From Gemmatimonadales bacterium (GTDB lineage Bacteria; Gemmatimonadota; Gemmatimonadetes; Gemmatimonadales; GWC2-71-9), in NCBI GenBank assembly GCA_040877595.1, contig JBBDNM010000063.1, forward strand, positions 6,735 to 70,734: DNA of 64,000 nucleotides, in the 5' to 3' direction. Shown here piece by piece: positions 1 to 64,000 of this stretch. The notes under the pieces are model-generated. The model did no database searches, was not told the DNA's origin, and was given only the letters and a program-made list of their open reading frames with translations. Position 1 is the first letter of the stretch, and every line of letters starts with the position of its first letter. The translations under genes were made by a program, and so were the position numbers.

Positions 1-160
1 GGCGCGGATCAACGAATCATGCTTCGAGTGGCTCGACGCGCCGGTCAAGCGCGTCACGGCCCATGACGTGCCGCTCCCGTACGCGCCGACCCTGGAAGAC
101 TATGTGCTGCCGCAGGTCGGGGATATCGTGCAGGCCAGCCGCTGGCTGCTTCGGTACTAG
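1..160 (+). CDS. 2-oxoacid (pyruvate/branched-chain) dehydrogenase E1 component beta subunit, C-terminal end (5' part lies outside the window)
   Basis: Reading from position 2 gives ...FEWLDAPVKRVTAHDVPLPYAPTLEDYVLPQVGDIVQASRWLLRY, then TAG at 158-160. This is the typical tail of the transketolase-like C-terminal domain of E1 beta. An E2 gene follows at 647. Confidence 0.7.
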   Translation, partial: ARINESCFEWLDAPVKRVTAHDVPLPYAPTLEDYVLPQVGDIVQASRWLLRY

Positions 161-166
161 CGATCG

Positions 167-544
167 TCACGTTCCGCGGGTCAGGTGCCGGCGAAGGGCC
201 TGCAACCCGGCGGCGTTCGTAACCACGCTGCACCAATGCCCCGTCCCAAACGCCTTACGGCTCCACGGTGGCAGGAGGCGCCCCTTCCGCAGGGCATCCC
301 CGAGGTCGGCCTTGAGTCGTTCCGCGAGGACGTTTCGACCCAGATCCACCGGAACTTCGATGAGCACCTGAACGCCGTCCGGACGCACCAGCACCGCATC
401 CGCCACCCACCCCCGGCCGGCGCAAACGGCCAGAACCTGCCGCTCGCAGAAGCGTGCTGCCGCCGCTATCTTGAACAGGCGTCGGTTGCGGTGCGTGGCG
501 AGCGTGACGTGGCACCATTTGGTGGCCGGTTGAACGATCGGCAT
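167..544 (-). CDS. IS200/IS605-type Y1 (HUH) transposase homolog with degenerate catalytic motifs (probably inactive or domesticated)
   Basis: The 125-aa ORF has GC3-rich codons. It is collinear with IS200 TnpA: TKWCHVTLATHRNRRLF matches TKWnCKYHIVFaPKYRRqvF; VRPDGVQVLIEVP matches cPDHIHMLLEIPP (HUH becomes G-V-Q); LKADLG matches LKGKSS; HWCSVV matches FWCRGYY (the catalytic Tyr is lost). Confidence 0.45.
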   Translation of the reverse strand: MPIVQPATKWCHVTLATHRNRRLFKIAAAARFCERQVLAVCAGRGWVADAVLVRPDGVQVLIEVPVDLGRNVLAERLKADLGDALRKGRLLPPWSRKAFGTGHWCSVVTNAAGLQALRRHLTRGT

Positions 545-646
545 GCCTCACGGTAGGGCCCTCGCTGCGAAATACCGACCCAAATTCACGCGTGACCGGA
601 TCAAAATCGCGGCCGTGAACGGCCAGCTTGAGGAGAGACCCGCCGA

Positions 647-1993
647 ATGTCCCGCATTGACGTGATCATGCCCCAGATGGGCGAATCCATTGCCGAAGGT
701 ACGGTCTCCAAGTGGCTCAAGAAGGTGGGGGAAACCGTCAAACGTGACGAGCCACTCCTCGAGATCTCGACCGACAAGGTGGATGCGGAGATCCCGGCTC
801 CTGCGGCGGGCGTGCTGGTGGAAATCAAGGTCCAGGAAGGCCAGACGGTCGAGGTCCAGACCGTTGTAGCGATCATCGATTCGGAAGCGACCGCGGGCGC
901 GACCGCGCCTGCCAAGGCCGATCCGCCCAAAGCCGACGCGCCCAAGGCGGAGGCTCCGAAGGCGCCGCCCGCAACACCGGCTCCGGATCTCGCGCCAGCG
1001 CCCAAGCCCGCCCCCAAGGCCGATACGCCGAAGGCGGCCGCCGGCACCATGGAAGAACGGCTCCAGTCCCGCTCCACGCCGCTCGTACGGAAGATTGCCG
1101 CCGAGCACGATGTGGATATTGCGAACATCGCGGGCTCCGGCTACGCCGGGCGGGTGACAAAACAGGATATCCTCGCGTTTATTGACGGCGGGGGTGCCAA
1201 GGTCCCGGTGGTGCGGGGGTCCGCTGCCCCTGCTCCATCCGGGGGGAGGAGCAGTGGGGCGGTGCTCCATCCCGAGGTCGCGCCCTGGCCAGGCGACAGT
1301 GTCGAACCCATGAGCAAGATGCGGAAGCTCACGGCCGACCACATGATCATGTCGCGCCGCACGTCCGCGCATGTCACGAGCTTCTACGAGATTGACTTCA
1401 CCAAGATTGCCGGCCTGCGGCACCAGAAGAAGAAGGAATACGAGGGTCGTGGCGCCCGGCTGACCTACATGGCGTTCATCACCAAGGTGATCGCCGATAA
1501 TCTCCGCAAGCACCGCGTCCTCAACGCGTCGGTGAGCGGCGACACCATCATCTATCGGAAGTCCATCAACATTGGCATCGCCGTCGCCCTCGACTGGGGC
1601 CTCATCGTTCCTGTCATCCGTGGCGTGGACGAACTGTCGGTGCTCGGCATTGCCAAGACCATGCATGACCTCGCCGACCGCGCGCGCGCCAAGAAGCTGG
1701 TGCCCGATGAAGTCCAGAAGGGTACGTTCACGATCACGAATCCCGGGGTGTTCGGCTCCTACATCGGCACCCCGATCATCAACCAGCCGCAGGTCGCCAT
1801 CCTCGGCGTAGGGGCCATCGAGAAGCGGCCCAAGGTCATGACGCTCGACGATGGCCAGGACGTCATTGCGATTCGTACCATGTCCATGTTCTCCATTGCG
1901 TACGACCACCGCATCGTGGATGGGGCCGACGCCGATCGGTTCATGGCCGACGTGAAGCGTGACCTGGAAGCGTTCCCCGAAGGAGCCCTCTGA
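647..1993 (+). CDS. dihydrolipoamide acyltransferase, E2 component of a 2-oxoacid dehydrogenase complex
   Basis: It has an N-terminal lipoyl domain (EISTDKVDAEIPAP), an Ala/Pro linker, a subunit-binding domain (STPLVRKIAAEHDVDIANIAGSGYAGRVTKQDI) and a catalytic domain with DHRIVDGADADRF. A GAGGAGAG Shine-Dalgarno (SD) sequence lies upstream. Confidence 0.95.
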   Translation: MSRIDVIMPQMGESIAEGTVSKWLKKVGETVKRDEPLLEISTDKVDAEIPAPAAGVLVEIKVQEGQTVEVQTVVAIIDSEATAGATAPAKADPPKADAPKAEAPKAPPATPAPDLAPAPKPAPKADTPKAAAGTMEERLQSRSTPLVRKIAAEHDVDIANIAGSGYAGRVTKQDILAFIDGGGAKVPVVRGSAAPAPSGGRSSGAVLHPEVAPWPGDSVEPMSKMRKLTADHMIMSRRTSAHVTSFYEIDFTKIAGLRHQKKKEYEGRGARLTYMAFITKVIADNLRKHRVLNASVSGDTIIYRKSINIGIAVALDWGLIVPVIRGVDELSVLGIAKTMHDLADRARAKKLVPDEVQKGTFTITNPGVFGSYIGTPIINQPQVAILGVGAIEKRPKVMTLDDGQDVIAIRTMSMFSIAYDHRIVDGADADRFMADVKRDLEAFPEGAL

Positions 1994-2265
1994 TGGTCCG
2001 ACCTTTGGATGTGGACGGCGCGCGGTGGACGGTGGGCCTCACCGGGCGCGTCACGCCTTATGACGCTGATGAGTTTGCGCTCGTGTTTGAGCACGGCGCC
2101 GGGCCGGATCGCCTTCGGCGCGTGGCCCGCTTCTCGCCCACCGGCTCGCGACGCCGGGCCGCGGCGTTGACGGAGCTGTCGGATGCGCAACTGCTCGCAC
2201 TCTTTCGGGTTTCGCAACCGGCGGCGACCAGTCCCGAGACGAGGTACCGCCGGGCGGAGGCCTGA
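1993..2265 (+). CDS. hypothetical protein (90 aa)
   Basis: The ATG overlaps the E2 stop (ATGA), which suggests coupling. Codon third positions are GC-rich. I recognise no family. Confidence 0.45.
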   Translation: MVRPLDVDGARWTVGLTGRVTPYDADEFALVFEHGAGPDRLRRVARFSPTGSRRRAAALTELSDAQLLALFRVSQPAATSPETRYRRAEA

Positions 2266-2268
2266 GCC

Positions 2269-3117
2269 GTGGGACGCGTGGATCTGCACGTTCACTCCAC
2301 CGCGTCTGATGGCGAACATCCCCCCGACGACGTCGCCCGCCGCGCCGCCGCCGCGGGACTCTCGGCGATGGCCCTGACGGATCACGACACAACGGACGGT
2401 GTCGTCCCGGCCCAACAGGCCGCACCGCCGGGCCTCACGATCATTGCCGGATGCGAGTTCTCCGCCGCCGCACCGTGGGGCGAGATGCATCTCCTGGCCT
2501 ACTTCCTGCCCGTCATCTCAGCCGACTTGCAAGGTTTTCTGAGCACCCAACGCGCCCACCGCACCGAACGCATGCAGGGAATCGTGGATCGCCTGGGAAC
2601 CCTCGGCCTGGCGGTAACGTTGGATGACGTGCGGGCGGAAGCCGGATCCGGGGCCTTGGGCCGTCCGCACGCCGCGCGCGCCCTTGTCACGCGGGGCGTG
2701 GTCGGCCATCTCCAGGAAGCCTTCGACCGCTTCCTTGGCCGGGGCCGCGGTGCCTATGTTCCGAAGGTGCTGCCGGACGTGGCGGAGGTCACCGGCTTGG
2801 TGGATCGGCTGGGCGGGGTCACGTCTGCGGCCCACTTGGGCGCCGGCGCCACGGACGAACACGTCCGGTGGTTGCGCGAGCAGGGCGTCACGGCGATCGA
2901 AGTCGTCCACCCGGCGCATGACGAGGCCCAGCGCCGACGCATTCGCCAGCTGGCCGACCGTATGGGCCTGCTGCCAAGTGGCGGATCCGACTGGCATGGG
3001 GTCTCACAGGAGCAAGGGTCGCGCCGCGCGCCGCTGGGCGGCCTCGACGTACCCGACGTCTGGCTGCACCAACTCGAACGCGCCCGCCCCGCGGGCCAGG
3101 AGCGCCAACACGCATGA
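2269..3117 (+). CDS. PHP-domain phosphoesterase (TrpH/YciV-like)
   Basis: The N-terminus VDLHVHSTASDGEHPPDDV...ALTDHDTTDG is the PHP metal-binding signature. The start is GTG. Confidence 0.85.
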   Translation: MGRVDLHVHSTASDGEHPPDDVARRAAAAGLSAMALTDHDTTDGVVPAQQAAPPGLTIIAGCEFSAAAPWGEMHLLAYFLPVISADLQGFLSTQRAHRTERMQGIVDRLGTLGLAVTLDDVRAEAGSGALGRPHAARALVTRGVVGHLQEAFDRFLGRGRGAYVPKVLPDVAEVTGLVDRLGGVTSAAHLGAGATDEHVRWLREQGVTAIEVVHPAHDEAQRRRIRQLADRMGLLPSGGSDWHGVSQEQGSRRAPLGGLDVPDVWLHQLERARPAGQERQHA

Positions 3118-3557
3118 GCGATGTCGAACTGATCAAGGCGGGCGCCCCGGCACCTGACTTTGTCCTCGAAGGCTCGGACGGGCGGGAGTACCGGCTGCGG
3201 GATCTGTTGGCCAAGGGCCACGTCCTGCTGGCGTTCTATCCGGGCAACGATACGCCTGGCTGAAACCGCCAACTCTCCGCCGTGCGCGATGAGATGGCCA
3301 TGTATCGAGAGCAGAACGTGCAACCGTTCGGGGTGAACCCGGCGTCCGTGCCGAGCCACGAGCGCTACGTCACCAAGTTCAAGTTCACGTTCCCGCTGTT
3401 GTCCGATCCGGAACGCGCCGTGTCGCGGGCGTACGGCGTGTTGAAGGCGGACGGCAAGGGCATTCAACGCAGTGTCGTGCTGATCCATCAGGACGGGACG
3501 GTGGCTTTTGCGCGACGCGGGGCGCCCGGTCCGGACGAGAGCCTGGTCAGTCTGTGA
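3114..3557 (+). CDS. BCP/PrxQ-type peroxiredoxin with in-frame TGA (3261-3263) at the peroxidatic Cys codon; candidate selenocysteine protein, otherwise a pseudogene
   Basis: ATG 3114 overlaps the PHP stop. The upstream part, the TGA and ORF 3282..3557 share one frame. The joined product ...HVLLAFYPGNDTPG[TGA]NRQLSAVRDEM...FPLLSDPERAVSRAYGV... aligns with Bcp over its full length, and the TGA falls on the C of PxxxTxxC. Confidence 0.6.
3268..3298 (+). promoter_or_regulatory. candidate bacterial SECIS-like hairpin downstream of the in-frame UGA
   Basis: Pairings are GCCA(3268-71)/TGGC(3295-98), TCTC(3274-77)/GAGA(3291-94) and CGC(3278-80)/GCG(3286-88). The apical loop is CGTGC. The hairpin starts 5 nt after the TGA, and the loop sits about 18-22 nt after it. 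Confidence 0.35.
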
Positions 3558-3588
3558 AACTTCCTGAACGTCTATCGAGGCTGTGACG

Positions 3589-4551
3589 ATGTCTGAATCT
3601 CATTCGAACGTCTACGATACCATCATCATCGGCGGCGGTCCTGCGGGCATGTGTGCGGCCATGTACGCCGGCCGCGGCATGCTGAACGCGTTGCTCATCG
3701 AGCGCGGTCTGCCCGGCGGTGAACTCCTCAATACGGAAAAGATCGAAGACTATCCTGGCTTCGAGAGCATCCTGGGGCCCGAGTTGGCCCGCAAGATGGC
3801 TGATCACGCCCGCAAGTTCGGTGCCGTATTCGTCACCGACACGGTAGACAAGATCACCAAGCGTGAAGACGGCGACTTCGACGTCACGACCCAGATGGAC
3901 AAGACGTACCGGGCGCACACCGTGATCGTGACGGCCGGCGGGACACCGAACAAGCTGGGCGTGCCCGGCGAAAAGGAGTACGCCGGGAAGGGCGTGTCGT
4001 ATTGCGCCGTCTGCGATGGCGCCTTCTTCAAGAACGAAGTGCTCGCCGTGATCGGTGGCGGTGATGCCGCCGTCGAAGAGGCGGACTTCCTCACGCGCTA
4101 CGCCAGCAAGGTGTACGTCGTGCATCGGCGCGACACCCTGCGCGCGTCCAAGCTGCTGCAACAGCGAGCGCAGAACAACCCGAAGATCGAGTTCGTTTGG
4201 AACAAGGCCGTGGAAGCGATTGTCGGCGAGCCCTCAGGCGTCAAACACCTGCGGCTGGTGGATACGGTCACCAACGCGTCCACGACGCTCGATGTGGGCG
4301 GCGTGTTCATCCTCATTGGGTTCACGCCCAATTCAGGCATCATCGCCGATCACTTCGACCATGATCCGATGGGCTACATCGTGACCGACACCCACATGCA
4401 GACCTCTATCCCCGGCCTGTTCGCCGCCGGTGACCTGCGCGTCCAGCTGACCCGCCAGATCACTACCGCGGTCGGCGACGCGACGACGGCGGCGATCGCC
4501 GTCGAGAAGTACCTGGCCGAGCGCAAGGAGGCGGCGGCGGTTGGCGCTTGA
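3589..4551 (+). CDS. trxB: thioredoxin-disulfide reductase
   Basis: It has the FAD motif YDTIIIGGGPAGMCAA, the redox-active CAVCDGAFF and the NADPH motif VIGGGDAAVEEA. ATG 3589 has GAGG 8 nt upstream. An alternative GTG start lies at 3583. Confidence 0.93.
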   Translation: MSESHSNVYDTIIIGGGPAGMCAAMYAGRGMLNALLIERGLPGGELLNTEKIEDYPGFESILGPELARKMADHARKFGAVFVTDTVDKITKREDGDFDVTTQMDKTYRAHTVIVTAGGTPNKLGVPGEKEYAGKGVSYCAVCDGAFFKNEVLAVIGGGDAAVEEADFLTRYASKVYVVHRRDTLRASKLLQQRAQNNPKIEFVWNKAVEAIVGEPSGVKHLRLVDTVTNASTTLDVGGVFILIGFTPNSGIIADHFDHDPMGYIVTDTHMQTSIPGLFAAGDLRVQLTRQITTAVGDATTAAIAVEKYLAERKEAAAVGA

Positions 4552-4564
4552 ACGGCGTTGCCTG

Positions 4565-5188
4565 ATGAACGGCAGTTTTCAGGAGAATTGCTGGTTGCTG
4601 ATGGACCGGGAACGCCGGAAAGCGGTGCTGGTGGACCCCGGGGAAGACGCGGACCTGTTGCTCGAGGAACTCCGCCGCGAGCGCCTGACGCTCACCGCGA
4701 TCTGGCTGACCCACGCCCACATTGACCACGTGCTCGGCGTGCCCGGCGTTCGGGAAGCCACCGGTGTACCGATCTGGCTGCACCCGGCCGACCGCCCACT
4801 CTACGACGCCGTGCCCCAACAGGCAGCGATGTTCTTCGGCGCGATCGTACCACCGCTCCCACCGCCGACCGACACCTTGCGTGACGGGCAAATCCTGACC
4901 TTCGGCGGCACCGCGTTCACGGTATGTCACGTTCCGGGGCATAGTCCCGGCCATGTGGCCTTCGTGACGGAGGGCGTCGTGTGGGGTGGCGATGTGTTGT
5001 TTGCCGGATCGGTCGGTCGGGTGGACCTGCCCGGCGGTGACGGCGCGGCCCTGATGCAGTCCATCGAACGATCGTTTCTCACCTTGCCCGACGATACCGT
5101 CGTTTGTCCCGGACACGGACCGGAAACCACGATTGGCCATGAGCGACGCACCAACCCCTTCCTCACCGGCGCCGTCCGCCTCGTCTGA
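4565..5188 (+). CDS. MBL-fold metallo-hydrolase (hydroxyacylglutathione hydrolase/GloB-like)
   Basis: It carries the motifs WLTHAHIDHVLG and GHSPGH, plus a C-terminal GHGPETTIGHER. ATG 4565 is preferred over the TTG at 4541, which overlaps trxB. Confidence 0.85.
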   Translation: MNGSFQENCWLLMDRERRKAVLVDPGEDADLLLEELRRERLTLTAIWLTHAHIDHVLGVPGVREATGVPIWLHPADRPLYDAVPQQAAMFFGAIVPPLPPPTDTLRDGQILTFGGTAFTVCHVPGHSPGHVAFVTEGVVWGGDVLFAGSVGRVDLPGGDGAALMQSIERSFLTLPDDTVVCPGHGPETTIGHERRTNPFLTGAVRLV

Positions 5189-5300
5189 ACCGCTGCGATG
5201 CCTGCGGTGCGGGCATCCGGTGGTGTCGCGGCCCTGGGGGTGCAAGCACCCGTGCAGCAACTGCGGCTTCGTGTATCCGCTCGGTGATTGCTCCGATTAG
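5139..5300 (+). CDS. possible small zinc-ribbon protein (53 aa, below the ORF-track length cut-off)
   Basis: The ORF runs from ATG 5139 to TAG 5298-5300 and encodes MSDAPTPSSPAPSASSEPLRCLRCGHPVVSRPWGCKHPCSNCGFVYPLGDCSD. It has CxxC...CxxC spacing, and codon third positions are strongly G/C in the non-overlapping part. The start codon is uncertain. Confidence 0.35.
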   Translation: MSDAPTPSSPAPSASSEPLRCLRCGHPVVSRPWGCKHPCSNCGFVYPLGDCSD

Positions 5301-5309
5301 ATTTGCCCC

Positions 5310-6713
5310 ATGACCGACACCCGCATCGAACGTGATCCGCTCGGCGAGTTGCCCGTACCGTTGTCTGCTCTGTACGGCATCCAGACCGAACGCGCCCGCC
5401 TCAACTTCCCGATCTCCGGTCTGCGACCCCGCGCCGCGTTTGTCGACGCGATGGTCTGGATCAAGAAAGCCGCCGCCCTCACCCACAAGGACACCGGCCG
5501 ACTGGACGCGCAACGCGCCGACGCGATCGTGGCCGCCGCCGACGAAGTGCTGGCCGGCATGCACCGGGACCAGTTTGTGGTGGATCCATATCAGGCAGGG
5601 GCCGGCACCAGCCACAACATGAACACGAATGAGGTGCTCGCCAATCGGGCGAACGAAATGCTCGGCGCCAAGCGCGGGGCGTACAACCCCGTGCACCCGA
5701 ACGATCATGTCAACATGGCACAGAGCACCAACGACACCATCCCGACGGCCATTCGCCTGGCCGCGCTGGCCCTGCTGCCCGCGTTGCTCGAATCGCTGGA
5801 CCGCCTGGCGGCGGTGCTGCTCGACCGCGGGCGGGCATTCGATGCCATCATCAAATCGGGACGGACGCACCTGCAAGACGCGACGCCCATCCGGCTGGGG
5901 CAGGAATTCACCGCCTACGGCCGGTCCGTCGAGCGTAACCGGGCGAAACTGGCGGAGGCGGCCGAGTGGTTGCGGGAACTCAACATCGGCGGGAGCGCGG
6001 TCGGCACCGGCTTGAACGCGGAACCCGCGTACGCCGGACTCATGGTCAAGCACCTCAAGGCGATGGTCGGCGTGGACCTCCGGGAAGGGAAGGACAAGGT
6101 CCAGCTCATGCAGTCCATGGGCGACCAGGCCTCCTTCAGCGCCGCGCTCCGTACCTACGCGATGGATCTTGGCAAGATTGCCGACGACATCCGCCTCATG
6201 GCGTCGGGCCCCCGCACCGGGCTGAACGAGATCACCCTCCCCGAGGTGCAGCCGGGCTCGAGCATCATGCCGGGCAAGATCAACCCGTCCATTGCCGAGA
6301 TGGTGAACCAGGTGTGCTATCAGGTGTTCGGGAACGACACGGCGGTGGCGGCGGCGAGCAAGGCGGGTCAGCTTGAGTTGAACGTCATGATGCCGATGAT
6401 CGCCCACAACATCATCCTGTCCATGGAAATCCTTGCCAATGCCAGCCGCGTGTTCGCCGACCGCTGCATCGCGGGCCTCGAGGCCAATGCGGAGCAATGC
6501 GCCTATTGGCTGGAACGGTCGCCCGCGATCGTGACGGCGTTGGCCCCCAAGATCGGATACGCGGAAGCCGCCAAGCTCGCCAAGGAAGCCGTGGCCAAGG
6601 GCGTCACCGTGCGCCAGTTGGTGACCGACAAGGGCCTGCTCTCGGCGGCGGAGTTGGAGACCATATTGGACCTGCGGGCGATGACCGAGCCGGGCGTGCC
6701 GGGAGCGCGCTGA
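5310..6713 (+). CDS. aspA: aspartate ammonia-lyase / class II fumarase family enzyme (AspA-like)
   Basis: It has the family signature GSSIMPGKINP. QSTNDTIPTA and VNQVCYQVFGNDTAV resemble AspA more than FumC. The family call is firm; the substrate call is less so. Confidence 0.85.
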   Translation: MTDTRIERDPLGELPVPLSALYGIQTERARLNFPISGLRPRAAFVDAMVWIKKAAALTHKDTGRLDAQRADAIVAAADEVLAGMHRDQFVVDPYQAGAGTSHNMNTNEVLANRANEMLGAKRGAYNPVHPNDHVNMAQSTNDTIPTAIRLAALALLPALLESLDRLAAVLLDRGRAFDAIIKSGRTHLQDATPIRLGQEFTAYGRSVERNRAKLAEAAEWLRELNIGGSAVGTGLNAEPAYAGLMVKHLKAMVGVDLREGKDKVQLMQSMGDQASFSAALRTYAMDLGKIADDIRLMASGPRTGLNEITLPEVQPGSSIMPGKINPSIAEMVNQVCYQVFGNDTAVAAASKAGQLELNVMMPMIAHNIILSMEILANASRVFADRCIAGLEANAEQCAYWLERSPAIVTALAPKIGYAEAAKLAKEAVAKGVTVRQLVTDKGLLSAAELETILDLRAMTEPGVPGAR

Positions 6714-6721
6714 CGACGACG

Positions 6722-7855
6722 GTGGCGCTCCCCAACGAGGCCGTTCGGCGCTACGCCCGACACCTCACGCTGCCGCAGCTTGGTGAGGCAGGCCAGGCGA
6801 AGCTCATGGCCGCCCGCGTGCTCCTCGTGGGTGCCGGAGGGTTGGGCTCGCCGGCGGCCTTGTACCTGGCGGCGGCGGGTGTCGGGACTCTCGGGATCGT
6901 TGACGACGATACCGTTGACGAAACCAACCTCCAGCGACAGATCCTCCACGGCACGAGCGCCATCGGCCGCTCCAAGCTCGACTCGGCGGTCGCCCGACTC
7001 CGTGATCTCAACCCGCTGGTCACCGTGGAGCCGCACCCGGCGCGGCTGACGTCCGCCAACGCCCTCGAGATCGTGGGCGCCTACGAGGTCGTGCTGGACG
7101 GCAGTGACAACTTCCCGACCCGCTATCTCGTCAATGATGCCTGCGTGTTCACCGGCGTACCCGACGTGTACGGCGCGATCTATCGGTTTGAAGGCCAGCT
7201 TAGCGTGTTCGCCGCCGAGGGAGGGCCGTGTTACCGGTGTTTGTTCCGGGAGCCACCGCCACCCGAATTGGTGCCGTCGTGCGAGGAGGCCGGTGTACTC
7301 GGCGTGGTGCCCGGTGTCGTGGGGTCGTTGCAGGCGCTGGAAGTGATCAAGCTGGTGGCGGGCCTCGGGGCCCCACTGATCGGCCGACTGCTGTTGTTCG
7401 ACGCGTTGGCCGGTGCCACGCGCGAGATGGCCCTGAGCCGCGATCCCGACTGTCCGGTCTGCGGTGATCACCCCACCATTACCACGTTGCAGGACTACGA
7501 ACTGTTCTGCGGGATGCCTGCACACGAAATGTCACGCACGGAAAACCTCAGTCCCGCAGGGCTGGTCGCGCGCCTCGAGGAACCCGCGCCTCCCGTGCTC
7601 ATTGATGTGCGCGAGGATTGGGAATGGGGCCTCGGTCACCTTCCCGACGCGTTGCACGTGCCCATGGGACAGCTGCCCAAGCGCCTCAACGAACTGCCGC
7701 GCGACCGGGACCTGGTGCTGTACTGTCACCACGGGTCGCGCTCGTACCGAGCGATGGAGTTCCTGCGGCAGATGGGCTTCGACCGCGTCGCGCACCTGGA
7801 CGGTGGCGTGGCGGCATGGGCGGATGAGGTGGATGAGGGGATCGGGAGGTACTGA
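6722..7855 (+). CDS. MoeB/ThiF-type adenylyltransferase fused to a C-terminal rhodanese domain (MoeZ/MoeBR-like sulfur-carrier activating enzyme)
   Basis: It has RYARHLTLPQLGEAGQAKL, the nucleotide loop LLVGAGGLGSP, CYRC...CEEAGVLG, and a rhodanese active-site loop YCHHGSRS. The start is set at GTG 6722, after the aspA stop; the ORF-track start at 6497 is a shadow extension. Confidence 0.85.
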   Translation: MALPNEAVRRYARHLTLPQLGEAGQAKLMAARVLLVGAGGLGSPAALYLAAAGVGTLGIVDDDTVDETNLQRQILHGTSAIGRSKLDSAVARLRDLNPLVTVEPHPARLTSANALEIVGAYEVVLDGSDNFPTRYLVNDACVFTGVPDVYGAIYRFEGQLSVFAAEGGPCYRCLFREPPPPELVPSCEEAGVLGVVPGVVGSLQALEVIKLVAGLGAPLIGRLLLFDALAGATREMALSRDPDCPVCGDHPTITTLQDYELFCGMPAHEMSRTENLSPAGLVARLEEPAPPVLIDVREDWEWGLGHLPDALHVPMGQLPKRLNELPRDRDLVLYCHHGSRSYRAMEFLRQMGFDRVAHLDGGVAAWADEVDEGIGRY

Positions 7856-7862
7856 CGACATC

Positions 7863-7958
7863 CGAATGTCGAACGTCGAATGTCGAATGTCGAATGTCGA
7901 ATGTCGAAGTGATCCCCGTTCGTCATTCGTCATTCAACGTTCGTCATTCGTCATGCGG
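7863..7958. repeat. heptad-periodic inverted-repeat element, copy 1: (CGAATGT)7 - ATCCC - (CRTTCGT)6
   Basis: The left arm spans 7863-7911: CGAATGT, CGAACGT, CGAATGT x4, CGAAGTG. The right arm spans 7917-7958: CGTTCGT, CATTCGT, CATTCAA, CGTTCGT, CATTCGT, CATGCGG. The arms are reverse complements except for one position per heptad. The element lies between the moeB-like stop (7855) and the 3' end of tRNA-Leu (7969). Confidence 0.85.
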
Positions 7959-7968
7959 TTTTCCGGAG

Positions 7969-8052
7969 TGCCGAAGGGGGGACTCGAACCCCCACGGGCT
8001 TGCGCCCACTGGCTCCTGAAGCCAGCGCGTCTACCAGTTCCACCACTTCGGC
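7969..8052 (-). tRNA. tRNA-Leu (anticodon CAG)
   Basis: The reverse complement is GCCGAAGTGGTGGAACTGGTAGACGCGCTGGCTTCAGGAGCCAGTGGGCGCAAGCCCGTGGGGGTTCGAGTCCCCCCTTCGGCA. The acceptor stem is GCCGAAG/CTTCGGC and the anticodon stem is CTGGC/GCCAG with loop TTCAGGA. It has a long variable arm and a GGTTCGAGTCC T-arm. CCA is not encoded. Confidence 0.93.
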
Positions 8053-8137
8053 AATGGCGCGAATTGTAGGCCGGGCACCCCCACCACGCAACCCAGCCGA
8101 TTGACTGTAGGGAACTCCTTTCCTAGCTTGGGGTTAC

Positions 8138-8620
8138 GTGAAGAAGCCCCCCGCACCGTCCGGCGCCGATCAAGGCGCCGTCGTGGCCCGCAATCCCAAG
8201 GCGCGCCACGACTACCACATTCTGGACACGTGGGAGGCTGGGATCGCGCTCACCGGCACCGAAATCAAGTCGGTGCGCGAAGGCAAGGTGAGTCTCAAGG
8301 AGGCGTTCGGCGTCGTGCACCGCAATGAGGTCTGGCTCGACGGCATGACCATTTCGCCCTACGGCTCGGCGGGCTACGCTGTGCATCAGCCCGTGCGGCG
8401 TCGCAAGCTCCTGCTGCATCGCCAGGAGATTCGCCGCTTGATCGGTGCGGTGGCCGAGCAGGGCCTGACCCTCGTGCCGCTCGACCTGCACTTCAGCGGC
8501 GGTCGGGCCAAGATCCAGATCGCCCTGGCGCGCGGCAAGAAGCAACACGACAAGCGCGAGACCTTGAAGCGCCGCGATGCCGAGCGGGAGGCGCGTCGCG
8601 CCGTGGGGCGTCGCCCGTGA
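8138..8620 (+). CDS. smpB: SsrA-binding protein
   Basis: Motifs include ARNPKARHDYHILDTWEAGIALTGTEIKS, RRRKLLLHRQEI and KIQIALARGKKQHDKRE. The start is GTG. Confidence 0.95.
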   Translation: MKKPPAPSGADQGAVVARNPKARHDYHILDTWEAGIALTGTEIKSVREGKVSLKEAFGVVHRNEVWLDGMTISPYGSAGYAVHQPVRRRKLLLHRQEIRRLIGAVAEQGLTLVPLDLHFSGGRAKIQIALARGKKQHDKRETLKRRDAEREARRAVGRRP

Positions 8621-9849
8621 CGCCGGTCCTCCTCATCGTGGCCGCGTTGGCGGCCGAGGGTCCCCGGACGCCACAAGCGGTCATCGTCGCCACCGCGCGA
8701 GGTGAGCGGACGATCAGCGTGGCGATGCACCGCGGGTATCCCGCCCTCCCGACCGCGCCGCTCGCTCAATGGTTGCCGTTGACCGCGACGCTCCGGGCGG
8801 GGTGGGCGGAAGTAACCTTCGGCGGACGACCGTTCCGCTTCCTGCTGGATGCGCCCGTGGCCATCGAGGCGGGCGCCGTGGTGCCGCTGGCCGGTGGCGC
8901 GTACCAGGTGTCCGACACGCTGTTCGTGCCGCTCCAGTTTCTCGCCGAGATGATTCCGGCACGTTTCAGTGAGGGGTACCGCTGGGACCCGCTGGCGGCG
9001 CGGTTTGAAGAGCGGGGGCTGACGCCGGTGGTGCGGGTGCCGGTCGCGCAGCCCGCACCGCCCGCCCGCACGTCCGCGCCACCGGTGGCCCAACCGGCGC
9101 GCCGCGCGCCCAATCGGTGGGGCCTGCGGCAAGACCATCATGTGATGCTCGATCCGGGACACGGCGGCACCGATGGCGGTAATCCCGGCCGGTTCTTCCC
9201 GGTGGGCGTGACGGAGAAGCACGTCACCCTGGCGATCGCCCGACGCGCCGCAGGTATCCTGCGCGAGCGGGGACTACGCGTGTCGCTCACGCGCACCACT
9301 GACACCCTCATCGGGCTGTTCGACAGGGCTCCGATGTGTCGAGCGGACTGCTCGTTGTTCGTGAGTATTCACGTCGATGCGTTGGCACCTCGCCGCGGCT
9401 ACGAGGCGGCGAACGGACCGCACACGTACTTCCTCGGTGAAGCGCTCACGGCGGACGCGGCGCGAGTTGCAGCGCTGGAAAACGAGGCCCTGCGGTACGA
9501 GACGGGCACGATCATTCCTGACGACGACCCGCTGTGGTTCATTATCCGCGATCTCCAGACCAACGAGTTCCTGCGCGAGTCGGCCCTCTTGGCAAATCTC
9601 GTTCAGTCGAAAGCGGCCGCGGTGCATCCCGGGCGCAACCGGGGGGTGCAGCAAGCGCGCCTCGCGGTCCTCCGCACGGCCACGCGTCCCGCGATCCTCG
9701 TCGAAACCGGGTTTGCGACCAACCGGGCCGATGCGCGCTACCTGGCATCGACGGAAGGCCAGCAACAGCTCGCGCTCGCGATCGCGGATGGGGTCATCGA
9801 GTACTTGCGCCGCTACGAAGACAAGACGGACGTCGGGATCGCCCGGTGA
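8617..9849 (+). CDS. N-acetylmuramoyl-L-alanine amidase (Amidase_3 / AmiC-like) with an N-terminal targeting domain
   Basis: The catalytic region reads VMLDPGHGGTDGGN...KHVTLAIARR...FVSIHVDA...PAILVETGFATN. It has a signal-like N-terminus. The GTGA overlaps smpB. Confidence 0.88.
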   Translation: MTPVLLIVAALAAEGPRTPQAVIVATARGERTISVAMHRGYPALPTAPLAQWLPLTATLRAGWAEVTFGGRPFRFLLDAPVAIEAGAVVPLAGGAYQVSDTLFVPLQFLAEMIPARFSEGYRWDPLAARFEERGLTPVVRVPVAQPAPPARTSAPPVAQPARRAPNRWGLRQDHHVMLDPGHGGTDGGNPGRFFPVGVTEKHVTLAIARRAAGILRERGLRVSLTRTTDTLIGLFDRAPMCRADCSLFVSIHVDALAPRRGYEAANGPHTYFLGEALTADAARVAALENEALRYETGTIIPDDDPLWFIIRDLQTNEFLRESALLANLVQSKAAAVHPGRNRGVQQARLAVLRTATRPAILVETGFATNRADARYLASTEGQQQLALAIADGVIEYLRRYEDKTDVGIAR

Positions 9850-11150
9850 AACGCCTCCTCACCTTGGGCCTCGTGCTGTCGCTCGGGGCCTGTGCGTATT
9901 ACAACGGGCTCTATAACGCGAACCGGCTGGCCGATGAGGCCCGCAAGGCGGAGCGTGAGGGTCGGATCGGTGAAGCGCGGTCGCTGTGGTCTCGCGCCGC
10001 GGTGAAGGCCGAGTCGGTCGCCATACGGTATCCCTCCAGTCGCTGGCGCGATGACGCGTGGTTGTTGTGGGGAGAATCGTTGCGGCGCATGGATGCGTGT
10101 CAACGCGCGACCGAGCCGCTCCAGCTTGCTATCGACTCAAGCCTCGACCTGGGTGTGGTCGACGCGGCACGACTGGTGGCCGGCGAGTGCCGCCTCTTCA
10201 TGCGGGAACCCGGTGCGGCGCTGGTGCTGTTGGGGCCGGTGGCCGACAGCGACCGACCGCGCGCCGCGGAAGCGCGGGCACTGCGCGCCCGCACCTACCT
10301 GGCCGCAGGGCAGTGGGAGGGCGCGTTGGCGGACGCCCGGTCGGCCGGTCCGGCCGGCGCGATGACGGCCGCCACGGCGCTCGCTCGGATGGGTCGGGGT
10401 GGCGAGGCGGCCACCGCGATGGACGACCGACTGCGCGCCCCCCTGGTGGAGGCAGAGTGGCGGGAAGCGCTGGCGGCGTTGTCGCCCGTCGCCCCGGCGG
10501 ACGCCGCGCGACTCGCCTTGGACGTGGGCGCGCGAGGGGATGTCTCACCCGGTGTCCGCGCCCGATTGCTGTTGGCGGAAGGGGAGCGAGCCTTGGGGGC
10601 GGGTCAGGAGGCGTGGGACCTGTTCACGGCGGTGCGGACGGTCGCACCGGATTCGGTGGAAGGTCGGGCGGCCGAGGCATTCCTCGTGATGCTGCGTCTG
10701 AACCGACCGGAGGCTGCTGACTCCATCGCGGTCATGCTCGCGGCGGTCCGACGCGTGACCGCTCCGGGGGGCCGCGCCGTGCAGATCGTGGGGCGCGGGC
10801 TTACGGTGCTGCCCAATATTCTGACCGCCGTCGAGAACCGGCAGGAGCCGGCCGGCCTCTTCCTGGCTGCCGAATTGGCGCGTGACTCCCTGCGGACCCG
10901 AGGGCTGGCCGGCGGACTCTTTCTCGAAGTCGCTCGGCGGGCGGACGACGAGGCGCTGGCACCCAAGGCCATCGTGGCGGCCATGGAGGCGCTGCCGGCC
11001 GCGCGCGATTCGTTGCGCTCGGTGTTGGCCACCCGCTATCCCGCATCGGTGTACTACCGCGCCCTCCTGGGCGACATGGGCGAGCGGTACCGCATCGTCG
11101 AAGACTCGCTCCATGCGGTGTTCGTTGCGCTGCGAGCGCAAACGCCGTGA
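9846..11150 (+). CDS. putative lipoprotein, Ala-rich helical/TPR-like, function unknown
   Basis: GTG 9846 overlaps the amidase stop. The N-terminus VKRLLTLGLVLSLGACAYYNG looks like a lipobox signal. The ORF-track start at 9534 is a shadow extension inside the amidase gene. Confidence 0.6.
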   Translation: MKRLLTLGLVLSLGACAYYNGLYNANRLADEARKAEREGRIGEARSLWSRAAVKAESVAIRYPSSRWRDDAWLLWGESLRRMDACQRATEPLQLAIDSSLDLGVVDAARLVAGECRLFMREPGAALVLLGPVADSDRPRAAEARALRARTYLAAGQWEGALADARSAGPAGAMTAATALARMGRGGEAATAMDDRLRAPLVEAEWREALAALSPVAPADAARLALDVGARGDVSPGVRARLLLAEGERALGAGQEAWDLFTAVRTVAPDSVEGRAAEAFLVMLRLNRPEAADSIAVMLAAVRRVTAPGGRAVQIVGRGLTVLPNILTAVENRQEPAGLFLAAELARDSLRTRGLAGGLFLEVARRADDEALAPKAIVAAMEALPAARDSLRSVLATRYPASVYYRALLGDMGERYRIVEDSLHAVFVALRAQTP

Positions 11151-11980
11151 TCGTCGCCTTCGGCACCCACTTTCAGAATCCCATCATGCTGGCCGCCGGC
11201 ACCGCCGGGTTCGGCCGCGAACTGGACAGCACCGTCGCACTCGACCGGCTGGGCGGGATCATCACCAAGTCCGTCAGTCCTGAGCCACGACACGGGCATC
11301 CGGCACCGCGCGTCGCGGAATTCGCGGGTGGCATGGTCAACGCGATTGGCCTGGCGAATCCCGGCGTGACCGTGGTGGCCGAGCAGGAGCTGCCGTGGCT
11401 GGCATCCCATCTGCACCATGCGCGGGTCGTGGTTTCCGTCGTGGGGGACACCGTCGAGGGGTATGGTGAGGTGGTCGGCAGGCTGGCAGGGTTCGATGTG
11501 GTGACGGCGTTCGAACTCAACCTGTCCTGCCCGAACACGGCCCGTGGCGGTGAGCACTTCGGGGCGAACGACGAGGTGCTGCGCGAAGTCGTGCGACGCT
11601 GTGCCCGCGAGACGACCCGTCCGCTCATCGCCAAGCTGGCGCCGACGCTCGCCGACGTGGGCCGCACGGCGACCGTCGCCGTGGAGGCCGGGGCGGCCGG
11701 CATCGCGGTTGTGAACACGGTCCCCGGTGCTGGAGGTGTGGCGGTGGGGCAGGGGGGGGTCTCCGGGCCGCCGCTCCTGCCGATCGGTCTGCTCGCGGTC
11801 CGTCGTGTGCGCGCGGCGGTTCCGGTGCCGATTATCGGCGTGGGCGGTGTCCGTTCCCTTGAGGATGTGGAGGCCTACCGGGAAGAAGGTGCCACACTGG
11901 TGGCCATCGGGACGGCGGCGCTGGCCGATCCGCGCGTGCCGGAACGACTGGCCGCACGGTGGGAGCGACGACATGGCTGA
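11147..11980 (+). CDS. pyrD: dihydroorotate dehydrogenase (class 1 catalytic subunit)
   Basis: Motifs include NPIMLAAGTAGFG, GGIITKSVSPEPRHGHP, NAIGLANPG and ELNLSCPN. Confidence 0.9.
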   Translation: MIVAFGTHFQNPIMLAAGTAGFGRELDSTVALDRLGGIITKSVSPEPRHGHPAPRVAEFAGGMVNAIGLANPGVTVVAEQELPWLASHLHHARVVVSVVGDTVEGYGEVVGRLAGFDVVTAFELNLSCPNTARGGEHFGANDEVLREVVRRCARETTRPLIAKLAPTLADVGRTATVAVEAGAAGIAVVNTVPGAGGVAVGQGGVSGPPLLPIGLLAVRRVRAAVPVPIIGVGGVRSLEDVEAYREEGATLVAIGTAALADPRVPERLAARWERRHG

Positions 11981-12650
11981 GGTGATCGTCGCGTTGGACC
12001 ATCCGAGCCGGGCGGAGGCGCTGCGCCTGGTGGATCGTGTGCCCGGCCTGCGCTGGGTCAAAGTCGGCAGCACCCTGTTTGTGGCTGAGGGCCCGGCGCT
12101 CGTGCAGGAACTCAAGTCGCGCGGGCTTCGCGTCTTCCTCGATCTCAAGTGGCACGACATTCCGCATCAGGTCGAAGGAAGTGTCCGGGCCGCTGCCGCC
12201 TGGGGCGTGGATCTGGTCTCGGTCCATGCGCTCGGTGGGGGGCGCATGATGACGGCGGCCCGCCAGGCTGGTGGGGATGCCATGCGCGTGGCGGCCGTCT
12301 CGGTGTTGACGTCGCACGATGCGGGTGAATGGTCGGAGATCGTTGGCCGTCCCTCCAGTACTGAGGCCGCAGTGGCCCGTCTGGCGCGGGCCGCCGCCGG
12401 CGCGGGACTCACGGCCATGGTGGCTTCGCCCAGCGAGGCGGAACAGGTGCGCGCGGTCCTAGGTCCAGCCGCGTGGGTGGTGACCCCCGGCATTCGCCCG
12501 GCCGGGGCGTCGGCCGACGACCAGCGCCGAACGGCCACGCCCAGCGAGGCGGTCGGGTCGGGTGCCACCCACCTCGTGGTGGGGCGGCCCATCACGGGAG
12601 CGACAGACCCCGCCGCCGTGTATGATGCCGTATGTCGCGACGCGGGCTGA
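11973..12650 (+). CDS. pyrF: orotidine-5'-phosphate decarboxylase
   Basis: MAEVIVALDHPSRAEALRLV...VKVGSTLF...VFLDLKWHDIPHQV (DxKxxD motif). ATG 11973 lies within the longer track ORF 11727..12650. Confidence 0.9.
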   Translation: MAEVIVALDHPSRAEALRLVDRVPGLRWVKVGSTLFVAEGPALVQELKSRGLRVFLDLKWHDIPHQVEGSVRAAAAWGVDLVSVHALGGGRMMTAARQAGGDAMRVAAVSVLTSHDAGEWSEIVGRPSSTEAAVARLARAAAGAGLTAMVASPSEAEQVRAVLGPAAWVVTPGIRPAGASADDQRRTATPSEAVGSGATHLVVGRPITGATDPAAVYDAVCRDAG

Positions 12651-13051
12651 TACTTGTGGTGCTCGGCGCCTTCGGGGGCCCGACGGCCGTCGCGCAGGTG
12701 GACCTCGCTGTCGCCGTCGAAGCGGCACGCTCGGCTTGGATCCGTCATGACGCGAGAGCCCTGTTCGCCACCAGCGACACGGTACGGTTACGCCTTCCGG
12801 AAGTCCCTGCCACACAAGGACTTCAGCCGGCGCACGCCGTCCGACTGCTGGTCGCGTTCTGGGCCGGGGCGTCAGAAATCCAGCTCGACGTCCGCGACGT
12901 GCGCCAGGTGGCGGACGGGCATGCCTACGCGGAACTCGAACGAGGGTTTGGGGTGCGTGGAACTGGCGACCGGCAGGTCCAATCGCTGTATTTCGGGTTT
13001 CGGTTGGAGGGCGACGTGTGGCGCCTGCGCGAAGTGCGAATCACCCCCTAA
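12632..13051 (+). CDS. hypothetical secreted protein (139 aa)
   Basis: It has the signal-like N-terminus MSRRGLILVVLGAFGGPTAVAQ and GC3-rich codons. I recognise no family. Confidence 0.5.
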   Translation: MSRRGLILVVLGAFGGPTAVAQVDLAVAVEAARSAWIRHDARALFATSDTVRLRLPEVPATQGLQPAHAVRLLVAFWAGASEIQLDVRDVRQVADGHAYAELERGFGVRGTGDRQVQSLYFGFRLEGDVWRLREVRITP

Positions 13052-13158
13052 ATTGGGGTGTGGTCCTCACTTGCGGTCGGTTTAGGCCCCATCTATATTC
13101 ACCGTTCTGGCCGCGAAAATCGCGCGTACAACTGGCGTAATTCCGAAGGAGCACGTTT

Positions 13159-13275
13159 GTGAAAGTCCGTTCGAGTGTGAAGCCGATCTGCGAGCACTGT
13201 AAAGTGGTGCGCCGCCGTGGTGTAACGCTCGTCATCTGCAAGCGTTCTCCCAAGCACAAGCAGCGGCAGGGCTGA
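13159..13275 (+). CDS. rpmJ: 50S ribosomal protein L36
   Basis: The ORF runs from GTG 13159 to TGA 13273-13275 and encodes [38 protein letters not shown] (38 aa). GGAG lies upstream. It is not in the ORF track because of its length. Confidence 0.9.
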
Positions 13276-13277
13276 TC

Positions 13278-13658
13278 ATGGCACGTATCGCAGGCGTAGA
13301 CCTCCCGCGCGAGAAGCGCGTGGTGGTCGCACTCACCTACATCTACGGTGTTGGTCCCGCCACCTCGCGGCGGATTCTCGAAGAGACCGCCGTCAGCGCG
13401 GCGACACGAGTCCGGGATCTCTCGGACGCCGAAGTCGCGCGACTGCGTCAGTCGATCGAGCGGGGCGCGCGCGTCGAAGGCGCCTTGCGCACCGAAGTCG
13501 CCATGAACATCAAGCGTCTGATGGACATCGGGAGCTATCGCGGCCAGCGGCATCGGCGCGGACTGCCGGTGCGCGGACAGCGTACGCACACCAATGCTCG
13601 CACCAAGAAGGGCCCGCGGCGGGCCATTGCGGGCAAGAAAAAGGTCACGAAGAAGTAA
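13278..13658 (+). CDS. rpsM: 30S ribosomal protein S13
   Basis: [26 protein letters not shown]...[28 protein letters not shown]. Confidence 0.97.
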
Positions 13659-13661
13659 TCC

Positions 13662-14063
13662 ATGAGTCAGCCAACCAGTCCTACACCTGCCGCACCCAAG
13701 CGCGCCAAGAAGGTGGTCGAGTCGGAGGGCATGGCCCATATCACGGCCACGTTCAACAACACGCTCATCACCATTACCGACTCCAAGGGCAATGCCCTGA
13801 CGTGGGGGTCGGCGGGCAAGTCGGGGTTCAAGGGTTCCAAGAAGTCCACGTCGTTCGCCGCCACGGTCGCCGCGGAAAACTGCGCGCGCGAGGCGCTCAA
13901 TCTCGGCGTCCGGCGCGTGCATGTGCGGGTGCAGGGGCCCGGGTCGGGTCGCGAGTCGGCCGTGCAAGCCCTGGCGACGGCTGGGCTCCACATCATGTCC
14001 ATCCGGGACGTGACGCCCATTGCGCACAACGGGTGTCGTCCTCCGAAGAAGCGGCGGGTCTGA
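13662..14063 (+). CDS. rpsK: 30S ribosomal protein S11
   Basis: [41 protein letters not shown]...[13 protein letters not shown]-type sequence. Confidence 0.97.
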
Positions 14064-14066
14064 CGC

Positions 14067-14702
<636 letters not shown>

Positions 14703-14704
14703 CT

Positions 14705-15766
14705 ATGGCTATTGACCTGACTGGACTGGTTCGCCCCTCCGTCGTCGAAATGACGAAGCGGGAGGACAACCCCAACGCCGCCGAGTTCCGCCTCCAGCCG
14801 CTGGAACGGGGCTACGGCTATACCCTCGGCAATTCGCTCCGGCGCATGCTGTTGTCGTCCTTGCGCGGCTCCGCCGTATGGGCGTTCCGACTGGACGGCG
14901 TGGTGCATGAGCACCAGACCATCCCCGGTGTGGTCGAGGATCTGCATCAGATCATTCAGCGGCTCAAGCAGCTGACCCTGGTGCTTTCCGAAGACGTGCA
15001 CGAGACCGCGATCAAGGTCAAGGTCACCAAGGCCGGGCCGGTGTACGCGCGCGACCTCGAGGTCAATTCGGCGGCGACGATCGTGAACCCCGATCACCTG
15101 CTGCTTACGCTCCAGGAAGATCGTGATCTGCACGGCGAGTTGCACGTCAACAAGGGCCGCGGGTATGTCGAGGCCTCGCAGCATCCATCCGACCGGTCCA
15201 TGCCGGTGGACCTGGTGCGCATTGACGCCATTTACAATCCGGTGCGCCGCGCCAACTTCACGGTGGCGGAGACGCGGGTAGGTCAGCGCACCGACTACGA
15301 TCGTCTGACGCTCGCGGTCGAAACCAACGGCACGATCCCGCCCGAAGATGCGGTCGCCTATGCGGCGGCGCTGCTCGACGAGCACGTCAAGAGCTTCATT
15401 GATTTCGGCAAGGTGCCGTCGGCGCCGGCGGAGGCTGGTCAGGTCAAGGGCGGCGACGACAAGTTGCGGCAGCGACTCGATTGCTCCATTGACGATTGCG
15501 GTCTCTCCGTGCGTTCGGTGAACTCGCTCAAGAACTCCAGCATCAACACGCTGGGTGACTTGGTGCGCCTGGCCGAAGACGACCTCCTCAAGGTCAAGAA
15601 CGTGGGCGAGAAGGCCCTGTCGGAAATCGCGGACCTGCTGCAGCGCGAGCAGCTCAACTTCAGCATGAAGTTTGAGGAGCGCGCAGGCGAGTTGGTCGTA
15701 TCCGATGGTGGGACGCCGCCCCGCGTGACGGTGGGTTCCCCTGCGCCGGATGAGGTGGAGGGCTAA
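14705..15766 (+). CDS. rpoA: DNA-directed RNA polymerase subunit alpha
   Basis: ATG 14705. FRLQPLERGYGYTLGNSLRRMLLSSL. The C-terminal domain reads LSVRSVNSLKNSSINTLGDLV. The position after rpsD is conserved. Confidence 0.96.
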   Translation: MAIDLTGLVRPSVVEMTKREDNPNAAEFRLQPLERGYGYTLGNSLRRMLLSSLRGSAVWAFRLDGVVHEHQTIPGVVEDLHQIIQRLKQLTLVLSEDVHETAIKVKVTKAGPVYARDLEVNSAATIVNPDHLLLTLQEDRDLHGELHVNKGRGYVEASQHPSDRSMPVDLVRIDAIYNPVRRANFTVAETRVGQRTDYDRLTLAVETNGTIPPEDAVAYAAALLDEHVKSFIDFGKVPSAPAEAGQVKGGDDKLRQRLDCSIDDCGLSVRSVNSLKNSSINTLGDLVRLAEDDLLKVKNVGEKALSEIADLLQREQLNFSMKFEERAGELVVSDGGTPPRVTVGSPAPDEVEG

Positions 15767-16122
15767 TGCGGCATCGCGCCAAGGGTCGGCAGCTCAGCCG
15801 CACCTCCACGCACAAGCGGGCCATGCTGAACAACATGGCGGCCAGCCTGTTCTTGCATGAGCGGATCGAGACGACCGAGGCCAAGGCCAAGGAGTTGCGC
15901 CCGTTCGTGGAGCGGCTGATCACCTTTGCGCGGCGCGGCGATCTGCACGCGCGGCGCCAGGTCGAGCGGCGCATCAAGGATCGGGAAGCGACCGGACGCC
16001 TGTTCAAGGAATACGGGCCGCGGTTTGCGGGCCGGCCGGGCGGGTACACGCGGATCGTGAAGCTGGGACACCGCGTCGGCGATCGTGCCGAGACGGCTCG
16101 CATCGAGCTGTTGCCTGAGTGA
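15766..16122 (+). CDS. rplQ: 50S ribosomal protein L17
   Basis: MRHRAKGRQLSRTSTHKRAMLNNMAASLFLHERIETTEAKAKELRPFVERLIT. Confidence 0.97.
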   Translation: MRHRAKGRQLSRTSTHKRAMLNNMAASLFLHERIETTEAKAKELRPFVERLITFARRGDLHARRQVERRIKDREATGRLFKEYGPRFAGRPGGYTRIVKLGHRVGDRAETARIELLPE

Positions 16123-16148
16123 TGGGGCCACGCTGGCAGACAAGAGCA

Positions 16149-16174
16149 AGGGGACCCGAGGGTCCCCTTTTTTC
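16149..16174. terminator. rho-independent terminator hairpin shared by convergent rplQ and rpmB
   Basis: GGGGACCC-GA-GGGTCCCC is followed by TTTTTT on the + strand and preceded by an A-containing tract. It lies 27 nt after the rplQ stop and 27 nt after the rpmB stop. Confidence 0.8.
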
Positions 16175-16193
16175 TAGCGGTCGGCCAACGAGA

Positions 16194-16403
16194 TCAGGCC
16201 AGCGCCGGGCCGCGCGGGGCCTTGGTGACGCGGCCCGAGCGAATGCACTGGGTGCAGGCCCGGATACGCCGCGGCTGGCCATCCACCAACGTGCGGACCG
16301 TCTGCAGGTTGGGGTACCAACGCCGGTTGGTCTTGTTGTTCGCGTGGGACACATTGTGACCGGTGGTCGGTCCCTTGGCGCAAATAGCACAGGTGCGGGC
16401 CAT
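16194..16403 (-). CDS. rpmB: 50S ribosomal protein L28
   Basis: From the internal ATG (complement of 16401-16403): MARTCAICAKGPTTGHNVSHANNKTNRRWYPNLQTV... The track ORF start at 16481 is an extension. Confidence 0.92.
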   Translation of the reverse strand: MARTCAICAKGPTTGHNVSHANNKTNRRWYPNLQTVRTLVDGQPRRIRACTQCIRSGRVTKAPRGPALA

Positions 16404-16420
16404 GATCAGGCTCCAGATGA

Positions 16421-18337
<1,917 letters not shown>

Positions 18338-18354
<17 letters not shown>

Positions 18355-21300
18355 CATCAAGTCCATCCTGCTCGTCGGTTCCGGCCCGATCGTGATCGGG
18401 CAGGCGGCCGAATTCGACTATTCCGGGACGCAGGCCATCAAGGCGCTGAAGGAAGAGGGATACCGGGTCATCCTGGTCAACTCGAATCCGGCGACGATCA
18501 TGACCGATCCGGAAATCGCCGATCGCACGTATATCGAGCCGGTGACGCCGGCGTGGGTGGCGCGCGTGATCGAGCGGGAGCGACCGGACGCCCTGTTGCC
18601 CACCATGGGCGGGCAAACGGCGTTGAACGTGGCGATGGCGTTGGCGGAAGACGGCACCCTGGAGCAGTACGGCGTCGAGTTGATCGGGGCGGATGCACGC
18701 GCGATCAGGATGGCCGAAGACCGGCATGAGTTTGGGCTGGCGATGCAGCGCATCGGGCTCGCCGTACCCAAGGGCGGCGTGGCCCGCTCGATGGATGACG
18801 CGCTGGCGCTCGTGGCATCCACGGGCTATCCGGCCATTCTGCGGCCGTCGTTCACGCTGGGTGGTACGGGCGGCGGGGTGGCGTACAACCAGGACGAGTT
18901 TGAGGGAATGGTGGTGCGTGCGCTGGAACTGTCGCCGGTGCACACCGTGCTCGTCGAACAGTCCATCCTGGGGTGGAAGGAGTTCGAGCTCGAAGTGATG
19001 CGGGATGCGGCGGACAACGTCGTCATCATCTGCTCGATCGAGAATCTCGATCCGATGGGTGTGCATACGGGTGATTCGATTACGGTGGCACCCGCCATGA
19101 CCCTGACCGATCGGGAGTACCAGACCATGCGTGACGCGGCGATCGCCATCATCCGGGAGATCGGTGTGGCCGCCGGCGGGTGCAACATCCAGTTCGGCGT
19201 CCACCCCGAGACCGGTGAGCAGCTCGTAATCGAGATGAACCCGCGCGTGTCCCGTTCGTCGGCACTCGCGTCCAAGGCGACCGGATTCCCGATCGCGCGG
19301 ATCGGCGCCAAGCTGGCCGTGGGCTATCGGCTGGACGAACTCCCGAACGACATCACCAAGACGACGCCGGCCTCGTTCGAGCCGGTCCTCGATTACGTGG
19401 TGGTCAAGTGCCCCCGGTTTGCGTTTGACAAGTTCCCCACGGCCGACCAGACGCTCACGACGCAGATGAAGTCGGTCGGCGAATCCATGGCGATCGGGCG
19501 CACGTTCAAGGAGGCGTTCCAGAAGGGACTGCGCGCCCTGGAGATTGATCGGGCGGGATGGGTCACGGGTGGCACACCATCGGACGACGGGTTGGAGAGC
19601 GAGGGGCTGGACGACCTCAAGGCCGCGCTGCGGCGTCCCACACCCGACCAGATCTTCCAGATCAAGCGGGCGTTTCGATCGGGGTTGACCGTGAGCGAGA
19701 TCGCGACGCTCACCCGGATTGATCCGTGGTTCCTGCATCAGCTGGCGGAGCTGATTGAGGCCGAGGACCAGTATGCCGCGGCCCAGGCCGTGGATGCGAC
19801 AGCGCTCCGCGCCATGAAACGCCAGGGCTTCTCCGACCGGCAGCTCGCGCAGTTGCGCGGGGAGACCGAAGCGCAGGTGCGGGCGCGGCGCTGGGACCTC
19901 GGCATGCATCCGGCGTACAAGATGGTGGACACATGCGCCGGGGAGTTTCCGTCGTCAACGCCCTACCTGTACTCGTCCTACGACGAAGAGAATGAGTCCG
20001 AGCCGTTCGGGGACGAGGGCGTGGTCATTCTCGGAAGCGGTCCCAACCGTATTGGCCAGGGAGTGGAATTCGACTATTGCTGTGTCCGGGCGGGGCTCGC
20101 GCTGCGCGAGCTGGGCTACAAGACCATCATGGTGAATTCCAATCCTGAGACCGTGTCAACGGACTTCGACATTTCGGACAAGCTCTACTTCGAGCCGCTC
20201 ACGCTCGAAGATGTGCTCGAGATCGTCCGGCTGGAGTCACCACGGGGCGTGGTGCTCCAGTTGGGTGGCCAGACGCCGCTCAAGTTGGCCAAGGGGTTGG
20301 AGGCGGCGGGTGTCCCGATTCTTGGCACCAGTCCTGAGGCGGTGGATGTGGCCGAGGATCGGCGACGGTTTGAGGCGCTGACCAGACAGATTGGCGTGGC
20401 CCAACCGCCGAATGGCACGGCCACCACGGTGGAACAGGCCTTGGCGATCGCCGAACAGATCGGCTACCCGGTGCTGGTGCGGCCGTCCTACGTCCTCGGC
20501 GGGCGCGCGATGGAGATCGTGTACGATGCACCGTCACTCGGCGGCTACTTCCACAAGGCCGCGCGCGTTTCACCCGACCACCCCGTGCTGATTGACCGGT
20601 TCCTCGAGGACGCCTTCGAGGCCGACGTGGACGCGCTCTGCGACGGGAAGCGCACCGTAATTGGCGGTGTGATGCAGCACATCGAGGACGCGGGCATCCA
20701 TTCCGGCGACTCGGCCTGCGTGATTCCGCCGTACCTCATTGCGGAGGAAGCCGTTGACCAGATGCGCCGCCACACCAAGGCGTTTGCCGAGGCGCTCGGT
20801 GTCGTGGGGCTGATCAACGTGCAGTACGCGATTCGCGACGGCCTTGTCTATGTGCTCGAGGTGAATCCGCGCGGGTCGCGCACCGTGCCGTTCGTGAGCA
20901 AGGCGACCGGCGTGCCGCTGGCCAAGCTCGCGGCGGCGGTGATGATGGGACATTCGCTCGACGACCTGGGCGTGCCGGACGAAGTGCACCTGCCATTCGT
21001 CGCGGTCAAGGAAGCCGTCTTTCCGTTTGCCAAGTTGCCCAACGTGGACACCCTGCTCGGGCCCGAAATGCGCTCGACGGGCGAGGTCATGGGGATCGCG
21101 GACAGCTTTGGGATGGCGTTCGCCAAGGCCCAGGTCGCGGCCGATGCGGCCCTGCCACTCGAGGGTGGCGTGTTCGTCACAGTCAACGACCACGACAAGC
21201 CGACGGTCCTGCCGATTGTCCGCCGGTTCCACGAAATGGGCTTCCGTATCCACGCCACCGAGGGGACCGCGCGCTACCTCGGTCAACGGGGGGTGCCGGC

Positions 21301-21586
21301 CTCGGTGGTACTCAAGGTGCATGAAGGCCGGCCGAACGCGATTGACCTGGTGCTGTCGGGTGAGGTCAAGCTCCTCATCAACACCCCGCTCGGCAAGCTG
21401 ACCCAACGCGATGATTACCTGATCCGACGCATGGCGCTCCAACTACGGTTGCCGTATACCACGACCATGTCGGCCGCGAGCGCGGCCTGTGATGCGGTGT
21501 TGGCACTCCGGAGCCGGCCGGGCGAGGTCCGGTGCTTGCAGGAGTGGTACGAACGCCTGCCGCATCGGACGGTTGTGGGCGCGTGA
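18338..21586 (+). CDS. carB: carbamoyl-phosphate synthase large subunit
   Basis: [33 protein letters not shown]. It has duplicated ATP-grasp halves and a C-terminal MGS-like domain. The start is set at GTG 18338; the track start at 18131 lies inside rmd. Confidence 0.95.
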
Positions 21587-22494
21587 ACGCCCTGGCGCCC
21601 CTCGCCGAGCGCCTGCGTGGGCGGGTGCGCTTCCACGAGCCGCTGGCGGAGCACACCACCTATCGCATTGGTGGGCCGGCGGCGGCCTTGGTCGAGCCGG
21701 TCGACGCCGAGGATGTGGCGATGGCGCTGGCGGTGACGGCGGAAGCGGGACTCCCGTGGTTGGTGATTGGGCTCGGGTCCAATCTGCTGGTGCGGGATAG
21801 CGGCTTTGCGGGGGTGGTGCTGAAGATGGGACGGGCGGTTGCAGGACTGACGCCGGTGGGAGCGGGGGTCTGGCGGGCCGGGGCCGGGTTGCCGACGCCT
21901 TTGCTTGCGCGGCGCACCGCGGACGCGGGATTCGCTGGCGTGCATCGGCTGGTGGGCGTGCCGGGCACGGTGGGTGGTGGCGTCTACATGAACGCCGGCG
22001 CGCACGCGCAGGAGTTTCGGGACGTCGTGCGCCGGGTGTGGCTGGTGAATGCGTCTGGGGTGGCCGAGGAGCGCGTCGGGGACGCCATCGCCTGGGTGTA
22101 TCGCGCGAGCAACCTTGGGCGGGTGGTGGTGCTGGAAGCCGAAGTAGCTTTGGCCGAGGAGGATCCGGCGGTGCTGACGCGCGACCTGCGTGAGCATTAC
22201 CGGTGGCGGAAACAGGGCACGCCGTTCCAGGAGCCGTGTTGTGGCAGTGTGTTCCGGAATCCCGTGGGCCGCGCCGATGGCAAGACGGCCGGTCGCCTGA
22301 TTGATGCGGCGGGACTCAAGGGCTACCAGATCGGTGGGGCCCAGGTGTCGCCCGTACATGCGAACTACATCGTGAATACCGGGGGCGCTCGGGCGGCGGA
22401 TGTGCTGGCGGTGATCGCGCACGTCAGGACGGTCGTACGGGATCGCTTTGCAGTCGAACTCGAACTCGAGGTGCAAGTGGTAGGGGACGAATGA
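21583..22494 (+). CDS. murB: UDP-N-acetylenolpyruvoylglucosamine reductase
   Basis: [23 protein letters not shown] and GSVFRNP motifs. GTG 21583 overlaps the carB stop. Confidence 0.9.
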
Positions 22495-22496
22495 CC

Positions 22497-22524
22497 ATGC
22501 AACGTGCACCGTGCAACGTGCAAC
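22497..22524. repeat. heptanucleotide tandem repeat (GTGCAAC-like, 4 units) in the murB-wbpD spacer
   Basis: ATGCAAC GTGCACC GTGCAAC GTGCAAC lies directly after the murB stop (22492-22494) and 10 nt before the wbpD ATG. Confidence 0.8.
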
Positions 22525-22533
22525 GAGGGTGTC

Positions 22534-23121
22534 ATGGCTGAGTTCTTTGCGCATGAATCCGCCTATGTCGATGACGGCGCCCAAGTGGGGACCGGCACCA
22601 AAATCTGGCATTTTTGCCATGTGATGTCTGGGGCGGTGATCGGGGAGCGGTGTAGCCTTGGGCAGAATGTCGTGGTGATGCCGGGCACGCGCATCGGGAA
22701 CAACGTCAAGATTCAGAACAATGTGTCCATTTACGAGGGCGTGGAACTGGAGGACGATGTCTTCTGCGGGCCATCCTGCGTCTTCACGAACGTCGTCAAT
22801 CCGCGCAGCCATGTCTCGCGGAAGCATGAATATCTGCGAACGGTGGTCCAGCGCGGCGCGTCCATCGGTGCCAACGCCACGATTGTCTGTGGCGTGACCC
22901 TGGGTGCGTATGCCTTCATCGGTGCCGGCGCGGTCATTACGAGCGATGTGCCGGACTACGCGCTGATGGTGGGTGTGCCCGCCCGACGCGTGGGGTGGAT
23001 GTGCCAGTGTGGCGAGCGGCTCCGGCTGGCCGAGGGACAGGGTCGGTGCGCGGCCTGCGGGACGGCGTATCAGGAGACCGATGGGGCGCTCGTTCGTGTT
23101 GACCTCCCTGCTGGTGTCTGA
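22534..23121 (+). CDS. wbpD: UDP-2-acetamido-3-amino-2,3-dideoxy-glucuronate N-acetyltransferase (WbpD-like, left-handed beta-helix)
   Basis: It has hexapeptide repeats. [19 protein letters not shown]...[33 protein letters not shown]...[15 protein letters not shown] is closely collinear with WbpD/WlbB. Confidence 0.8.
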
Positions 23122-23215
23122 GTAACATTTGAAGCTAGACTTGGAAGTCACGTATGTGGCTGTCACACGGCCACGTAACTCTCTTGCCGGGCCGGACCCG
23201 ACACCTGTAACCACA

Positions 23216-24331
23216 TTGGCTATCCCGTTGTTGGACCTGCGCGCGCAGTTCGCTGAACTGCGTGACGACATCATGCCTGCGTTGCAGGCGACGATGGACG
23301 CCACCGATTTCATCATGGGGGATGCGGTGCGTCGTCTGGAAGCGGCGTTGGCGGGCTATGCGGGTGCTTCGCACGCCATCGCCTGCGCGAGCGGTACGGA
23401 CGCCCTGATGCTCTCGCTGAAGGCCCTGAATCTTGCGCCGGGCGATGAGGTCATTACCACGCCCTTCACGTTCTTCGCGACTGCCGGTGCCATCCACAAT
23501 GCGGGTGGTCGCCCGGTGTTCGTGGATATCCTGCCGGACACGTTCAATATCGACCCCGAGGCCGTGGCGGCGGCGATTGGACCGCGCACCCGGGCCCTGG
23601 TCCCGGTCCACCTGTACGGGCAGATGGCGGCGATGGAGGCCTTGATGCCCTTGGCCAAGCGGCACGGATTGGCCGTCATCGAGGACGCGGCCCAGGCGAT
23701 TGGGGCTCGGCGCCGGATGGCGGGCGGTACGCCCATGGCGGGTACGGTGGGAACGACGGGGTGCTACTCGTTCTTCCCCAGCAAGAATCTGGGCGCGTGG
23801 GGTGACGGCGGGATGATCGTGACGCATGACGCGATGCTGGCCGACCGGCTTCGGCGGCTGCGCACCCACGGTGGCGCCAAGCAGTACCATCACGATGAGG
23901 TCGGGTTCAATTCGCGCCTGGACACGCTCCAGGCCGCGGTGCTTCTGGCCAAACTGCCGCATCTTGATCGGTGGAATGCCGCGCGGCGAGCCAATGCCGC
24001 GGTGTATGACGCCGCGTTCGCCGGTCTGAACGATGTCGTGACACCGCCAGGTGACCCGGCCAATGAGCACACCTACCACCAGTACACGCTGCGCGTGGCG
24101 CGGCGCGATGCCCTGGTGGCCCGGCTCAAGGAGCAGGGCATCGGGTGTGCGGTGTATTACCCCAAGGCGTTGCATCAACAGCCGTGCTTTGCGCCACTCG
24201 GGTACCGGGAGGGGCAATTTCCCGCCGCCGAGCGTGCCACCGCCGAGGTCGTATCGCTCCCGATCTATCCCGAGTTGCCGGAGGCCCACCGGGACCAGGT
24301 GATCGCGGCCGTGCGGGAGTTCCACACATGA
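23216..24331 (+). CDS. wbpE: DegT/DnrJ/EryC1/StrS-family aminotransferase (WbpE-like)
   Basis: IPLLDLRAQFAELRDDI...ACASGTDAL...FFPSKNLGAWGDGG (PLP Lys). The start is uncertain: TTG 23216 gives the usual short N-terminus, and the track ORF starts at TTG 23129. Confidence 0.85.
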   Translation: MAIPLLDLRAQFAELRDDIMPALQATMDATDFIMGDAVRRLEAALAGYAGASHAIACASGTDALMLSLKALNLAPGDEVITTPFTFFATAGAIHNAGGRPVFVDILPDTFNIDPEAVAAAIGPRTRALVPVHLYGQMAAMEALMPLAKRHGLAVIEDAAQAIGARRRMAGGTPMAGTVGTTGCYSFFPSKNLGAWGDGGMIVTHDAMLADRLRRLRTHGGAKQYHHDEVGFNSRLDTLQAAVLLAKLPHLDRWNAARRANAAVYDAAFAGLNDVVTPPGDPANEHTYHQYTLRVARRDALVARLKEQGIGCAVYYPKALHQQPCFAPLGYREGQFPAAERATAEVVSLPIYPELPEAHRDQVIAAVREFHT

Positions 24332-25335
24332 GCCGGCTGCGCGTGGCGGTCATTGGGGCGGGCGCCTGGGGCCGCAACCACGTGCGGACGGTGGCGTCCA
24401 TGCCCGAGGCGGAGCTGACGGTGGTCTGCGATCTGGATCCCCAGCGGCGGGAACAGATGGGCCGACAGTATCCTGGCATTCTGCTGACGGACGATCCTGC
24501 GGTGGCGATGGGGGCGGCCGATGCCGTCATTGTCGCGAGTTCCGCGATGTCGCATGAACCGTTGGCGATGATGGCGATCGAGCGACGGTTGCCCGTGCTG
24601 GTTGAGAAACCCTTCACGCTCTCGGTGGCGACCGCGGAGCGGGTGGCGCAGGCAGCGCAAGCGGCGGGCGTTCCCGTCGTCGTGGGACACCTCCTGCTCT
24701 TTCACCCGGCCATCGAGCGACTGCGCGCCATGATCTCCGGCGGCGAGCTGGGCGACGTGTACTACCTCTATAGCCAGCGGGTGAATCTGGGCCAGGTGCG
24801 GCCGGATGAGAGCGCCTTATGGAGTTTCGGGCCGCATGACATCGCCGTGGCGTTGTACCTGATTGGCGAGGCCCCCGTGCAGGTAAGCGCGCAGGGGCAT
24901 TCCTATTTGCAGCCGGGGATTGAGGACGTCGTGTTCCTGACCATGCACTTTGCCTCGGGCATCATGGCCAACGCACAGGTCTCCTGGCTTGACCCCCACA
25001 AGGAGCGACGACTGACGGTCGTCGGCTCGGAGCGCATGGTGGTCTTCGACGATATGCAGCCGCGGGAGAAGCTCAAGATCTTTGACAAAGGCGTGGATCG
25101 GCCGCCCGAGTACAAGTCGTATGGCGAGAGTCTGGCGGTCCGTGAGGGCGACATTCATGTCCCGCGGATCTCGAACCAGGAACCCCTGTCGGCCGAGATC
25201 CGGCATTTCCTGGGCGTCGCGCGCGGGGAAGAATCCTCGCGGGCCGATGCCGCCAGCGGTGTGGAGGTGGTGCGGGTCCTCGAGCGCGCCAGTGAATCAC
25301 TCAACGCCGATGGCGCGGCGGTGAGACTCCCATGA
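24328..25335 (+). CDS. wbpB: Gfo/Idh/MocA-family oxidoreductase (WbpB-like UDP-GlcNAcA 3-dehydrogenase)
   Basis: MSRLRVAVIGAGAWGRNHVR is a Rossmann N-terminus, with an EKP motif (LVEKPF). ATG 24328 overlaps the wbpE stop. The gene sits between the wbpE-like and wbpA-like genes. Confidence 0.75.
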   Translation: MSRLRVAVIGAGAWGRNHVRTVASMPEAELTVVCDLDPQRREQMGRQYPGILLTDDPAVAMGAADAVIVASSAMSHEPLAMMAIERRLPVLVEKPFTLSVATAERVAQAAQAAGVPVVVGHLLLFHPAIERLRAMISGGELGDVYYLYSQRVNLGQVRPDESALWSFGPHDIAVALYLIGEAPVQVSAQGHSYLQPGIEDVVFLTMHFASGIMANAQVSWLDPHKERRLTVVGSERMVVFDDMQPREKLKIFDKGVDRPPEYKSYGESLAVREGDIHVPRISNQEPLSAEIRHFLGVARGEESSRADAASGVEVVRVLERASESLNADGAAVRLP

Positions 25336-26624
25336 CCTACAGGCAGGAATTGAAGGCCAAGGCGGCCTCGCAGGAGGCCGTGTTCGGCGTGATCGGCATG
25401 GGCTACGTCGGCCTGCCGCTCGCCGTCGAGCTGGCGCGTGCCGGCTATCGCGTGCTGGGCTTCGACGTCCAGGACCGCGTGGTGCAGGGCATCAACGCGG
25501 GCCGCTCCCACATCCAGGATGTGCCGACGGGCGTGCTGGCGCCGTTTGCCAAGGACGGTCGCATCGCCGCCACGACGGACATGTCGCGGCTTGCCGAAGT
25601 GGACGTGATCTCGATCTGCGTCCCGACGCCGCTCTCCAAGACCAAGGATCCGGACGTGTCGTATGTCCTGGCCGCCGCGGACGCCGTGCAGGCTGCCGTC
25701 CGGCCCGGCCAGCTGGTGATCCTGGAAAGCACCACGTACCCCGGCACGACGCGCGAGCTGTTGCAGCCGCGACTCGAAGCCCGCGGATTGACGGTGGGCA
25801 CGGATGCCTTCCTGGCGTTCAGTCCCGAGCGCGTGGATCCAGGCAATCCGACATGGCACACGCGCAACACGCCCAAGGTGGTGGGGGGCGTCACCGCCGC
25901 CTGTAACGAGGTCGCGTTGGCACTGTACGGCCCGGCGTTTGACCGCCTGGTCCCCGTGTCGTCGCCGGAAGCGGCGGAACTGGTCAAGTTGCTCGAGAAC
26001 ACGTTCCGCAGCGTCAACATCGGGCTGGCGAACGAGATGGCGATCGTGTGTGAAAAGCTGGGCGTGGACGTGTGGGAGGTGATTGAGGCGGCAGCCACCA
26101 AGCCGTTCGGCTTCATGAAGTTCACCCCGGGTCCCGGGCTTGGCGGGCATTGCATCCCGATTGACCCGCACTATCTGGCGTGGAAAATGCGCGGGCTCAA
26201 TTACAAGACCCGGTTCATCGAGGTCGCCAGCGAAGTGAATTCCGAGATGCCGCACTTCTGGGTACGCAAGGTGTCTGAGCGCCTGAACGACGATGGCAAA
26301 GCGGTGCGTGGGGCCAGGATTCTCGTGATCGGCGCGGCGTACAAGAAGGATACTGATGACATTCGGGAAAGCCCGGCACTGGACGTGATGCGCCTGCTGC
26401 ACCAGCAGGGCGCCGACGTGACGTATCACGATCCCCATGTGCCGACGATTGTCGAAGACGGCGTGACCCGGTCGTCGGTGCCGTTGACCGAGGCGACGCT
26501 GGCCACCGCCGACTGCGTCGTGGTGACCACGGATCACCGCACCGTGGACTGGGCTCTGGTGGCGCGCGCAGCGCGCCGTTCCGTGGACACGCGCCACATC
26601 CTTCCGCGAGCGCCGCACGCATGA
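25332..26624 (+). CDS. wbpA: nucleotide-sugar dehydrogenase (UDP-N-acetyl-D-glucosamine 6-dehydrogenase, WbpA-like)
   Basis: VIGMGYVGLPLAVELARAGYRVLGFDV and catalytic GLGGHCIPIDP. This is the UDP-glucose/GDP-mannose dehydrogenase family architecture. Confidence 0.8.
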   Translation: MTYRQELKAKAASQEAVFGVIGMGYVGLPLAVELARAGYRVLGFDVQDRVVQGINAGRSHIQDVPTGVLAPFAKDGRIAATTDMSRLAEVDVISICVPTPLSKTKDPDVSYVLAAADAVQAAVRPGQLVILESTTYPGTTRELLQPRLEARGLTVGTDAFLAFSPERVDPGNPTWHTRNTPKVVGGVTAACNEVALALYGPAFDRLVPVSSPEAAELVKLLENTFRSVNIGLANEMAIVCEKLGVDVWEVIEAAATKPFGFMKFTPGPGLGGHCIPIDPHYLAWKMRGLNYKTRFIEVASEVNSEMPHFWVRKVSERLNDDGKAVRGARILVIGAAYKKDTDDIRESPALDVMRLLHQQGADVTYHDPHVPTIVEDGVTRSSVPLTEATLATADCVVVTTDHRTVDWALVARAARRSVDTRHILPRAPHA

Positions 26625-27931
26625 AAGTCGGCGTGATTGGGACCGGCTACGTCGGCCTGGTGGTGGGCGCGTGCCTGGCGGAGACGGGCAACGACGTCAT
26701 CTGTGCGGACGTCAACGAAGACAAGATCGAGAATCTCAAGAAGAACAGGATTCCGATTTACGAACCGGGACTGGAGCCGCTGGTGGCGCGGAACCAGCGG
26801 GAAGGCCGGCTGACGTTTACGACGGACGTGGGCGCGGCGGTCGAGGCCTCGCAGGTCGTGTTCATCGCGGTGGGGACCCCGCCGGGAGAAGACGGCTCGG
26901 CCGACCTGCAGCACGTGCTGGCGGTGGCGCGGACCATCGGCGATCACATGAACGACACGAAGGTCGTCATTACCAAGAGCACGGTGCCGGTCGGTACGGC
27001 GCAGAAGGTCCGCACCGCGGTGGCAGAACGCACGAACGTGCCGTTTCACGTGTGTTCCAACCCGGAGTTTCTCAAGGAAGGCGCCGCCGTTGGCGACTTC
27101 CTCAGGCCTGACCGCGTGGTCGTTGGTGTAGACTCGCCGGAGGCCGCCGCGGTCCTCGAGGAGCTCTACGCCCCTTTCGTGCGCACGGGGAATCCCCTCA
27201 TCTTCATGGATATCGCATCGGCCGAGATGACGAAGTACGCCGCCAACGCCATGTTGGCCACGCGCATCTCGTTCATGAACCAGGTGGCCGAGTTGTGCGA
27301 GCGGGTGGGCGCGGACGTGAGCATGGTGCGCAAAGGCATGGGAACCGATCCCCGCATCGGTGCGGCGTTCCTGTTTCCCGGGCCGGGGTACGGCGGATCG
27401 TGCTTCCCGAAGGATGTGCAGGCCCTGGTGCGCACCGGCGACCATCATGGCGTCACGCTGGACGTGTTGCAGGCGGTCGAGGCGGTCAATGCCCGGCAGA
27501 AGGGGCGCCTGCTCACCAAGGTGCGCGCGGCCCTGGGCGGGTCGCTTCATGGACGTCGCGTGGCCGTATGGGGCCTCGCGTTCAAGGCCGAGACGGATGA
27601 TATGCGGGAGAGTCCGTCCATCCCGCTCATCGAAGGCCTGTTGGACGAAGGGGCCTCGGTGGCCGCGCACGATCCGCAGGCGCACGAGACGGCCCAGGCC
27701 GTCTTCGGTGACCGCATTCACTACTGCCACGGCGCGTACGATGCCCTCACCGGTGCGGACGCGCTCGTGATTGTCACCGAGTGGAATGAGTTCCGGAACC
27801 CGGACTTTCGTCGCATCAAGGCGGCGCTGAGGCAGCCGCTCATCGTGGACGGCCGGAACCTGTACGATCCGGCCAAGCTGCGTGAGCAGGGGTTCCGGTA
27901 CGTCGGTGTCGGGCGTGGTGAGGTCGTGTGA
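26621..27931 (+). CDS. ugd: UDP-glucose 6-dehydrogenase
   Basis: [39 protein letters not shown] and [13 protein letters not shown]. Confidence 0.9.
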
Positions 27932-28863
27932 GGGCGGTGGTCACCGGAGCAGCGGGGTTTCTCGGGTCCCACCTGACCGATCGCCTGATCGCCGAGGAGT
28001 GGACCGTGGTGGGTGTCGACAACTTCCTCACCGGCCATCGGGCGAACATTGCGCACGTGGATCCGTCGCGGTTCACGCTCCTCGAGCAGGATGTGAGTCG
28101 CTTCATTCAGGTGGATGGGGCGGTTGACGGCGTGTTCCACCTGGCGTCGCCGGCCAGCCCGATTGACTACCTCCAGCTGCCGATCCAGACGTTGAAAGTC
28201 GGCTCGCTGGGCACGCACAAGGCCCTGGGGCTCGCGCGGGCCAAGGGCGCGCGGTTCTTCCTTGCAAGCACGTCGGAGATTTACGGCGACCCGCTCGTGC
28301 ATCCGCAACCTGAGACCTATTGGGGCAACGTGCACACGGTGGGCCCGCGGGGGGTGTACGATGAGGCGAAGCGATTCGCCGAGGCCATCACCATGGCCTA
28401 TCATCGCGCGCACGGACTGGAAACCCGCATCGCGCGGATCTTCAACACCTACGGCCCGCGGATGCGGCCGCGCGACGGGCGGGTGGTCTCCAACTTCATC
28501 GTGCAGGCGTTGTCGGGCGAGCCCCTCACGGTATACGGGGATGGCTCGCAGACGCGGTCATTCTGTTACGTGGATGACCTGATCGAAGGGTTTCTTCGGT
28601 TGTTCGAGCGCGGGTCGGCTGACCCGGTGAACATCGGCAACCCGGGCGAGTTCACCGTGCGGGAACTTGCGCAGATCGTCATACGGAAGACAGGCTCCAC
28701 ATCGCGGATCGTCAACGAACCGCTGCCGGTGGATGATCCCCGACAGCGGCAGCCGGATATCACCAAGGCGCGGACCGAACTCGGCTGGGAGCCGAAGGTC
28801 TCGTTGGACGAGGGATTGGACCGTACGATCCCGTGGTTCCGATCGTTGCTGGCCGCGACGTGA
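27928..28863 (+). CDS. uxs: UDP-glucuronate decarboxylase (UDP-xylose synthase)
   Basis: [26 protein letters not shown] (YxxxK) and [26 protein letters not shown] are characteristic of UXS. Confidence 0.88.
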
Positions 28864-29846
28864 CGCGTGTGCTGGTCACGGGGGCGGCCGGCTTTGTGGG
28901 CTGCCGCGTCGTTGAGCGGTTGCTGGGCGAGGGGCTGGAGGTGATCGGGATCGACAGCTTCGACGAGGCGTACCCGCGGGATCATAAAGTCCGGGCGCTC
29001 GCCGAGCTCGCGGGCCGCTGCGGCTTCCGGTTTGTCGAGGGGAACGTGCTTGATCGTCACTGCTTCGGCCCGCTGGTGCGCGGGGCCCAGGTGGTGGTGC
29101 ATGCGGCGGGGCGGGCTGGTGTGCGGTCCAGCATCGCGGATGCGGCCGGTGTCGCCCGCGCGAATGTGTATGCGACGGCGGCCGTGGTGACGACGGCGCA
29201 ACGCGCCGGTGTGCGCCGACTCGTGCACCTGTCCTCGTCGTCGGTGTATGGCAACGCGCCCACGCCGTTTGCCGAGGATACGGCATGGTTGCGACCCGCG
29301 TCGCCGTACGCGGCGAGCAAGCGCGCGGCTGAACTGGTGATGGCGCGTGCGGTGCGGACGGGTGCGCGGGTGGCGATGCTTCGCCTGTTCAGCGTCTATG
29401 GGCCGGGGCAACGTCCGGATCAGGCGGCGTGGCAGTTTGCGTCACGACTCGCTGCGCGCGAGCCCGTCGCCCAATATGGCGATGGATCGGCACTGCGCGA
29501 CTTCACCTACGTCGGCGATGTCGCGCAGGCCGTGAGTCGGGCCGTCGCGTGGACCGCGGCTGACGCGCCGCAACTGCTGGTGGCGAATGTGGGCGCGGGA
29601 CAGCCGGTGCGGGTGGATCATTTTCGCGCACTGCTTGCGAGCGCCCTCGGCGTGCCGGATCGCGCCGAGTGGCGCCAGGCGGCGCCGGGCGATGTGCGGG
29701 CCACGGCGGCCCGGGTGGACAGGGCCCGAACGACTCTTGGGTGGACGGCAACAACCCCGTTGGCGCGCGGTATCGCCGACTTCGTGGACTGGTTCGAGGT
29801 AACGCATGGACGACCGGCCCGGACGACTGCTCGATCAGGCGCGTGA
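28860..29846 (+). CDS. NAD-dependent epimerase/dehydratase (UDP-glucuronate 4-epimerase-like)
   Basis: [40 protein letters not shown] and [12 protein letters not shown] 28860 overlaps the uxs stop. Confidence 0.65.
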
Positions 29847-30516
29847 GCGCTTCGATCTCCACGACTACCACGGCGCGGTGCTCCAGCTCGAGGAGCTCAT
29901 CGCCGGGGGGCGGGGCTTTGCGGACGCCCACCACCTGCTCGGCGTGTCCTACCATCTCGTGGGACAGTCGGACCGCGCGCTCCAGGCGCTTGATGAGGCG
30001 CTGTCGCGCAATCCGGATTACGTCGAAGCCCTCATCCATCGCGGCATCATTCTCGGAGAACTGGGCCGGGGTGAGGAAGCGCAGGAGGCGTTCGACCGGG
30101 CGGAGCGGGTGGGTGGCCAGGAGCGCGATGGCATTCCGAGTCACCATGCGAGCAAGCTCGCCAACCTGCACGCCAACCTGGGCGAAGCCTACGTGGAGTC
30201 AGGCGCACTCGGACGGGCCATCGAGCAGTACCAACAGGCGCTCCGGCTGGGGCCGGCATTTCATGACCTGCGATTTCGTCTCGGCAAACTGATGCTGGAT
30301 GCCGGGCGATCGCTCGAGGCGCGGGATGTGCTCGAAGCAGTCGTCGAGGCCCGGCCCGGGCTCGTGGCGGCGAAGGCCTCCCTGGGGCTCGCGGCCTACC
30401 TCTCCGGCGACCCGCAATCCGCGCAGACGATCTGGGAGGCGGCGCACCAGGCGCATCCCGATGATCCGCGGATCACCGCCTATCTCGCGTTACTCACCCG
30501 CGCGGAGCAGGCGTAG
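29806..30516 (+). CDS. tetratricopeptide-repeat protein
   Basis: It contains repeated TPR units (AHHLLGVSYHLVGQSDRALQALDEALSRNPDYVEALIHRGIILGELGRGEEAQEAF...). Confidence 0.7.
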   Translation: MDDRPGRLLDQARERFDLHDYHGAVLQLEELIAGGRGFADAHHLLGVSYHLVGQSDRALQALDEALSRNPDYVEALIHRGIILGELGRGEEAQEAFDRAERVGGQERDGIPSHHASKLANLHANLGEAYVESGALGRAIEQYQQALRLGPAFHDLRFRLGKLMLDAGRSLEARDVLEAVVEARPGLVAAKASLGLAAYLSGDPQSAQTIWEAAHQAHPDDPRITAYLALLTRAEQA

Positions 30517-31412
30517 TGCGCCGGGTGCTGCTCGGCCTCGTCGCCCTGGCGTGTCAGGGAACGGCGGCCAATCACGAAGCGTTGGGTGATCGCGCCTATC
30601 TGGCAAGCCGTCACGGCGAGGCCCTGGTCGAGTATCGCATCGCGCTGGTGCAGCGGGCGCCCGACGGACGCCTCCGGGCCAAGGCGGGTGCCGCAGCGCT
30701 CCAGGCGGGTGAATTGCTGGCAGCGGTCGAGGAGTATCGGGCCCTGGGGCAGGAGGACCGGAATCGTGTTGGGGAGGCCGTGGATGGCCTCCAGCGCGTC
30801 GCGGAGCAGGCGTTGCGCGCACGTGACCGGGCGGGGCTGCGGGCGGCCGTCACCGCCTTGCGGGAACTGGCGGCCGGCCGTGCGTTGACCGCGTTCGGCC
30901 CGCAATTAGCCGAGGTGCTGGGCGACCGGCCGGCGGTCGCCGAGGCGCTGACCCTGCTCCCGTATGCCGCCGCTTTGGCGCCCGATGCCGGGCGGGAGGA
31001 CTCGCTGCTGCACGCGTACGGCGACGCCCTGCGGCGGGCCGGTCGGTGCGAAGCGGCGTTGCCGGTGTACGAGGGTATTGCGCGCCGTCAGCGGGCGCCG
31101 AGTGCGATCGCCGATGCCGCCGCCGGAGCGACGGCGTGCGCCGTCGAACTGGGGCATCGGGAGCTGAGAGCGGGCCGTCCTCAGGAGGCGCGTGCCTGGT
31201 TCGAACGCGCGGTTCAGAGCGGGGACAACACCGCAGGCGGTCGGGCGGCATACCTTGGGCTTGGCGATGTGGCCTTGGCCCTGGGAGATGCGGAGGCGGC
31301 GATCGAAGCGTATTTCCGCGCGCAAGCGGGGGCGGCCCACGGGGACACGATCGCGGTCCGTGCCGTGGAGCGGATCAATCGACTGATGAATGCGGGGACC
31401 GTGTTCCCGTGA
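30516..31412 (+). CDS. hypothetical exported Ala-rich TPR-like protein
   Basis: It has the signal-like N-terminus MRRVLLGLVALACQG and helical Ala/Arg-rich repeats. GTG 30516 overlaps the preceding TAG. Confidence 0.5.
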   Translation: MRRVLLGLVALACQGTAANHEALGDRAYLASRHGEALVEYRIALVQRAPDGRLRAKAGAAALQAGELLAAVEEYRALGQEDRNRVGEAVDGLQRVAEQALRARDRAGLRAAVTALRELAAGRALTAFGPQLAEVLGDRPAVAEALTLLPYAAALAPDAGREDSLLHAYGDALRRAGRCEAALPVYEGIARRQRAPSAIADAAAGATACAVELGHRELRAGRPQEARAWFERAVQSGDNTAGGRAAYLGLGDVALALGDAEAAIEAYFRAQAGAAHGDTIAVRAVERINRLMNAGTVFP

Positions 31413-32161
31413 TGAGGTTACGCCTGATGGCTGTGCGATACGCGGTTGCCACGCTGCTGCTGATCGGTTGTGGCGGGGGGTTCCGGCCGGAGTCGTTCCC
31501 GACGCCGGAGGCGCTCTTTGCGGCCAGCGTGCAACAATTCGAGGCCGGCAACTGCGGTGCGGCGGCCCGCGGGTTTGCGCAGCTGACCCGCGACCTGCCG
31601 TCCCGGGATCCTCGCCTGCCGGAGGCCCGGTTCTACCTGGCGGAGTGCCTGTCAGACGATGGAGACCATCTCGGCGCGGCTCGTGAGTTCCGTCGCGTGG
31701 CCGACGAGTTTCCCGACCACGCCCGGGCGCCGGCGGCGCTGCTGCGCGCCGGCGAATCGTTGACCCGGATGTGGCGCCGTCCCCAGCTGGATCCGACGCA
31801 CGGCGAAACCGCCTTGACGGTGTACCGGGAACTCTTGACGCGGTATCCATCGTCGGATGCGGCCCGAGTGGCGCAGCAGCGTGCGTTGGACCTGGTTGAC
31901 CGTTTCGCCACGAAGGACCTGCGCACGGGCGATTTCTATTTCCGCCTGCGGGCCTACGACTCGGCGATCCTCTATTATCGCAGCGTCATTCAGCAGTGGC
32001 CTGACTCGCGTCGCGCTCCCGACGCCCTGTTGCGGCTCGTGGCAACGTATGATCGCCTCGGGTACGACGAAGAGCAGCGTGAAACCTGTGAGCACCTGCG
32101 CCGCTTCTATCCGGAGCATCCGGGACTGGATGCCCGGTGTCCCGTCCCCCTCGCGCCGTAG
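31412..32161 (+). CDS. bamD: outer membrane protein assembly factor BamD (YfiO-like lipoprotein)
   Basis: It has the lipobox LLLIGCGG. FEAGNCGAAARGFAQL...PEARFYLAECL...DFYFRLRAYDSAILYYRSVIQQWPDS...DALLRLVATYDRLGY is typical BamD TPR architecture. Confidence 0.8.
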   Translation: MRLRLMAVRYAVATLLLIGCGGGFRPESFPTPEALFAASVQQFEAGNCGAAARGFAQLTRDLPSRDPRLPEARFYLAECLSDDGDHLGAAREFRRVADEFPDHARAPAALLRAGESLTRMWRRPQLDPTHGETALTVYRELLTRYPSSDAARVAQQRALDLVDRFATKDLRTGDFYFRLRAYDSAILYYRSVIQQWPDSRRAPDALLRLVATYDRLGYDEEQRETCEHLRRFYPEHPGLDARCPVPLAP

Positions 32162-32167
32162 GGCGTC

Positions 32168-32743
32168 GTGCGCATCGGCGTGTTCGGCGGGTCGTTCGAC
32201 CCTATTCATCACGGTCACCTGATCGTGGCCCGTGCGGCGCTCGAGGGCTTGTCCCTCGACCAAGTGCGGTTCGTGCCCGTCCGACAGCAACCGTTCAAGC
32301 AGGGTGATCACGGCGCGTCGCCGGAGGACCGGCTGGCCATGCTGGCGGTGGCGGTGGCGGGGGAGCCGGGGTTTGTGGTGGACCGCTGCGAGCTGGACCG
32401 TCCGGGACCCTCCTACACGGTGGACACGCTGCGCACCCTTCGTGCCGCCTATCCGCGAGACCAGTTAGTGTTGTTGCTTGGCGCCGATGCCGCGCGGGAC
32501 CTCGCGACGTGGCGCGAAGCCGAGGTGTTGCCGACGCTCGCCGAGATCGTGGTGTTGAGCCGTCCGGGGGCGGCAACGGTGGCGCAGGGCCTCGTCGCGG
32601 CCACGCTCGCGGTGCCGCCGGTGGCTATCGCCGCTGCCGACCTCCGCGCGCGGTGCGCCCGCGGCGCTTCCATTCGTCATTGCGTGCCTGATGCCGTTCG
32701 GGCGTTGATCGCCGACCGGCGACTGTACCGGGAAAGAGACTGA
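32168..32743 (+). CDS. nadD: nicotinate-nucleotide adenylyltransferase
   Basis: [17 protein letters not shown] (the (H/T)xGH motif) and SYTVDTL. Confidence 0.9.
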
Positions 32744-35700
32744 TGCTCAAGCAACTCGTCACGGCGGTCATTGGGACCCGCTTCAATCGCGAGCTCAAGC
32801 GGATCCAGCCGTTGGTGGACGCGGTCCATCGTCACGAAGAACAGCTGGCGCGTCTCTCCGATACGGAGCTGCCGGCCCAGACCGCCAAGTTCCGCGGCAT
32901 CCTGCGCGAGCGCGTCGGCGAACTCGAAGATGCGCTGGCCGCGCGCCGGGCCGAGAAGCGCGACTGTGCGGACCCGGCGCGACGGGATGAACTCGAGCAG
33001 GAAGTGCAGGCGCTGGACGAGGAGCGCAAGCGCGGCACCGCGGCCGTACTCGACGAGTTGCTCCCTGAGGCGTTCGCCACCGTGCGCGAAGCCGCCCGAC
33101 GGCTCAAGGGTTCGCCCGTGGTGGTGACGGGGCAGGAGTCCGTGTGGGACATGGTGCCGTACGACGTGCAGTTGATCGGCGGCATCGTGTTGCACCAGGG
33201 CAAGATTGCCGAAATGGCCACCGGCGAGGGCAAGACCCTCGTGGCCACGCTGCCGCTGTACCTGAACGCGCTGCCGGGCCATGGCGTGCACCTCGTCACG
33301 GTCAACGATTACCTGGCACGCCGCGACTCGCAGTGGATGGGGCATCTGCTCCGGTGGCTGGGTCTCACGGTGACCTGCCTGGACGACACGCAGCCGTCGA
33401 GCCCGGAACGGCGGGCGGCGTACGGCGCCGACGTCACGTACGGCACGAACAACGAGTTTGGCTTCGACTACCTGCGCGACAACATGGTCTTCGGCGCCGA
33501 CCAGCGGGTGCAGCGGAGCCACGTCTTCGCCATCGTGGATGAGGTGGACAGCATCCTCATTGACGAGGCGCGCACCCCGCTCATCATCTCCGGGCCGGTC
33601 GGCAACGAGGAAGACCGGAAGTACCAACAGCACAACGGGCTGGTGCGGGACCTGTTCCGCAAGCAGACGGCGATCGTGAACGAATTGGTCGCCGCAGCCG
33701 ACCGGAAGGTGGAGGCGAACCCCGAGGACTACGAAGCCGCCCTGATGTTGTTCAAGATTCAGCGCGGTGCGCCAAAGAACAAGCGGTTCATGAAGATGAT
33801 GCAGGAGCCGCAGCTGCAGCAGAAGGTCCAGCGGGTCGAGCTCGACTATCTCGCCGACCGGAAGCTGCCGGCCACACAGCAGAAGATGCGTGACGTCGAG
33901 GACGACCTGTTCTACGTGCTCGACGAGCGGGGCCACGCGGTGCATCTCACGGACAGGGGCGTCGAGGCACTGTCCCCGGATGACCCGCACCTGTTCGTGA
34001 TTCCCGACATCTCCGAGGCCGTGGGAGCGGTGGACCGGGATGAATCGCTCACGGCCGAACAGCGTGTGGACGCTCGCCAGCGCCTCGAAGCCGAGTACGC
34101 GGAAAAGAGCGAGAAGCTGCACATCATCCATAAGCTGTTACAGGCCTACGCCCTGTACGAAAAGGACGTGGAATACGTCGTCCAGGAGGGGCAGGTCTTC
34201 ATCGTGGACGAGTTCACGGGCCGCATCATGGCGGGGCGACGCTGGTCGGACGGCCTGCACCAGGCGGTGGAGGCCAAGGAGGGCGTGGTGGTGCGCGGCG
34301 AGACCCAGACGCTCGCCACGATCACGATCCAGAACTACTTCCGGATGTACGACAAACTGTCGGGCATGACCGGCACGGCCGAGACGGAAGAGACCGAGTT
34401 CTTCCAGATCTACGGCCTCGAGGTGACGGTCATTCCGACCCACCGACCCGTGCGTCGCGTGGACGCGCACGACATGCTGTACCGCACTCGGCGCGAGAAG
34501 TACAACGCGTTGGTGGACGAAGTCGAGCGCCACCACAAGCGCGGCCTGCCGGTCCTGGTGGGGACCGTGTCGGTGGATGTCTCCGAGACCCTGGCGCGCA
34601 TGCTCAAGCGGCGTGGCCTCACGCACGAAGTCCTGAACGCCAAGTTGCACCAGCGCGAGGCGCAGATCGTGGCCGGGGCGGGGCAGCCGGGTGCCATTAC
34701 GATCGCCACCAACATGGCCGGCCGCGGGACCGACATCAAACTCGGACTGGGCGTGCGCCAGTGCACCGTGTGCGGGATCTCGGCCAAGCTCGCGCCGTTT
34801 GGCCAACAGCGGGAAACGCCGGACCTGACACCCTCCCAGATCGCCGACAAGAAGTGCAACACCGACCCGCCATGCGGGCTGGTGATCATCGGGACGGAAC
34901 GGCATGAGTCGCGCCGGATTGACCGCCAGCTGCGCGGCCGGTCCGGGCGGCAGGGCGACCCGGGCCAGAGTGTGTTCTTCCTGTCACTGGAAGACGACCT
35001 CATGCGCCTGTTCCAGACTGAGCGCGTGTCGCGCTGGATGGAGAAGGCCGGGGCCGAAGAAGGCGAAGTCATTACGCACCCGCTGGTGACCCGCGCCATC
35101 GGGAATGCCCAGAAGCGCGTCGAGCTCCGGAACTTCCAATCCCGCAAGCGGCTGCTGGATTACGACGACGTGATGAACCAGCAGCGCGAGGTGGTGTACT
35201 CGTTGCGGTTGTTTGCGCTCGAGGGTGGGGAAGAGCTGAAGGCCGAAGCCCAGCGGATGCTGGAAGAGGCCGTCACGCACTATGTGCGCCACGTGGATCC
35301 CGATCCCGCGATGTGGGACCGCGAGGCGATGCGGGCGGACCTGAAGGTCCGTTTCCTGGTGCCCGGCACGCGCCTGACCGACCCCGCGCAGGTGCCGGAC
35401 GCCGAAGCCCTCGCGACGTATCTCAAGGACGAGATGGTCGCCGCGTTCCGCCAGCGCCTGGCCGACTGGCAGGCGTTGGGACAACGGGGGCAGCCGCCCA
35501 TGGAGGCGCTCGACGAGCGGTTGTTGGCGCACATCGTGCTCAACCTGCTGGACGAGAAGTGGAAGGACCACCTCTACGACCTGGATCAACTGCGCAACGC
35601 GATCCAGTACCGGGCGTGGGGGCAGAAGGACCCGCTGGTCGAGTACAAGGGAGACGCGTTCGAGATGTTCGTGGACCTGATGGCCGACATCCGGACCACG

Positions 35701-35943
35701 TTCGCCGAGCGGTTTTTCCGGTTTCACGTACAGGTGGGCGCGCCGCCGCCCGCGCGTCGCCCGCCGCCCCGCCTGGCGGTCCACCCGACCTCGGAAGCCG
35801 ACATGATGGTGGGCGGGCGCGCCCCGGCCGCACCTGCCCGGCCGCAGCCGACCGCGGCGGACCAGCCCAAAGTGGGACGGAACGATCCCTGTCCGTGCGG
35901 GAGTGGCAAGAAGTACAAGAAGTGCCACGGCGCCAACGCCTGA
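32743..35943 (+). CDS. secA: preprotein translocase ATPase SecA
   Basis: [20 protein letters not shown] (Walker A), [58 protein letters not shown], and a C-terminal zinc motif [14 protein letters not shown]. Confidence 0.97.
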
Positions 35944-35975
35944 TTCTGCGTCATTTTGCTTAGGCCTGGGGAGGC

Positions 35976-36683
35976 ATGTGGACCCATCGTGGTCCCATGG
36001 CCTCCCCCTTTGCTTCCCCCCTGAACGGGGGCGACGGACCCCGCGAACGCCTGCGTCGCCTTGGTCCAGGCGCGTTGACGGTGACCGAGCTCCTCGCCAT
36101 TCTCCTAGGGACGGGTTCGCCCCGGCGGAATGCCCTGGTGGTCGCCGCCGACCTTCTGGCGGCAGGAGGCGGTACCCTGCGGGCACTGGCCCGTCGGCCC
36201 GTGGGGGCCTTGGCTGGGGTGCAGGGTGTCGGCGGGGCGAAGGCCGCCCGCGTGGTGGCCGGCCTGGAACTGGCGCGGCGCATGGCGACCGAGGAGCCGG
36301 GCCGTGTCCGCACCATCCGGCATCCCGGCGACGTGCATCGGTGGTGCGGTCCGGCGTTGCGCGACCTGCCGGTTGAGGAGTTCCATCTCCTCACGCTGGA
36401 CACGCAGAACCGGATTACGCGCGAGCTCCTGATCACGCGCGGCATTCTCAACTCCGCGTTGGTCCACCCGCGGGAAGTGTTTCGCGCCGCGATTGCGGAG
36501 GCCGCTGCCGGCATCGTGGTGGTGCACAACCACCCGAGCGGGCACCCGGTGCCCTCGGCGGACGACCGCGCGGTGACGCGCCAACTGGTGGAAGCGGGGC
36601 GGGTGTTGGACATTCCCGTCTACGACCACGTCATCGTGGCGGGAGACCGCTACTTCAGCTTTGCGGAGGCAGGCCTGTTGTGA
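35976..36683 (+). CDS. radC: RadC-family JAMM/MPN domain protein
   Basis: LTVTELLAILLGTG (HhH region) and the JAMM motif VVHNHPSGHPVPSADD. A GGGGAGG SD sequence lies upstream. Confidence 0.9.
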   Translation: MWTHRGPMASPFASPLNGGDGPRERLRRLGPGALTVTELLAILLGTGSPRRNALVVAADLLAAGGGTLRALARRPVGALAGVQGVGGAKAARVVAGLELARRMATEEPGRVRTIRHPGDVHRWCGPALRDLPVEEFHLLTLDTQNRITRELLITRGILNSALVHPREVFRAAIAEAAAGIVVVHNHPSGHPVPSADDRAVTRQLVEAGRVLDIPVYDHVIVAGDRYFSFAEAGLL

Positions 36684-38854
36684 CCACGCTGGTTTCGGTG
36701 GTGGACCGTTCGCTGAGCGACGCCCTCACGGCGCGCGCCGACCGCATTGATGTCGAGGCGGTGCGGCGGGCGTTCGCGTTTGGGGCGGCCGCGCATCGTG
36801 GGCAGAAACGGGCCTCCGGGGACGATTTCATCTCGCACGCCACCGAAGTGGCGCGCATCCTCGTCGAGTTGAATCTCGACACGACCACGATCATCGCCGC
36901 CTTGTTGCATGACGTGGTAGAGGATGCCGAAGTCACGATCGGGGAAATTCAGGAGCGGTTTGGCGATGACGTGGCCGGCATTGTGGACGGCCTGACGAAG
37001 ATCTCGACCCTGCAATTCCGGTCGAGCACCGAAGAACAGGTCGAAAACTACCGCAAGCTCATGTTGTCCATCGCGCGCGATGCCCGCACCATCATCGTGA
37101 AGCTCGCCGACCGGTTGCACAACATGCGGACGCTGGAACACCTCGCGGAAGAATCTCGGCGCCGCAACGCCCTGGAAACGCGGGAAATCTACGCGCCGCT
37201 GGCACACCGGTTTGGGATGGCGGGCGTGAAAGCCGAACTGGAGGACCTGGCCTTCAAGTTCCTGGAACCCGACGAGTACCGTGCGCTGGCCCGCAAGCTC
37301 CAGGCGCGACGCGACGAACGCGAGGCCATGGTGACTCGGCTCAAGGAGCCGCTGGAGGCCGAGCTGGCGCGGGCGGGGATTCCCAATTTTGACGTGAGCG
37401 GGCGGGCCAAGCACCTGTGGTCCATCTGGAAAAAGGTACGGCAACAGGATAAGCCGTTCGAGGAAGTGTACGACTTGATGGCGGTGCGCGTCCTGGTCGA
37501 CACGGTGCGCGACTGCTACCACGCCCTTGGCGTGATCCACCATACGTGGACGCCGCTGCAGGAGCGCTTCAAGGACTACATCGCTTCCCCCAAGTCGAAC
37601 GCGTATCAGTCCCTGCATACCACCATCTTTGGACCGGGTGGGCGCTTGTACGAAATCCAGATCCGGACCCGCGAGATGCATCGCACGGCCGAGTTCGGGA
37701 TCGCGGCCCATTGGGTGTACAAGGAAGGGCGGCGACCCGACGAGTTGGACGAACGATTCGCGTGGTTCCGCCAGCTGATGGAGCTCCAGCAGGATGCGCG
37801 GTCCCCGGAAGAGTTCATGGAGTTCCTGAAGATCGACCTGTACCAGGACGAGATCTTTGTGTTCACGCCCAAGGGCGACGTGAAACGTCTCCCACGGGGC
37901 GCCACGCCGATTGACCTGGCGTTCGCCGTGCACTCCGAGGTCGGGCTCCGGTGTCAGGGGGCCAAGGTGAACGGTCGCATTGCGCCGCTCCACCGGGCAT
38001 TGCGAAACGGTGACACGGTCGAAGTCATCGCGGGGGCGCAGGCGCGTCCCAGTCGCGACTGGCTGAGCCATGTGCGCACGGCCCGCGCGCGCCACCGTAT
38101 CCGGCAATGGATCAATCGCGAGGAGGCGGACACCAGTCTCCAGCTTGGTCGCGAGATCCTGGCGCGTGAACTGCGCCGACGCCGGCTCGACCTGCCGGAT
38201 GAGGCGCACCAGACGGCGGCCGCCGCGACCCTCTCGCTCGGATCCAGCGACCTCATGCTGGAATCGCTTGGTCGCGGTGACCTGCCCATGGGCCAGGTGA
38301 TTCGCGCCCTGTTTCCCCAGCGTCCGCCCGACGAATTGCAGGCCCCGAAACCCACCATGTTCGGTCGCGTGATGGACCGTATCCGGTTGGGGCGTGGCGT
38401 GAAGGTGCAGGGGGTGACCGGCCTGATGGTGCGGTATGCGCAGTGCTGCCAGCCCGTACCCGGCGATCAAGTCGTCGGGTTCGTCACGCAGGGACGCGGC
38501 ATCTCGATCCACCGCACCGACTGTCCCAACCTCCTGACGATGCCGCGGGACGGTGACCGGCGCGTCGAGATTGACTGGCAGTCCATGGAAGGCGAGGTCT
38601 TCGTGGTGCGGCTGGCCGTGGACGGCGAGGACCGGCGGGGATTGTACGCCGACCTGATGGAAGCCATTTCGGGAGTGGGGACCAACATCAAGCAGGCCGA
38701 CCTCTCGAGCCGTGATGGCGCGATGTTCGGCCATGTGGTGGTGGAAGTCGAACACAGCACGCACCTGGCCAAGGTGATGCGCGCCATGCGCCGGGTGAAA
38801 GGGGTGCAGCGCGTCGAGCGGCATGAGGCCGTGGCGCGCGAACTGGGCGCGTGA
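36680..38854 (+). CDS. bifunctional (p)ppGpp synthetase/hydrolase RelA/SpoT homolog
   Basis: It has an HD domain ([20 protein letters not shown]...LLHDVVED), a synthetase domain ([22 protein letters not shown]), and TGS and ACT domains. Confidence 0.95.
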
Positions 38855-40839
38855 GCGACTTCCGGCTCGTCCTGCCGTTCGCGCCCGCGGGTGACCAGCC
38901 CACCGCGATGGCGTCGCTGGTGGAGGGGTTCACGGCGGGCGCCAAGCACCAGACCCTGCTCGGCGTCACCGGGTCGGGCAAGACGGTCACCATGGCGTAC
39001 GTGATCGCGACCCTCGGCCGGCCCACGATCGTCCTCTCGCACAACAAGACGCTGGCCGCCCAGCTCTACGGCGAGATCAAGTCATTCTTCCCCGAGAACG
39101 CCGTCGAGTACTTCATCTCGTACTACGACTATTACCAGCCCGAAGCCTACGTCCCCGCGACGGACACCTACATCGCGAAGGACGCGTCCATCAACGAAGA
39201 AATCGAGATGCTGCGCCTGCGCGCCACGTCGAGCCTGATGGAACGGGAGGACGTGGTCGTCGTGGCCACGGTATCGGCGATCTACGGGCTGGGGGATCCC
39301 GCCGAATACCGCAACCTCATGGTGCGGCTGGCCGTGGGCGATGCCCTCAGTCGCGATACGTTTCTTGGCGATCTGGTGCGCGTCCACTACCAGCGGAACG
39401 ATGTCGCCTTTGAGCGCGGGACGTTCCGTGTGCGTGGTGACACGGTCGAAGTGTGGCCGAAGTACGATGAACAGGCGGTGCGGGTCGAGTTCTTCGGTGA
39501 TGACGTCGAGCGCATCACGCGGATTGACCCACTGACCGGCAACACGATCCGTCCGATGACCCGGACGGCGATCTATCCCGCGAGTCACTTCGTGGTGGAG
39601 CGTCCGAAGCTCGACCGCGCACTGGGTGCCATCAAGGCAGAACTCAAGGAGCGGCTGGACGGGTTGCGGGCGGCCAACAAACTGCTGGAAGCGCAGCGCC
39701 TGGAATCCCGCACGGCATTTGACCTGGACCTCATGCGCGAGATCGGGACCTGCCCCGGCATCGAGAACTACAGTCGGCACCTGCTGGCGCGGCATCCGGG
39801 TGAACGGCCGGCCTGCCTCCTCGACTATTTCCCGGCCGAGTTCCTCACGATCATTGACGAGTCGCACGCCACGTTGCCGCAGATTGGTGGCATGTACGAA
39901 GGCGACCGGTCCCGCAAGATGACGCTCGTGGAGCACGGGTTCCGCCTGCCGTCGGCCCTGGACAACCGGCCGCTCAACGGCACGGAGTTTCGCGCGATTG
40001 TGCCGACCTTGCTGTTCGTGTCGGCGACGCCCGGGGCCGAAGAGATCGCGCTGTCGGAAGGTCGCGTGGTGGAGCAGATCATCCGGCCGACCGGCCTGGT
40101 GGACCCGGCAGTCGAGGTCCGGCCGGTCAAAGGCCAGGTGGACGACCTGCTGGGCGAGATTCGCACGACCGCCGGGCGCGGGGACCGGGTGCTCGTGACG
40201 ACCCTGACCAAGCGCATGGCCGAGGACCTCACGGACTATCTCCAGCAGCACGGCGTGCGCGTCCGGTACCTGCACTCGGATATTGATGCCATCGAGCGGA
40301 TGGAGATCGTGCGGGGACTCCGGTTGGGGGAGTTCGACGTGCTCGTGGGCATCAACCTGTTGCGTGAGGGTTTGGACCTTCCCGAGGTCGCGTTGGTCGC
40401 CATCCTGGATGCGGACCAGGAAGGGTTCCTGCGGTCGGACCGCTCGCTTATCCAGACGGTGGGTCGCACCGCGCGCCACGAACGGGGCCGCGCCATCATG
40501 TACGCCGACCGGGTCACCGGGTCCATGGAGCGGGCGTTGGCGGAGATGACGCGACGTCGCACGATCCAGATCGCGCACAATCTGGCCCACGGAATTACGC
40601 CGGTGTCCATCCGGAAGTCGGTGGAGCAAGTCCGATTTGTGACCCGTGTTGCCGACGCCCGCGCTGCGCCGCGGCCGGACGAGGCGCCGGTGCCGGTTCG
40701 CGATCGTAAGGCGCGTATCGCCATCATCGAGCAACAGATGCGCGAGGCGGCGGCCGAGTTGGATTTCGAACTGGCGGCACGGCTGCGCGACGAGCTGTTC
40801 GAGCTCAAGGCGGCTGGCGACCCGGTGCGTCATGCCTGA
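38851..40839 (+). CDS. uvrB: excinuclease ABC subunit B
   Basis: [16 protein letters not shown], the [10 protein letters not shown] beta-hairpin region, DESH, and the C-terminal UVR domain [14 protein letters not shown]. Confidence 0.97.
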
Positions 40840-41239
40840 GATCGTGACGGTGGACGGCATGCAACACCTCGCCGCCGAGGTGTGGTCCACGTTGCCACCC
40901 GGCAGTGTCGTGTGGCTGTCGGGCGAATTGGGAAGCGGCAAGACGACGTTTGTTCGCGCGCTGACCCGCGCGGCGGGTGCCGAGGCGGCGCGCAGCCCGA
41001 CGTACGGTCTCGTACACCAGTATGCGTCCCCCGCGGGGCCGATCGCCCACGTGGACCTGTATCGCCTGCGTGATCCCGGCGAAGCGGCGGACCTCGAGCT
41101 CGACCAACTGGCGCGGATGAGCCGGGTGACGCTGATCGAATGGCCGGAGCGCGGCGGTCGGTGGGTGCCGCCGGCGACGGTGCACTTCACGCTGGCGCAC
41201 GACACCGTTCCTGATCGGCGACGGGTGGTGCGGGCATGA
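40832..41239 (+). CDS. tsaE: tRNA threonylcarbamoyladenosine biosynthesis ATPase TsaE
   Basis: ATG 40832. [17 protein letters not shown]...[10 protein letters not shown]...HVDLYRL. Confidence 0.88.
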
Positions 41240-41961
41240 CCCTGACGCTGGCACTGGATACGGCCACCGAATGGGCGAGTGTCGCCTTGGGTGATGTGGA
41301 GGGTCTGGTCGCGCAGGTGGTGCTGGGTCGCACGCGGCATGCGGCGGCGTTGCTCCCGGCCATCGAACATGTCCTCGGTGTGGCCGGCCGAACCCTCCCC
41401 GATGTCTCGCAGATGGTGCTTGCGGATGGACCCGGCAGTTTCACCGGACTCCGCATTGGGGCGGCCACGGTGCAGGGTATCGTCCGGGCGCACACCCGCG
41501 TGTCGGTCGCGATTGTGCCATCGTTAATGGCGACGGCCTGGGTGGGTGCACGGTTTCACCCCGGGCAGCCGGTGGCGGCGTGGTACGACGCGCTGCGGGG
41601 CGAGGTCTTCGCCGGCATGTGGCGTTGGACCGACGAGGCCGTCGAGACCCTCATGCCCCCCGCCCGTCTCACCCCTGCCGCCGTCCGGGCCGCCGCGTCA
41701 ATCGCACCGGCGCTCGTCGTTGGGGACGGTGCGGCCCGCTACGCCGCTGAGGTGTTGGCCTGGACCGGCCGCCCGGCGGTTGGGCCACCCGCCGGCGCCC
41801 CGCGGGCGGCGGCGTTGCTCGCCTTGCAGGCGGCCGGTGCCACCCAGAGCATCGACCCGTTCGCGTTCGTTCCGGACTACGGACGCCCGGCGGAAGCGCA
41901 GGCACGGTGGGAAGCGGAGCATGGACGTCCCCTACCTGATTCGCCCGGCCACTTCCGCTGA
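41236..41961 (+). CDS. tsaB: tRNA threonylcarbamoyladenosine biosynthesis protein TsaB (YeaZ-like)
   Basis: LALDTATEWASVAL...GPGSFTGLRIG. It sits between tsaE and rimI, as in many bacteria. Confidence 0.85.
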   Translation: MTLTLALDTATEWASVALGDVEGLVAQVVLGRTRHAAALLPAIEHVLGVAGRTLPDVSQMVLADGPGSFTGLRIGAATVQGIVRAHTRVSVAIVPSLMATAWVGARFHPGQPVAAWYDALRGEVFAGMWRWTDEAVETLMPPARLTPAAVRAAASIAPALVVGDGAARYAAEVLAWTGRPAVGPPAGAPRAAALLALQAAGATQSIDPFAFVPDYGRPAEAQARWEAEHGRPLPDSPGHFR

Positions 41962-42379
41962 CGCCCCGGCGTTGGCGGCGCTCGAGCGGGCCACGTTCAG
42001 CGATCCGTGGCCTGCCGAGGCGTTCGTCGCGCTCGGTGCAGGCGTCTCGGCGTTTGTTGCCGAGGCGGTGGGTGTGCTGGGGTTTGTCATCATCCGGCAG
42101 GTGGCCGATGAAGCCGAGCTGCTGGACATTGTGGTACGGCAGGATCGGCGGCGGGAGGGCATCGGCACGGCGTTGCTTGACCGTGCCCAGGCGACCGCGG
42201 CGGAGGCCGGCGCCCGCGCCCTGTTCCTCGAGGTTCGGGCGTCCAATACCCCGGCTCAGGCGTTCTACCGCCGGCACGGATTTTCGGTGATCGGGCGTCG
42301 GGCTCGCTACTACCGTACACCTCCCGAAGATGCGGTCGTTATGCGCTGCGATGTGATGCCGGTTACCCCCGATGCGTAA
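41921..42379 (+). CDS. rimI: ribosomal-protein-alanine N-acetyltransferase (GNAT)
   Basis: ATG 41921. The GNAT core is VVRQDRRREGIGTALL...LEVRASNTPAQAFYRRHGF. It is in tsaB-rimI synteny. Confidence 0.8.
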   Translation: MDVPYLIRPATSADAPALAALERATFSDPWPAEAFVALGAGVSAFVAEAVGVLGFVIIRQVADEAELLDIVVRQDRRREGIGTALLDRAQATAAEAGARALFLEVRASNTPAQAFYRRHGFSVIGRRARYYRTPPEDAVVMRCDVMPVTPDA

Positions 42380-42405
42380 GGAGGCTACAAAACGCGTATC
42401 TTTGG

Positions 42406-42435
42406 TTGACAAAAGGAGTTACCTGTCCCAATATT
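42406..42435 (+). promoter_or_regulatory. candidate sigma-70-type promoter upstream of ssb
   Basis: TTGACA (42406-42411), an 18-nt spacer, then AATATT (42430-42435), in a locally AT-richer spacer. The ssb GTG is at 42479 with a GGAGG SD sequence. Confidence 0.4.
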
Positions 42436-42478
42436 GAGCGCCGTCTGATGGTCCGTTTCATAGCAGTCGGAGGCAATT

Positions 42479-42955
42479 GTGAGCCGGAGTCTGAACAAGG
42501 CCACCCTCATCGGGAATCTCGGGGCGGATCCGGAAGTCCGGAGCACCGCAAACGGGACCAAGGTGGCCACGCTGTCGGTGGCAACGAGCCGGCAGTGGAC
42601 CACGCCGGGCGGTGAACGGCAGGAAAAGACGGAGTGGCATCGGGTGGTGCTGTGGAACAACCAGAAGGGCGGCTTGGCCGACATTGCGGAGAAGTTCCTC
42701 CACAAGGGCGACAAGGTGTATGTCGAAGGCCGCATTGAGTACCGCACGTGGGAGGATAAGGAGGGGAACACGCGATACACCACCGAGATCAATGCCCGGG
42801 AACTGCTGATGTTGTCCGGGCGCGGTGGGGTGAGTGACGATGCGCCGGCCCCGCGTGCTCGCGCGGCGCAGGCAGTGGTGGCGGAGACCAAGGCGGAGTC
42901 GTACGACGACTTCCCGGAGGCCCTTGATGACGAGGACGACGATCTCCCGTTCTAG
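42479..42955 (+). CDS. ssb: single-stranded DNA-binding protein
   Basis: LNKATLIGNLGADPEVR...TEWHRVVLW (OB fold) and an acidic tip ending DDDLPF. Confidence 0.96.
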   Translation: MSRSLNKATLIGNLGADPEVRSTANGTKVATLSVATSRQWTTPGGERQEKTEWHRVVLWNNQKGGLADIAEKFLHKGDKVYVEGRIEYRTWEDKEGNTRYTTEINARELLMLSGRGGVSDDAPAPRARAAQAVVAETKAESYDDFPEALDDEDDDLPF

Positions 42956-44120
42956 GATCGTCCTGGTGGCGGCGGCCGCGCTCATGGCGTGGCCGCTCGC
43001 CGCTCAGGACACGACGCAGGCGCGTCCCTCGCGCCACATCGTCCAGGCGGGCGAGACCCTGTGGAGTCTCGCCCAGTTGTACTTGGGCGACCCCTTCCTG
43101 TGGCCTGAGATTTATCGGCTCAACACCCTGATCATCGAGGATCCGCACTGGATCTTCCCGGGCGAGGAGCTGTTGCTGGCGGCCGCCGACCAGACCGCCG
43201 CACCCATTACCGTCGCGCCCGCAGACTCCACACCCCCGCCGGTCATGCCGCGGGACACGGTGGCCGCAGGCGATCAGGCCCAACAGCGGCCGGTGCTGCC
43301 CGGCGCAGCGCCCGAGCTGGCCCCGCCCCCGCCCCCCCCGCCCGCGCAGCTGAACACACCGACCGTGTTCGCGCGTCGTGCGGCGGATCGTACATCGGGT
43401 CTGAGCGACATATCCGCCACGTTCCCCTATCGTGCCGTGCGTCGCGGGGATTTCTACGCCTCAGGGTTCCTGACCGAGGGCGAAGATCTGCCCTGGGCGC
43501 GAGTCCTTGGATCGGCGAGTCGCGGGCGCGGCATTCCCCGTGCCGGATCATCCTCGGCCATACAGTTCGAGAGCATCCTGTTGCGGGCGCCCGAAGGCGC
43601 AACGTACCACGTTGGCGACTCGGTGCTGACCGCGCAGCTGGGTCCCCAGGTGCCACAGTGGGGCCGCATTGTGATCCCGACCGGGATTGCCCGGGTGGTC
43701 ACCGTGGCCGGCAGGGACATCGAAGCGGAAGTGGTCAGCCAGTTCCAGCGGGTGGCCGACAATCAGGTGGCCCTGCCGATCGAGCCGTTCCGTGATCCCG
43801 GCGCGCGGCGGCCGGTCGCGATCGAAGATGGCATCATGGCTGAAGTCATCACGAACCGGGATGGCAACCCGCTCGACATGCAGCAGGGCATCGTGTTCCT
43901 GAACCGTGGCCGCGCTGATGGCGTGGTCCCTGGTGATCAATTCGAAATCCTGCGTCCGACGGACGCCAATCGGCCGGAAGGCGCGCCGCCCGAAGCGTTG
44001 GGCTTGCTCCAGATCGTGCACGTGCGCGAAGGCTCGAGCAGCGGGATGCTGCTGCAGGTGTACGGTGCCGGCATACGTGCCGGTATCCCGGCGCGGCTCA
44101 TCCGCAAGATGCCGAGCTGA
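42927..44120 (+). CDS. LysM domain-containing exported protein
   Basis: ATG 42927. It has the signal peptide RIVLVAAAALMAWPLAAQ and a LysM motif HIVQAGETLWSLAQLYLGDPFLWPEIYRLN. The remainder is unassigned. Confidence 0.75.
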   Translation: MTRTTISRSRIVLVAAAALMAWPLAAQDTTQARPSRHIVQAGETLWSLAQLYLGDPFLWPEIYRLNTLIIEDPHWIFPGEELLLAAADQTAAPITVAPADSTPPPVMPRDTVAAGDQAQQRPVLPGAAPELAPPPPPPPAQLNTPTVFARRAADRTSGLSDISATFPYRAVRRGDFYASGFLTEGEDLPWARVLGSASRGRGIPRAGSSSAIQFESILLRAPEGATYHVGDSVLTAQLGPQVPQWGRIVIPTGIARVVTVAGRDIEAEVVSQFQRVADNQVALPIEPFRDPGARRPVAIEDGIMAEVITNRDGNPLDMQQGIVFLNRGRADGVVPGDQFEILRPTDANRPEGAPPEALGLLQIVHVREGSSSGMLLQVYGAGIRAGIPARLIRKMPS

Positions 44121-44140
44121 GCGCGGCACGTGCCGCGCTC
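44119..44140. repeat. perfect 22-nt palindrome GAGCGCGGCAC|GTGCCGCGCTC overlapping the LysM-gene stop codon
   Basis: I read this directly from the sequence. It could form a 9-bp GC-rich stem with an ACGU loop, or act as a dyad-symmetric binding site. Confidence 0.7.
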
Positions 44141-44146
44141 TCGGAG

Positions 44147-44189
44147 CGGCGCCGGGCGATCCAAGCAGGACGGACCGCCGGCGCCGTTT
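44147..44189 (+). terminator. candidate intrinsic terminator
   Basis: CGGCGCCGGGCG (44147-44158) pairs with CGCCGGCGCCG (44176-44186) with one bulge, followed by TTT. It lies between the LysM gene and the galE-like gene. Confidence 0.45.
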
Positions 44190-44217
44190 CACTACTACCA
44201 ACTCCTGACGAGTTGAG

Positions 44218-45165
44218 ATGACGCAGCGCGTACTGCTGACCGGCGGGGCCGGTTTCATTGGATCGCATGTCGCCGAGCAGTATCTGGCGGCGGGTTGGGA
44301 GGTGACCATCGTGGACAACCTGTCGTCCGGACGGCGCGAGAACCTTCCCGCCAAGGCCACCTTCGTGCACGACGATATCGGGTCTCCGGTGGTGCGGGCC
44401 CTGCTTGCCTCGGGTGGCTTCACGGTCGTCAACCACCACGCCGCCCAGATGGATGTCCGTGTGTCGGTCGAGCGTCCGGACTTCGACGCGCAGGTGAATC
44501 TCCTCGGGTTGCTCAACCTGCTCGAAGGCGCGCGGGCCGGTGGGGTGCCGCGGGTGGTGTTCGCGTCGTCGGGCGGCGTGGTATACGGCGAGAGCGACGC
44601 CCTGCCGCACGCCGAGGGTGCGCGCAAGCTGCCCGTGTCGCCGTACGGGGTGAGCAAGCTGGCCTCCGAGTTCTACCTTGCCGCGTACGCCCAGATGTAC
44701 GGCCTCGAAACCGTCGCGCTGCGGTATGCCAACGTGTACGGCCCCCGCCAGAATCCGCATGGCGAGGCGGGAGTCGTCGCCATCTTCTGCAACCGGCTCC
44801 GGCGCGGTTCCCCGATCACGGTGTACGGCGACGGAGCGCAAACACGGGACTACGTCCATGTCGGCGATGTCGCGCGCGCCAACGTGCTGGCAGCGACCTG
44901 TCCGGTGCGTCCGGTGTATGAACTGGACGATCGGGCCCTGAACATCGGGACCGGCGTGGAGACGAGCGTGCTGGGCCTCGCAGGGGCCTTGATGACCGCG
45001 AGCGGTGTGCGGGTGCCGGTGACCCATGCGGCCGCGCGGACCGGCGAACTGGCGCGCAGTGCGGTCGCCATTGACCGAGCCGCCGACTGGCTCGACTGGC
45101 GGCCGGAATGCACCTTGGCCACGGGACTCGAAGCCACGTGGCGCTGGATCACGACGGAGGCGTAA
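44218..45165 (+). CDS. NAD-dependent epimerase (UDP-glucose 4-epimerase family)
   Basis: VLLTGGAGFIGSHVAEQYL, YGVSKLASE (YxxxK) and LRYANVYGPRQNPHGEAGVVAIF. Confidence 0.8.
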   Translation: MTQRVLLTGGAGFIGSHVAEQYLAAGWEVTIVDNLSSGRRENLPAKATFVHDDIGSPVVRALLASGGFTVVNHHAAQMDVRVSVERPDFDAQVNLLGLLNLLEGARAGGVPRVVFASSGGVVYGESDALPHAEGARKLPVSPYGVSKLASEFYLAAYAQMYGLETVALRYANVYGPRQNPHGEAGVVAIFCNRLRRGSPITVYGDGAQTRDYVHVGDVARANVLAATCPVRPVYELDDRALNIGTGVETSVLGLAGALMTASGVRVPVTHAAARTGELARSAVAIDRAADWLDWRPECTLATGLEATWRWITTEA

Positions 45166-45872
45166 TGCTGCAGATTGGCGGGGCCCTCCCCACCACGCCG
45201 TGGGAACTGGTGACCACCTCGACCACTGCCACCAAAGTGGTGCTGGGCGTGCTGGTCCTGTTCTCGCTGTTCTCGTGGTTCCTGATCGTGCTGAAATGGT
45301 GGCAGTTCCGGCGCGTCCGGCGCGAAGGCGACCGGTTCTTTACGACACTCGAACGCACGGAGCGCCTGGAAGACGCCTACCACGCGGTCATGAAGCTGCC
45401 GCCGTCGCCGTACGGGCGATTGTTGCGTGAGGGCGTCAACTTCTTTTCCGAGCTGCGCCCCGGCGCGCTGCGAGCCGGGGGGGCCGAGGGCGGCACACTC
45501 ACCATGACCCAACTGGAGGCCCTGCGCATGGTGCTGGCCAAGGAGGTGGGTGGCGAGCGGGATGCGATGGCGCGGTTCCTGCCCTGGCTGGCCACGATCG
45601 GCGCGGTGAGCCCGCTGCTCGGTCTGCTCGGCACGGTGCTCGGCGTGATGAACGCGTTCCTCGGCATTGCCTCCGGGGGATCGGGCAACATTGCTGCCGT
45701 GGCCCCCGGCGTGGCGGAAGCCCTGATCACCACGGTGGTCGGCTTGTCCGTCGCCATCCCGGCGGTGATTGCGTACAACATCCTGGTCAACCGTCTCGGT
45801 CTGTTCGCTGGCGAACTCGAGGGCTTCGGGCAGGAGATCGTCGGGACACTGGCTCGCGAGGGGCGGCTGTAA
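45165..45872 (+). CDS. tolQ: MotA/TolQ/ExbB proton-channel protein (TolQ by context)
   Basis: It has three transmembrane segments and the conserved LATIGAVSPLLGLLGTVLGVMNAF...APGVAEALITTVVGLSVAIPA. Confidence 0.85.
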   Translation: MLQIGGALPTTPWELVTTSTTATKVVLGVLVLFSLFSWFLIVLKWWQFRRVRREGDRFFTTLERTERLEDAYHAVMKLPPSPYGRLLREGVNFFSELRPGALRAGGAEGGTLTMTQLEALRMVLAKEVGGERDAMARFLPWLATIGAVSPLLGLLGTVLGVMNAFLGIASGGSGNIAAVAPGVAEALITTVVGLSVAIPAVIAYNILVNRLGLFAGELEGFGQEIVGTLAREGRL

Positions 45873-45873
45873 G

Positions 45874-46311
45874 ATGGCGGCGGGCCAGCTCCAGCGCGGC
45901 GGTCTGCGGGACCATGGGGAGCTCCCGCTCATGGCAGACATCAACGTCACGTCGCTCGTGGATGTGGCGTTCGTGCTGCTCATCATTTTCATGATCACCG
46001 CGCCCATCATGCAGGGCGGCGTGGACGTGCAGTTGCCCCGGGCGGAAGCGCGGCCGCTGCAACCGCGCGAGGGTCTCGTGGTCACGGTGGACCAGCAGGG
46101 ACGCATCTTCGTGGACGAGACCTCATTCAGTTATCAGGACTTCCGTGTCGCGTTCCCGGCGCTGGTGAGCTCACGGCGGCCGAGTGGCGTGTACCTGCGA
46201 GCCGATCGCCGCGCGGAGTACGGCGTCGTGGTCCAGGTGCTGGCGATCATGCGTCAGGCCGGGGTCGACAACGTTGGGCTGGTGGCCGAAGCCGAGGAGA
46301 TTCGCCGGTGA
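45874..46311 (+). CDS. tolR: ExbD/TolR biopolymer transport protein (TolR by context)
   Basis: ADINVTSLVDVAFVLLIIFMITAP...VDVQLP. Confidence 0.85.
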   Translation: MAAGQLQRGGLRDHGELPLMADINVTSLVDVAFVLLIIFMITAPIMQGGVDVQLPRAEARPLQPREGLVVTVDQQGRIFVDETSFSYQDFRVAFPALVSSRRPSGVYLRADRRAEYGVVVQVLAIMRQAGVDNVGLVAEAEEIRR

Positions 46312-47003
46312 TCGACGTGTCGCGGCGACGGGCCGGACAGCGCCGCGCCCCCGGGCGCGGGTTGGCCGCCACGGGCACGCTCATGGTGCATGTGGGGGTC
46401 GCGGCCATGCTCACCGGTTTGCCTGAGCGCGAGGCCGCGCCGCCCCCGGTGTATCAGGTCAACCTGGTGGCCGCGCCGCGGCCCGAGCCGCAGGCGCGCC
46501 GCGCGCCCGAAACGGTAGACCGTCCGGCGGAGCAGGCGGTGCCCATTGCGCCGCGCCCCCGTCCGACTCCGGCGGTCCCCACGCCCCCCCCGGCGGCCCA
46601 GCCGGACGTGCGACGCGAGCCGGCCCCGCGCACCACCACGCCGGCGGAGCCGTTGCCTCAGGAGGCTCCTGCGACAGGCAGCGACGTGGCCACCGTGCGT
46701 ACCGACGGGTTGGAGTTCGCGTACCCGGAGTACCTGCGGAACATCACGACCCAGATTTATCGGCGTTGGAATCGTCCCACGGGTAACCAGCCCTTCCAGG
46801 CGGAGATCCAGTTCCTGCTGCATCGGGACGGTTCGATCTCGAGTCTGCGTTTTATTCGTCGGTCGGGCAATTTCGGGTTTGACCTCGAAGCGCAGGGCGC
46901 CATCGAGGCGGCCGGCAACCAGGGGGCCTTCGGTCCCCTGCCTGAGGGCTATCCGGCGGATGTGTTGCCCGTGAACTTCTTCTTCGACCCACAACGCCGC
47001 TGA
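46308..47003 (+). CDS. TonB/TolA-family energy transducer (TolA-position protein with TonB_C-like domain)
   Basis: It has an N-terminal anchor, a Pro-rich linker (PRPRPTPAVPTPPPAAQP) and a C-terminal domain YPEYLRN...GSISSLRFIRRSGNFGFDLEAQGAIE. Confidence 0.75.
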   Translation: MIDVSRRRAGQRRAPGRGLAATGTLMVHVGVAAMLTGLPEREAAPPPVYQVNLVAAPRPEPQARRAPETVDRPAEQAVPIAPRPRPTPAVPTPPPAAQPDVRREPAPRTTTPAEPLPQEAPATGSDVATVRTDGLEFAYPEYLRNITTQIYRRWNRPTGNQPFQAEIQFLLHRDGSISSLRFIRRSGNFGFDLEAQGAIEAAGNQGAFGPLPEGYPADVLPVNFFFDPQRR

Positions 47004-48325
47004 TGACGTTGGCGCGCCTGACGATGGGCTTGTCCTGCCTGCTCGTGTCCCCCTTCACCCTTGCGGCCCAGGATACGACACAGGCCGCAGGTGGGGTGCG
47101 CGTCGGCATTACCTACACACCCGGCGTGCGTCCCGGGGTGCTCGTGTTGGGTGGCCCGCGCGACGTGCGGCTCGATTCGGTACGGGCCATTCTCGCGCGC
47201 GACCTCGAATACTCCGACCGATTCGAGTTGATCTCGCTGCCCTCGGGAGACAGCCTCGGGCTGGGTCTCGGTGGGGCCAACCGGCCGGACTACGTGAACT
47301 ATCCGTTGTACGCGGCCCTGGGCGCGGACTGGGCGGTGGCGGCCGAGGCGGCCAACGAGTCGCTGGTGCGGGTGCGGGTGTTCGACGTGGGTGGCCAGGC
47401 CGTGCGTCGGGAGGTGACCATCGGCGTATCCGACATTGGCGACGCCAACTTCCGGCTGCTGGTGCACCGCACGGCCGATGAGATCGTGCGTGCCGTGTCG
47501 GGGACCCCGGGCGTCGCGGCCACCCGCCTGTTGCTGCTGCAGCGCGGCCGACTGTACACGGTGGACAGCGACGGTGCCGGGCTCATGCCCATTTCGCCCG
47601 CCAACACGCGGGCCCTCTCCTCGGCGTGGGGACCACGCGGCCAGCGCCTGGTGTACATGGAGTTCGGGGCCGATGATGGCGCGCGGCTGTGGATCATGGA
47701 CCCGGTCACCGGCGAGCGACGGGCCGTGCCGCCGACGTCCGAAGGACTCAACTTTGCCATGGCGTTTTCGCCAGACGGCACGCAACTCGCGTTCAGCCGT
47801 GCCAATGACGAAGGGACCGATATCCTGGTGTGGAATGTGGAGCGCACCTGCTGCCTGCAGCGGCTGACCGTGGGGCGGTTTTCGGATAACCTGAGCCCGA
47901 CGTATAGCCCGGATGGGCGTCGGATCGCGTTCGTCTCCACGCGCGCGGGGGCGCCGCAGATTTACGTGATGGAGGCCGATGGCACGGGTCAGGAATTGTT
48001 CGCGCCATTTGACTACGGCGTCACCGGTACGTCCAACGCGCCGGATTGGTCGCCGGACGGCCAGCACATCGCCTTTCATCGCGATGTCGCAGGGGCACCA
48101 CAGATCTTCGTGATGGACGTGCGGACGCGGACCGTGCGGCAGTTGACGAGCTTGGGCCGCAACGAAGACCCGACCTGGGCGCCGGATGGGCGACACCTGG
48201 CCTTCGTGTCTGACCGGACGGGCAACCGTCAGATCTGGATCATTGACCTGGACACGGGTCGCGTGCGACAACTCACCCGTTTGGGTGAGGCCCGGCTCCC
48301 GGCTTGGAGTCCCCGGATTGACTAG
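47003..48325 (+). CDS. tolB: Tol-Pal system beta-propeller protein TolB
   Basis: It has a signal peptide and repeated propeller blades (SPDGTQLAFS, SPDGRRIAFVS, SPDGQHIAFH, APDGRHLAFVS). Confidence 0.9.
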   Translation: MTLARLTMGLSCLLVSPFTLAAQDTTQAAGGVRVGITYTPGVRPGVLVLGGPRDVRLDSVRAILARDLEYSDRFELISLPSGDSLGLGLGGANRPDYVNYPLYAALGADWAVAAEAANESLVRVRVFDVGGQAVRREVTIGVSDIGDANFRLLVHRTADEIVRAVSGTPGVAATRLLLLQRGRLYTVDSDGAGLMPISPANTRALSSAWGPRGQRLVYMEFGADDGARLWIMDPVTGERRAVPPTSEGLNFAMAFSPDGTQLAFSRANDEGTDILVWNVERTCCLQRLTVGRFSDNLSPTYSPDGRRIAFVSTRAGAPQIYVMEADGTGQELFAPFDYGVTGTSNAPDWSPDGQHIAFHRDVAGAPQIFVMDVRTRTVRQLTSLGRNEDPTWAPDGRHLAFVSDRTGNRQIWIIDLDTGRVRQLTRLGEARLPAWSPRID

Positions 48326-48403
48326 GATTCCGATTGGCTTCATGCGGCGACACGAGTATCTTTAAGACACACGTCTGGAACGCACCCAACCTGGAGCAGG
48401 CAT

Positions 48404-49033
48404 ATGTCATTTCGACTGAGTCTCATGATCGGGCTGACCGGCCTGATGGTGGCGGCGGCATGTGGCGGCGGGCAGCAGGCCCCGGTCACGCCCCAGCCGA
48501 ACCTCGACTCGATTCGGCGGGCCGATTCGATCGCCCAAGCTGCGCGCGACCGGCGCGCCGCCGAAGAGCGGGCCCGACAGGAGCGCGAGGCGGCGCGGGA
48601 GCGCCTGGAGTCGCAGCGTCGCTCGGACTCGCTTGCCGCAGCCGAAGCCGCCATGGCCCGACTGCGCGAGTCCCTGACCACGCGCATCCACTTCGACTTC
48701 GATCAGTCATCCATTCGCGCGGGCGATGCCGCAGCGCTGGATGTCAAGATCGCGATCCTCCGGGCCAACCCGAACTTGCGGATCGCCGTCGTCGGTCATG
48801 CCGACGAACGGGGCTCGGACGAGTACAACCTGGCGCTCGGCAACCGTCGTGCGCTGGCCGCGCGGGCCTATATGGTCCAGCGGGGCATCGCGGCAGACCG
48901 GATCAGCACGTCGTCGCGCGGTGAAGAGCAGCCGCTCGTGATGGGTAGCAACGAAGCCGCCTGGGCGCAGAACCGGCGTGCCGAGTTCACCATCACGGCC
49001 GGTGGCGAGCGTCTCGTCGCCCCCGGGATGTGA
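48404..49033 (+). CDS. pal: peptidoglycan-associated lipoprotein Pal (OmpA-family)
   Basis: It has the lipobox LMVAAACGG and an OmpA-like domain IHFDFDQSSIR...VVGHADERGSDEYNLALGNRRA. Confidence 0.9.
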   Translation: MSFRLSLMIGLTGLMVAAACGGGQQAPVTPQPNLDSIRRADSIAQAARDRRAAEERARQEREAARERLESQRRSDSLAAAEAAMARLRESLTTRIHFDFDQSSIRAGDAAALDVKIAILRANPNLRIAVVGHADERGSDEYNLALGNRRALAARAYMVQRGIAADRISTSSRGEEQPLVMGSNEAAWAQNRRAEFTITAGGERLVAPGM

Positions 49034-49806
49034 TCAGGCAGTTCGTTCCTCTCGCGGCGGCCGTCGTCCTGAGCGGATGTGCGCTCAAGGGCGACGTCCG
49101 CCGCGTTGAACGAGCAGTCGCCTCCTTGCGGGGCGAATCGGCCCGCGCGGATTCCGTGCGGGCCGTTGAGGTGGAACGCCTCATTACGCTGGTGGCGGCC
49201 CTGCACGATTCCCTGGGGCTCCAGCAGCGCCGCTTGGCCGAGGCGCTGCAGCTCCAGCAGGGCGCGGTGCAGGCCGAACTGCTGGAAGTGCAACGGCAGT
49301 TGGTGCAGCTCCAGGAACTCACCGGCCAGAGCCAGCAGCGCCTGTCGGAACTGCGCCGCCAGCTTGAACAACGGGCACAGCAACCGGTCCCCGTGGAGCA
49401 GGCGGGGGGCCAGTCGGCCGGAGCCGGCGGACCCGGGCCGACGGAAATGTTTGAACTCTCCCTGCAGCAGTTGCGGCGGGGCAGCCCGTCCACCGCGCGG
49501 GCTGGATTCCGGATGTTCCTCGAGCAGCACCCCACGCACGACCGCGTCGTGGACGCCGTGTTCTTCATCGGTGAATCCTGGGGCGCGGCCCAGCCGGACA
49601 GCGCGGCACCGATGTACGAGCGGGTGGCCCGTGATTGGCCCGACTCCCCGCGGGCGCCGTCGGCCCTCTACAAGCTTGGCCTGCTGGCCGAGCAGCGGGG
49701 TGATGCGGCGCAGGCCCGGACGTTCTTCCAGCGAGTGCTGAGCGGCTATCCGCGCTCAGAAGAAGCCGCGCTGGCCCGCGACCGACTCGGCGCCAACCAG
49801 GAATAG
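49030..49806 (+). CDS. cpoB: Tol-Pal associated protein CpoB/YbgF
   Basis: It has a signal/lipobox (VVLSGCAL), a coiled-coil with Gln/Leu repeats, and a C-terminal TPR region (SALYKLGLLAEQRGDAAQARTFFQRVLSGYPRSEEA). Confidence 0.8.
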   Translation: MIRQFVPLAAAVVLSGCALKGDVRRVERAVASLRGESARADSVRAVEVERLITLVAALHDSLGLQQRRLAEALQLQQGAVQAELLEVQRQLVQLQELTGQSQQRLSELRRQLEQRAQQPVPVEQAGGQSAGAGGPGPTEMFELSLQQLRRGSPSTARAGFRMFLEQHPTHDRVVDAVFFIGESWGAAQPDSAAPMYERVARDWPDSPRAPSALYKLGLLAEQRGDAAQARTFFQRVLSGYPRSEEAALARDRLGANQE

Positions 49807-49823
49807 GGCGCGAGCCGCCGTCC

Positions 49824-52800
49824 ATGGCTCGCCGCACCCAGCCTCCCGCGGGCGAAATGCCGTTCCTCGAGCATCTCGAGGAACTGCGGTGGCGCATCCT
49901 GTGGAGCATGATCGCCGTGGTGCTGGGAACGGCGCTGGGCTACTTCCTGGTGCAGCACTTCGACGTCATCGGCCTGCTCAAGCGACCCATCGAGCCCTTC
50001 CTGCCGACCGGTCGCCTCATGGTGACCCGGCCCGCCGACGCGTTTCTCATCACGCTCAAATTGTCGGTGGTGATCGGGATCGTGGTGGGTCTCCCGGTGA
50101 TCATCTGGCATCTGTGGCGGTTCCTGGCGCCCGCCCTGTACGAGCGGGAGCGCCGGTTCATGGTGCCGACGTTGTTCGCCGGGCTCATCCTGTTCGTCAC
50201 GGGCGTGGTGATCGCCTACCGCTGGGTGTTGCCGGCAGCGCTGCGGATCCTGCTCGGCTTCGCCTCAGATGATCTGGAGACGCTGATCACGGCGGATGCC
50301 TACTTCACGTTCGCGGCGCAGTTGATCCTGGCGTTCGGGGCGATGTTCGAGCTGCCGCTGGTCATCGTCCTGCTGGCCGCCACCGGGTTGGTGTCGCCCG
50401 ATTTCTTCCGCAAGCATCGGCCCATCGCGGTCGTCATCGCGGCGATCGTGGCGGCGTTTTTGACGCCCCCGGACCCACTGTCCATGATGATGATGCTGGG
50501 GCCCCTGATGCTGCTGTACGAAGGGGGTATCCTGGTGGCCCGGTTGGTGTGGCGATCGAAGCGTGAGGCGACCATCGGGGCCTTGCTGGTATTCGGGTTC
50601 CTGACCTTCGGGGCCGGGGACGCGGCGGCCCAACGCGACAGCCTGCCGCCTCGGGGCGAACGCCGGCCTGCCGTGGCGCAGGATACGGCCACCGCGCGGG
50701 GCCAGCCGATGGACACCGCCGCCGCCCGCCGTCTTGGTCTCCCAACCGCGCCCTCCCGCTCGTTTCCCGCCGAAGATTCCGTCCTCCGCCAGTTGATGGC
50801 CCTCGCCGGGTTCAAGGCGACCCGCTATGCGTCGGACAGTCTGGTGTTCCACGCGGACTCGCAGGCCATTCAGCTGAGGGGGCACGCCTTGATCGAGCAG
50901 GAAGGCGCCATGCTCGAAGCGGACTCGGTGGACTTCCGCCAGAACGCGTGTCGGCTCGACGCTGCCGGGCATCCGACCTTGTTCCAGGAAGGCACGGTCC
51001 TTGTCGGGCGGCGCATGTACTACGACACGTGCGCGCGGATCGGCTACGTCGGGGAAGCGTTGACCAGTTTTGAGCAAGGGGGGGTCGAGTGGATTTTGCG
51101 GGCCGGGCAGCAACGGGGGGGGCTCTCGATTGACTCCGCTTCGGTGCGGATCTACGCCGGGCACAGCGACATCACGAGCTGCGATCTGCCCAATCCGCAT
51201 TATCACTTTGCGGCCGGCTCGGTGAAGTGGGTCAGCAACCGATTCATGGTGGCGCGACCCGCGGTCCTCTACGTGCGGGATGTCCCGATTCTCTGGTTGC
51301 CATTCATCTTCCAGGACATGCGCGTGGGGCGGCGCAGCGGCCTCCTGGCACCGCGCTTCGGCATCAACGACCTGGTGCGTACCAACCCCGGGTACCGGCG
51401 CCACTTTGCGAACATCGGGTACTACTTCGCCATCAGCGACTACGTGGACGCGCAGGCCTCCGTCGACTGGTTCGATGAGAACTACGTCCAGGTGAACGCT
51501 CAGGTGCGGTATCGCTGGCTGAACCGGTTCCTTGGGGGCGGGCTCGCGGTGTCTCGCATCTTCGAATCCGGCCGGGACGAGGTGGGGGGCAGTCGCTCGC
51601 TCCGCCTGCGATGGAATCACCGGCAGAACTTCGACCTGCAAACGTCGTTGAACGCCGAAGTGGACTACACCAACAGCGCCCGGATCATCGAGCGCAACGC
51701 CACGGACCCGCATCAGGCCACGGCCACCCTGGGCAGTACGATCAACTTCACCAAGCGATTCGCTTGGGGCAGCATGGCGCTCGGGGCAAGTCGACGCCAG
51801 GAACTGACCTCGGGTGGTGTCACCCAGGTGTTCCCGTCCTTCAGCATTACCCCCGCGTCGCTTTCCTTGTCGGAGGCCATCACCTGGTCGCCGTCGTTCA
51901 GTGTCACCAACACGCGGGCGTTCCATCAGCGCGGAGCGGTGGAGCCGTTGCCGCCGCTCCCGGGCGACAGCGTGTTGCCGGTCGACACGCTCGAGTTTGG
52001 CAGTCGGAACACCACGCTCAGCCTGGGCACGCCAATCACGATCGGTCGCTGGACCTGGACCAACAGCGTGAACGTTACGGATGTGATCCAGGATCTGCGT
52101 CAAACGCTCACGCTCGTCGACTCGGTGACAGGCGATACCACCGTCCAGACGTTCGGCTACACCTTCGCCACCGACGTGAACTGGGAGACCGGGATCAACT
52201 TGCCCATCGTGTTCGCCAATAGCTGGAAAGTGACGCCACGGCTCGGCGTGACGAACGCGACCACCGGCCCGTTGTTGTTGCGCAACCGGAATACCCGGGG
52301 CGACTTCGTGAGCCAGGGGAAACGCGTTTCGGTGGGCGCCACGCTGGCCCCGCAGCTGTTTGCGTTCTTCCCGGGGTTGGGGCCTGTCGAACGCGTGCGC
52401 CACCAGGTGTCGCCGTTCGTGACGTGGGCCTGGGCGCCGGCGGCCGATGTGCCCGAGGCGTACGCGCGAGCCGTGTCCGGACCGGGCGGGACGCCGCAAC
52501 GGCGTTCCCCCGCCCAGCAGCGCGTGAGCATCGGCCTCTCGCAGGTGCTCGAAGGCAAACTTGCCTTGCCGGCTGGTGACACGACGACGGATCCTCGGAA
52601 TGCGCCCAAGATCAAGCTCTTGAGCCTGCAGACCAGTGCCATCACGTACGATTTCGAGCAAGCGAAAGAGGAAGGGCGGACCGGATGGCAGACCCCGTCG
52701 CTCGCGAACCAGCTGACGAGCGATTTGCTGCCGGGGTTCTCTGTGTCGCTGACCCATGACCTGTGGGAAGGGGCGGTGGGCACCGATTCCGCGGTGTTCC

Positions 52801-53351
52801 GGCCGCACCTGAACCGGGTGTCGGCACGGTTCTCGTTGTCGGAAGCGACGTTTGGCGGGTTGCTCGGGTTGCTCACGGGCCGGTCGAGCGCGACACCCAG
52901 ACGGCACCAAGTGGTGTCCGACACGGCGGCCACGCCGGAGGAGCTCCTGCCGAACCCGACGAACGACCCGTACGCCGATTTTGACCGGCGACCGCTGGCG
53001 CAACGCTCGGGGCGGCGCCCGATGACCGCGGCGATCACGTTTGAGTCCACCCGCCCGCGCCCGGTGTCCGGCGAGACCGCCACGATCCCGGTCGGGGCGC
53101 GCACGCTGGGACTCGCCCTCGGGTTCGATCCCACCCCGAACTGGTCGGTGTCGTGGACGACGCAGGTGGATCTCGCCACCGGTGAGTTTGGCCAGCATGC
53201 GCTGCGCCTTGAGCGCGACCTGCACCGGTGGCGGGCCACGTTCCAGTTCCTCAAGGCGCCGAACGGGAACTTCGCGTTCAACTTCTTCATCTCGTTGCTG
53301 GACCAACCCGAGATCAAGTTCCAGTACGACCAGCAGACGGTAGAGCGGTAG
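49824..53351 (+). CDS. single ORF fusing twin-arginine translocase TatC (about aa 1-245) to a signal-peptide-like segment and an LptD/OstA-like outer-membrane LPS-assembly protein (about aa 270-1175)
   Basis: The TatC part is collinear with E. coli TatC through LTPPDPLSMMMMLGPLMLLYEGGILVARLV. It is followed by RSKRE-ATIGALLVFGFLTFGAG-DAAA/Q. An OstA-like N-domain comes next (DSLVFHADSQAIQLRGHALIEQEGAMLEADSVDF), then LptD barrel motifs (ITSCDLPNPHYHF, RRSGLLAPRFG, GYYFAISDYVDA). There is no in-frame stop in 1175 codons. Confidence 0.75.
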   Translation: MARRTQPPAGEMPFLEHLEELRWRILWSMIAVVLGTALGYFLVQHFDVIGLLKRPIEPFLPTGRLMVTRPADAFLITLKLSVVIGIVVGLPVIIWHLWRFLAPALYERERRFMVPTLFAGLILFVTGVVIAYRWVLPAALRILLGFASDDLETLITADAYFTFAAQLILAFGAMFELPLVIVLLAATGLVSPDFFRKHRPIAVVIAAIVAAFLTPPDPLSMMMMLGPLMLLYEGGILVARLVWRSKREATIGALLVFGFLTFGAGDAAAQRDSLPPRGERRPAVAQDTATARGQPMDTAAARRLGLPTAPSRSFPAEDSVLRQLMALAGFKATRYASDSLVFHADSQAIQLRGHALIEQEGAMLEADSVDFRQNACRLDAAGHPTLFQEGTVLVGRRMYYDTCARIGYVGEALTSFEQGGVEWILRAGQQRGGLSIDSASVRIYAGHSDITSCDLPNPHYHFAAGSVKWVSNRFMVARPAVLYVRDVPILWLPFIFQDMRVGRRSGLLAPRFGINDLVRTNPGYRRHFANIGYYFAISDYVDAQASVDWFDENYVQVNAQVRYRWLNRFLGGGLAVSRIFESGRDEVGGSRSLRLRWNHRQNFDLQTSLNAEVDYTNSARIIERNATDPHQATATLGSTINFTKRFAWGSMALGASRRQELTSGGVTQVFPSFSITPASLSLSEAITWSPSFSVTNTRAFHQRGAVEPLPPLPGDSVLPVDTLEFGSRNTTLSLGTPITIGRWTWTNSVNVTDVIQDLRQTLTLVDSVTGDTTVQTFGYTFATDVNWETGINLPIVFANSWKVTPRLGVTNATTGPLLLRNRNTRGDFVSQGKRVSVGATLAPQLFAFFPGLGPVERVRHQVSPFVTWAWAPAADVPEAYARAVSGPGGTPQRRSPAQQRVSIGLSQVLEGKLALPAGDTTTDPRNAPKIKLLSLQTSAITYDFEQAKEEGRTGWQTPSLANQLTSDLLPGFSVSLTHDLWEGAVGTDSAVFRPHLNRVSARFSLSEATFGGLLGLLTGRSSATPRRHQVVSDTAATPEELLPNPTNDPYADFDRRPLAQRSGRRPMTAAITFESTRPRPVSGETATIPVGARTLGLALGFDPTPNWSVSWTTQVDLATGEFGQHALRLERDLHRWRATFQFLKAPNGNFAFNFFISLLDQPEIKFQYDQQTVER

Positions 53352-53422
53352 TTGAACGGCAAGAGACGTAGGCGCGTCCACGAAAGAGGACACTCGGATA
53401 CAGCTGGTGTCGGTGTAAGTCG

Positions 53423-53452
53423 TTGTAATACAATGGTTTAATGAGTTATCAT
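53423..53452 (+). promoter_or_regulatory. candidate sigma-70-type promoter in the AT-richer spacer
   Basis: TTGTAA (53423-53428), an 18-nt spacer, then TATCAT (53447-53452). The downstream gene starts at 53515 with an AGGAG SD sequence. Confidence 0.3.
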
Positions 53453-53514
53453 GTGGTGGCACGTTCCGTGCTTTTCCTAGGGACGTGACACTTTTCCATC
53501 AGGAGTGGGCGTCT

Positions 53515-54654
53515 ATGCGATTCCTTATTCCAGGCTTGGCGGTGGCCGCGATGGCGTGCGACCGGACCACGGAGATTGATCTTCTGGCACCAACCAACCT
53601 GACGTATCGGCTCGAGCCGTCAGGCGACCCCGACCTGCCCGCCGGGATCCTGTTGCAATGGGATCCCGTGTTGAGCAGCGGCCTTGAGGCGTACGAGGTG
53701 TATTCGCGCCCAGGGAGCAGTGGGTCGTTCGACCGCCGGGCCACCACCACGTCAACCACCTTCCACGACATCGGCGTACCGGATCTCGAGTACTACGTGA
53801 CCGCGCGGTCCACGGACGGTCGCGAGAGCGCGGCCAGTAACGCGGTGTATATCGATGAGCGGACCCGGATGGCGCGACCGGCGACGCTCACGTCCACGTC
53901 GCTGGACGGCGCGATCCACCTCGGATGGAGCGACAACGCCTTCCTCGCCGCCCCGAGCGCCTTCAAGCAGTACCGTATCTATAGCACGTTCTATGACCTC
54001 GATGCCGACGTGTGTGAAGCGGGCTGGATCCTCGAGGGCACGACGGTGGCCCCGGAGTTCCTTGTCGGGGCGTTGGCGAATGGTATCGCGCGGTGCTTTG
54101 CGGCGTCCGCCGAGAGTCACGCCGGCGATGAGAGCGTCTGGTCGCCACTCAGGGCCGACACCCCGCGGCCCGAGGGCCGGAACGTCCTGATGTTCCCGCT
54201 CTCGGTGGACCCCGCGCGGAGCGGGTTCCGGTTCTTCGACGACGCCAATGGCGATGGCCAGGCCTCGCGCATCGAACTGGGCCTGGTGGGTCCCGGTGGA
54301 TCGCCGTCCGTGGATTTCTGGGTCTATCGTGACGGCAACAACGACATCTTCCTGGTGCCACAACGCGCCGGCGTCCGTGTTGCCGTGTACGGCAGCGTGC
54401 CGGTCGGTGGTCTCACCAGCATCGATGTCGCGCCCGAGACGGGTTATGCCACGACGGGCGTCGAAGCGGTCCCCGGCTGGGGCTACGTGTTCGAGATGCC
54501 GGGTGGCGACGGGTTCCTCCGGTTTGGCGCCTTGCGGGTCACGCACGCGAGTGCGGACTACCTGATCTGCGATTGGGCGTACCAGACCGATCCGGGCAAT
54601 CCCGAGTTGCGCTGGATGGGAACGGTGGAGACCGGGGTGACCGTTCGTCGCTAA
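53515..54654 (+). CDS. putative lipoprotein with fibronectin type III-like repeats, function unknown
   Basis: ATG 53515 has AGGAG 9 nt upstream. The N-terminus is MRFLIPGLAVAAMAC. There are two FN3-like modules (LTYRLEP...LLQWDP...YEVYS...YYVTARSTDGRESAAS, and LTSTSLDGAIHLGWSD...YRIYST). Confidence 0.55.
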   Translation: MRFLIPGLAVAAMACDRTTEIDLLAPTNLTYRLEPSGDPDLPAGILLQWDPVLSSGLEAYEVYSRPGSSGSFDRRATTTSTTFHDIGVPDLEYYVTARSTDGRESAASNAVYIDERTRMARPATLTSTSLDGAIHLGWSDNAFLAAPSAFKQYRIYSTFYDLDADVCEAGWILEGTTVAPEFLVGALANGIARCFAASAESHAGDESVWSPLRADTPRPEGRNVLMFPLSVDPARSGFRFFDDANGDGQASRIELGLVGPGGSPSVDFWVYRDGNNDIFLVPQRAGVRVAVYGSVPVGGLTSIDVAPETGYATTGVEAVPGWGYVFEMPGGDGFLRFGALRVTHASADYLICDWAYQTDPGNPELRWMGTVETGVTVRR

Positions 54655-54662
54655 GACAACAA

Positions 54663-54759
54663 CGAATGGCGAATGACGAGTGAGGAATGACGAATGTCGA
54701 ACTGATGGTTGGTTCGGCATTCGCCATTCGCCATTCGCCATTCGCCATTCTCCGTTCCT
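54663..54759. repeat. heptad-periodic inverted-repeat element, copy 2: (CGAATGN)6 - loop - (CATTCGC)4 plus degenerate units
   Basis: The left arm (54663-54704) is CGAATGG CGAATGA CGAGTGA GGAATGA CGAATGT CGAACTG. The inner stem is CGAAC(54698-702)/GTTCG(54712-716) with a 9-nt loop. The right arm is CATTCGC x4 (54718-54745), then CATTCTC and CGTTCCT. It starts 9 nt after the upstream stop and ends just before the hutH ATG. Confidence 0.85.
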
Positions 54760-54765
54760 CCCGTT

Positions 54766-56277
54766 ATGCTCCGGCCAATGTCCATCTCGATTGACGGCCA
54801 TTCCCTCACGCTCGATCACGTCACCGCTGTCGCCCGCCGGGGCGCTATGGTGGCTGTGGCTCCCGAGGCCATCGCGCGGGCCAAGGCGTCGCGGGCCACG
54901 ATTGAGCGGTTGCTCGCGAGCGGGCGGTCCATCTACGGCGTGAACACCGGGTTCGGGAAGCTGGCCAGCGTGCGCATCCCGGATGATCGCCTGCGCGACC
55001 TGCAGCGCAACCTGATCGTCAGTCACGCCGCGGGCGTGGGCGACCCGCTGCCGCCGGACATCGTGCGCGCCATGATGCTGCTGCGCGCCAACGTCCTGCT
55101 GCGCGCAACGAGCGGCGTGCGTCCGGTCGTGGCGGAGCGTCTCATCGCGCTGCTCAACGCCGGCATCCTGCCCGTGGTCCCCGAGCAGGGGAGCGTGGGC
55201 GCGAGCGGTGACTTGGCGCCGTTGGCGCACCTGGCCCTGGCCCTGCTGGGTGAGGGTGAGGTGGATGTCCAGCGCTCCCGTCTTCCCGCCAAGGAGGCGC
55301 TCGATGCCGCCGGTATCGCGCTGCTCACGCTCGAGCCCAAGGAAGGGCTCGCCTTCGTGAACGGTACGCAGGCCCAGACCGCGGTCCTGGCCCTCGTGCT
55401 GGCGGATGCCGAGCGGTTGTGGCATCACGCGCACGTCGGCGCCGCGATGTCGGTCGAAGCCCTGCGGGGCACCCCCGATCCGTTTGACCCGCGCATCCAT
55501 GCCGCTCGGCCCCATCCGGGCCAGGTCCGGTCGGCCGCGTTGCTCGCGGACCTGCTGGCGGGGTCGGCCCTGCGCGAGTCGCATCGTGAGAACGACCCCC
55601 GTGTCCAGGATGCCTACAGCCTGCGGTGCACGCCGCAGGTGTATGGTCCCGTCGCCGACATGCTGGCGTTCGCCCGGCAGATTCTCGACACGGAACTCAA
55701 TGCCTCCACCGATAACCCGCTGCTGCTGGGCGAGGATGTCGTGTCCGGCGGCAACTTCCACGGCCAGTACGTGGCGATGGCGCTCGACACCGTGACGGTG
55801 GCGCTCACGACGCTGGCCGGGCTCGCGGAGCGGCGCATCGAACGGTTGCTCAACCCCGACCTGTCCGAAGGTCTGCCCGCGTTCCTCGCGGCGTCGCCGG
55901 GGCTCGAGTCCGGATTCATGATGGTGCAGGTGACCGCGGCGGCGCTGGTGGCCGAGAGTCGGACGCTCTGCATGCCGGCGAGTGTGCAGTCCATTCCCAC
56001 GGGTGCCAACCAGGAAGATTGGGTGCCGATGGGCATGGTGGCGGCCTTCAAGGCCCGGCGCGTCCTCGCCAACGCCGAACACGTGGTGGCCGCAGAATTG
56101 CTGTGCGCGGCGCAAGCGCTCGGCGGGGCGACCATCGCGGGTCCGACCCCGGCGCCCAAGGTGGTGGCGGCGTGGCGGGCGGTGCGTGAGGTGGTCGCCC
56201 CGCTCACGGCCGATCGGGCTCCCGCACCGGACCTGGTCCGTCTGCGCGCGCGCCTGGCCGGCTCGTTGCTCGCGTGA
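54766..56277 (+). CDS. hutH: histidine ammonia-lyase
   Basis: [17 protein letters not shown] and [16 protein letters not shown] (the MIO-forming ASG). ATG 54766, with an alternative at 54778. Confidence 0.95.
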
Positions 56278-57935
56278 GCGGTCCCCGCGTGGTGCGCGCC
56301 CCGCGGGGATCCACGCGGACGTGCAGGGGCTGGGTGCAGGAAGCCGCGCTCCGCATGCTCATGAACAATCTCGATCCCGCGGTGGCGGAACGGCCGGATG
56401 ACCTGGTGGTCTACGGCGGTACCGGTCGCGCCGCGCGCAGTTGGGATGCGTTCGACGCGATGTGTCGGACGCTCACGACGCTCGCGGACGACGCAACGAT
56501 GCTGGTGCAGTCGGGGCGACCGGTCGGCGTGTTCCGCACCCATCCGGACGCGCCCCGCGTCCTGATTGCCAACGGCAACCTGGTCGGGCGCTGGGCGACG
56601 TGGGACGTGTTTCGCGACCTCGAGCGGCGCGGGCTCACCATGTACGGGCAGATGACCGCCGGCAGCTGGATCTACATTGGCACGCAGGGCATCCTGCAGG
56701 GCACGTACGAGACCTTCGGCGCAGTCGCCCGCGAGCACTTTGGCGGGTCGCTGACCGGCCGGATCGTCGTCACCGGGGGTCTGGGTGGCATGGGTGGGGC
56801 TCAGCCGCTTGCGGCCACGATGCACGGGGCGGCGCTCCTCGCCATCGAAGTGGATCCCGCCCGGATCGCGCGGCGGCTCGAGACCCGCTACCTGGACGAG
56901 ATGACCGACTCGCTCGACGCGGCGTGGGCGGCGGTGACGGCCGCCGCCGCCGCGGGACGCGCGCGGTCGGTTGGGTTGGTGGGGAACTGCGCGGACGTGC
57001 TCCCCGCGATGGTACGGCACGGGTGGATTCCGGATGTCGTGACCGACCAGACCTCCGCGCACGATCCGCTGAACGGCTACGTCCCCGCGGGGCTCGACCT
57101 GGCCACCGCCGCCGAGTGGCGGCAACGCGATCCAACCCGGTACGTCGCAGAGGCCCGCGCCTCCATGGTGGAGCACGTGCGCGCGATGCGGGCCATGCAG
57201 GACGCGGGCGCGGTCGCCTTTGACTACGGCAACAACATTCGCACCGAGGCGCTGGATGCGGGCCTCGCCGACGCGTTTACCATTCCCGGTTTCGTGCCGG
57301 CCTACGTGCGGCCGTTGTTCTGCGAGGGGAAGGGGCCGTTCCGCTGGGTGGCGCTCTCGGGCGACCCGGCCGACCTCGCCCGCACCGATCGCCTCGTGCT
57401 CGAGCTGTTTCCCGACGACGAGCATCTCACGCGGTGGATCCGCTTGGCGGGCGCACAGGTCGCCTTGCAGGGTCTGCCGGCGCGGATCTGCTGGCTGGGG
57501 CAGGGGGAGCGCGCCCGGTTTGGTCTCGCACTCAATGACCTGGTCGCCCGCGGGGAGCTCTCGGCACCCATCGTGATTGGGCGCGATCACCTGGACACGG
57601 GATCGGTGGCGTCTCCGTTCCGCGAGACCGAGGCCATGCTCGATGGTTCGGACGCCATAGCCGACTGGCCGATCCTGAACGCCCTGCTCAACACCGCGTC
57701 CGGCGCCTCGTGGGTGTCCTTCCATCATGGCGGCGGCGTCGGCATCGGCAACAGCCTGCACGCCGGGCAGGTGATCGTGGCGGACGGCACTCCGGAGGCG
57801 GCCCGTCGGCTGGAACGCGTGCTGACCAACGATCCCGGCATCGGGGTCGTGCGACATGCCGAGGCGGGCTACCCGACGGCGCGCGCCACGGCCGAGCAGC
57901 ACGGTCTCCGGATGCCCATGCACGAGGGTCCGTGA
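56274..57935 (+). CDS. hutU: urocanate hydratase
   Basis: [28 protein letters not shown]...[13 protein letters not shown]...[15 protein letters not shown] 56274 overlaps the hutH stop. Confidence 0.95.
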
Positions 57936-59197
57936 GCACGCTGCTCGCCGGCGCCCGGCAGGTGGTGACGTGTCGTGGGCCGGCGCGCGCCCGGCGCGGG
58001 CCCGAGATGGCGGATCTTGAGGTCCTGACGGACGCGGGCGTGGTGATCGGGGACGACGGGATGATCGTCGCGGTCGGTCCGCTCGCCGACCTCGAGCGGG
58101 CACACCCGAAGGCCGAGGTGGTGGGAGTGGAAGGCGTGTTGTTCCCCGGGTTCGTGGATGCGCATACCCATGCGGTGTTCGGCGGGCCGCGCCTGGCGGA
58201 CCACGAACGTCGCGCACGCGGTGACGACTACCAGGCGATCGCTGAGGCCGGTGGGGGCATCCTGTCGTCCGTGCGGGACCTGCGCGCGCGGACGGCGGCG
58301 GACCTCGCGGAGCGGACCCGCCGCCGTCTGGCGTTTCTCCTCGCGCAGGGCACCACCACGGTCGAGGTGAAGTCGGGGTATGGGCTGTCGGTGGCGGATG
58401 AACTCCGGTCGCTCGAAATCCTCGGTCCACTGCGCGACGGCATCCCGGACGTGATCCCGACGTTCCTGGGCGCGCACGAGGTCCCTGAGGAGTTCCGCCC
58501 GGACCGCGCCGGCTACGTGCGGCACGTGATGGCGGACATGCTGCCGGCGGTGGCGGCTCAGGGAATGGCGCGGTTCTGTGACGTGTTCTGCGAGCCGGGC
58601 GTCTTCACGGTAGCGGAGTCGCGAGCGATCCTCCAGGCCGGGCGTGCGCTCGGCCTCGGGGCCAAGATCCATGCGGATGAGCTGGACGGCTCGGGTGGGG
58701 CGGAGCTCGCGGCCGAGCTCGGGGCCGTTTCGGCCGACCATCTGGCCCGCATCTCCGAGGCGGGGATCGCCGCGCTGGCTGGGTCCCCTACGGTCGCCGT
58801 GCTCCTGCCGGGTACCATGCTCTTCCTCGGGCGTCGGGAGCAGGCGCCCGCCCGCGCCCTCATCGCGGCGGGGGCTGCGGTCGCCCTGGCGACGGACTTC
58901 AATCCCGGGAGCTCGCCCGGCGTGAGCCTGCCCCTCATGGCCATGCTCGGGGTGTCCCAGTTGCGGATGCACCCGGCCGAAGCCGTGATCGCGATAACGG
59001 TCAACGGGGCCGCGGCGCTCGGAGAGGCGAAGACGCGGGGTCAGCTCACCCCCGGGTTCCGTGCCGACCTCGTTTTGCTGGCCGTGGACAACTGGCGCGA
59101 ACTGCCGTATTGGTACGGGGGCTCCCTGGTGCGGGGAATCTGGGTGCGCGGCATGGCTTGTCACCCCCCGGGTCCACCCGTAAATTCAATCGCTTGA
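57932..59197 (+). CDS. hutI: imidazolonepropionase
   Basis: [21 protein letters not shown] and [13 protein letters not shown] 57932 overlaps the hutU stop; the track start at 57710 is a shadow extension. Confidence 0.92.
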
Positions 59198-59237
59198 GGC
59201 AGTTCCCTTCACGCGCAACGTTCCGGAGAGGTCCGAC

Positions 59238-61415
59238 CTGGACGTCGAAAAGCTCAAAGCCAAGGCTCGCAAGTTAGAAGACAAGGGTCAGGTCGCGAAG
59301 GCCGTCGAGGCCTATCGCGCGCTGCTCGATGATCTTGAGGGCACGCCCGACCTGGCGGCCGAGATGGCCCTGTTCAATCGTGTGGGCGACCTCTACCTGA
59401 AGGACGGGAAGGTCGGCGACGCGGTGGACATGTACGAACGCGCCGTGAAGCACTATGCCGAGCAGGGATTTCCCAACAACGCGATCGCGTTGTGCAACAA
59501 GATCCTCCGCAACGCGCCGGGCCGGACCCCCATCTATCTCAAGCTCGCGCAGCTCATGCTCGACCGCGGTTTTCAGGGCGAGGCGAAGCAGAACCTGCTC
59601 GAGTACGCGGAACGCATGCAGAAGGCCGGCAAGACGAACGAGGCCTTCAAGGCGCTGAAGGAGTTTGCCGACCTTTCGCCGGACAACGAGGACATTCGCC
59701 TGCTGTTGGCCGAACAGTTGCGCGCGGCCAACCGGGATGGGGAGGCCAAGGAGCAGCTTGCCAAGCTGTATCATGAGGTCGAAGCGACGGGCGACGAGCG
59801 CCGGTCCCGGACCACGCTGACCAGTATCAAGGCCATTGATCCGGAGTTCTCGCCGGACGATGCGCCGAAGCCGGCGGCCACGGCCAAGAAGTCCAAGACA
59901 TCCGATCTCGTCTTTCTCGATCTGGAGTACAGCACGGACAGCCAGACCACGGCCGCACCGCCACCCAAACCTGCCGCCAAGCCCGCTCCCAAGCCCGCTC
60001 CCAAGCCGGCGCCACCACCCGTACCCGAACCCGAGCCCGAGCCGGTTGCGGAGGCGGAGCCACTGGCGATTGATCGCGGATTCGAGCCGACGTCCGTTGA
60101 GGATGTTGACGTGCCAATGCTCGATATCGAGCCCACCGCGCTCGATCTGGAGCCCACGGCGTTCGAACCCCCGCCGCCGCTCGAGATCGAACGCACGTCG
60201 CTGGCCATCGAGAGCACGTCGTTCGCTATCGACCTGCCGGCGGAACCCGCGGCGGAGCCGGAGCCCGAAAGTGAACCGCTGGAGATCGAGCCCGTCGCGG
60301 AGCTGGATGACGACCTGACGCTGGATGTGCCCGATCTGGACCTCGGTGGCGACGTGTCAGTGGACGATTTCGCCGCGGCCCCGCGACTTTCGGCCGACCT
60401 GCCGTTGATCGAGACCGCGCCATTCGAGGACTTTGTTGCCCCTCCGACCCTGGACGAGCTCACGGCCGCGGTAGCCGACAACCTCGACGATCCGGGTGCG
60501 CACGTGACGCTCGGCGAGGCGTTGATCGAAGCGGGCCAGCGGGAGCAGGGCATCGGCGAGCTGGATGTGGCGCTCGGGTTGTACGAGCAGGCCGAGGACT
60601 GGGCGCATGCGCGCGACCTGGTGAACGAGATTCTGCGGCTCGACACCAACAGCGTGCAGCACCACCAGAAGCGCGTGGAACTCGCGTTCCGCGGCGGGGA
60701 CAAGGGCCGGCTGGTCGAGGCGTACCTCGGTCTGGCGGATGCGTTGTTCCGCAGTGGGGCCACCGACCGAGCGCGCGCCGTGTATCAACGGGTGGTGGAG
60801 CACGATCCGGACAACGAACGGGCCCGCGAAGCGATGGCCTCGCTCGCGCCGGAGCCCGCGGCGCCGGCCGCGGCGCCCGTCACGAGCGGTGGCGGGGACT
60901 TCGTGGACTTGGGCGCCATGATCATGGACGACGAGCCCGAGTTCAACACGCGCATGCGCGTGGAGGACGAAGAGCCCACGGGTGACGAAGAGCGCGACTT
61001 CTCCGACATGCTCGCCCAGTTCAAGCGCGGCATCGAAGCGAACATCGGCGACGACGACTGGCAGGCCCACTACGACCTTGGCGTCGCGTTCAAGGAAATG
61101 GGCCTGATTGACGAGGCGATCGCGGAGTTCCAGAAGTCCTTGCGTTCGTCCAAGGGACGGTTGCAAACCGCCGAGGCGTTGGGCGCGTGTTTCTTCGAGA
61201 AGGGCCAATACTCGGTGGCCGCCACGGTCATGCGTCGCGCGATCGAATCCGATCTCACGACCGGCGACGAAGCCAAGATTGGCCTGCTGTACTGGATCGG
61301 CCGGTGCGAAGAAATGCAGAACAAGGGCGACGATGCGCGCCAGTACTACCAGCGGGTGTTCGCGGTGGACATCACGTTCCAGGACGTGAGTGATCGCGTG
61401 AAGGCCTTGGGATAA
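59238..61415 (+). CDS. TPR-repeat protein with a central Pro/acidic low-complexity repeat region; the start is probably a non-canonical CTG (the minimal ATG-initiated ORF is 59364..61415)
   Basis: It has TPR helices at both ends and a central region PKPAAKPAPKPAPKPAPPPVPEPEPEP...LDIEPTALDLEPTAFEPPPPLEIERTSLAIESTSFAIDL. Coding-like sequence continues upstream of ATG 59364 to CTG 59238, which is preceded by GGAGAGG. Confidence 0.6.
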   Translation: MDVEKLKAKARKLEDKGQVAKAVEAYRALLDDLEGTPDLAAEMALFNRVGDLYLKDGKVGDAVDMYERAVKHYAEQGFPNNAIALCNKILRNAPGRTPIYLKLAQLMLDRGFQGEAKQNLLEYAERMQKAGKTNEAFKALKEFADLSPDNEDIRLLLAEQLRAANRDGEAKEQLAKLYHEVEATGDERRSRTTLTSIKAIDPEFSPDDAPKPAATAKKSKTSDLVFLDLEYSTDSQTTAAPPPKPAAKPAPKPAPKPAPPPVPEPEPEPVAEAEPLAIDRGFEPTSVEDVDVPMLDIEPTALDLEPTAFEPPPPLEIERTSLAIESTSFAIDLPAEPAAEPEPESEPLEIEPVAELDDDLTLDVPDLDLGGDVSVDDFAAAPRLSADLPLIETAPFEDFVAPPTLDELTAAVADNLDDPGAHVTLGEALIEAGQREQGIGELDVALGLYEQAEDWAHARDLVNEILRLDTNSVQHHQKRVELAFRGGDKGRLVEAYLGLADALFRSGATDRARAVYQRVVEHDPDNERAREAMASLAPEPAAPAAAPVTSGGGDFVDLGAMIMDDEPEFNTRMRVEDEEPTGDEERDFSDMLAQFKRGIEANIGDDDWQAHYDLGVAFKEMGLIDEAIAEFQKSLRSSKGRLQTAEALGACFFEKGQYSVAATVMRRAIESDLTTGDEAKIGLLYWIGRCEEMQNKGDDARQYYQRVFAVDITFQDVSDRVKALG

Positions 61416-61417
61416 GC

Positions 61418-62407
61418 ATGGCGACCGATACCGCCCCGCAGTCGCTGGCCGCGATTCACCGGCCCGTGCGCGCCGAACTCGACGCCACGGTCGAGGAGCT
61501 CGGCCGGATCGTGCGCAATGACTTCCCCCTGATCGGCGGCGTCAACGCCCACCTGTTGCGCCTGCGTGGCAAGCTGTTCCGCCCGGCGTTGCTGCTGCTG
61601 GCGGCGCGTGCCACCGGCACCATGGACCAGCGCAAGGTGCGGTTGGCGGCGGTGGTCGAGCTCATCCACCTCGCCACCCTCGTGCATGACGACAGCGTGG
61701 ACCATTCCGTGCTGCGTCGGGGCCAGCCCACGGTCAACGCGCTGTTCAGCCATCAGGTGGCGGTCATCATGGGCGATTACCTCTACTCCCGCGCCATCCA
61801 GCAGTTGGTCGAACTCCAGGAGTGGGAGCCCATGCAGGTGATGTCCCGGGTCACCAATGAGATGACCGTGGGCGAGATGCGGCAGCTTGAGGCGCATGAC
61901 CGCCTTGCGTACGGTCTGGAGTCGTACGAACGCCTCATCCGGGCCAAGACCGCCTCGCTGGTGTCGGCGGCGTGCGAACTGGGTGGGATTGATGCGGGGG
62001 CATCGCTGCGCGCGACCCTGCTCCGGTTCGGCCACGGCCTCGGGATGGCGTTCCAGATCACCGATGACGTGCTGGACTACACCGAGACCGAGGACGTCAC
62101 GGGCAAGCCGTCCGGGCATGATCTCAAGGAACACAAGATCACGCTGCCGCTGATCGCGGCCCTGCCTGAACTGGACGCGGCGGAGCGGGCCACCGTGGAT
62201 GCCCTGATGGACGATGCGGATCCTTCCGACGAGCGCGTGGCCGAGGTGATCGCCATCGTGCAGGCGCGTGGCGGCGTGGAATCGGCTCGGGAACGGGCCC
62301 AGGGATTTGCCCGCGCAGCCGAGCGCGAACTTGAGGCCCTGTCCGAAGGCGAGGCGCGCGACGCGTTACTGGCGGCCTTGGCGTATGCCGTGGAACGGCG
62401 GCACTAG
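61418..62407 (+). CDS. ispB: polyprenyl diphosphate synthase (IspB-like, long-chain trans-prenyltransferase)
   Basis: The first Asp-rich motif is LVHDDSVDHSVLRRG and the second is FQITDDVLDY. GKPSGHDLKEHKITLPLI is also present. Confidence 0.88.
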   Translation: MATDTAPQSLAAIHRPVRAELDATVEELGRIVRNDFPLIGGVNAHLLRLRGKLFRPALLLLAARATGTMDQRKVRLAAVVELIHLATLVHDDSVDHSVLRRGQPTVNALFSHQVAVIMGDYLYSRAIQQLVELQEWEPMQVMSRVTNEMTVGEMRQLEAHDRLAYGLESYERLIRAKTASLVSAACELGGIDAGASLRATLLRFGHGLGMAFQITDDVLDYTETEDVTGKPSGHDLKEHKITLPLIAALPELDAAERATVDALMDDADPSDERVAEVIAIVQARGGVESARERAQGFARAAERELEALSEGEARDALLAALAYAVERRH

Positions 62408-62679
62408 TGGCGATCGGCCCGCGGCGACCCGCGTTCTACCTCGGCGTGCTGACCGTCGGGTTTGTGCTGGGTGGGTTTCTGTCCGAGTTGCTCAAGCGGT
62501 TCCTGCCGGCCGGGCCCGCGAAGGAGTTCTTCACGTGGACGGTGACCCCGTCCATTGGGCCCTTCCACCTTGACCTGCTTATCTTGCAGATGACCCTGGG
62601 TCCGATCGGGCTCCAAGTCTCGTTGCTCGCGATCGTGGGCGTGATGCTGGCCTACCTGATCGCGCGCAGCCTCTTCTAG
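62407..62679 (+). CDS. small integral membrane protein (DUF4321-like)
   Basis: The 90-aa product has two hydrophobic segments (YLGVLTVGFVLGGFLSELL and VSLLAIVGVMLAYLIA). The GTG overlaps the ispB TAG. The family assignment is from memory only. Confidence 0.45.
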   Translation: MAIGPRRPAFYLGVLTVGFVLGGFLSELLKRFLPAGPAKEFFTWTVTPSIGPFHLDLLILQMTLGPIGLQVSLLAIVGVMLAYLIARSLF

Positions 62680-62689
62680 CGAGGGCGCC

Positions 62690-62938
62690 ATGTTCAGTCA
62701 GCTCGGCTTCAGCGAAATCCTCATCATCCTGCTGATCCTGTTGCTTGTGTTCGGGGCGCGCCGGCTGCCCGAGATGGGGGCGGCCATGGGGAAGGGGATC
62801 CGCGAATTCAAGAAGAATATCAAGGATGTCCAGCAGTCCATTGACACGCCGGCCGATGAGGCGAGCACGGGCCGACGCCTGGATGCGCCGGCCCGTGAGG
62901 CCCAGTCTGAGGGCGAGCCGAAGAAGCTCTCGCAGTAA
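62690..62938 (+). CDS. tatA: twin-arginine translocase subunit TatA/E
   Basis: MFSQLGFSEILIILLILLLVFGARRLPEMGAAMGKGIREFKKNIKD is the canonical TatA transmembrane segment plus amphipathic helix. Confidence 0.92.
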   Translation: MFSQLGFSEILIILLILLLVFGARRLPEMGAAMGKGIREFKKNIKDVQQSIDTPADEASTGRRLDAPAREAQSEGEPKKLSQ

Positions 62939-64000
62939 TCAGAACCCGAACGGGTTCCCGGGCATCCCGCCAGCGTCCTCTTGCTCGCGCGCGAGACGCG
63001 CGAGTTCATCGCGATAGTCTTCCACCCGGGCCGCCTGCCGCAACGACGCGAAGACCGCTTGCACGCGGATCTGGCGGGCCTGCTGCAGGGCCTGCGCGCG
63101 CTGCACGTCGAGCTGAGCCCGCCACGCCGTACTGTCCGCCAGCACCTTCCGCGTCACCCGCAGCACATAGAGCGCCGTCTCGGTGACGATCGGGTCACTG
63201 ATCTGTCCGACGCCCAGCCCAAACGCCACACCCACCACGTCCGGCGCGCCCTGGAGCACCGGGGGCGGACTGACGCGGGGGAACGGGCCCACGGTGCTCG
63301 GCACCGCCAGGAGGTCGCCCACCTGGTCCAGCAGGCCACCGGCACCACGAGCCCGGGTTGCGAGGGATGCCGCGGCTTGACGCGTGAGCGTACGCTTCGC
63401 CTCGAGCATCGCCGCCCGACGCACGTCCTCGGTCACGGCGGCGAACGGCGGCACGCCCTCGGTGTGCAGGGTGTCGAGCCGGAACACGTAGTAGGCCGCG
63501 TCAGTCTCGATGACGGGTGACGTCCCGCCCACGATACCGTCCGGTCCGAACGCCCAGACCGACGGATCGCCCAGGTACTCACCATGCAGGTCGAGGCGTT
63601 GGCCCTGGTGGACCGGCGGCGCGACGAGGACGGCCGTCCGCAGGGCTTGCGCCACGCGGTCGAGCGCCGATCCGTCGTCCTGCTCGGCGGCCAGGATGTC
63701 GAGCGAGTCGGCCTGACGCTCGATCAGGTCCAGATGGTCGCCGGTCGGCTCCACCGGGATCAGGATATGGGCTGCGTGAAAGGTCGTGTCCGTGCGGGCG
63801 TCCAGCCGGATGATGTGCCACCCGAACGGTGACCAGACCGGAGCGGACAGTTGCCCGGGACGGAGCGCCAGGGCGGCCGCTTCGAACTCGGCGACAAACA
63901 CGCCGCGGCGCTGTTCTCCGAGGTCACCGCCCTGCGCCCCTGACAGGGAATCGGACGACACGTTGCCCGCCATCTCGGCGAAGTCGGCACCCGCCACCAG
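62939..64000 (-). CDS. PpiD/SurA-like periplasmic chaperone with parvulin-type PPIase domain (N-terminus outside the window)
   Basis: The parvulin core is GGDLGEQRRGVFVAEFEAAALALRPGQLSAPVWSPFGWHIIRL, followed by a long C-terminal chaperone-like region. The reading frame stays open to the window edge. Confidence 0.8.
   Translation of the reverse strand: MVAGADFAEMAGNVSSDSLSGAQGGDLGEQRRGVFVAEFEAAALALRPGQLSAPVWSPFGWHIIRLDARTDTTFHAAHILIPVEPTGDHLDLIERQADSLDILAAEQDDGSALDRVAQALRTAVLVAPPVHQGQRLDLHGEYLGDPSVWAFGPDGIVGGTSPVIETDAAYYVFRLDTLHTEGVPPFAAVTEDVRRAAMLEAKRTLTRQAAASLATRARGAGGLLDQVGDLLAVPSTVGPFPRVSPPPVLQGAPDVVGVAFGLGVGQISDPIVTETALYVLRVTRKVLADSTAWRAQLDVQRAQALQQARQIRVQAVFASLRQAARVEDYRDELARLAREQEDAGGMPGNPFGF

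What the first reader, a model, noticed from the sequence alone, without database searches (positions are those of the whole stretch)
49824..53351. TatC and an LptD-like outer-membrane protein encoded as one uninterrupted 1175-codon ORF, joined by an internal signal-peptide-like segment
What the sequence shows:
- Residues 1 to about 245 are a complete six-transmembrane TatC, collinear with E. coli TatC up to ...LTPPDPLSMMMMLGPLMLLYEGGILVARLV.
- No stop codon follows. The frame continues RSKRE-ATIGALLVFGFLTFGAG-DAAA-QRD. That is a basic n-region, a 17-residue hydrophobic h-region and an AxA-type c-region, in other words a textbook Sec signal peptide or a seventh transmembrane segment.
- The TatC C-terminus is cytoplasmic, so this segment would carry the chain into the periplasm.
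- The remaining roughly 900 residues look like LptD: an OstA-like beta-jellyroll, then barrel motifs ITSCDLPNPHYHF, RRSGLLAPRFG and GYYFAISDYVDA.
- In-frame TTG 50544, GTG 50547 and GTG 50535 could also allow independent initiation of the LptD part. Even then TatC would still have no stop of its own.

Context:
- The ORF is the last gene of a tolQ-tolR-tolA-tolB-pal-cpoB envelope cluster.
- tatA lies 9 kb away, at 62690.

I know of no described TatC-LptD fusion. If real, it implies either a polyprotein cleaved by signal peptidase at about 50630, or a physical link between Tat export and LPS insertion.
Basis: partly seen in the sequence, partly recalled or inferred. Interest (0 to 1): 0.8.

Follow-up and report, generated by a model that had tools for sequence, protein, structure and literature searches.

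The report
TatC–LptD polyprotein with internal signal peptide
In many uncultured Gemmatimonadota, an inner-membrane export protein (TatC) and an outer-membrane LPS-insertion protein (LptD) are made as one chain, joined by LptD's own signal peptide; this segment most likely lets signal peptidase cut the chain in two, an arrangement that no paper I could search describes.

Summary
ORF 49824-53351 (1175 codons, GC3 0.86) encodes a complete TatC (Pfam 214 bits; fold TM 0.8 to 4b4a). It continues without a stop into an n-h-c signal-peptide-like segment ending AAA|Q, then a full LptD-type beta-jellyroll plus barrel (PF19838; Foldseek E 1e-24 to LptDE structures).

It is not an assembly error:
- All 120 best database homologs (49-95% identity) carry both domains.
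- 67 of 80 species-level Gemmatimonadota genome loci are fused.

Relatives in the same tol-pal-cpoB-tatC-lptD-hutH synteny carry two genes whose stop and start overlap (GTGA, TGATG, TAGTG). In those, LptD has an ordinary N-terminal signal peptide ending in the same AxA|Q. The internal segment is therefore LptD's retained signal peptide. Fusion arose at least four times, in Gemmatimonadales, Longimicrobiales and sporadic cases.

The cleavage-site residues are the only conserved part of the linker (-1 A/G in 111/116, +1 Q in 111/116). No conserved internal start codon exists.

Best explanation (inferred, not shown): the chain inserts co-translationally, signal peptidase I cuts at A269|Q270, mature LptD is released, and TatC keeps a seventh helix. 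I found no literature description. It is a new variant of known kinds and moderately interesting.

The parts
49824..53351 (+). Single ORF of 1175 codons plus stop, encoding the TatC-signal peptide-LptD fusion.
   Evidence: GC3 0.86. Both Pfam domains lie in one frame. 120 of 120 top homologs have the same architecture.
49824..50567 (+). TatC domain, residues 1-248: six TM helices, collinear with Aquifex aeolicus TatC to its end (...LLYE..R.KKE).
   Evidence: PF00902, 214 bits. TIGR00945, 204 bits. phmmer to 4b4a E 8.5e-45, query 12-249 against chain 1-237. AF2 helices 14-247. Foldseek 4b4a TM 0.83.
50541..50567 (+). Basic stretch R240-E248 (RLVWRSKRE). It is the cytoplasmic end of TatC TM6 and doubles as the n-region of the internal signal peptide.
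   Evidence: Sequence. The median net charge of this region in the fused set is +3.
50568..50618 (+). Hydrophobic h-region A249-G265 (ATIGALLVFGFLTFGAG).
   Evidence: Median h+c length is 20 in fused proteins against 18 in the N-terminal signal peptides of standalone homologs. Positional identity is only 0.22 against a protein mean of 0.59. AF2 pLDDT is below 50.
50619..50633 (+). c-region D266-A269 plus Q270. The predicted signal peptidase I site is AAA|Q, with the cut between nt 50630 and 50631.
   Evidence: -3: A70 L23 G9 V7 S5 T2. -1: A96 G15. +1: Q in 111 of 116. Q270 is invariant in A1. The same AxA|Q ends the N-terminal signal peptides of unfused homologs.
50631..50708 (+). Variable Pro/Arg-rich spacer, residues 270-295. 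It would be the N-terminus of mature LptD.
   Evidence: Variable in length and sequence. Also present in standalone homologs. pLDDT below 50.
50709..50813 (+). Conserved N-terminal module of this LptD family, residues 296-330 (MDTAAARRLGLPTAPSRSFPAEDSVLRQLMAL), with two short predicted helices.
   Evidence: Invariant or nearly invariant D297, T298, P307, P310, P315, D318 and S319. Helices at 298-304 and 319-326.
50814..51323 (+). OstA/LptD_N-like beta-jellyroll, about residues 331-500.
   Evidence: AF2 strands 333-498. Weak OstA_2 match. Foldseek alignments to full-length LptD cover it.
51402..53339 (+). Large C-terminal beta-barrel, about residues 527-1172.
   Evidence: PF19838 LptD_2, residues 476-945. 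AF2 strands 527-1172, mostly pLDDT above 80. Foldseek to LptD 8h1s_C E 2.4e-24 and 9kn3_A TMt 0.61.
45108..49806 (+). Upstream tolQ-tolR-tolA-like-tolB-pal-cpoB-like cluster. The cpoB-like stop lies 17 nt before the fusion's ATG.
   Evidence: Pfam MotA_ExbB, ExbD, TonB_2, PD40, OmpA and TPR_6. The same synteny is found in L081, L082, L084, L085 and L086.
62690..62938 (+). tatA (82 aa, MFSQLGFSEILIILLILLLVFGARRLPE...), the partner of the TatC domain.
   Evidence: ORF and sequence. The TatA identification rests on the sequence motif, from knowledge of the family.

Best explanation
The gene is a natural TatC-LptD polyprotein. It arose when the stop codon of tatC was lost at a 4-nt stop/start overlap with the downstream, translationally coupled lptD.

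Proposed mechanism:
1. The ribosome makes one chain.
2. TatC's six helices insert co-translationally (N-in, C-in).
3. The next segment is LptD's original signal peptide. Its n-region is now supplied by the basic residues after TatC TM6. It inserts as a hairpin with TM6 and threads the roughly 900-residue LptD part through SecYEG.
4. Signal peptidase I cuts after A269 (AAA|Q270).
5. This releases mature LptD with an N-terminal Gln for chaperone/BAM-dependent assembly in the outer membrane.
6. TatC is left with the signal peptide attached as a short seventh helix.

The products are thus the same as in relatives with two genes, at an obligatory 1:1 synthesis ratio.

Shown here: the uninterrupted ORF, the identity and fold of both domains, conservation of the fusion, the two-gene sister state, positional equivalence of the linker to a genuine signal peptide, and selective conservation of the cleavage-site residues.

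Inferred, not shown: Sec/SRP routing, actual cleavage, and the function of both products.
For: (1) The fusion is real and maintained.
- 120 of 120 best homologs carry PF00902 plus PF19838 at about 1155-1200 aa and 49-95% identity.
- 67 of 80 GTDB species loci are fused. Six are cut by contig ends, and three look like frameshifted fused junctions.

(2) A two-gene state exists in the same synteny.
- L045, L047, L058 and L080 have TAGTG, TAG-GTG or TGATG junctions.
- L081 has a GTGA overlap.
- P0191 and P0127 have 4-nt overlaps.
- In these, LptD begins with a normal signal peptide ending AxA|Q.

(3) The linker follows the SPase I (-3,-1) rule.
- -1 is A or G in 111 of 116; -3 is A, L, G, V, S or T in all; +1 is Q in 111 of 116.
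- A Pro or Gly helix breaker lies at -7..-4 in 98%.
- The h+c length is 20, against 18 in the standalone signal peptides.

(4) The h-region evolves like a signal peptide. Its identity is 0.22, against 0.15 for shuffled sequences and 0.59 for the whole protein. AF2 does not dock it on TatC (pLDDT below 50 over residues 248-295).

(5) TolB and ORF 42834 in this window also have ...LAA|QDTTQ signal peptides. AxA|Q is therefore the local signal-peptide ending.

(6) There are several independent fusions with different junction architectures.
- The crown Gemmatimonadales clade.
- The Longimicrobiales clade (about 30 clusters).
- P0180.
- P0408, which keeps a long TatC tail.
- Easy interconversion implies that both states yield equivalent products.

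(7) There is no conserved internal start or SD.

(8) TatC is intact to its last core residue. The LptD part has the full jellyroll plus barrel fold.
Against: - No protein-level data exist. Cleavage is inferred from sequence only, and SignalP or DeepTMHMM could not be run.
- Sec signal peptides placed after six TM helices are rarely documented in bacteria.
- An outer-membrane barrel would have to be exported co-translationally behind an SRP substrate, which is atypical for OMPs.
- The h+c region is slightly longer in fused proteins (20 against 18). A 'TIG' motif at the n/h boundary is fairly conserved in the crown clade, so some added constraint on the retained helix cannot be excluded.
- I could not test whether the same genomes hold a second tatC or lptD.
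- The tree behind the count of independent fusions is a simple NJ tree without support values. The differences in synteny and junction architecture do back it.
Confidence: 0.7

Rival explanations
1. Permanent tether. The hydrophobic segment is an uncleaved seventh transmembrane anchor. One polypeptide spans the envelope, with TatC in the inner membrane and the LptD barrel in the outer membrane, physically coupling Tat export sites to LPS insertion sites.
For: - There is no stop between the domains.
- The spacer of about 65 residues between the site and the jellyroll could in principle reach across a narrow periplasm.
- The fusion is maintained for long evolutionary times in two orders.
- The hydrophobic segment is slightly more conserved than in standalone signal peptides (0.22 against 0.17).
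Against: - The same spacer and the same AxA|Q are present in unfused homologs, where the segment is an ordinary cleavable signal peptide.
- The spacer is not lengthened in fused proteins: median 68 against 75 residues. It is only 34 residues in the P0180 group, which is at most about 12 nm.
- The h-region is about 12-15 residues with a Pro/Gly breaker, which is short for a stable anchor.
- Selective conservation of -3/-1/+1 has no rationale if no cleavage occurs.
- Frequent switching between fused and two-gene states argues that the link is not functionally required.
Confidence: 0.1
2. Internal initiation. Functional LptD is mainly made from an internal start (GTG 50535, TTG 50544, GTG 50547 or similar) upstream of the signal peptide. 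The read-through fusion is a tolerated by-product.
For: - In-frame GTG/TTG codons exist before the n-region in the window and in 59 of 63 fused loci.
- The YEGG codons (GAAGGGGGT) make an SD-like purine run about 7 nt upstream of GTG 50535.
- The ancestral two-gene form used coupled initiation.
Against: - Candidate starts are scattered, from -62 to -14 relative to Q270, with no conserved column.
- An SD-like core is present for 9.6% of candidates against 4.5% for in-gene controls. Only 1 of 63 loci has a core of 5 nt or more, and 4 of 63 loci have no candidate at all.
- GTG is simply the commonest Val codon at 67% GC.
- Every ribosome that makes TatC must still read through into LptD, so the fusion chain is produced anyway and still needs the signal peptide and cleavage.
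Confidence: 0.1
3. Artefact. A sequencing or assembly error removed the tatC stop codon or shifted the frame in this window.
For: Three of the 80 related loci (L012, L073, L077) do show frameshift-like disruptions typical of MAG or long-read errors. Errors therefore do occur at this locus, though there they split the ORF rather than join it.
Against: - Independent assemblies from JGI, ENA, NCBI and Logan give the same uninterrupted architecture: 120 of 120, 67 of 80, and P0001 at 95% identity.
- The fused junction differs structurally from the two-gene junction. It has no acidic TatC tail and no SD-encoding GEA* end, so it is not one base away from it.
Confidence: 0.01
4. The C-terminal barrel is not the LPS insertase but a different OstA-fold outer-membrane protein. 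In that case the fusion says nothing about LPS transport.
For: - Classical LptD models fail. There is no PF04453 hit, and NCBIfam LptD equivalogs score about 24 bits against cutoffs of 683-944.
- Sequence identity to solved LptDs is 9-13%.
- The protein is about 150 residues longer than E. coli LptD and has an extra conserved N-terminal module.
Against: - PF19838 (LptD_2) scores 121 bits against a cutoff of 22.5.
- The 15 best structural matches are all full-length LptD, covering jellyroll plus barrel, with E 1e-24 to 1e-17. The next non-LptD barrels are at 1e-5.
- PGAP names the standalone orthologs 'putative LPS assembly protein LptD'.
Confidence: 0.07

Closest known systems
Two-gene tatC-lptD arrangement in Gemmatimonadaceae-labelled and other Gemmatimonadota MAGs (e.g. 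L081, L085, L047, L080)
   Same: - Same tolQRA-tolB-pal-cpoB-tatC-lptD-hutH synteny.
- Orthologous TatC and LptD_2.
- The LptD signal peptide ends in AxA|Q.
- Same Pro/Arg-rich spacer and conserved N-terminal module.
   Different: - There, TatC (258-263 aa) has its own stop and an acidic/Ala-rich tail ending ...GEA*, whose codons form an SD-like GGNGAGG.
- lptD starts at an overlapping GTG or ATG.
- In the window the tail and stop are gone, and TatC's post-TM6 basic residues serve as the signal-peptide n-region.
TatC (E. coli; Aquifex aeolicus 4b4a/4hts; TatBC cryo-EM 9dzz)
   Same: About 35% identity. Six-helix fold with TM-score 0.79-0.83. Collinear from the N-terminal EHLxELR motif to the end of TM6.
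   Different: Known TatC proteins end in a short cytoplasmic tail. This one continues into a seventh hydrophobic segment and a 900-residue periplasmic/outer-membrane protein.
LptD of the LptDE translocon (4q35, 5iv9, 8h1s, 9kn3)
   Same: N-terminal beta-jellyroll plus very large C-terminal barrel. Best structural matches have E 1e-24 to 1e-17.
   Different: - Only 9-13% identity.
- Belongs to the PF19838 (LptD_2) family, not PF04453.
- Has an extra conserved N-terminal module (residues 296-330).
- Made as the C-terminal part of a TatC fusion rather than with an N-terminal signal peptide.
Bradyrhizobium japonicum FbcH cytochrome b-c1 precursor (recalled from memory: Thony-Meyer, James and Hennecke, PNAS 1991). 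I could not retrieve it with the paper tools.
   Same: As I recall it, a polytopic inner-membrane protein is followed in the same ORF by the signal peptide of a periplasm-facing partner, and the chain is split at that internal signal sequence. This is the same logic as proposed here.
   Different: - The two FbcH products are subunits of one complex in one membrane.
- Here the products belong to unrelated machines in two different membranes.
- Cleavage here is untested.
Bacteroidetes 'Q-rule' (Gln at +1 of SPase I substrates, cyclised to pyroglutamate; PMC5837995, PMC10653852)
   Same: The junction, TolB and ORF 42834 in this window, and the standalone LptD homologs all end AxA|Q.
   Different: The rule was reported as specific to Bacteroidetes, 'not the entire FCB group' (PMC5837995 abstract). 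I did not test it proteome-wide in Gemmatimonadota, and my crude scan was uninformative.

Membership tests
TatC (PF00902 / TIGR00945) | Profile HMM match above the curated cutoffs over the full model. | tested here: met
   PF00902 scores 214.1 bits against 25.1, covering model positions 1-208 of 208. TIGR00945 scores 204.3 against 132.7.
TatC (PF00902 / TIGR00945) | Six-TM glove-like fold. | tested here: met
   AF2 helices 14-247, pLDDT mostly 76-92. Foldseek: 4b4a TMt 0.83, 9dzz_A TMt 0.81.
TatC (PF00902 / TIGR00945) | Conserved N-terminal and TM2-TM3 loop glutamates implicated in twin-arginine signal recognition (E. coli E15/E103; residue roles recalled from memory). | tested here: met
   H17, L18, E19, E20, R22 and E109 are invariant across 68 fused proteins. 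They align to the EHLRELR and ALYSHEKR motifs of Aquifex TatC.
TatC (PF00902 / TIGR00945) | A TatA/B-family partner is encoded in the genome. | tested here: met
   An 82-aa TatA-like ORF lies at 62690-62938.
TatC (PF00902 / TIGR00945) | Tat-dependent export activity. | not testable with these tools
   Needs genetics or biochemistry.
LptD (LPS-assembly outer-membrane protein) | Match to a curated LptD profile. | tested here: inconclusive
   PF19838 LptD_2 scores 121.6 bits against 22.5 (met). PF04453 gives no hit, and the NCBIfam LptD equivalogs score 24 bits against cutoffs of 683-944 (not met).
LptD (LPS-assembly outer-membrane protein) | N-terminal OstA-type beta-jellyroll followed by a very large (26-strand) beta-barrel. 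| tested here: met
   AF2 gives a jellyroll at 333-498 and a barrel at 527-1172. The top 15 PDB matches are all full-length LptD, E 2.4e-24 to 8.6e-17. The exact strand number was not counted.
LptD (LPS-assembly outer-membrane protein) | LptE plug partner and the rest of the Lpt/Lpx pathway in the same genome; no other lptD. | not tested
   Only 64 kb of this genome and 10-kb flanks of relatives were available.
Sec-type signal peptide cleaved by signal peptidase I | Positively charged n-region, h-region of 7-15 hydrophobic residues, helix breaker, small neutral residues at -3 and -1. | tested here: met
   The window has RLVWRSKRE / ATIGALLVFGFLTFGAG / DAAA|Q.
Sec-type signal peptide cleaved by signal peptidase I | Located at the N-terminus of the precursor. 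| tested here: not met
   It starts at residue 240 or so, after six TM helices. It is N-terminal only in the unfused homologs.
Sec-type signal peptide cleaved by signal peptidase I | Actual cleavage. | not testable with these tools
   Needs N-terminomics, western blots or an SPase inhibitor.
Bacterial polyprotein split at an internal signal peptide (FbcH type) | The upstream polytopic protein ends in the cytoplasm, and the downstream part is an exported protein whose unfused orthologs carry the signal peptide at the equivalent position. | tested here: met
   The TatC C-in topology comes from homology to solved TatC. Positional equivalence is shown.

The most novel reading that the evidence does not exclude
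The retained LptD signal peptide is not just a leftover. It may stay on TatC as a functional seventh helix next to TM5/TM6, the TatA/TatB docking face, in a phylum that appears to have only TatA. Alternatively, a fraction of the chain may remain uncleaved and tether Tat translocons to LPS-insertion sites across the envelope. Either way a new mode of coupling inner- and outer-membrane biogenesis would have been selected repeatedly.
Probability: 0.12. Interest if true: 0.85.

Novelty: new variant of a known kind. Interest (0 to 1): 0.6.

Why it matters
- **A natural test case for OMP export.** If the chain is cleaved as proposed, a roughly 900-residue outer-membrane beta-barrel is exported co-translationally behind a six-helix SRP-type membrane protein. 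This bears on whether OMP biogenesis really needs post-translational SecB/SecA-type delivery, and on how signal peptidase handles internal signal peptides in bacteria.
- **A seven-helix TatC.** TatC would carry a foreign helix beside its TatA-binding face, which is relevant to models of Tat assembly.
- **Fixed 1:1 synthesis.** A Tat subunit and the LPS insertase would be made in equal amounts.
- **Evolution.** The locus shows how 4-nt overlapping, translationally coupled genes can flip between two-gene and one-gene states when the downstream gene brings its own targeting and cleavage signal.
- **Annotation.** Hundreds of database entries named only 'TatC' hide the phylum's LptD. This affects surveys of LPS and outer-membrane gene content.

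Tried and rejected
- **Genome-contig scan with the 25-sequence alignment A2.** It failed for lack of a conserved stretch. I repeated it with the 7-sequence A3.
- **Cap on loci.** Only the best 80 of at least 579 loci were returned, so cultured genera (Gemmatimonas, Longimicrobium) could not be checked by name.
- **'Gln at +1' scan.** A crude regex scan of all loci, meant to test the habit proteome-wide, was dominated by Pal lipoproteins and mis-sited motifs. It gave no usable estimate. I keep only the direct observations on TolB and ORF 42834.
- **Divergence normaliser.** The normaliser for the signal-peptide conservation comparison failed on a regex. I used the whole-protein column identity instead.
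- **Literature.** Searches for the FbcH precedent and for bacterial internal signal peptides returned nothing relevant, so that precedent is cited from memory only. Searches for TatC+LptD+fusion, Gemmatimonadetes+TatC and LptD+Gemmatimonad found no description of the fusion.
- **Rfam and tRNA scans.** They found only one tRNA-Leu, far from the locus.
- **Assembly artefact.** Considered and rejected; see the rival explanations.
- **Programmed recoding.** Considered and rejected: there is no stop or frameshift to bypass.

Full report
**1.

- The ORF listing returns a single ORF, 49824..53351 (+), 1175 aa. The raw sequence shows no stop between the TatC-like and LptD-like parts.
- The window is 67% G+C, where long shadow ORFs are common. 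This ORF, however, has the coding signature of a real gene, with GC at codon positions 1/2/3 of 0.63/0.49/0.86.
- Pfam finds TatC (PF00902) at residues 16-227 (E 2.5e-63) and LptD_2 (PF19838) at residues 476-945 (E 4.8e-35). There is also a weak OstA_2 match at 344-410.
- NCBIfam tatC TIGR00945 scores 204 bits, against a cutoff of 132.7.
- Classical LptD models do not match. There is no PF04453 hit, and the LptD equivalogs reach about 24 bits. The LptD call therefore rests on PF19838 and on structure.
- The context is also correct. TolQ, TolR, a TonB_2/TolA-like protein, TolB, Pal and a CpoB-like TPR protein lie directly upstream. TatA is at 62690-62938.

**2. Structure**

- An AlphaFold2 model built on 68 homologs has mean pLDDT 78.5. 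It gives a confident six-helix TatC (14-247), a beta-jellyroll (333-498) and a very large barrel (527-1172). The junction 248-295 has pLDDT below 50 and is not packed on TatC.
- In Foldseek against the PDB, the 15 best hits are all full-length LptD: 8h1s_C at E 2.4e-24, 9kn3_A with TMt 0.61, plus 5iv9 and 4q35.
- TatC structures follow, at TM 0.79-0.83 and about 35% identity (4b4a, 4hts, 9dzz).
- By sequence, the TatC part is collinear with Aquifex TatC from residue 12 to 249. The TatC core therefore ends exactly where the hydrophobic segment begins.

**3. It is not an artefact**

- A search of 5.8 billion proteins gave 1665 hits. All 120 listed carry both Pfam domains; nearly all are about 1155-1200 aa at 49-95% identity, and a few are partial. 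They come from JGI, ENA, NCBI and Logan assemblies. Where named, they are called 'twin-arginine translocase subunit TatC' from Gemmatimonadales or Gemmatimonadota MAGs.
- A scan of one genome per GTDB species found at least 579 loci, of which the best 80 were returned. All 80 are Gemmatimonadota.
- I classified them using my own TatC and LptD HMMs on stop-to-stop ORFs:

| Class | Loci |
|---|---|
| Fused | 67 |
| Cut by a contig end | 6 |
| tatC directly upstream but not in the same ORF | 7 |

**4. The seven exceptions explain the origin**

- Three (L012, L073, L077) look like frameshifted fused-type junctions.
- Four (L045, L047, L058, L080) are clean two-gene loci:
  - TatC ends with an acidic/Ala-rich tail, ...ERRRARAEAAA..GEA*.
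  - lptD starts at an abutting or overlapping codon (TAG-GTG, TAGTG, cTGATG). The GGNGAGG that encodes the G-E of the tail lies a few bases upstream of this start and is SD-like.
  - LptD begins with an ordinary signal peptide, for example MRAALLALAALALAAASAAA|QVRRE.
- More distant standalone homologs from the 50%-identity representative library behave the same way. P0121, P0132, P0138 and P0139 each start with a signal peptide ending AxA|Q.
- Their genomic context is the same synteny:

| Locus | Protein | State |
|---|---|---|
| L081 | P0138 | TolA-like-TolB-Pal-CpoB-TatC (263 aa)-LptD_2-HutH, with a GTGA start/stop overlap |
| (no DNA held) | P0191 | Two genes, 4-nt overlap |
| L085 | P0127 | Two genes, 4-nt overlap |

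- The internal hydrophobic segment of the fusion is therefore the positional equivalent of LptD's own signal peptide. The fusion is what results when the tatC stop at a coupled overlap is lost.

**5. The fusion arose repeatedly**

An NJ tree of the LptD part (182 sequences, midpoint-rooted, no support values) shows the following:
- A large, uniformly fused crown clade that contains the window.
- A two-gene sister clade.
- Deeper two-gene clades. One is labelled Gemmatimonadaceae by NCBI.
- Isolated fused members among them.

Independent evidence agrees with the tree:
- P0177, P0180, P0191 and P0420 share an nrdR insertion upstream of the tatC-lptD position; in P0420's locus (L087), which lacks tatC, nrdR lies directly upstream of lptD. 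This insertion is absent from the window and from the Gemmatimonadaceae-labelled loci. Within that group, P0177 and P0180 are fused and P0191 is not.
- P0177 heads a Longimicrobiales-labelled clade of about 30 fused clusters at 44-70% identity.
- P0408, a fused member inside the Gemmatimonadaceae clade, still keeps the long TatC tail before the signal peptide...RKRQKRRDRREAEENASQQSAEAPAIPRSLYVLLAASLLLPAGSAFG|Q.
- P0127 is two-gene, and its nearest neighbour in the tree, P0128, is fused, as is the next branch out, P0126.
- In L087, a relative whose flanking DNA is about 79% identical to P0177's locus (its LptD is 80% identical in protein), tatC is cleanly absent and LptD has a normal N-terminal signal peptide.

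I count at least four independent fusions. The ease of switching implies that the two states give functionally equivalent products.

**6. The linker behaves as a cleavable signal peptide**

- Statistics for 116 fused homologs, anchored on the invariant Gln:

| Position | Residues |
|---|---|
| -3 | A70, L23, G9, V7, S5, T2 |
| -1 | A96, G15 |
| +1 | Q in 111 of 116 |

- Q270 is one of the few invariant columns between residues 233 and 297 in alignment A1.
- A Pro or Gly lies at -7..-4 in 98% of cases.
- The uncharged h+c stretch has a median of 20 residues, against 18 in the N-terminal signal peptides of standalone homologs.
- Position-wise identity of the h-region is 0.22. The shuffled expectation is 0.15 and the whole-protein mean is 0.59. 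Only -3, -1 (0.72) and +1 (1.0) stand out.
- This is the pattern of a signal peptide, constrained by composition and cleavage site. It is not the pattern of a helix with specific packing contacts.
- TolB (...FTLAA|QDTTQ) and ORF 42834 (...WPLAA|QDTTQ) in the same window end the same way.

**7. Alternatives**

- *Internal initiation.* Among 63 fused loci, in-frame ATG/GTG/TTG codons between TM6 and the h-region are scattered, with no conserved column.
  - Only 9.6% have even a 4-nt SD-like core, against 4.5% for in-gene controls.
  - One locus has a core of 5 nt or more, and four loci have no candidate at all.
  - Every ribosome that makes TatC must in any case read on into LptD.
- *Permanent tether.*
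  - The distance from the predicted site to the first jellyroll strand has a median of 68 residues in fused proteins (minimum 34). In standalone proteins the median is 75.
  - Nothing was added to bridge the periplasm, and the P0180 group seems too short to do so.
  - Neither alternative can be excluded without protein data.

**8. Proposed mechanism**

The order of events is inferred. It rests on established knowledge of TatC topology, Sec/YidC insertion and the SPase I (-3,-1) rule.

1. TatC inserts co-translationally, N-in and C-in.
2. The basic RLVWRSKRE stays cytoplasmic.
3. The h-region inserts as a hairpin with TM6 and initiates translocation of the LptD part.
4. SPase I cuts AAA|Q between nt 50630 and 50631.
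5. Mature LptD, with an N-terminal Gln that is possibly cyclised, goes to BAM.
6. TatC retains the signal peptide as a seventh helix.

I give this 0.7.

**9. Comparison with what is known**

- Both halves are members of known families: TatC clearly, and LptD by the LptD_2 profile and by fold.
- The logic resembles the Bradyrhizobium FbcH cytochrome b-c1 precursor, which is split at an internal signal sequence. I cite that from memory because the paper tools did not return it.
- The AxA|Q ending recalls the Bacteroidetes Q-rule. That rule was reported as not extending to the whole FCB group (PMC5837995).
- No paper in the searchable library mentions a TatC-LptD fusion. This includes a TatC survey that counted one Gemmatimonadetes TatC (PMC3827258).
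- Database annotation hides the fusion under the name 'TatC'.

**10. Verdict**

- The feature is real, conserved and recurrent. It is best read as a signal-peptidase-processed TatC-LptD polyprotein.
- It is a new variant of known kinds. It is of moderate to fairly high interest for people working on Tat, Lpt, signal peptidase and OMP targeting.
- The key step, cleavage, is still untested.

Noticed in passing
window 47003-47080 (TolB) and 42834-43010 (428-aa ORF): Both non-lipoprotein signal peptides near the locus end ...LAA|QDTTQ, the same AxA|Q as the junction. TolB in related loci does the same (...AAA|QDS, ...ASA|QDT). This hints at a Bacteroidetes-like 'Q-rule' (Gln at +1) in Gemmatimonadota, which the Q-rule paper reported as Bacteroidetes-specific.
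   Followed up: partly
L087 1830-1975, compared with L082 6001-6850: In a Longimicrobiales-type relative, the tatC part is cleanly missing. The flanks align at about 79% nt identity on both sides. nrdR is followed directly by lptD, which has a normal N-terminal signal peptide. This is a third state of the locus; tatC has been lost or relocated. It rests on a single 5.7-kb contig.
   Followed up: partly
L045, L047, L058 and L080 junctions (e.g. L047 1300-1330): In the two-gene forms, TatC ends with a conserved ...PGEA*/GEL* tail. Its codons (GGN GAG GCC) form an SD-like GGAGG/GCGAGG 5-8 nt before the overlapping lptD start. The tail may be conserved for the RNA signal rather than for the protein.
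   Followed up: no
window 50709-50813 (residues 296-330): The motif (M/L)DTAAARRLGLPTAPSRSFPxxDSV is strongly conserved, with two short predicted helices, and lies between the disordered spacer and the jellyroll. It is present in the fused proteins and in their closer standalone LptD_2 relatives (e.g. P0121, P0124, P0127); more distant standalone homologs keep mainly the ..DSVM..LL part. It has no counterpart that I know of in proteobacterial LptD. Function unknown.
   Followed up: no
window 50571-50579 (T250-I251-G252): A 'T-I-G' motif at the n/h boundary of the internal signal peptide is fairly conserved across the fused crown clade, though the rest of the h-region is not. This could reflect shared ancestry or some constraint on the retained helix.
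   Followed up: no
window 53485-54654: A 389-aa ORF with a lipoprotein-like N-terminus (...GLAVAAMAC) and no Pfam hit lies between lptD and hutH. Genes without Pfam hits occupy the same position in L085 (278 aa) and L086 (367 aa).
   Followed up: no
L082 5504-6001, L084 4486-4995, L087 1332-1829: nrdR is inserted between cpoB and tatC in the Longimicrobiales-type loci. It is absent from the window and from the Gemmatimonadaceae-type loci. This makes a handy synteny marker separating the independent fusion events.
   Followed up: partly
window 62407-62679: A small membrane protein with DUF4321 (PF14209) ends 10 nt before tatA. It may be co-transcribed with tatA.
   Followed up: no
window 54709-57935: Histidine-utilisation genes follow the envelope cluster: hutH (Lyase_aromatic, E 3e-190) and then, by synteny with L081, a urocanase-type gene. 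The tol-pal-tatC-lptD-hut order is conserved across the phylum.
   Followed up: partly

Follow-up and report, generated by a model that had tools for sequence, protein, structure and literature searches.

The window, by which we mean the whole 64,000-nucleotide stretch of DNA that was analysed, comes from a soil metagenome-assembled genome (MAG) of the Gemmatimonadales (2.66 Mb in 97 contigs, 66.8% G+C). It carries hutH, hutU and hutI in succession, preceded by a gene for an uncharacterised lipoprotein-like protein that gave no match in a Pfam search, and the spacer between this gene and hutH holds a long inverted repeat built of heptamers. The features of the locus, in coordinates of the window, are as follows.

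53485..54654, + strand: gene for an uncharacterised lipoprotein-like protein, 389 aa by the longest ORF (our own caller starts it at 53536)
54663..54705, + strand: 5' arm of the hairpin, six CGAATGN heptads, 8 nt past the TAA; 71% purine, 78% unit identity
54706..54708, + strand: loop of the minimum-free-energy hairpin, without similarity to the loops of other copies
54709..54750, + strand: 3' arm, GTTCGG, four CATTCGC units and CATTC; 31% purine, 96% unit identity
54751..54764, + strand: pyrimidine-rich tail of decayed units, TCCGTTCCTCCCGT, with no T-tract
54765..54770, + strand: -10-like box TATGCT (TANNNT), 7 nt before the ATG at 54778; putative promoter of a leaderless hutH
54778..56277, + strand: hutH (histidine ammonia-lyase) from its likely true start; Pfam PF00221, E = 2.5e-190
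56334-57935, downstream of hutH: hutU, with a urocanase domain (Pfam)
57932-59197, downstream of hutU: hutI, with an imidazolonepropionase domain (Pfam)

The heptad hairpin and the start of hutH

The heptad inverted repeat that the preliminary description had placed at 54655-54765 is real, and the sequence, TRF and RNAfold agree on it. Past the TAA of the upstream ORF (54652-54654), the heptads begin at 54663 and run CGAATGG, CGAATGA, CGAGTGA, GGAATGA, CGAATGT and CGAAC; the 3' arm answers with their complement in the order GTTCGG, CATTCGC four times and CATTCTC. TRF reports 5.7 copies of period 7 with 78% matches at 54662-54701 and 5.4 copies of period 7 with 96% matches at 54713-54750, and the two arms are unequal in that the 3' arm is homogenised and the 5' arm heterogeneous. 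The structure predicted by RNAfold, a check that had been proposed for the element, is a single hairpin from 54664 to 54750 (87 bases, 38 pairs, 3-nt loop) of -58.3 kcal/mol whose stem starts 9 nt past the stop codon. Dinucleotide shuffles (n = 200) folded at -34.6 +/- 3.6 kcal/mol, which gives z = -6.6, and none of them was as stable. The seventh base of most heptads, earlier described as unpaired, is often paired instead, with continuous pairing over the outer 12 and the inner 15 pairs of the stem. Nor does the G-U wobble that had been pointed out on the plus-strand RNA carry meaning: among the sense-strand mismatches of 26 co-directional hairpins in this genome, 17 are of the G:U type and 18 of the A:C type, and selection at the RNA level was rejected for want of any such asymmetry.

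A GC-rich stem-loop directly downstream of a gene is a feature of intrinsic terminators, and the focal element has it. The run of T that follows the stem in a canonical Rho-independent terminator is missing; a scan for T-tract terminators found none after the focal stem (0-2 nt), where the tail reads TCCGTTCCTCCC. Rfam returned no match above the gathering score at the element, the only match in the whole window being a tRNA-Leu.

The focal hutH is 60-72% identical to those of other Gemmatimonadales MAGs, and its best matches in metagenome contigs reach 83% (partial), 74% and 70% identity; no relative at strain level came up, and all genome relatives belong to other genera. A homologue of the lipoprotein-like gene lies directly upstream of hutH at 71 of 80 genome loci and at 74 of 80 metagenome loci. 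Homology of the focal HutH to its relatives begins at MSISIDG, and essentially all relatives have a -10-like hexamer (TATATT, TAGCTT, TACGTT, GAGATT, CAACTT) 6-9 nt before the hutH ATG, often with a TTGACC- or TTGAAT-like box 17 nt upstream of it. Both the homology and the conserved box favour an ATG at 54778, and the ATG at 54766 that had been taken as the start is probably wrong. By the same box, the hutH mRNA is probably leaderless and starts at 54778, downstream of the hairpin, so that the hairpin would lie outside the hutH mRNA. The absence of a Shine-Dalgarno (SD) sequence, which had been pointed out, would follow from the leaderless start, and the suggestion of a structure gating hut expression thereby loses its basis.

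A lack of SD is normal in the class, since Gemmatimonadetes are listed among the low-SD classes with about 22% SD use (PMC10783764), and for annotation the start of hutH should probably be placed at 54778. Across the present genome, TANNNT shows a peak at -13 to -11 from start codons that is separate from the SD-like peak and covers about 10% of the genes with a spacer of at least 40 nt. The succession of hairpin, TANNNT, 5-9 nt and ATG recurs at at least 5 of the 24 array hairpins that stand between co-directional genes. At the focal locus 27 nt separate the end of the stem from the inferred start site, which is more than in relatives with plain hairpins.

Period-7/8 arrays in the genome and their placement behind stop codons

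The focal element belongs to a class of period-7/8 arrays that is genome-wide here and order-wide in the Gemmatimonadales. We counted about 340 such arrays at about 290 repeat loci, with about 100 different units. At a threshold of at least 3.5 copies, TRF found 168 arrays of period 7 and 95 of period 8, while periods 5, 6, 9 and 10 gave 7, 33, 16 and 1; the units comprise 48 canonical heptamers and 49 octamers, with the GTGCAAC type as the commonest family and G-rich units such as ACGGGAG and AGGGGGC elsewhere in the genome. The preliminary description had supposed a dispersed CGAATG family and proposed a genome-wide count of CGAATGN/CATTCGN arrays. Further copies do exist, at 13 loci with at least three CGAATG-type heptads (about 19 arrays, 5-7 of the loci being full hairpins), but the family is only one of the roughly 100 unit types in the class. 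The loops and flanks of the CGAATG copies that were compared are unrelated, with no internal sequence in common, and in relatives CGAATG arrays are scarce and other units abundant. Array density, from small samples, is 12.8 per 100 kb in this genome, 13.8 in one genome of the same order and 2.5-3.7 (weak arrays) in other orders of the class.

The other arrays of interest in the window are these.

7863..7958, + strand: copy 1, a CGAATG-family hairpin between a moeB-rhodanese gene and a convergent tRNA-Leu(CAG)
22495..22533, + strand: single array of four GTGCAAC-type heptads, filling the 40-nt spacer between co-directional genes

Copy 1, the second CGAATG/CATTCG element that had been described, is likewise real. 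It folds at -46.8 kcal/mol (z = -4.7), and its stem begins 7 nt past the stop of the moeB-rhodanese gene (7853-7855), with the convergent tRNA gene at 7968-8052.

Hairpins were scored by a strict criterion, an ungapped inverted-repeat score of at least 12, by which 49 of the 290 array loci are true hairpins as against 0.8% of random control windows of the genome. The number of pairs in the RNAfold structure was dropped as a measure because 20 or more pairs were found in 37% of arrays and in 33% of random windows. The array hairpins (47-49, depending on the count) account for about 40% of the genome's 122 strong inverted repeats.

Genes were mapped with a home-made codon-bias caller whose stops are reliable and whose starts are approximate. 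The number of arrays inside genes (about 140) is soft, the in-frame cases checked by homology being those in hutH (relatives L006, L007 and L012) and LigD. Classified by context, 24 of 47 array hairpins stand between co-directional genes, 12 between convergent and 2 between divergent genes, 8 in predicted genes and 1 at a contig end. Divergent spacers exceed convergent ones 2.5-fold in total bases, and per intergenic base array hairpins are about 15-fold denser in the convergent spacers (p = 1.5e-5). Mapping the elements relative to stop codons, as had been advised, places the stem at a median of 6.5 nt past the stop and 27.5 nt before the next start; the stop is nearer than the next start for 19 of the 24 co-directional hairpins, and the focal element, at 9 nt past its stop, and copy 1, at 7 nt, conform to this pattern. 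About 2% of the spacers in the genome carry an array hairpin.

The arms are also ordered. The 5' arm is the purine-rich one in 44 of the 47 array hairpins (p = 2e-10), and since a palindrome reads alike from either side the rule is valid on both strands. Plain hairpins downstream of genes follow it as well (26 purine-first vs 7), and plain inverted repeats inside genes, which are probably due to chance, do not (13 vs 19). Single arrays beside a stop codon are purine-rich on the sense strand of that gene in 19 of 20 convergent cases, and in co-directional spacers 11 of 13 sense-purine-rich single arrays adjoin the stop codon. The tails that follow array hairpins contain 28% T and 20% G, compared with 17% and 33% genome-wide. 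Array hairpins thus persist almost only directly behind stop codons and with the purine arm 5', a simple and strong rule of polarity that slippage alone leaves unexplained.

The hutH spacer in relatives and the origin of the palindromes

The spacer between the lipoprotein-like gene and hutH amounts to a natural experiment in which one slot, compared across about 145 genomes, is occupied by a plain terminator, an array hairpin or a gene-bearing stem. A strict hairpin is present at 27 of the 66 genome loci and 40 of the 73 metagenome loci that were scored, and most of the spacers without one still fold well. In one form the spacer holds a plain GC hairpin, typically GCGCCGGAGTGG-loop-CCACTCCGGCGC followed by TTTAGCTTT, which is a classic hairpin with a T-tail whose TAGCTT doubles as the -10 box. 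At 10 or more loci the same place is taken by array hairpins of unrelated units, among them AGGGAGC, GAGGTCGA, GGTGAGC, GAAGTGA, AAGACGCC, CGGCTAGA and AGGGGAG. A further form, seen in the close relatives L005 and L006, consists of inverted arrays around a gene of the PF05635 family ('23S rRNA-intervening sequence protein'). Among the metagenome loci, the purine-rich arm comes first in 39 of 40 spacer hairpins. Array hairpins and plain terminators are therefore equivalent in position at this orthologous site, and the comparison indicates that position and architecture have been retained and the sequence replaced.

The site of copy 1 gives a different picture. The moeB gene is followed by tRNA-Leu at 18 of 31 Gemmatimonad loci, convergently as in the window at 16 of these 18. 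Among these 16, eight have a spacer of 0-12 nt and no hairpin, and another three carry array hairpins or inverted arrays of different units, all of them purine-first. The empty site in 8 of 16 relatives means that array hairpins are sporadic gains and can be dispensable, and this comparison keeps a neutral reading alive.

Several observations bear on how the palindromes arise. Within hutH itself, L006 has a 57-nt in-frame hairpin where L005 has only GGGAAGCAGGAAGGG, which equals two units of one arm of the L006 hairpin; L007 and L012 carry other arrays in the same loop of the HutH protein. LigD of the focal genome has a 70-nt hairpin as the coding sequence of the linker that joins its ligase and primase-polymerase domains. 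A variant unit of one arm recurs in mirrored form in the other arm of the hairpin 46 times, where about 3 such cases would be expected if the arms were independent, so the arms have been copied from each other; 90 variants are confined to one arm, so the arms drift afterwards. The focal copy is one of the drifted kind, with mirroring at only one of its seven variant positions. The elements are made and remade at the level of DNA. In the mechanism that we propose, the focal element would be a tandem 7-nt array joined to its own inverted copy, that is, a microsatellite palindrome: replication slippage would expand a short local proto-repeat, one arm would give rise to the other through inverted duplication or template switching, and the arms would then drift and re-homogenise independently, which would be why unit sequences differ between loci and between genomes.

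These facts, which document the process in part, fit slippage in situ with inverted duplication or template switching and not transposition. Mobilisation by a RAYT transposase of the REP type was rejected, as neither of the two Y1 transposase (Y1_Tnp) genes in the genome is flanked by inverted heptamer arrays; the one on C37 is flanked by ordinary, non-periodic REP-like palindromes and the one on C5 has nearby only same-strand arrays of period 7/15 and period 8. REP or REPIN elements would also have a conserved palindromic unit in many copies and a RAYT flanked by that unit, and the loops and flanks of the CGAATG copies, as noted, are unrelated. The identity of a MITE does not apply either, there being no shared internal sequence and no direct repeat or target-site duplication seen by eye in the printed sequences flanking the focal element. 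Telomere-like healing of breaks by a reverse transcriptase would fit the polarity, but the genome has no PF00078 gene, and the many unit types and the mirroring of variants between arms speak against it as well; the idea was rejected.

Role of the focal hairpin and its relation to known repeat systems

We moderately favour the reading of the focal element as a palindrome born of slippage that serves either as a promoter-coupled terminator or as a 3'-end hairpin and would insulate hut from read-through. Most likely the hairpin ends the upstream transcript and has no part in controlling hutH. The copy occupies the slot that in relatives holds the hairpin presumed to end the upstream lipoprotein-like gene, directly before the -10 box of a putative leaderless hutH promoter, and we infer that it likewise ends or protects the upstream transcript and shields that promoter. 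It would then be a U-tract-poor hairpin that hides no ribosome-binding site and whose number of units has no bearing on hutH expression. Its pyrimidine-rich 3' arm and tail might give a weak RNA:DNA hybrid at the release point in place of a U-tract, an argument that builds on the general order of hybrid stabilities. Rho is present in the genome and could contribute to termination at the element. Among the roles offered in the preliminary description, that of a REP-like terminator or mRNA stabiliser fits best by position, by polarity and by what relatives hold at the same site. The missing T-tract, the even balance of G:U and A:C mismatches, the few mirrored positions in the focal copy, the copy-1 sites without a hairpin, the long distance from stem to inferred start and the occurrence of arrays in frame inside genes (hutH of three relatives, LigD here) count against the reading that we favour.

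The element might also be a neutral or selfish by-product, a fast-evolving palindrome without a role that survives behind stops because insertions are least harmful there, which we regard as possible, if on the unlikely side. The balance of mismatches, the complete turnover of unit sequences between relatives, the gain or loss between the close relatives L005 and L006, the copy-1 site left empty in half of the relatives with a convergent tRNA-Leu, the tolerance of arrays in protein loops and the independent drift of the arms of the focal copy are all in its favour. Tolerance, however, predicts neither the purine-first order of the hairpins nor the sense-strand rule of the single arrays, and this polarity is common to plain downstream hairpins and absent from the chance inverted repeats inside genes. 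The hutH spacer, moreover, has a hairpin far more commonly (46% by the strict score) than the average spacer has an array hairpin (about 2%). The focal hairpin might instead be the empty or collapsed stem of a cassette for the PF05635 '23S-IVS-protein', its cargo lost or never gained. L005 and L006 have such a gene (E = 9e-25) between inverted arrays in the very same spacer, all 8 PF05635 genes of the genome stand between inverted arrays with periods of 7, 8, 15 or 16, and the bracket at C60:10337-10811 is built of CGAATGT units. Yet the 8 loaded brackets are outnumbered by empty hairpins (about 40) and by single arrays (about 240); the focal loop of 3-9 nt contains no ORF or gene remnant, the hutH genes of L005 and L006 show a hairpin arising from a local proto-repeat without cargo, and neither an associated transposase nor a target-site duplication was seen. 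We consider this origin improbable.

Very improbable, in our estimation, is a contingency or regulatory element by which unit number or RNA structure switches or gates hut expression, as the preliminary description had also suggested. The array does abut the hutH promoter region, the -35 position falls within the 3' arm, and in relatives L025, L030 and L073 a variant unit supplies a box, TTACCG or TTGTCA, at 16-17 nt upstream of the -10 hexamer. What makes a contingency role unlikely is that the array includes neither the -10 box nor the start codon, and that changes by whole units leave the -35 sequence and its spacing unaltered. Simple sequence repeats of phase-variable loci lie in an ORF or between -35 and -10, whereas this array is upstream of the -10 box. 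A leaderless start would place the hairpin outside the hutH mRNA, elements of the same kind stand behind dozens of unrelated genes, and the genome has MutS. Almost no weight can be given to an RNase III processing site or a G-quadruplex (G4) element. Long perfect stems are classic substrates of RNase III, but PF14622 and PF00636 have no match in the genome and no ERLEFLGD-type motif occurs in six frames; with the enzyme also absent from all 46 sampled genomes of the class (PF14622), such a site was rejected. G4 formation has been described for the heptamers of Xanthomonas (PMC4692102), but CGAATGN lacks G-runs and is incapable of it.

Returning to the terminator reading, it can be extended to the class as a whole, which we do tentatively and regard as unlikely to hold in full. 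Array hairpins would in that case be self-renewing, U-tract-independent, bidirectional terminators peculiar to the Gemmatimonadales, in which slippage and arm-to-arm copying continually create long stems behind stops. The polarity of a purine 5' arm and a pyrimidine 3' arm would be needed for release, by way of a weak hybrid of pyrimidine RNA with purine DNA, or else imposed by R-loop-driven expansion where the RNA is naked just past the stop; RNA duplexes of 40 bp would be tolerated through the class-wide loss of RNase III, and the stems around PF05635 genes would be built of this module too. If true, a self-renewing array-hairpin module would link microsatellites, terminators and rRNA-IVS cassettes. 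The purine-first polarity could show how hairpins without a U-tract end transcription in high-GC bacteria.

The preliminary description had named no known family and considered the STRR repeats of heterocystous cyanobacteria the closest analogy. A closer one is found in Xanthomonas campestris and X. axonopodis, where GGGAATC heptamers occupy about 180 loci in each genome, most of them between genes (Rehm et al. 2015, PMC4692102). They form 70-75 inverted pairs per genome with convergent G-rich strands that can fold into stem-loops. They are over-represented on the sense strand in the first 50 bp past stops and under-represented between divergent genes, and their unit number varies; each genome has essentially one unit, which has been read as a G-quadruplex with four units preferred (PMC4692102). 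The arrays described here share with them the tandem 7-nt units with a nearby inverted array, the intergenic location near stops on the sense strand and the depletion between divergent genes. They differ in that the units are not the G4-capable GGGNATC, CGAATGN having no G-run and about 100 units of 7 and 8 nt being in use, and in that the hairpins replace plain terminators at orthologous sites and bracket PF05635 genes. They further occur in frame in proteins, in a different phylum and in a lineage without RNase III. Inverted heptamer pairs are therefore already known from Xanthomonas, and the present variant is distinguished by its units, its sites and its link to PF05635. STRR and the GGGGAYT repeats of Nostoc are abundant intergenic tandem heptamers of unknown function (as summarised in PMC4692102); they differ in having few inverted pairs in Nostoc, in their few and fixed units and in taxon. 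No paper on such repeats in Gemmatimonadota was found in the literature.

Other systems share single features. REP, BIME and REPIN elements of Enterobacteria and Pseudomonas have conserved units of 20-40 nt mobilised by a RAYT transposase, and have been credited with stabilising or terminating transcripts (Bertels and Rainey 2011, PMC3116915). The present elements resemble them as dispersed extragenic palindromes at gene 3' ends and between convergent genes, but are internally periodic and unconserved in sequence. In promoter-coupled intrinsic terminators, a stem-loop between tandem genes is followed by a -10 box, the stem DNA covers the -35 region, a T-tract is present, and termination takes place 8-11 bp upstream of the start site (Fletcher et al. 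2026, bioRxiv 10.64898/2026.08.19.745784). The focal hairpin also directly precedes a putative -10 box; it has no T-tract, its stem is 27 nt from the inferred start, and the stem is a microsatellite palindrome. A likeness to the ORF-bearing stems of 23S rRNA intervening sequences (PF05635, 23S_rRNA_IVP), in which a long stem brackets a gene for a four-helix bundle, is seen at all 8 PF05635 genes and in the L005/L006 spacer. The focal copy is unlike them in having no gene and lying outside rRNA, in a class that lacks the RNase III by which it could be excised.

The class-wide loss of RNase III is an observation of note in its own right. PF14622, absent from the whole class sample, has a match in 14 of the 15 genomes sampled from the phylum's other classes, and PF00636 is absent from 25 relatives. 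The loss was rejected as a sufficient cause of the arrays because other orders of the class, as given above, have only few and weak ones. For genome assembly, period-7/8 arrays break short-read assemblies, and several contigs of the present MAG end in such arrays.

The hutH start and its upstream neighbour

Throughout the genome (G000, a 2.66-Mb MAG), the motif TANNNT reaches a maximum at 11-13 nt upstream of start codons, and roughly 10% of the genes preceded by a gap of at least 40 nt have it there. This peak would represent leaderless-type promoters. A box of this type is kept before hutH throughout the order (positions 54765-54780 of the window) and because of this conservation, the hutH start is likely to be at 54778 rather than 54766.

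The gene upstream of the hutH spacer is:
53485-54654, lipoprotein-like gene, no Pfam domain

This gene precedes hutHUI in approximately 90% of 160 Gemmatimonadales loci, and its being a conserved upstream neighbour suggests an uncharacterised role tied to histidine use or uptake.

Array hairpins around and within genes

Inverted tandem arrays with a period of 7, 8, 15 or 16 bracket all eight genes of G000 that encode the 23S rRNA-intervening-sequence protein (PF05635), which are located by contig as follows:
C62:73294
C41:25221
C75:4964
C26:128927
C66:75248
C94:35511
C73:38392
C60:10502

One of the brackets (C60:10337-10811) is built of CGAATGT units, and in two relatives (L005 and L006) a bracket loaded with a PF05635 gene lies within the hutH spacer itself (L005:2333-2958).

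Array hairpins are also translated. In three relatives, HutH carries 14-19-residue inserts at one shared surface loop, each encoded by an in-frame array hairpin:
L006:3495-3557
L007:545-604
L012:1201-1248

The L006 and L007 hairpins have the opposite polarity, their pyrimidine arm preceding the purine arm. In G000, a 70-nt hairpin (C60:71862-71931) encodes the linker that joins the ligase domain of LigD to its Prim-Pol domain.

RNase III appears to have been lost throughout the class of G000. A profile search with PF00636 gave no match in 26 genomes (G000 and relatives), PF14622 was absent from all 46 genomes of the class, single-contig genomes among them, and no ERLEFLGD-type motif was present in six frames of G000; in other classes of the same phylum, PF14622 was found in 14 of 15 genomes. 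We found no published statement of such a class-wide loss.

The copy 1 site, other arrays and a second repeat system

The region downstream of moeB, which holds the copy 1 hairpin in the window, was compared in loci L207-L274. The arrangement is conserved: of the 31 Gemmatimonad loci, 18 have a tRNA-Leu downstream of moeB, which in 16 of them is convergent with it. The stop codon is just 0-12 nt from the tRNA 3' end in half of the convergent loci (8/16), and three of the 16 contain array hairpins or inverted arrays with unrelated units.

A further array in the window is:
22495-22533, four GTGCAAC-type heptads occupying the entire 40-nt spacer of two co-directional genes

It is a member of the ACCGTGC/AACGTGC family, the most frequent unit family of G000 (46 arrays). 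Period-7 arrays of up to 15.6 copies stand at the start of many contigs (contig ends C7, C20, C43, C44, C50 and C59), so the assembly is interrupted at these repeats. More than 14 arrays lie on C75, a contig of 12.8 kb. A Y1 transposase gene (IS200-like, RAYT-like; C37:10850-11760) has ordinary REP-like palindromes on either side (GGATGCCGCTGAAGCGGCACC... and GCCGAGCCGCGGCTTCAGCCGTGG), which are a second repeat system with no relation to the heptamer arrays.
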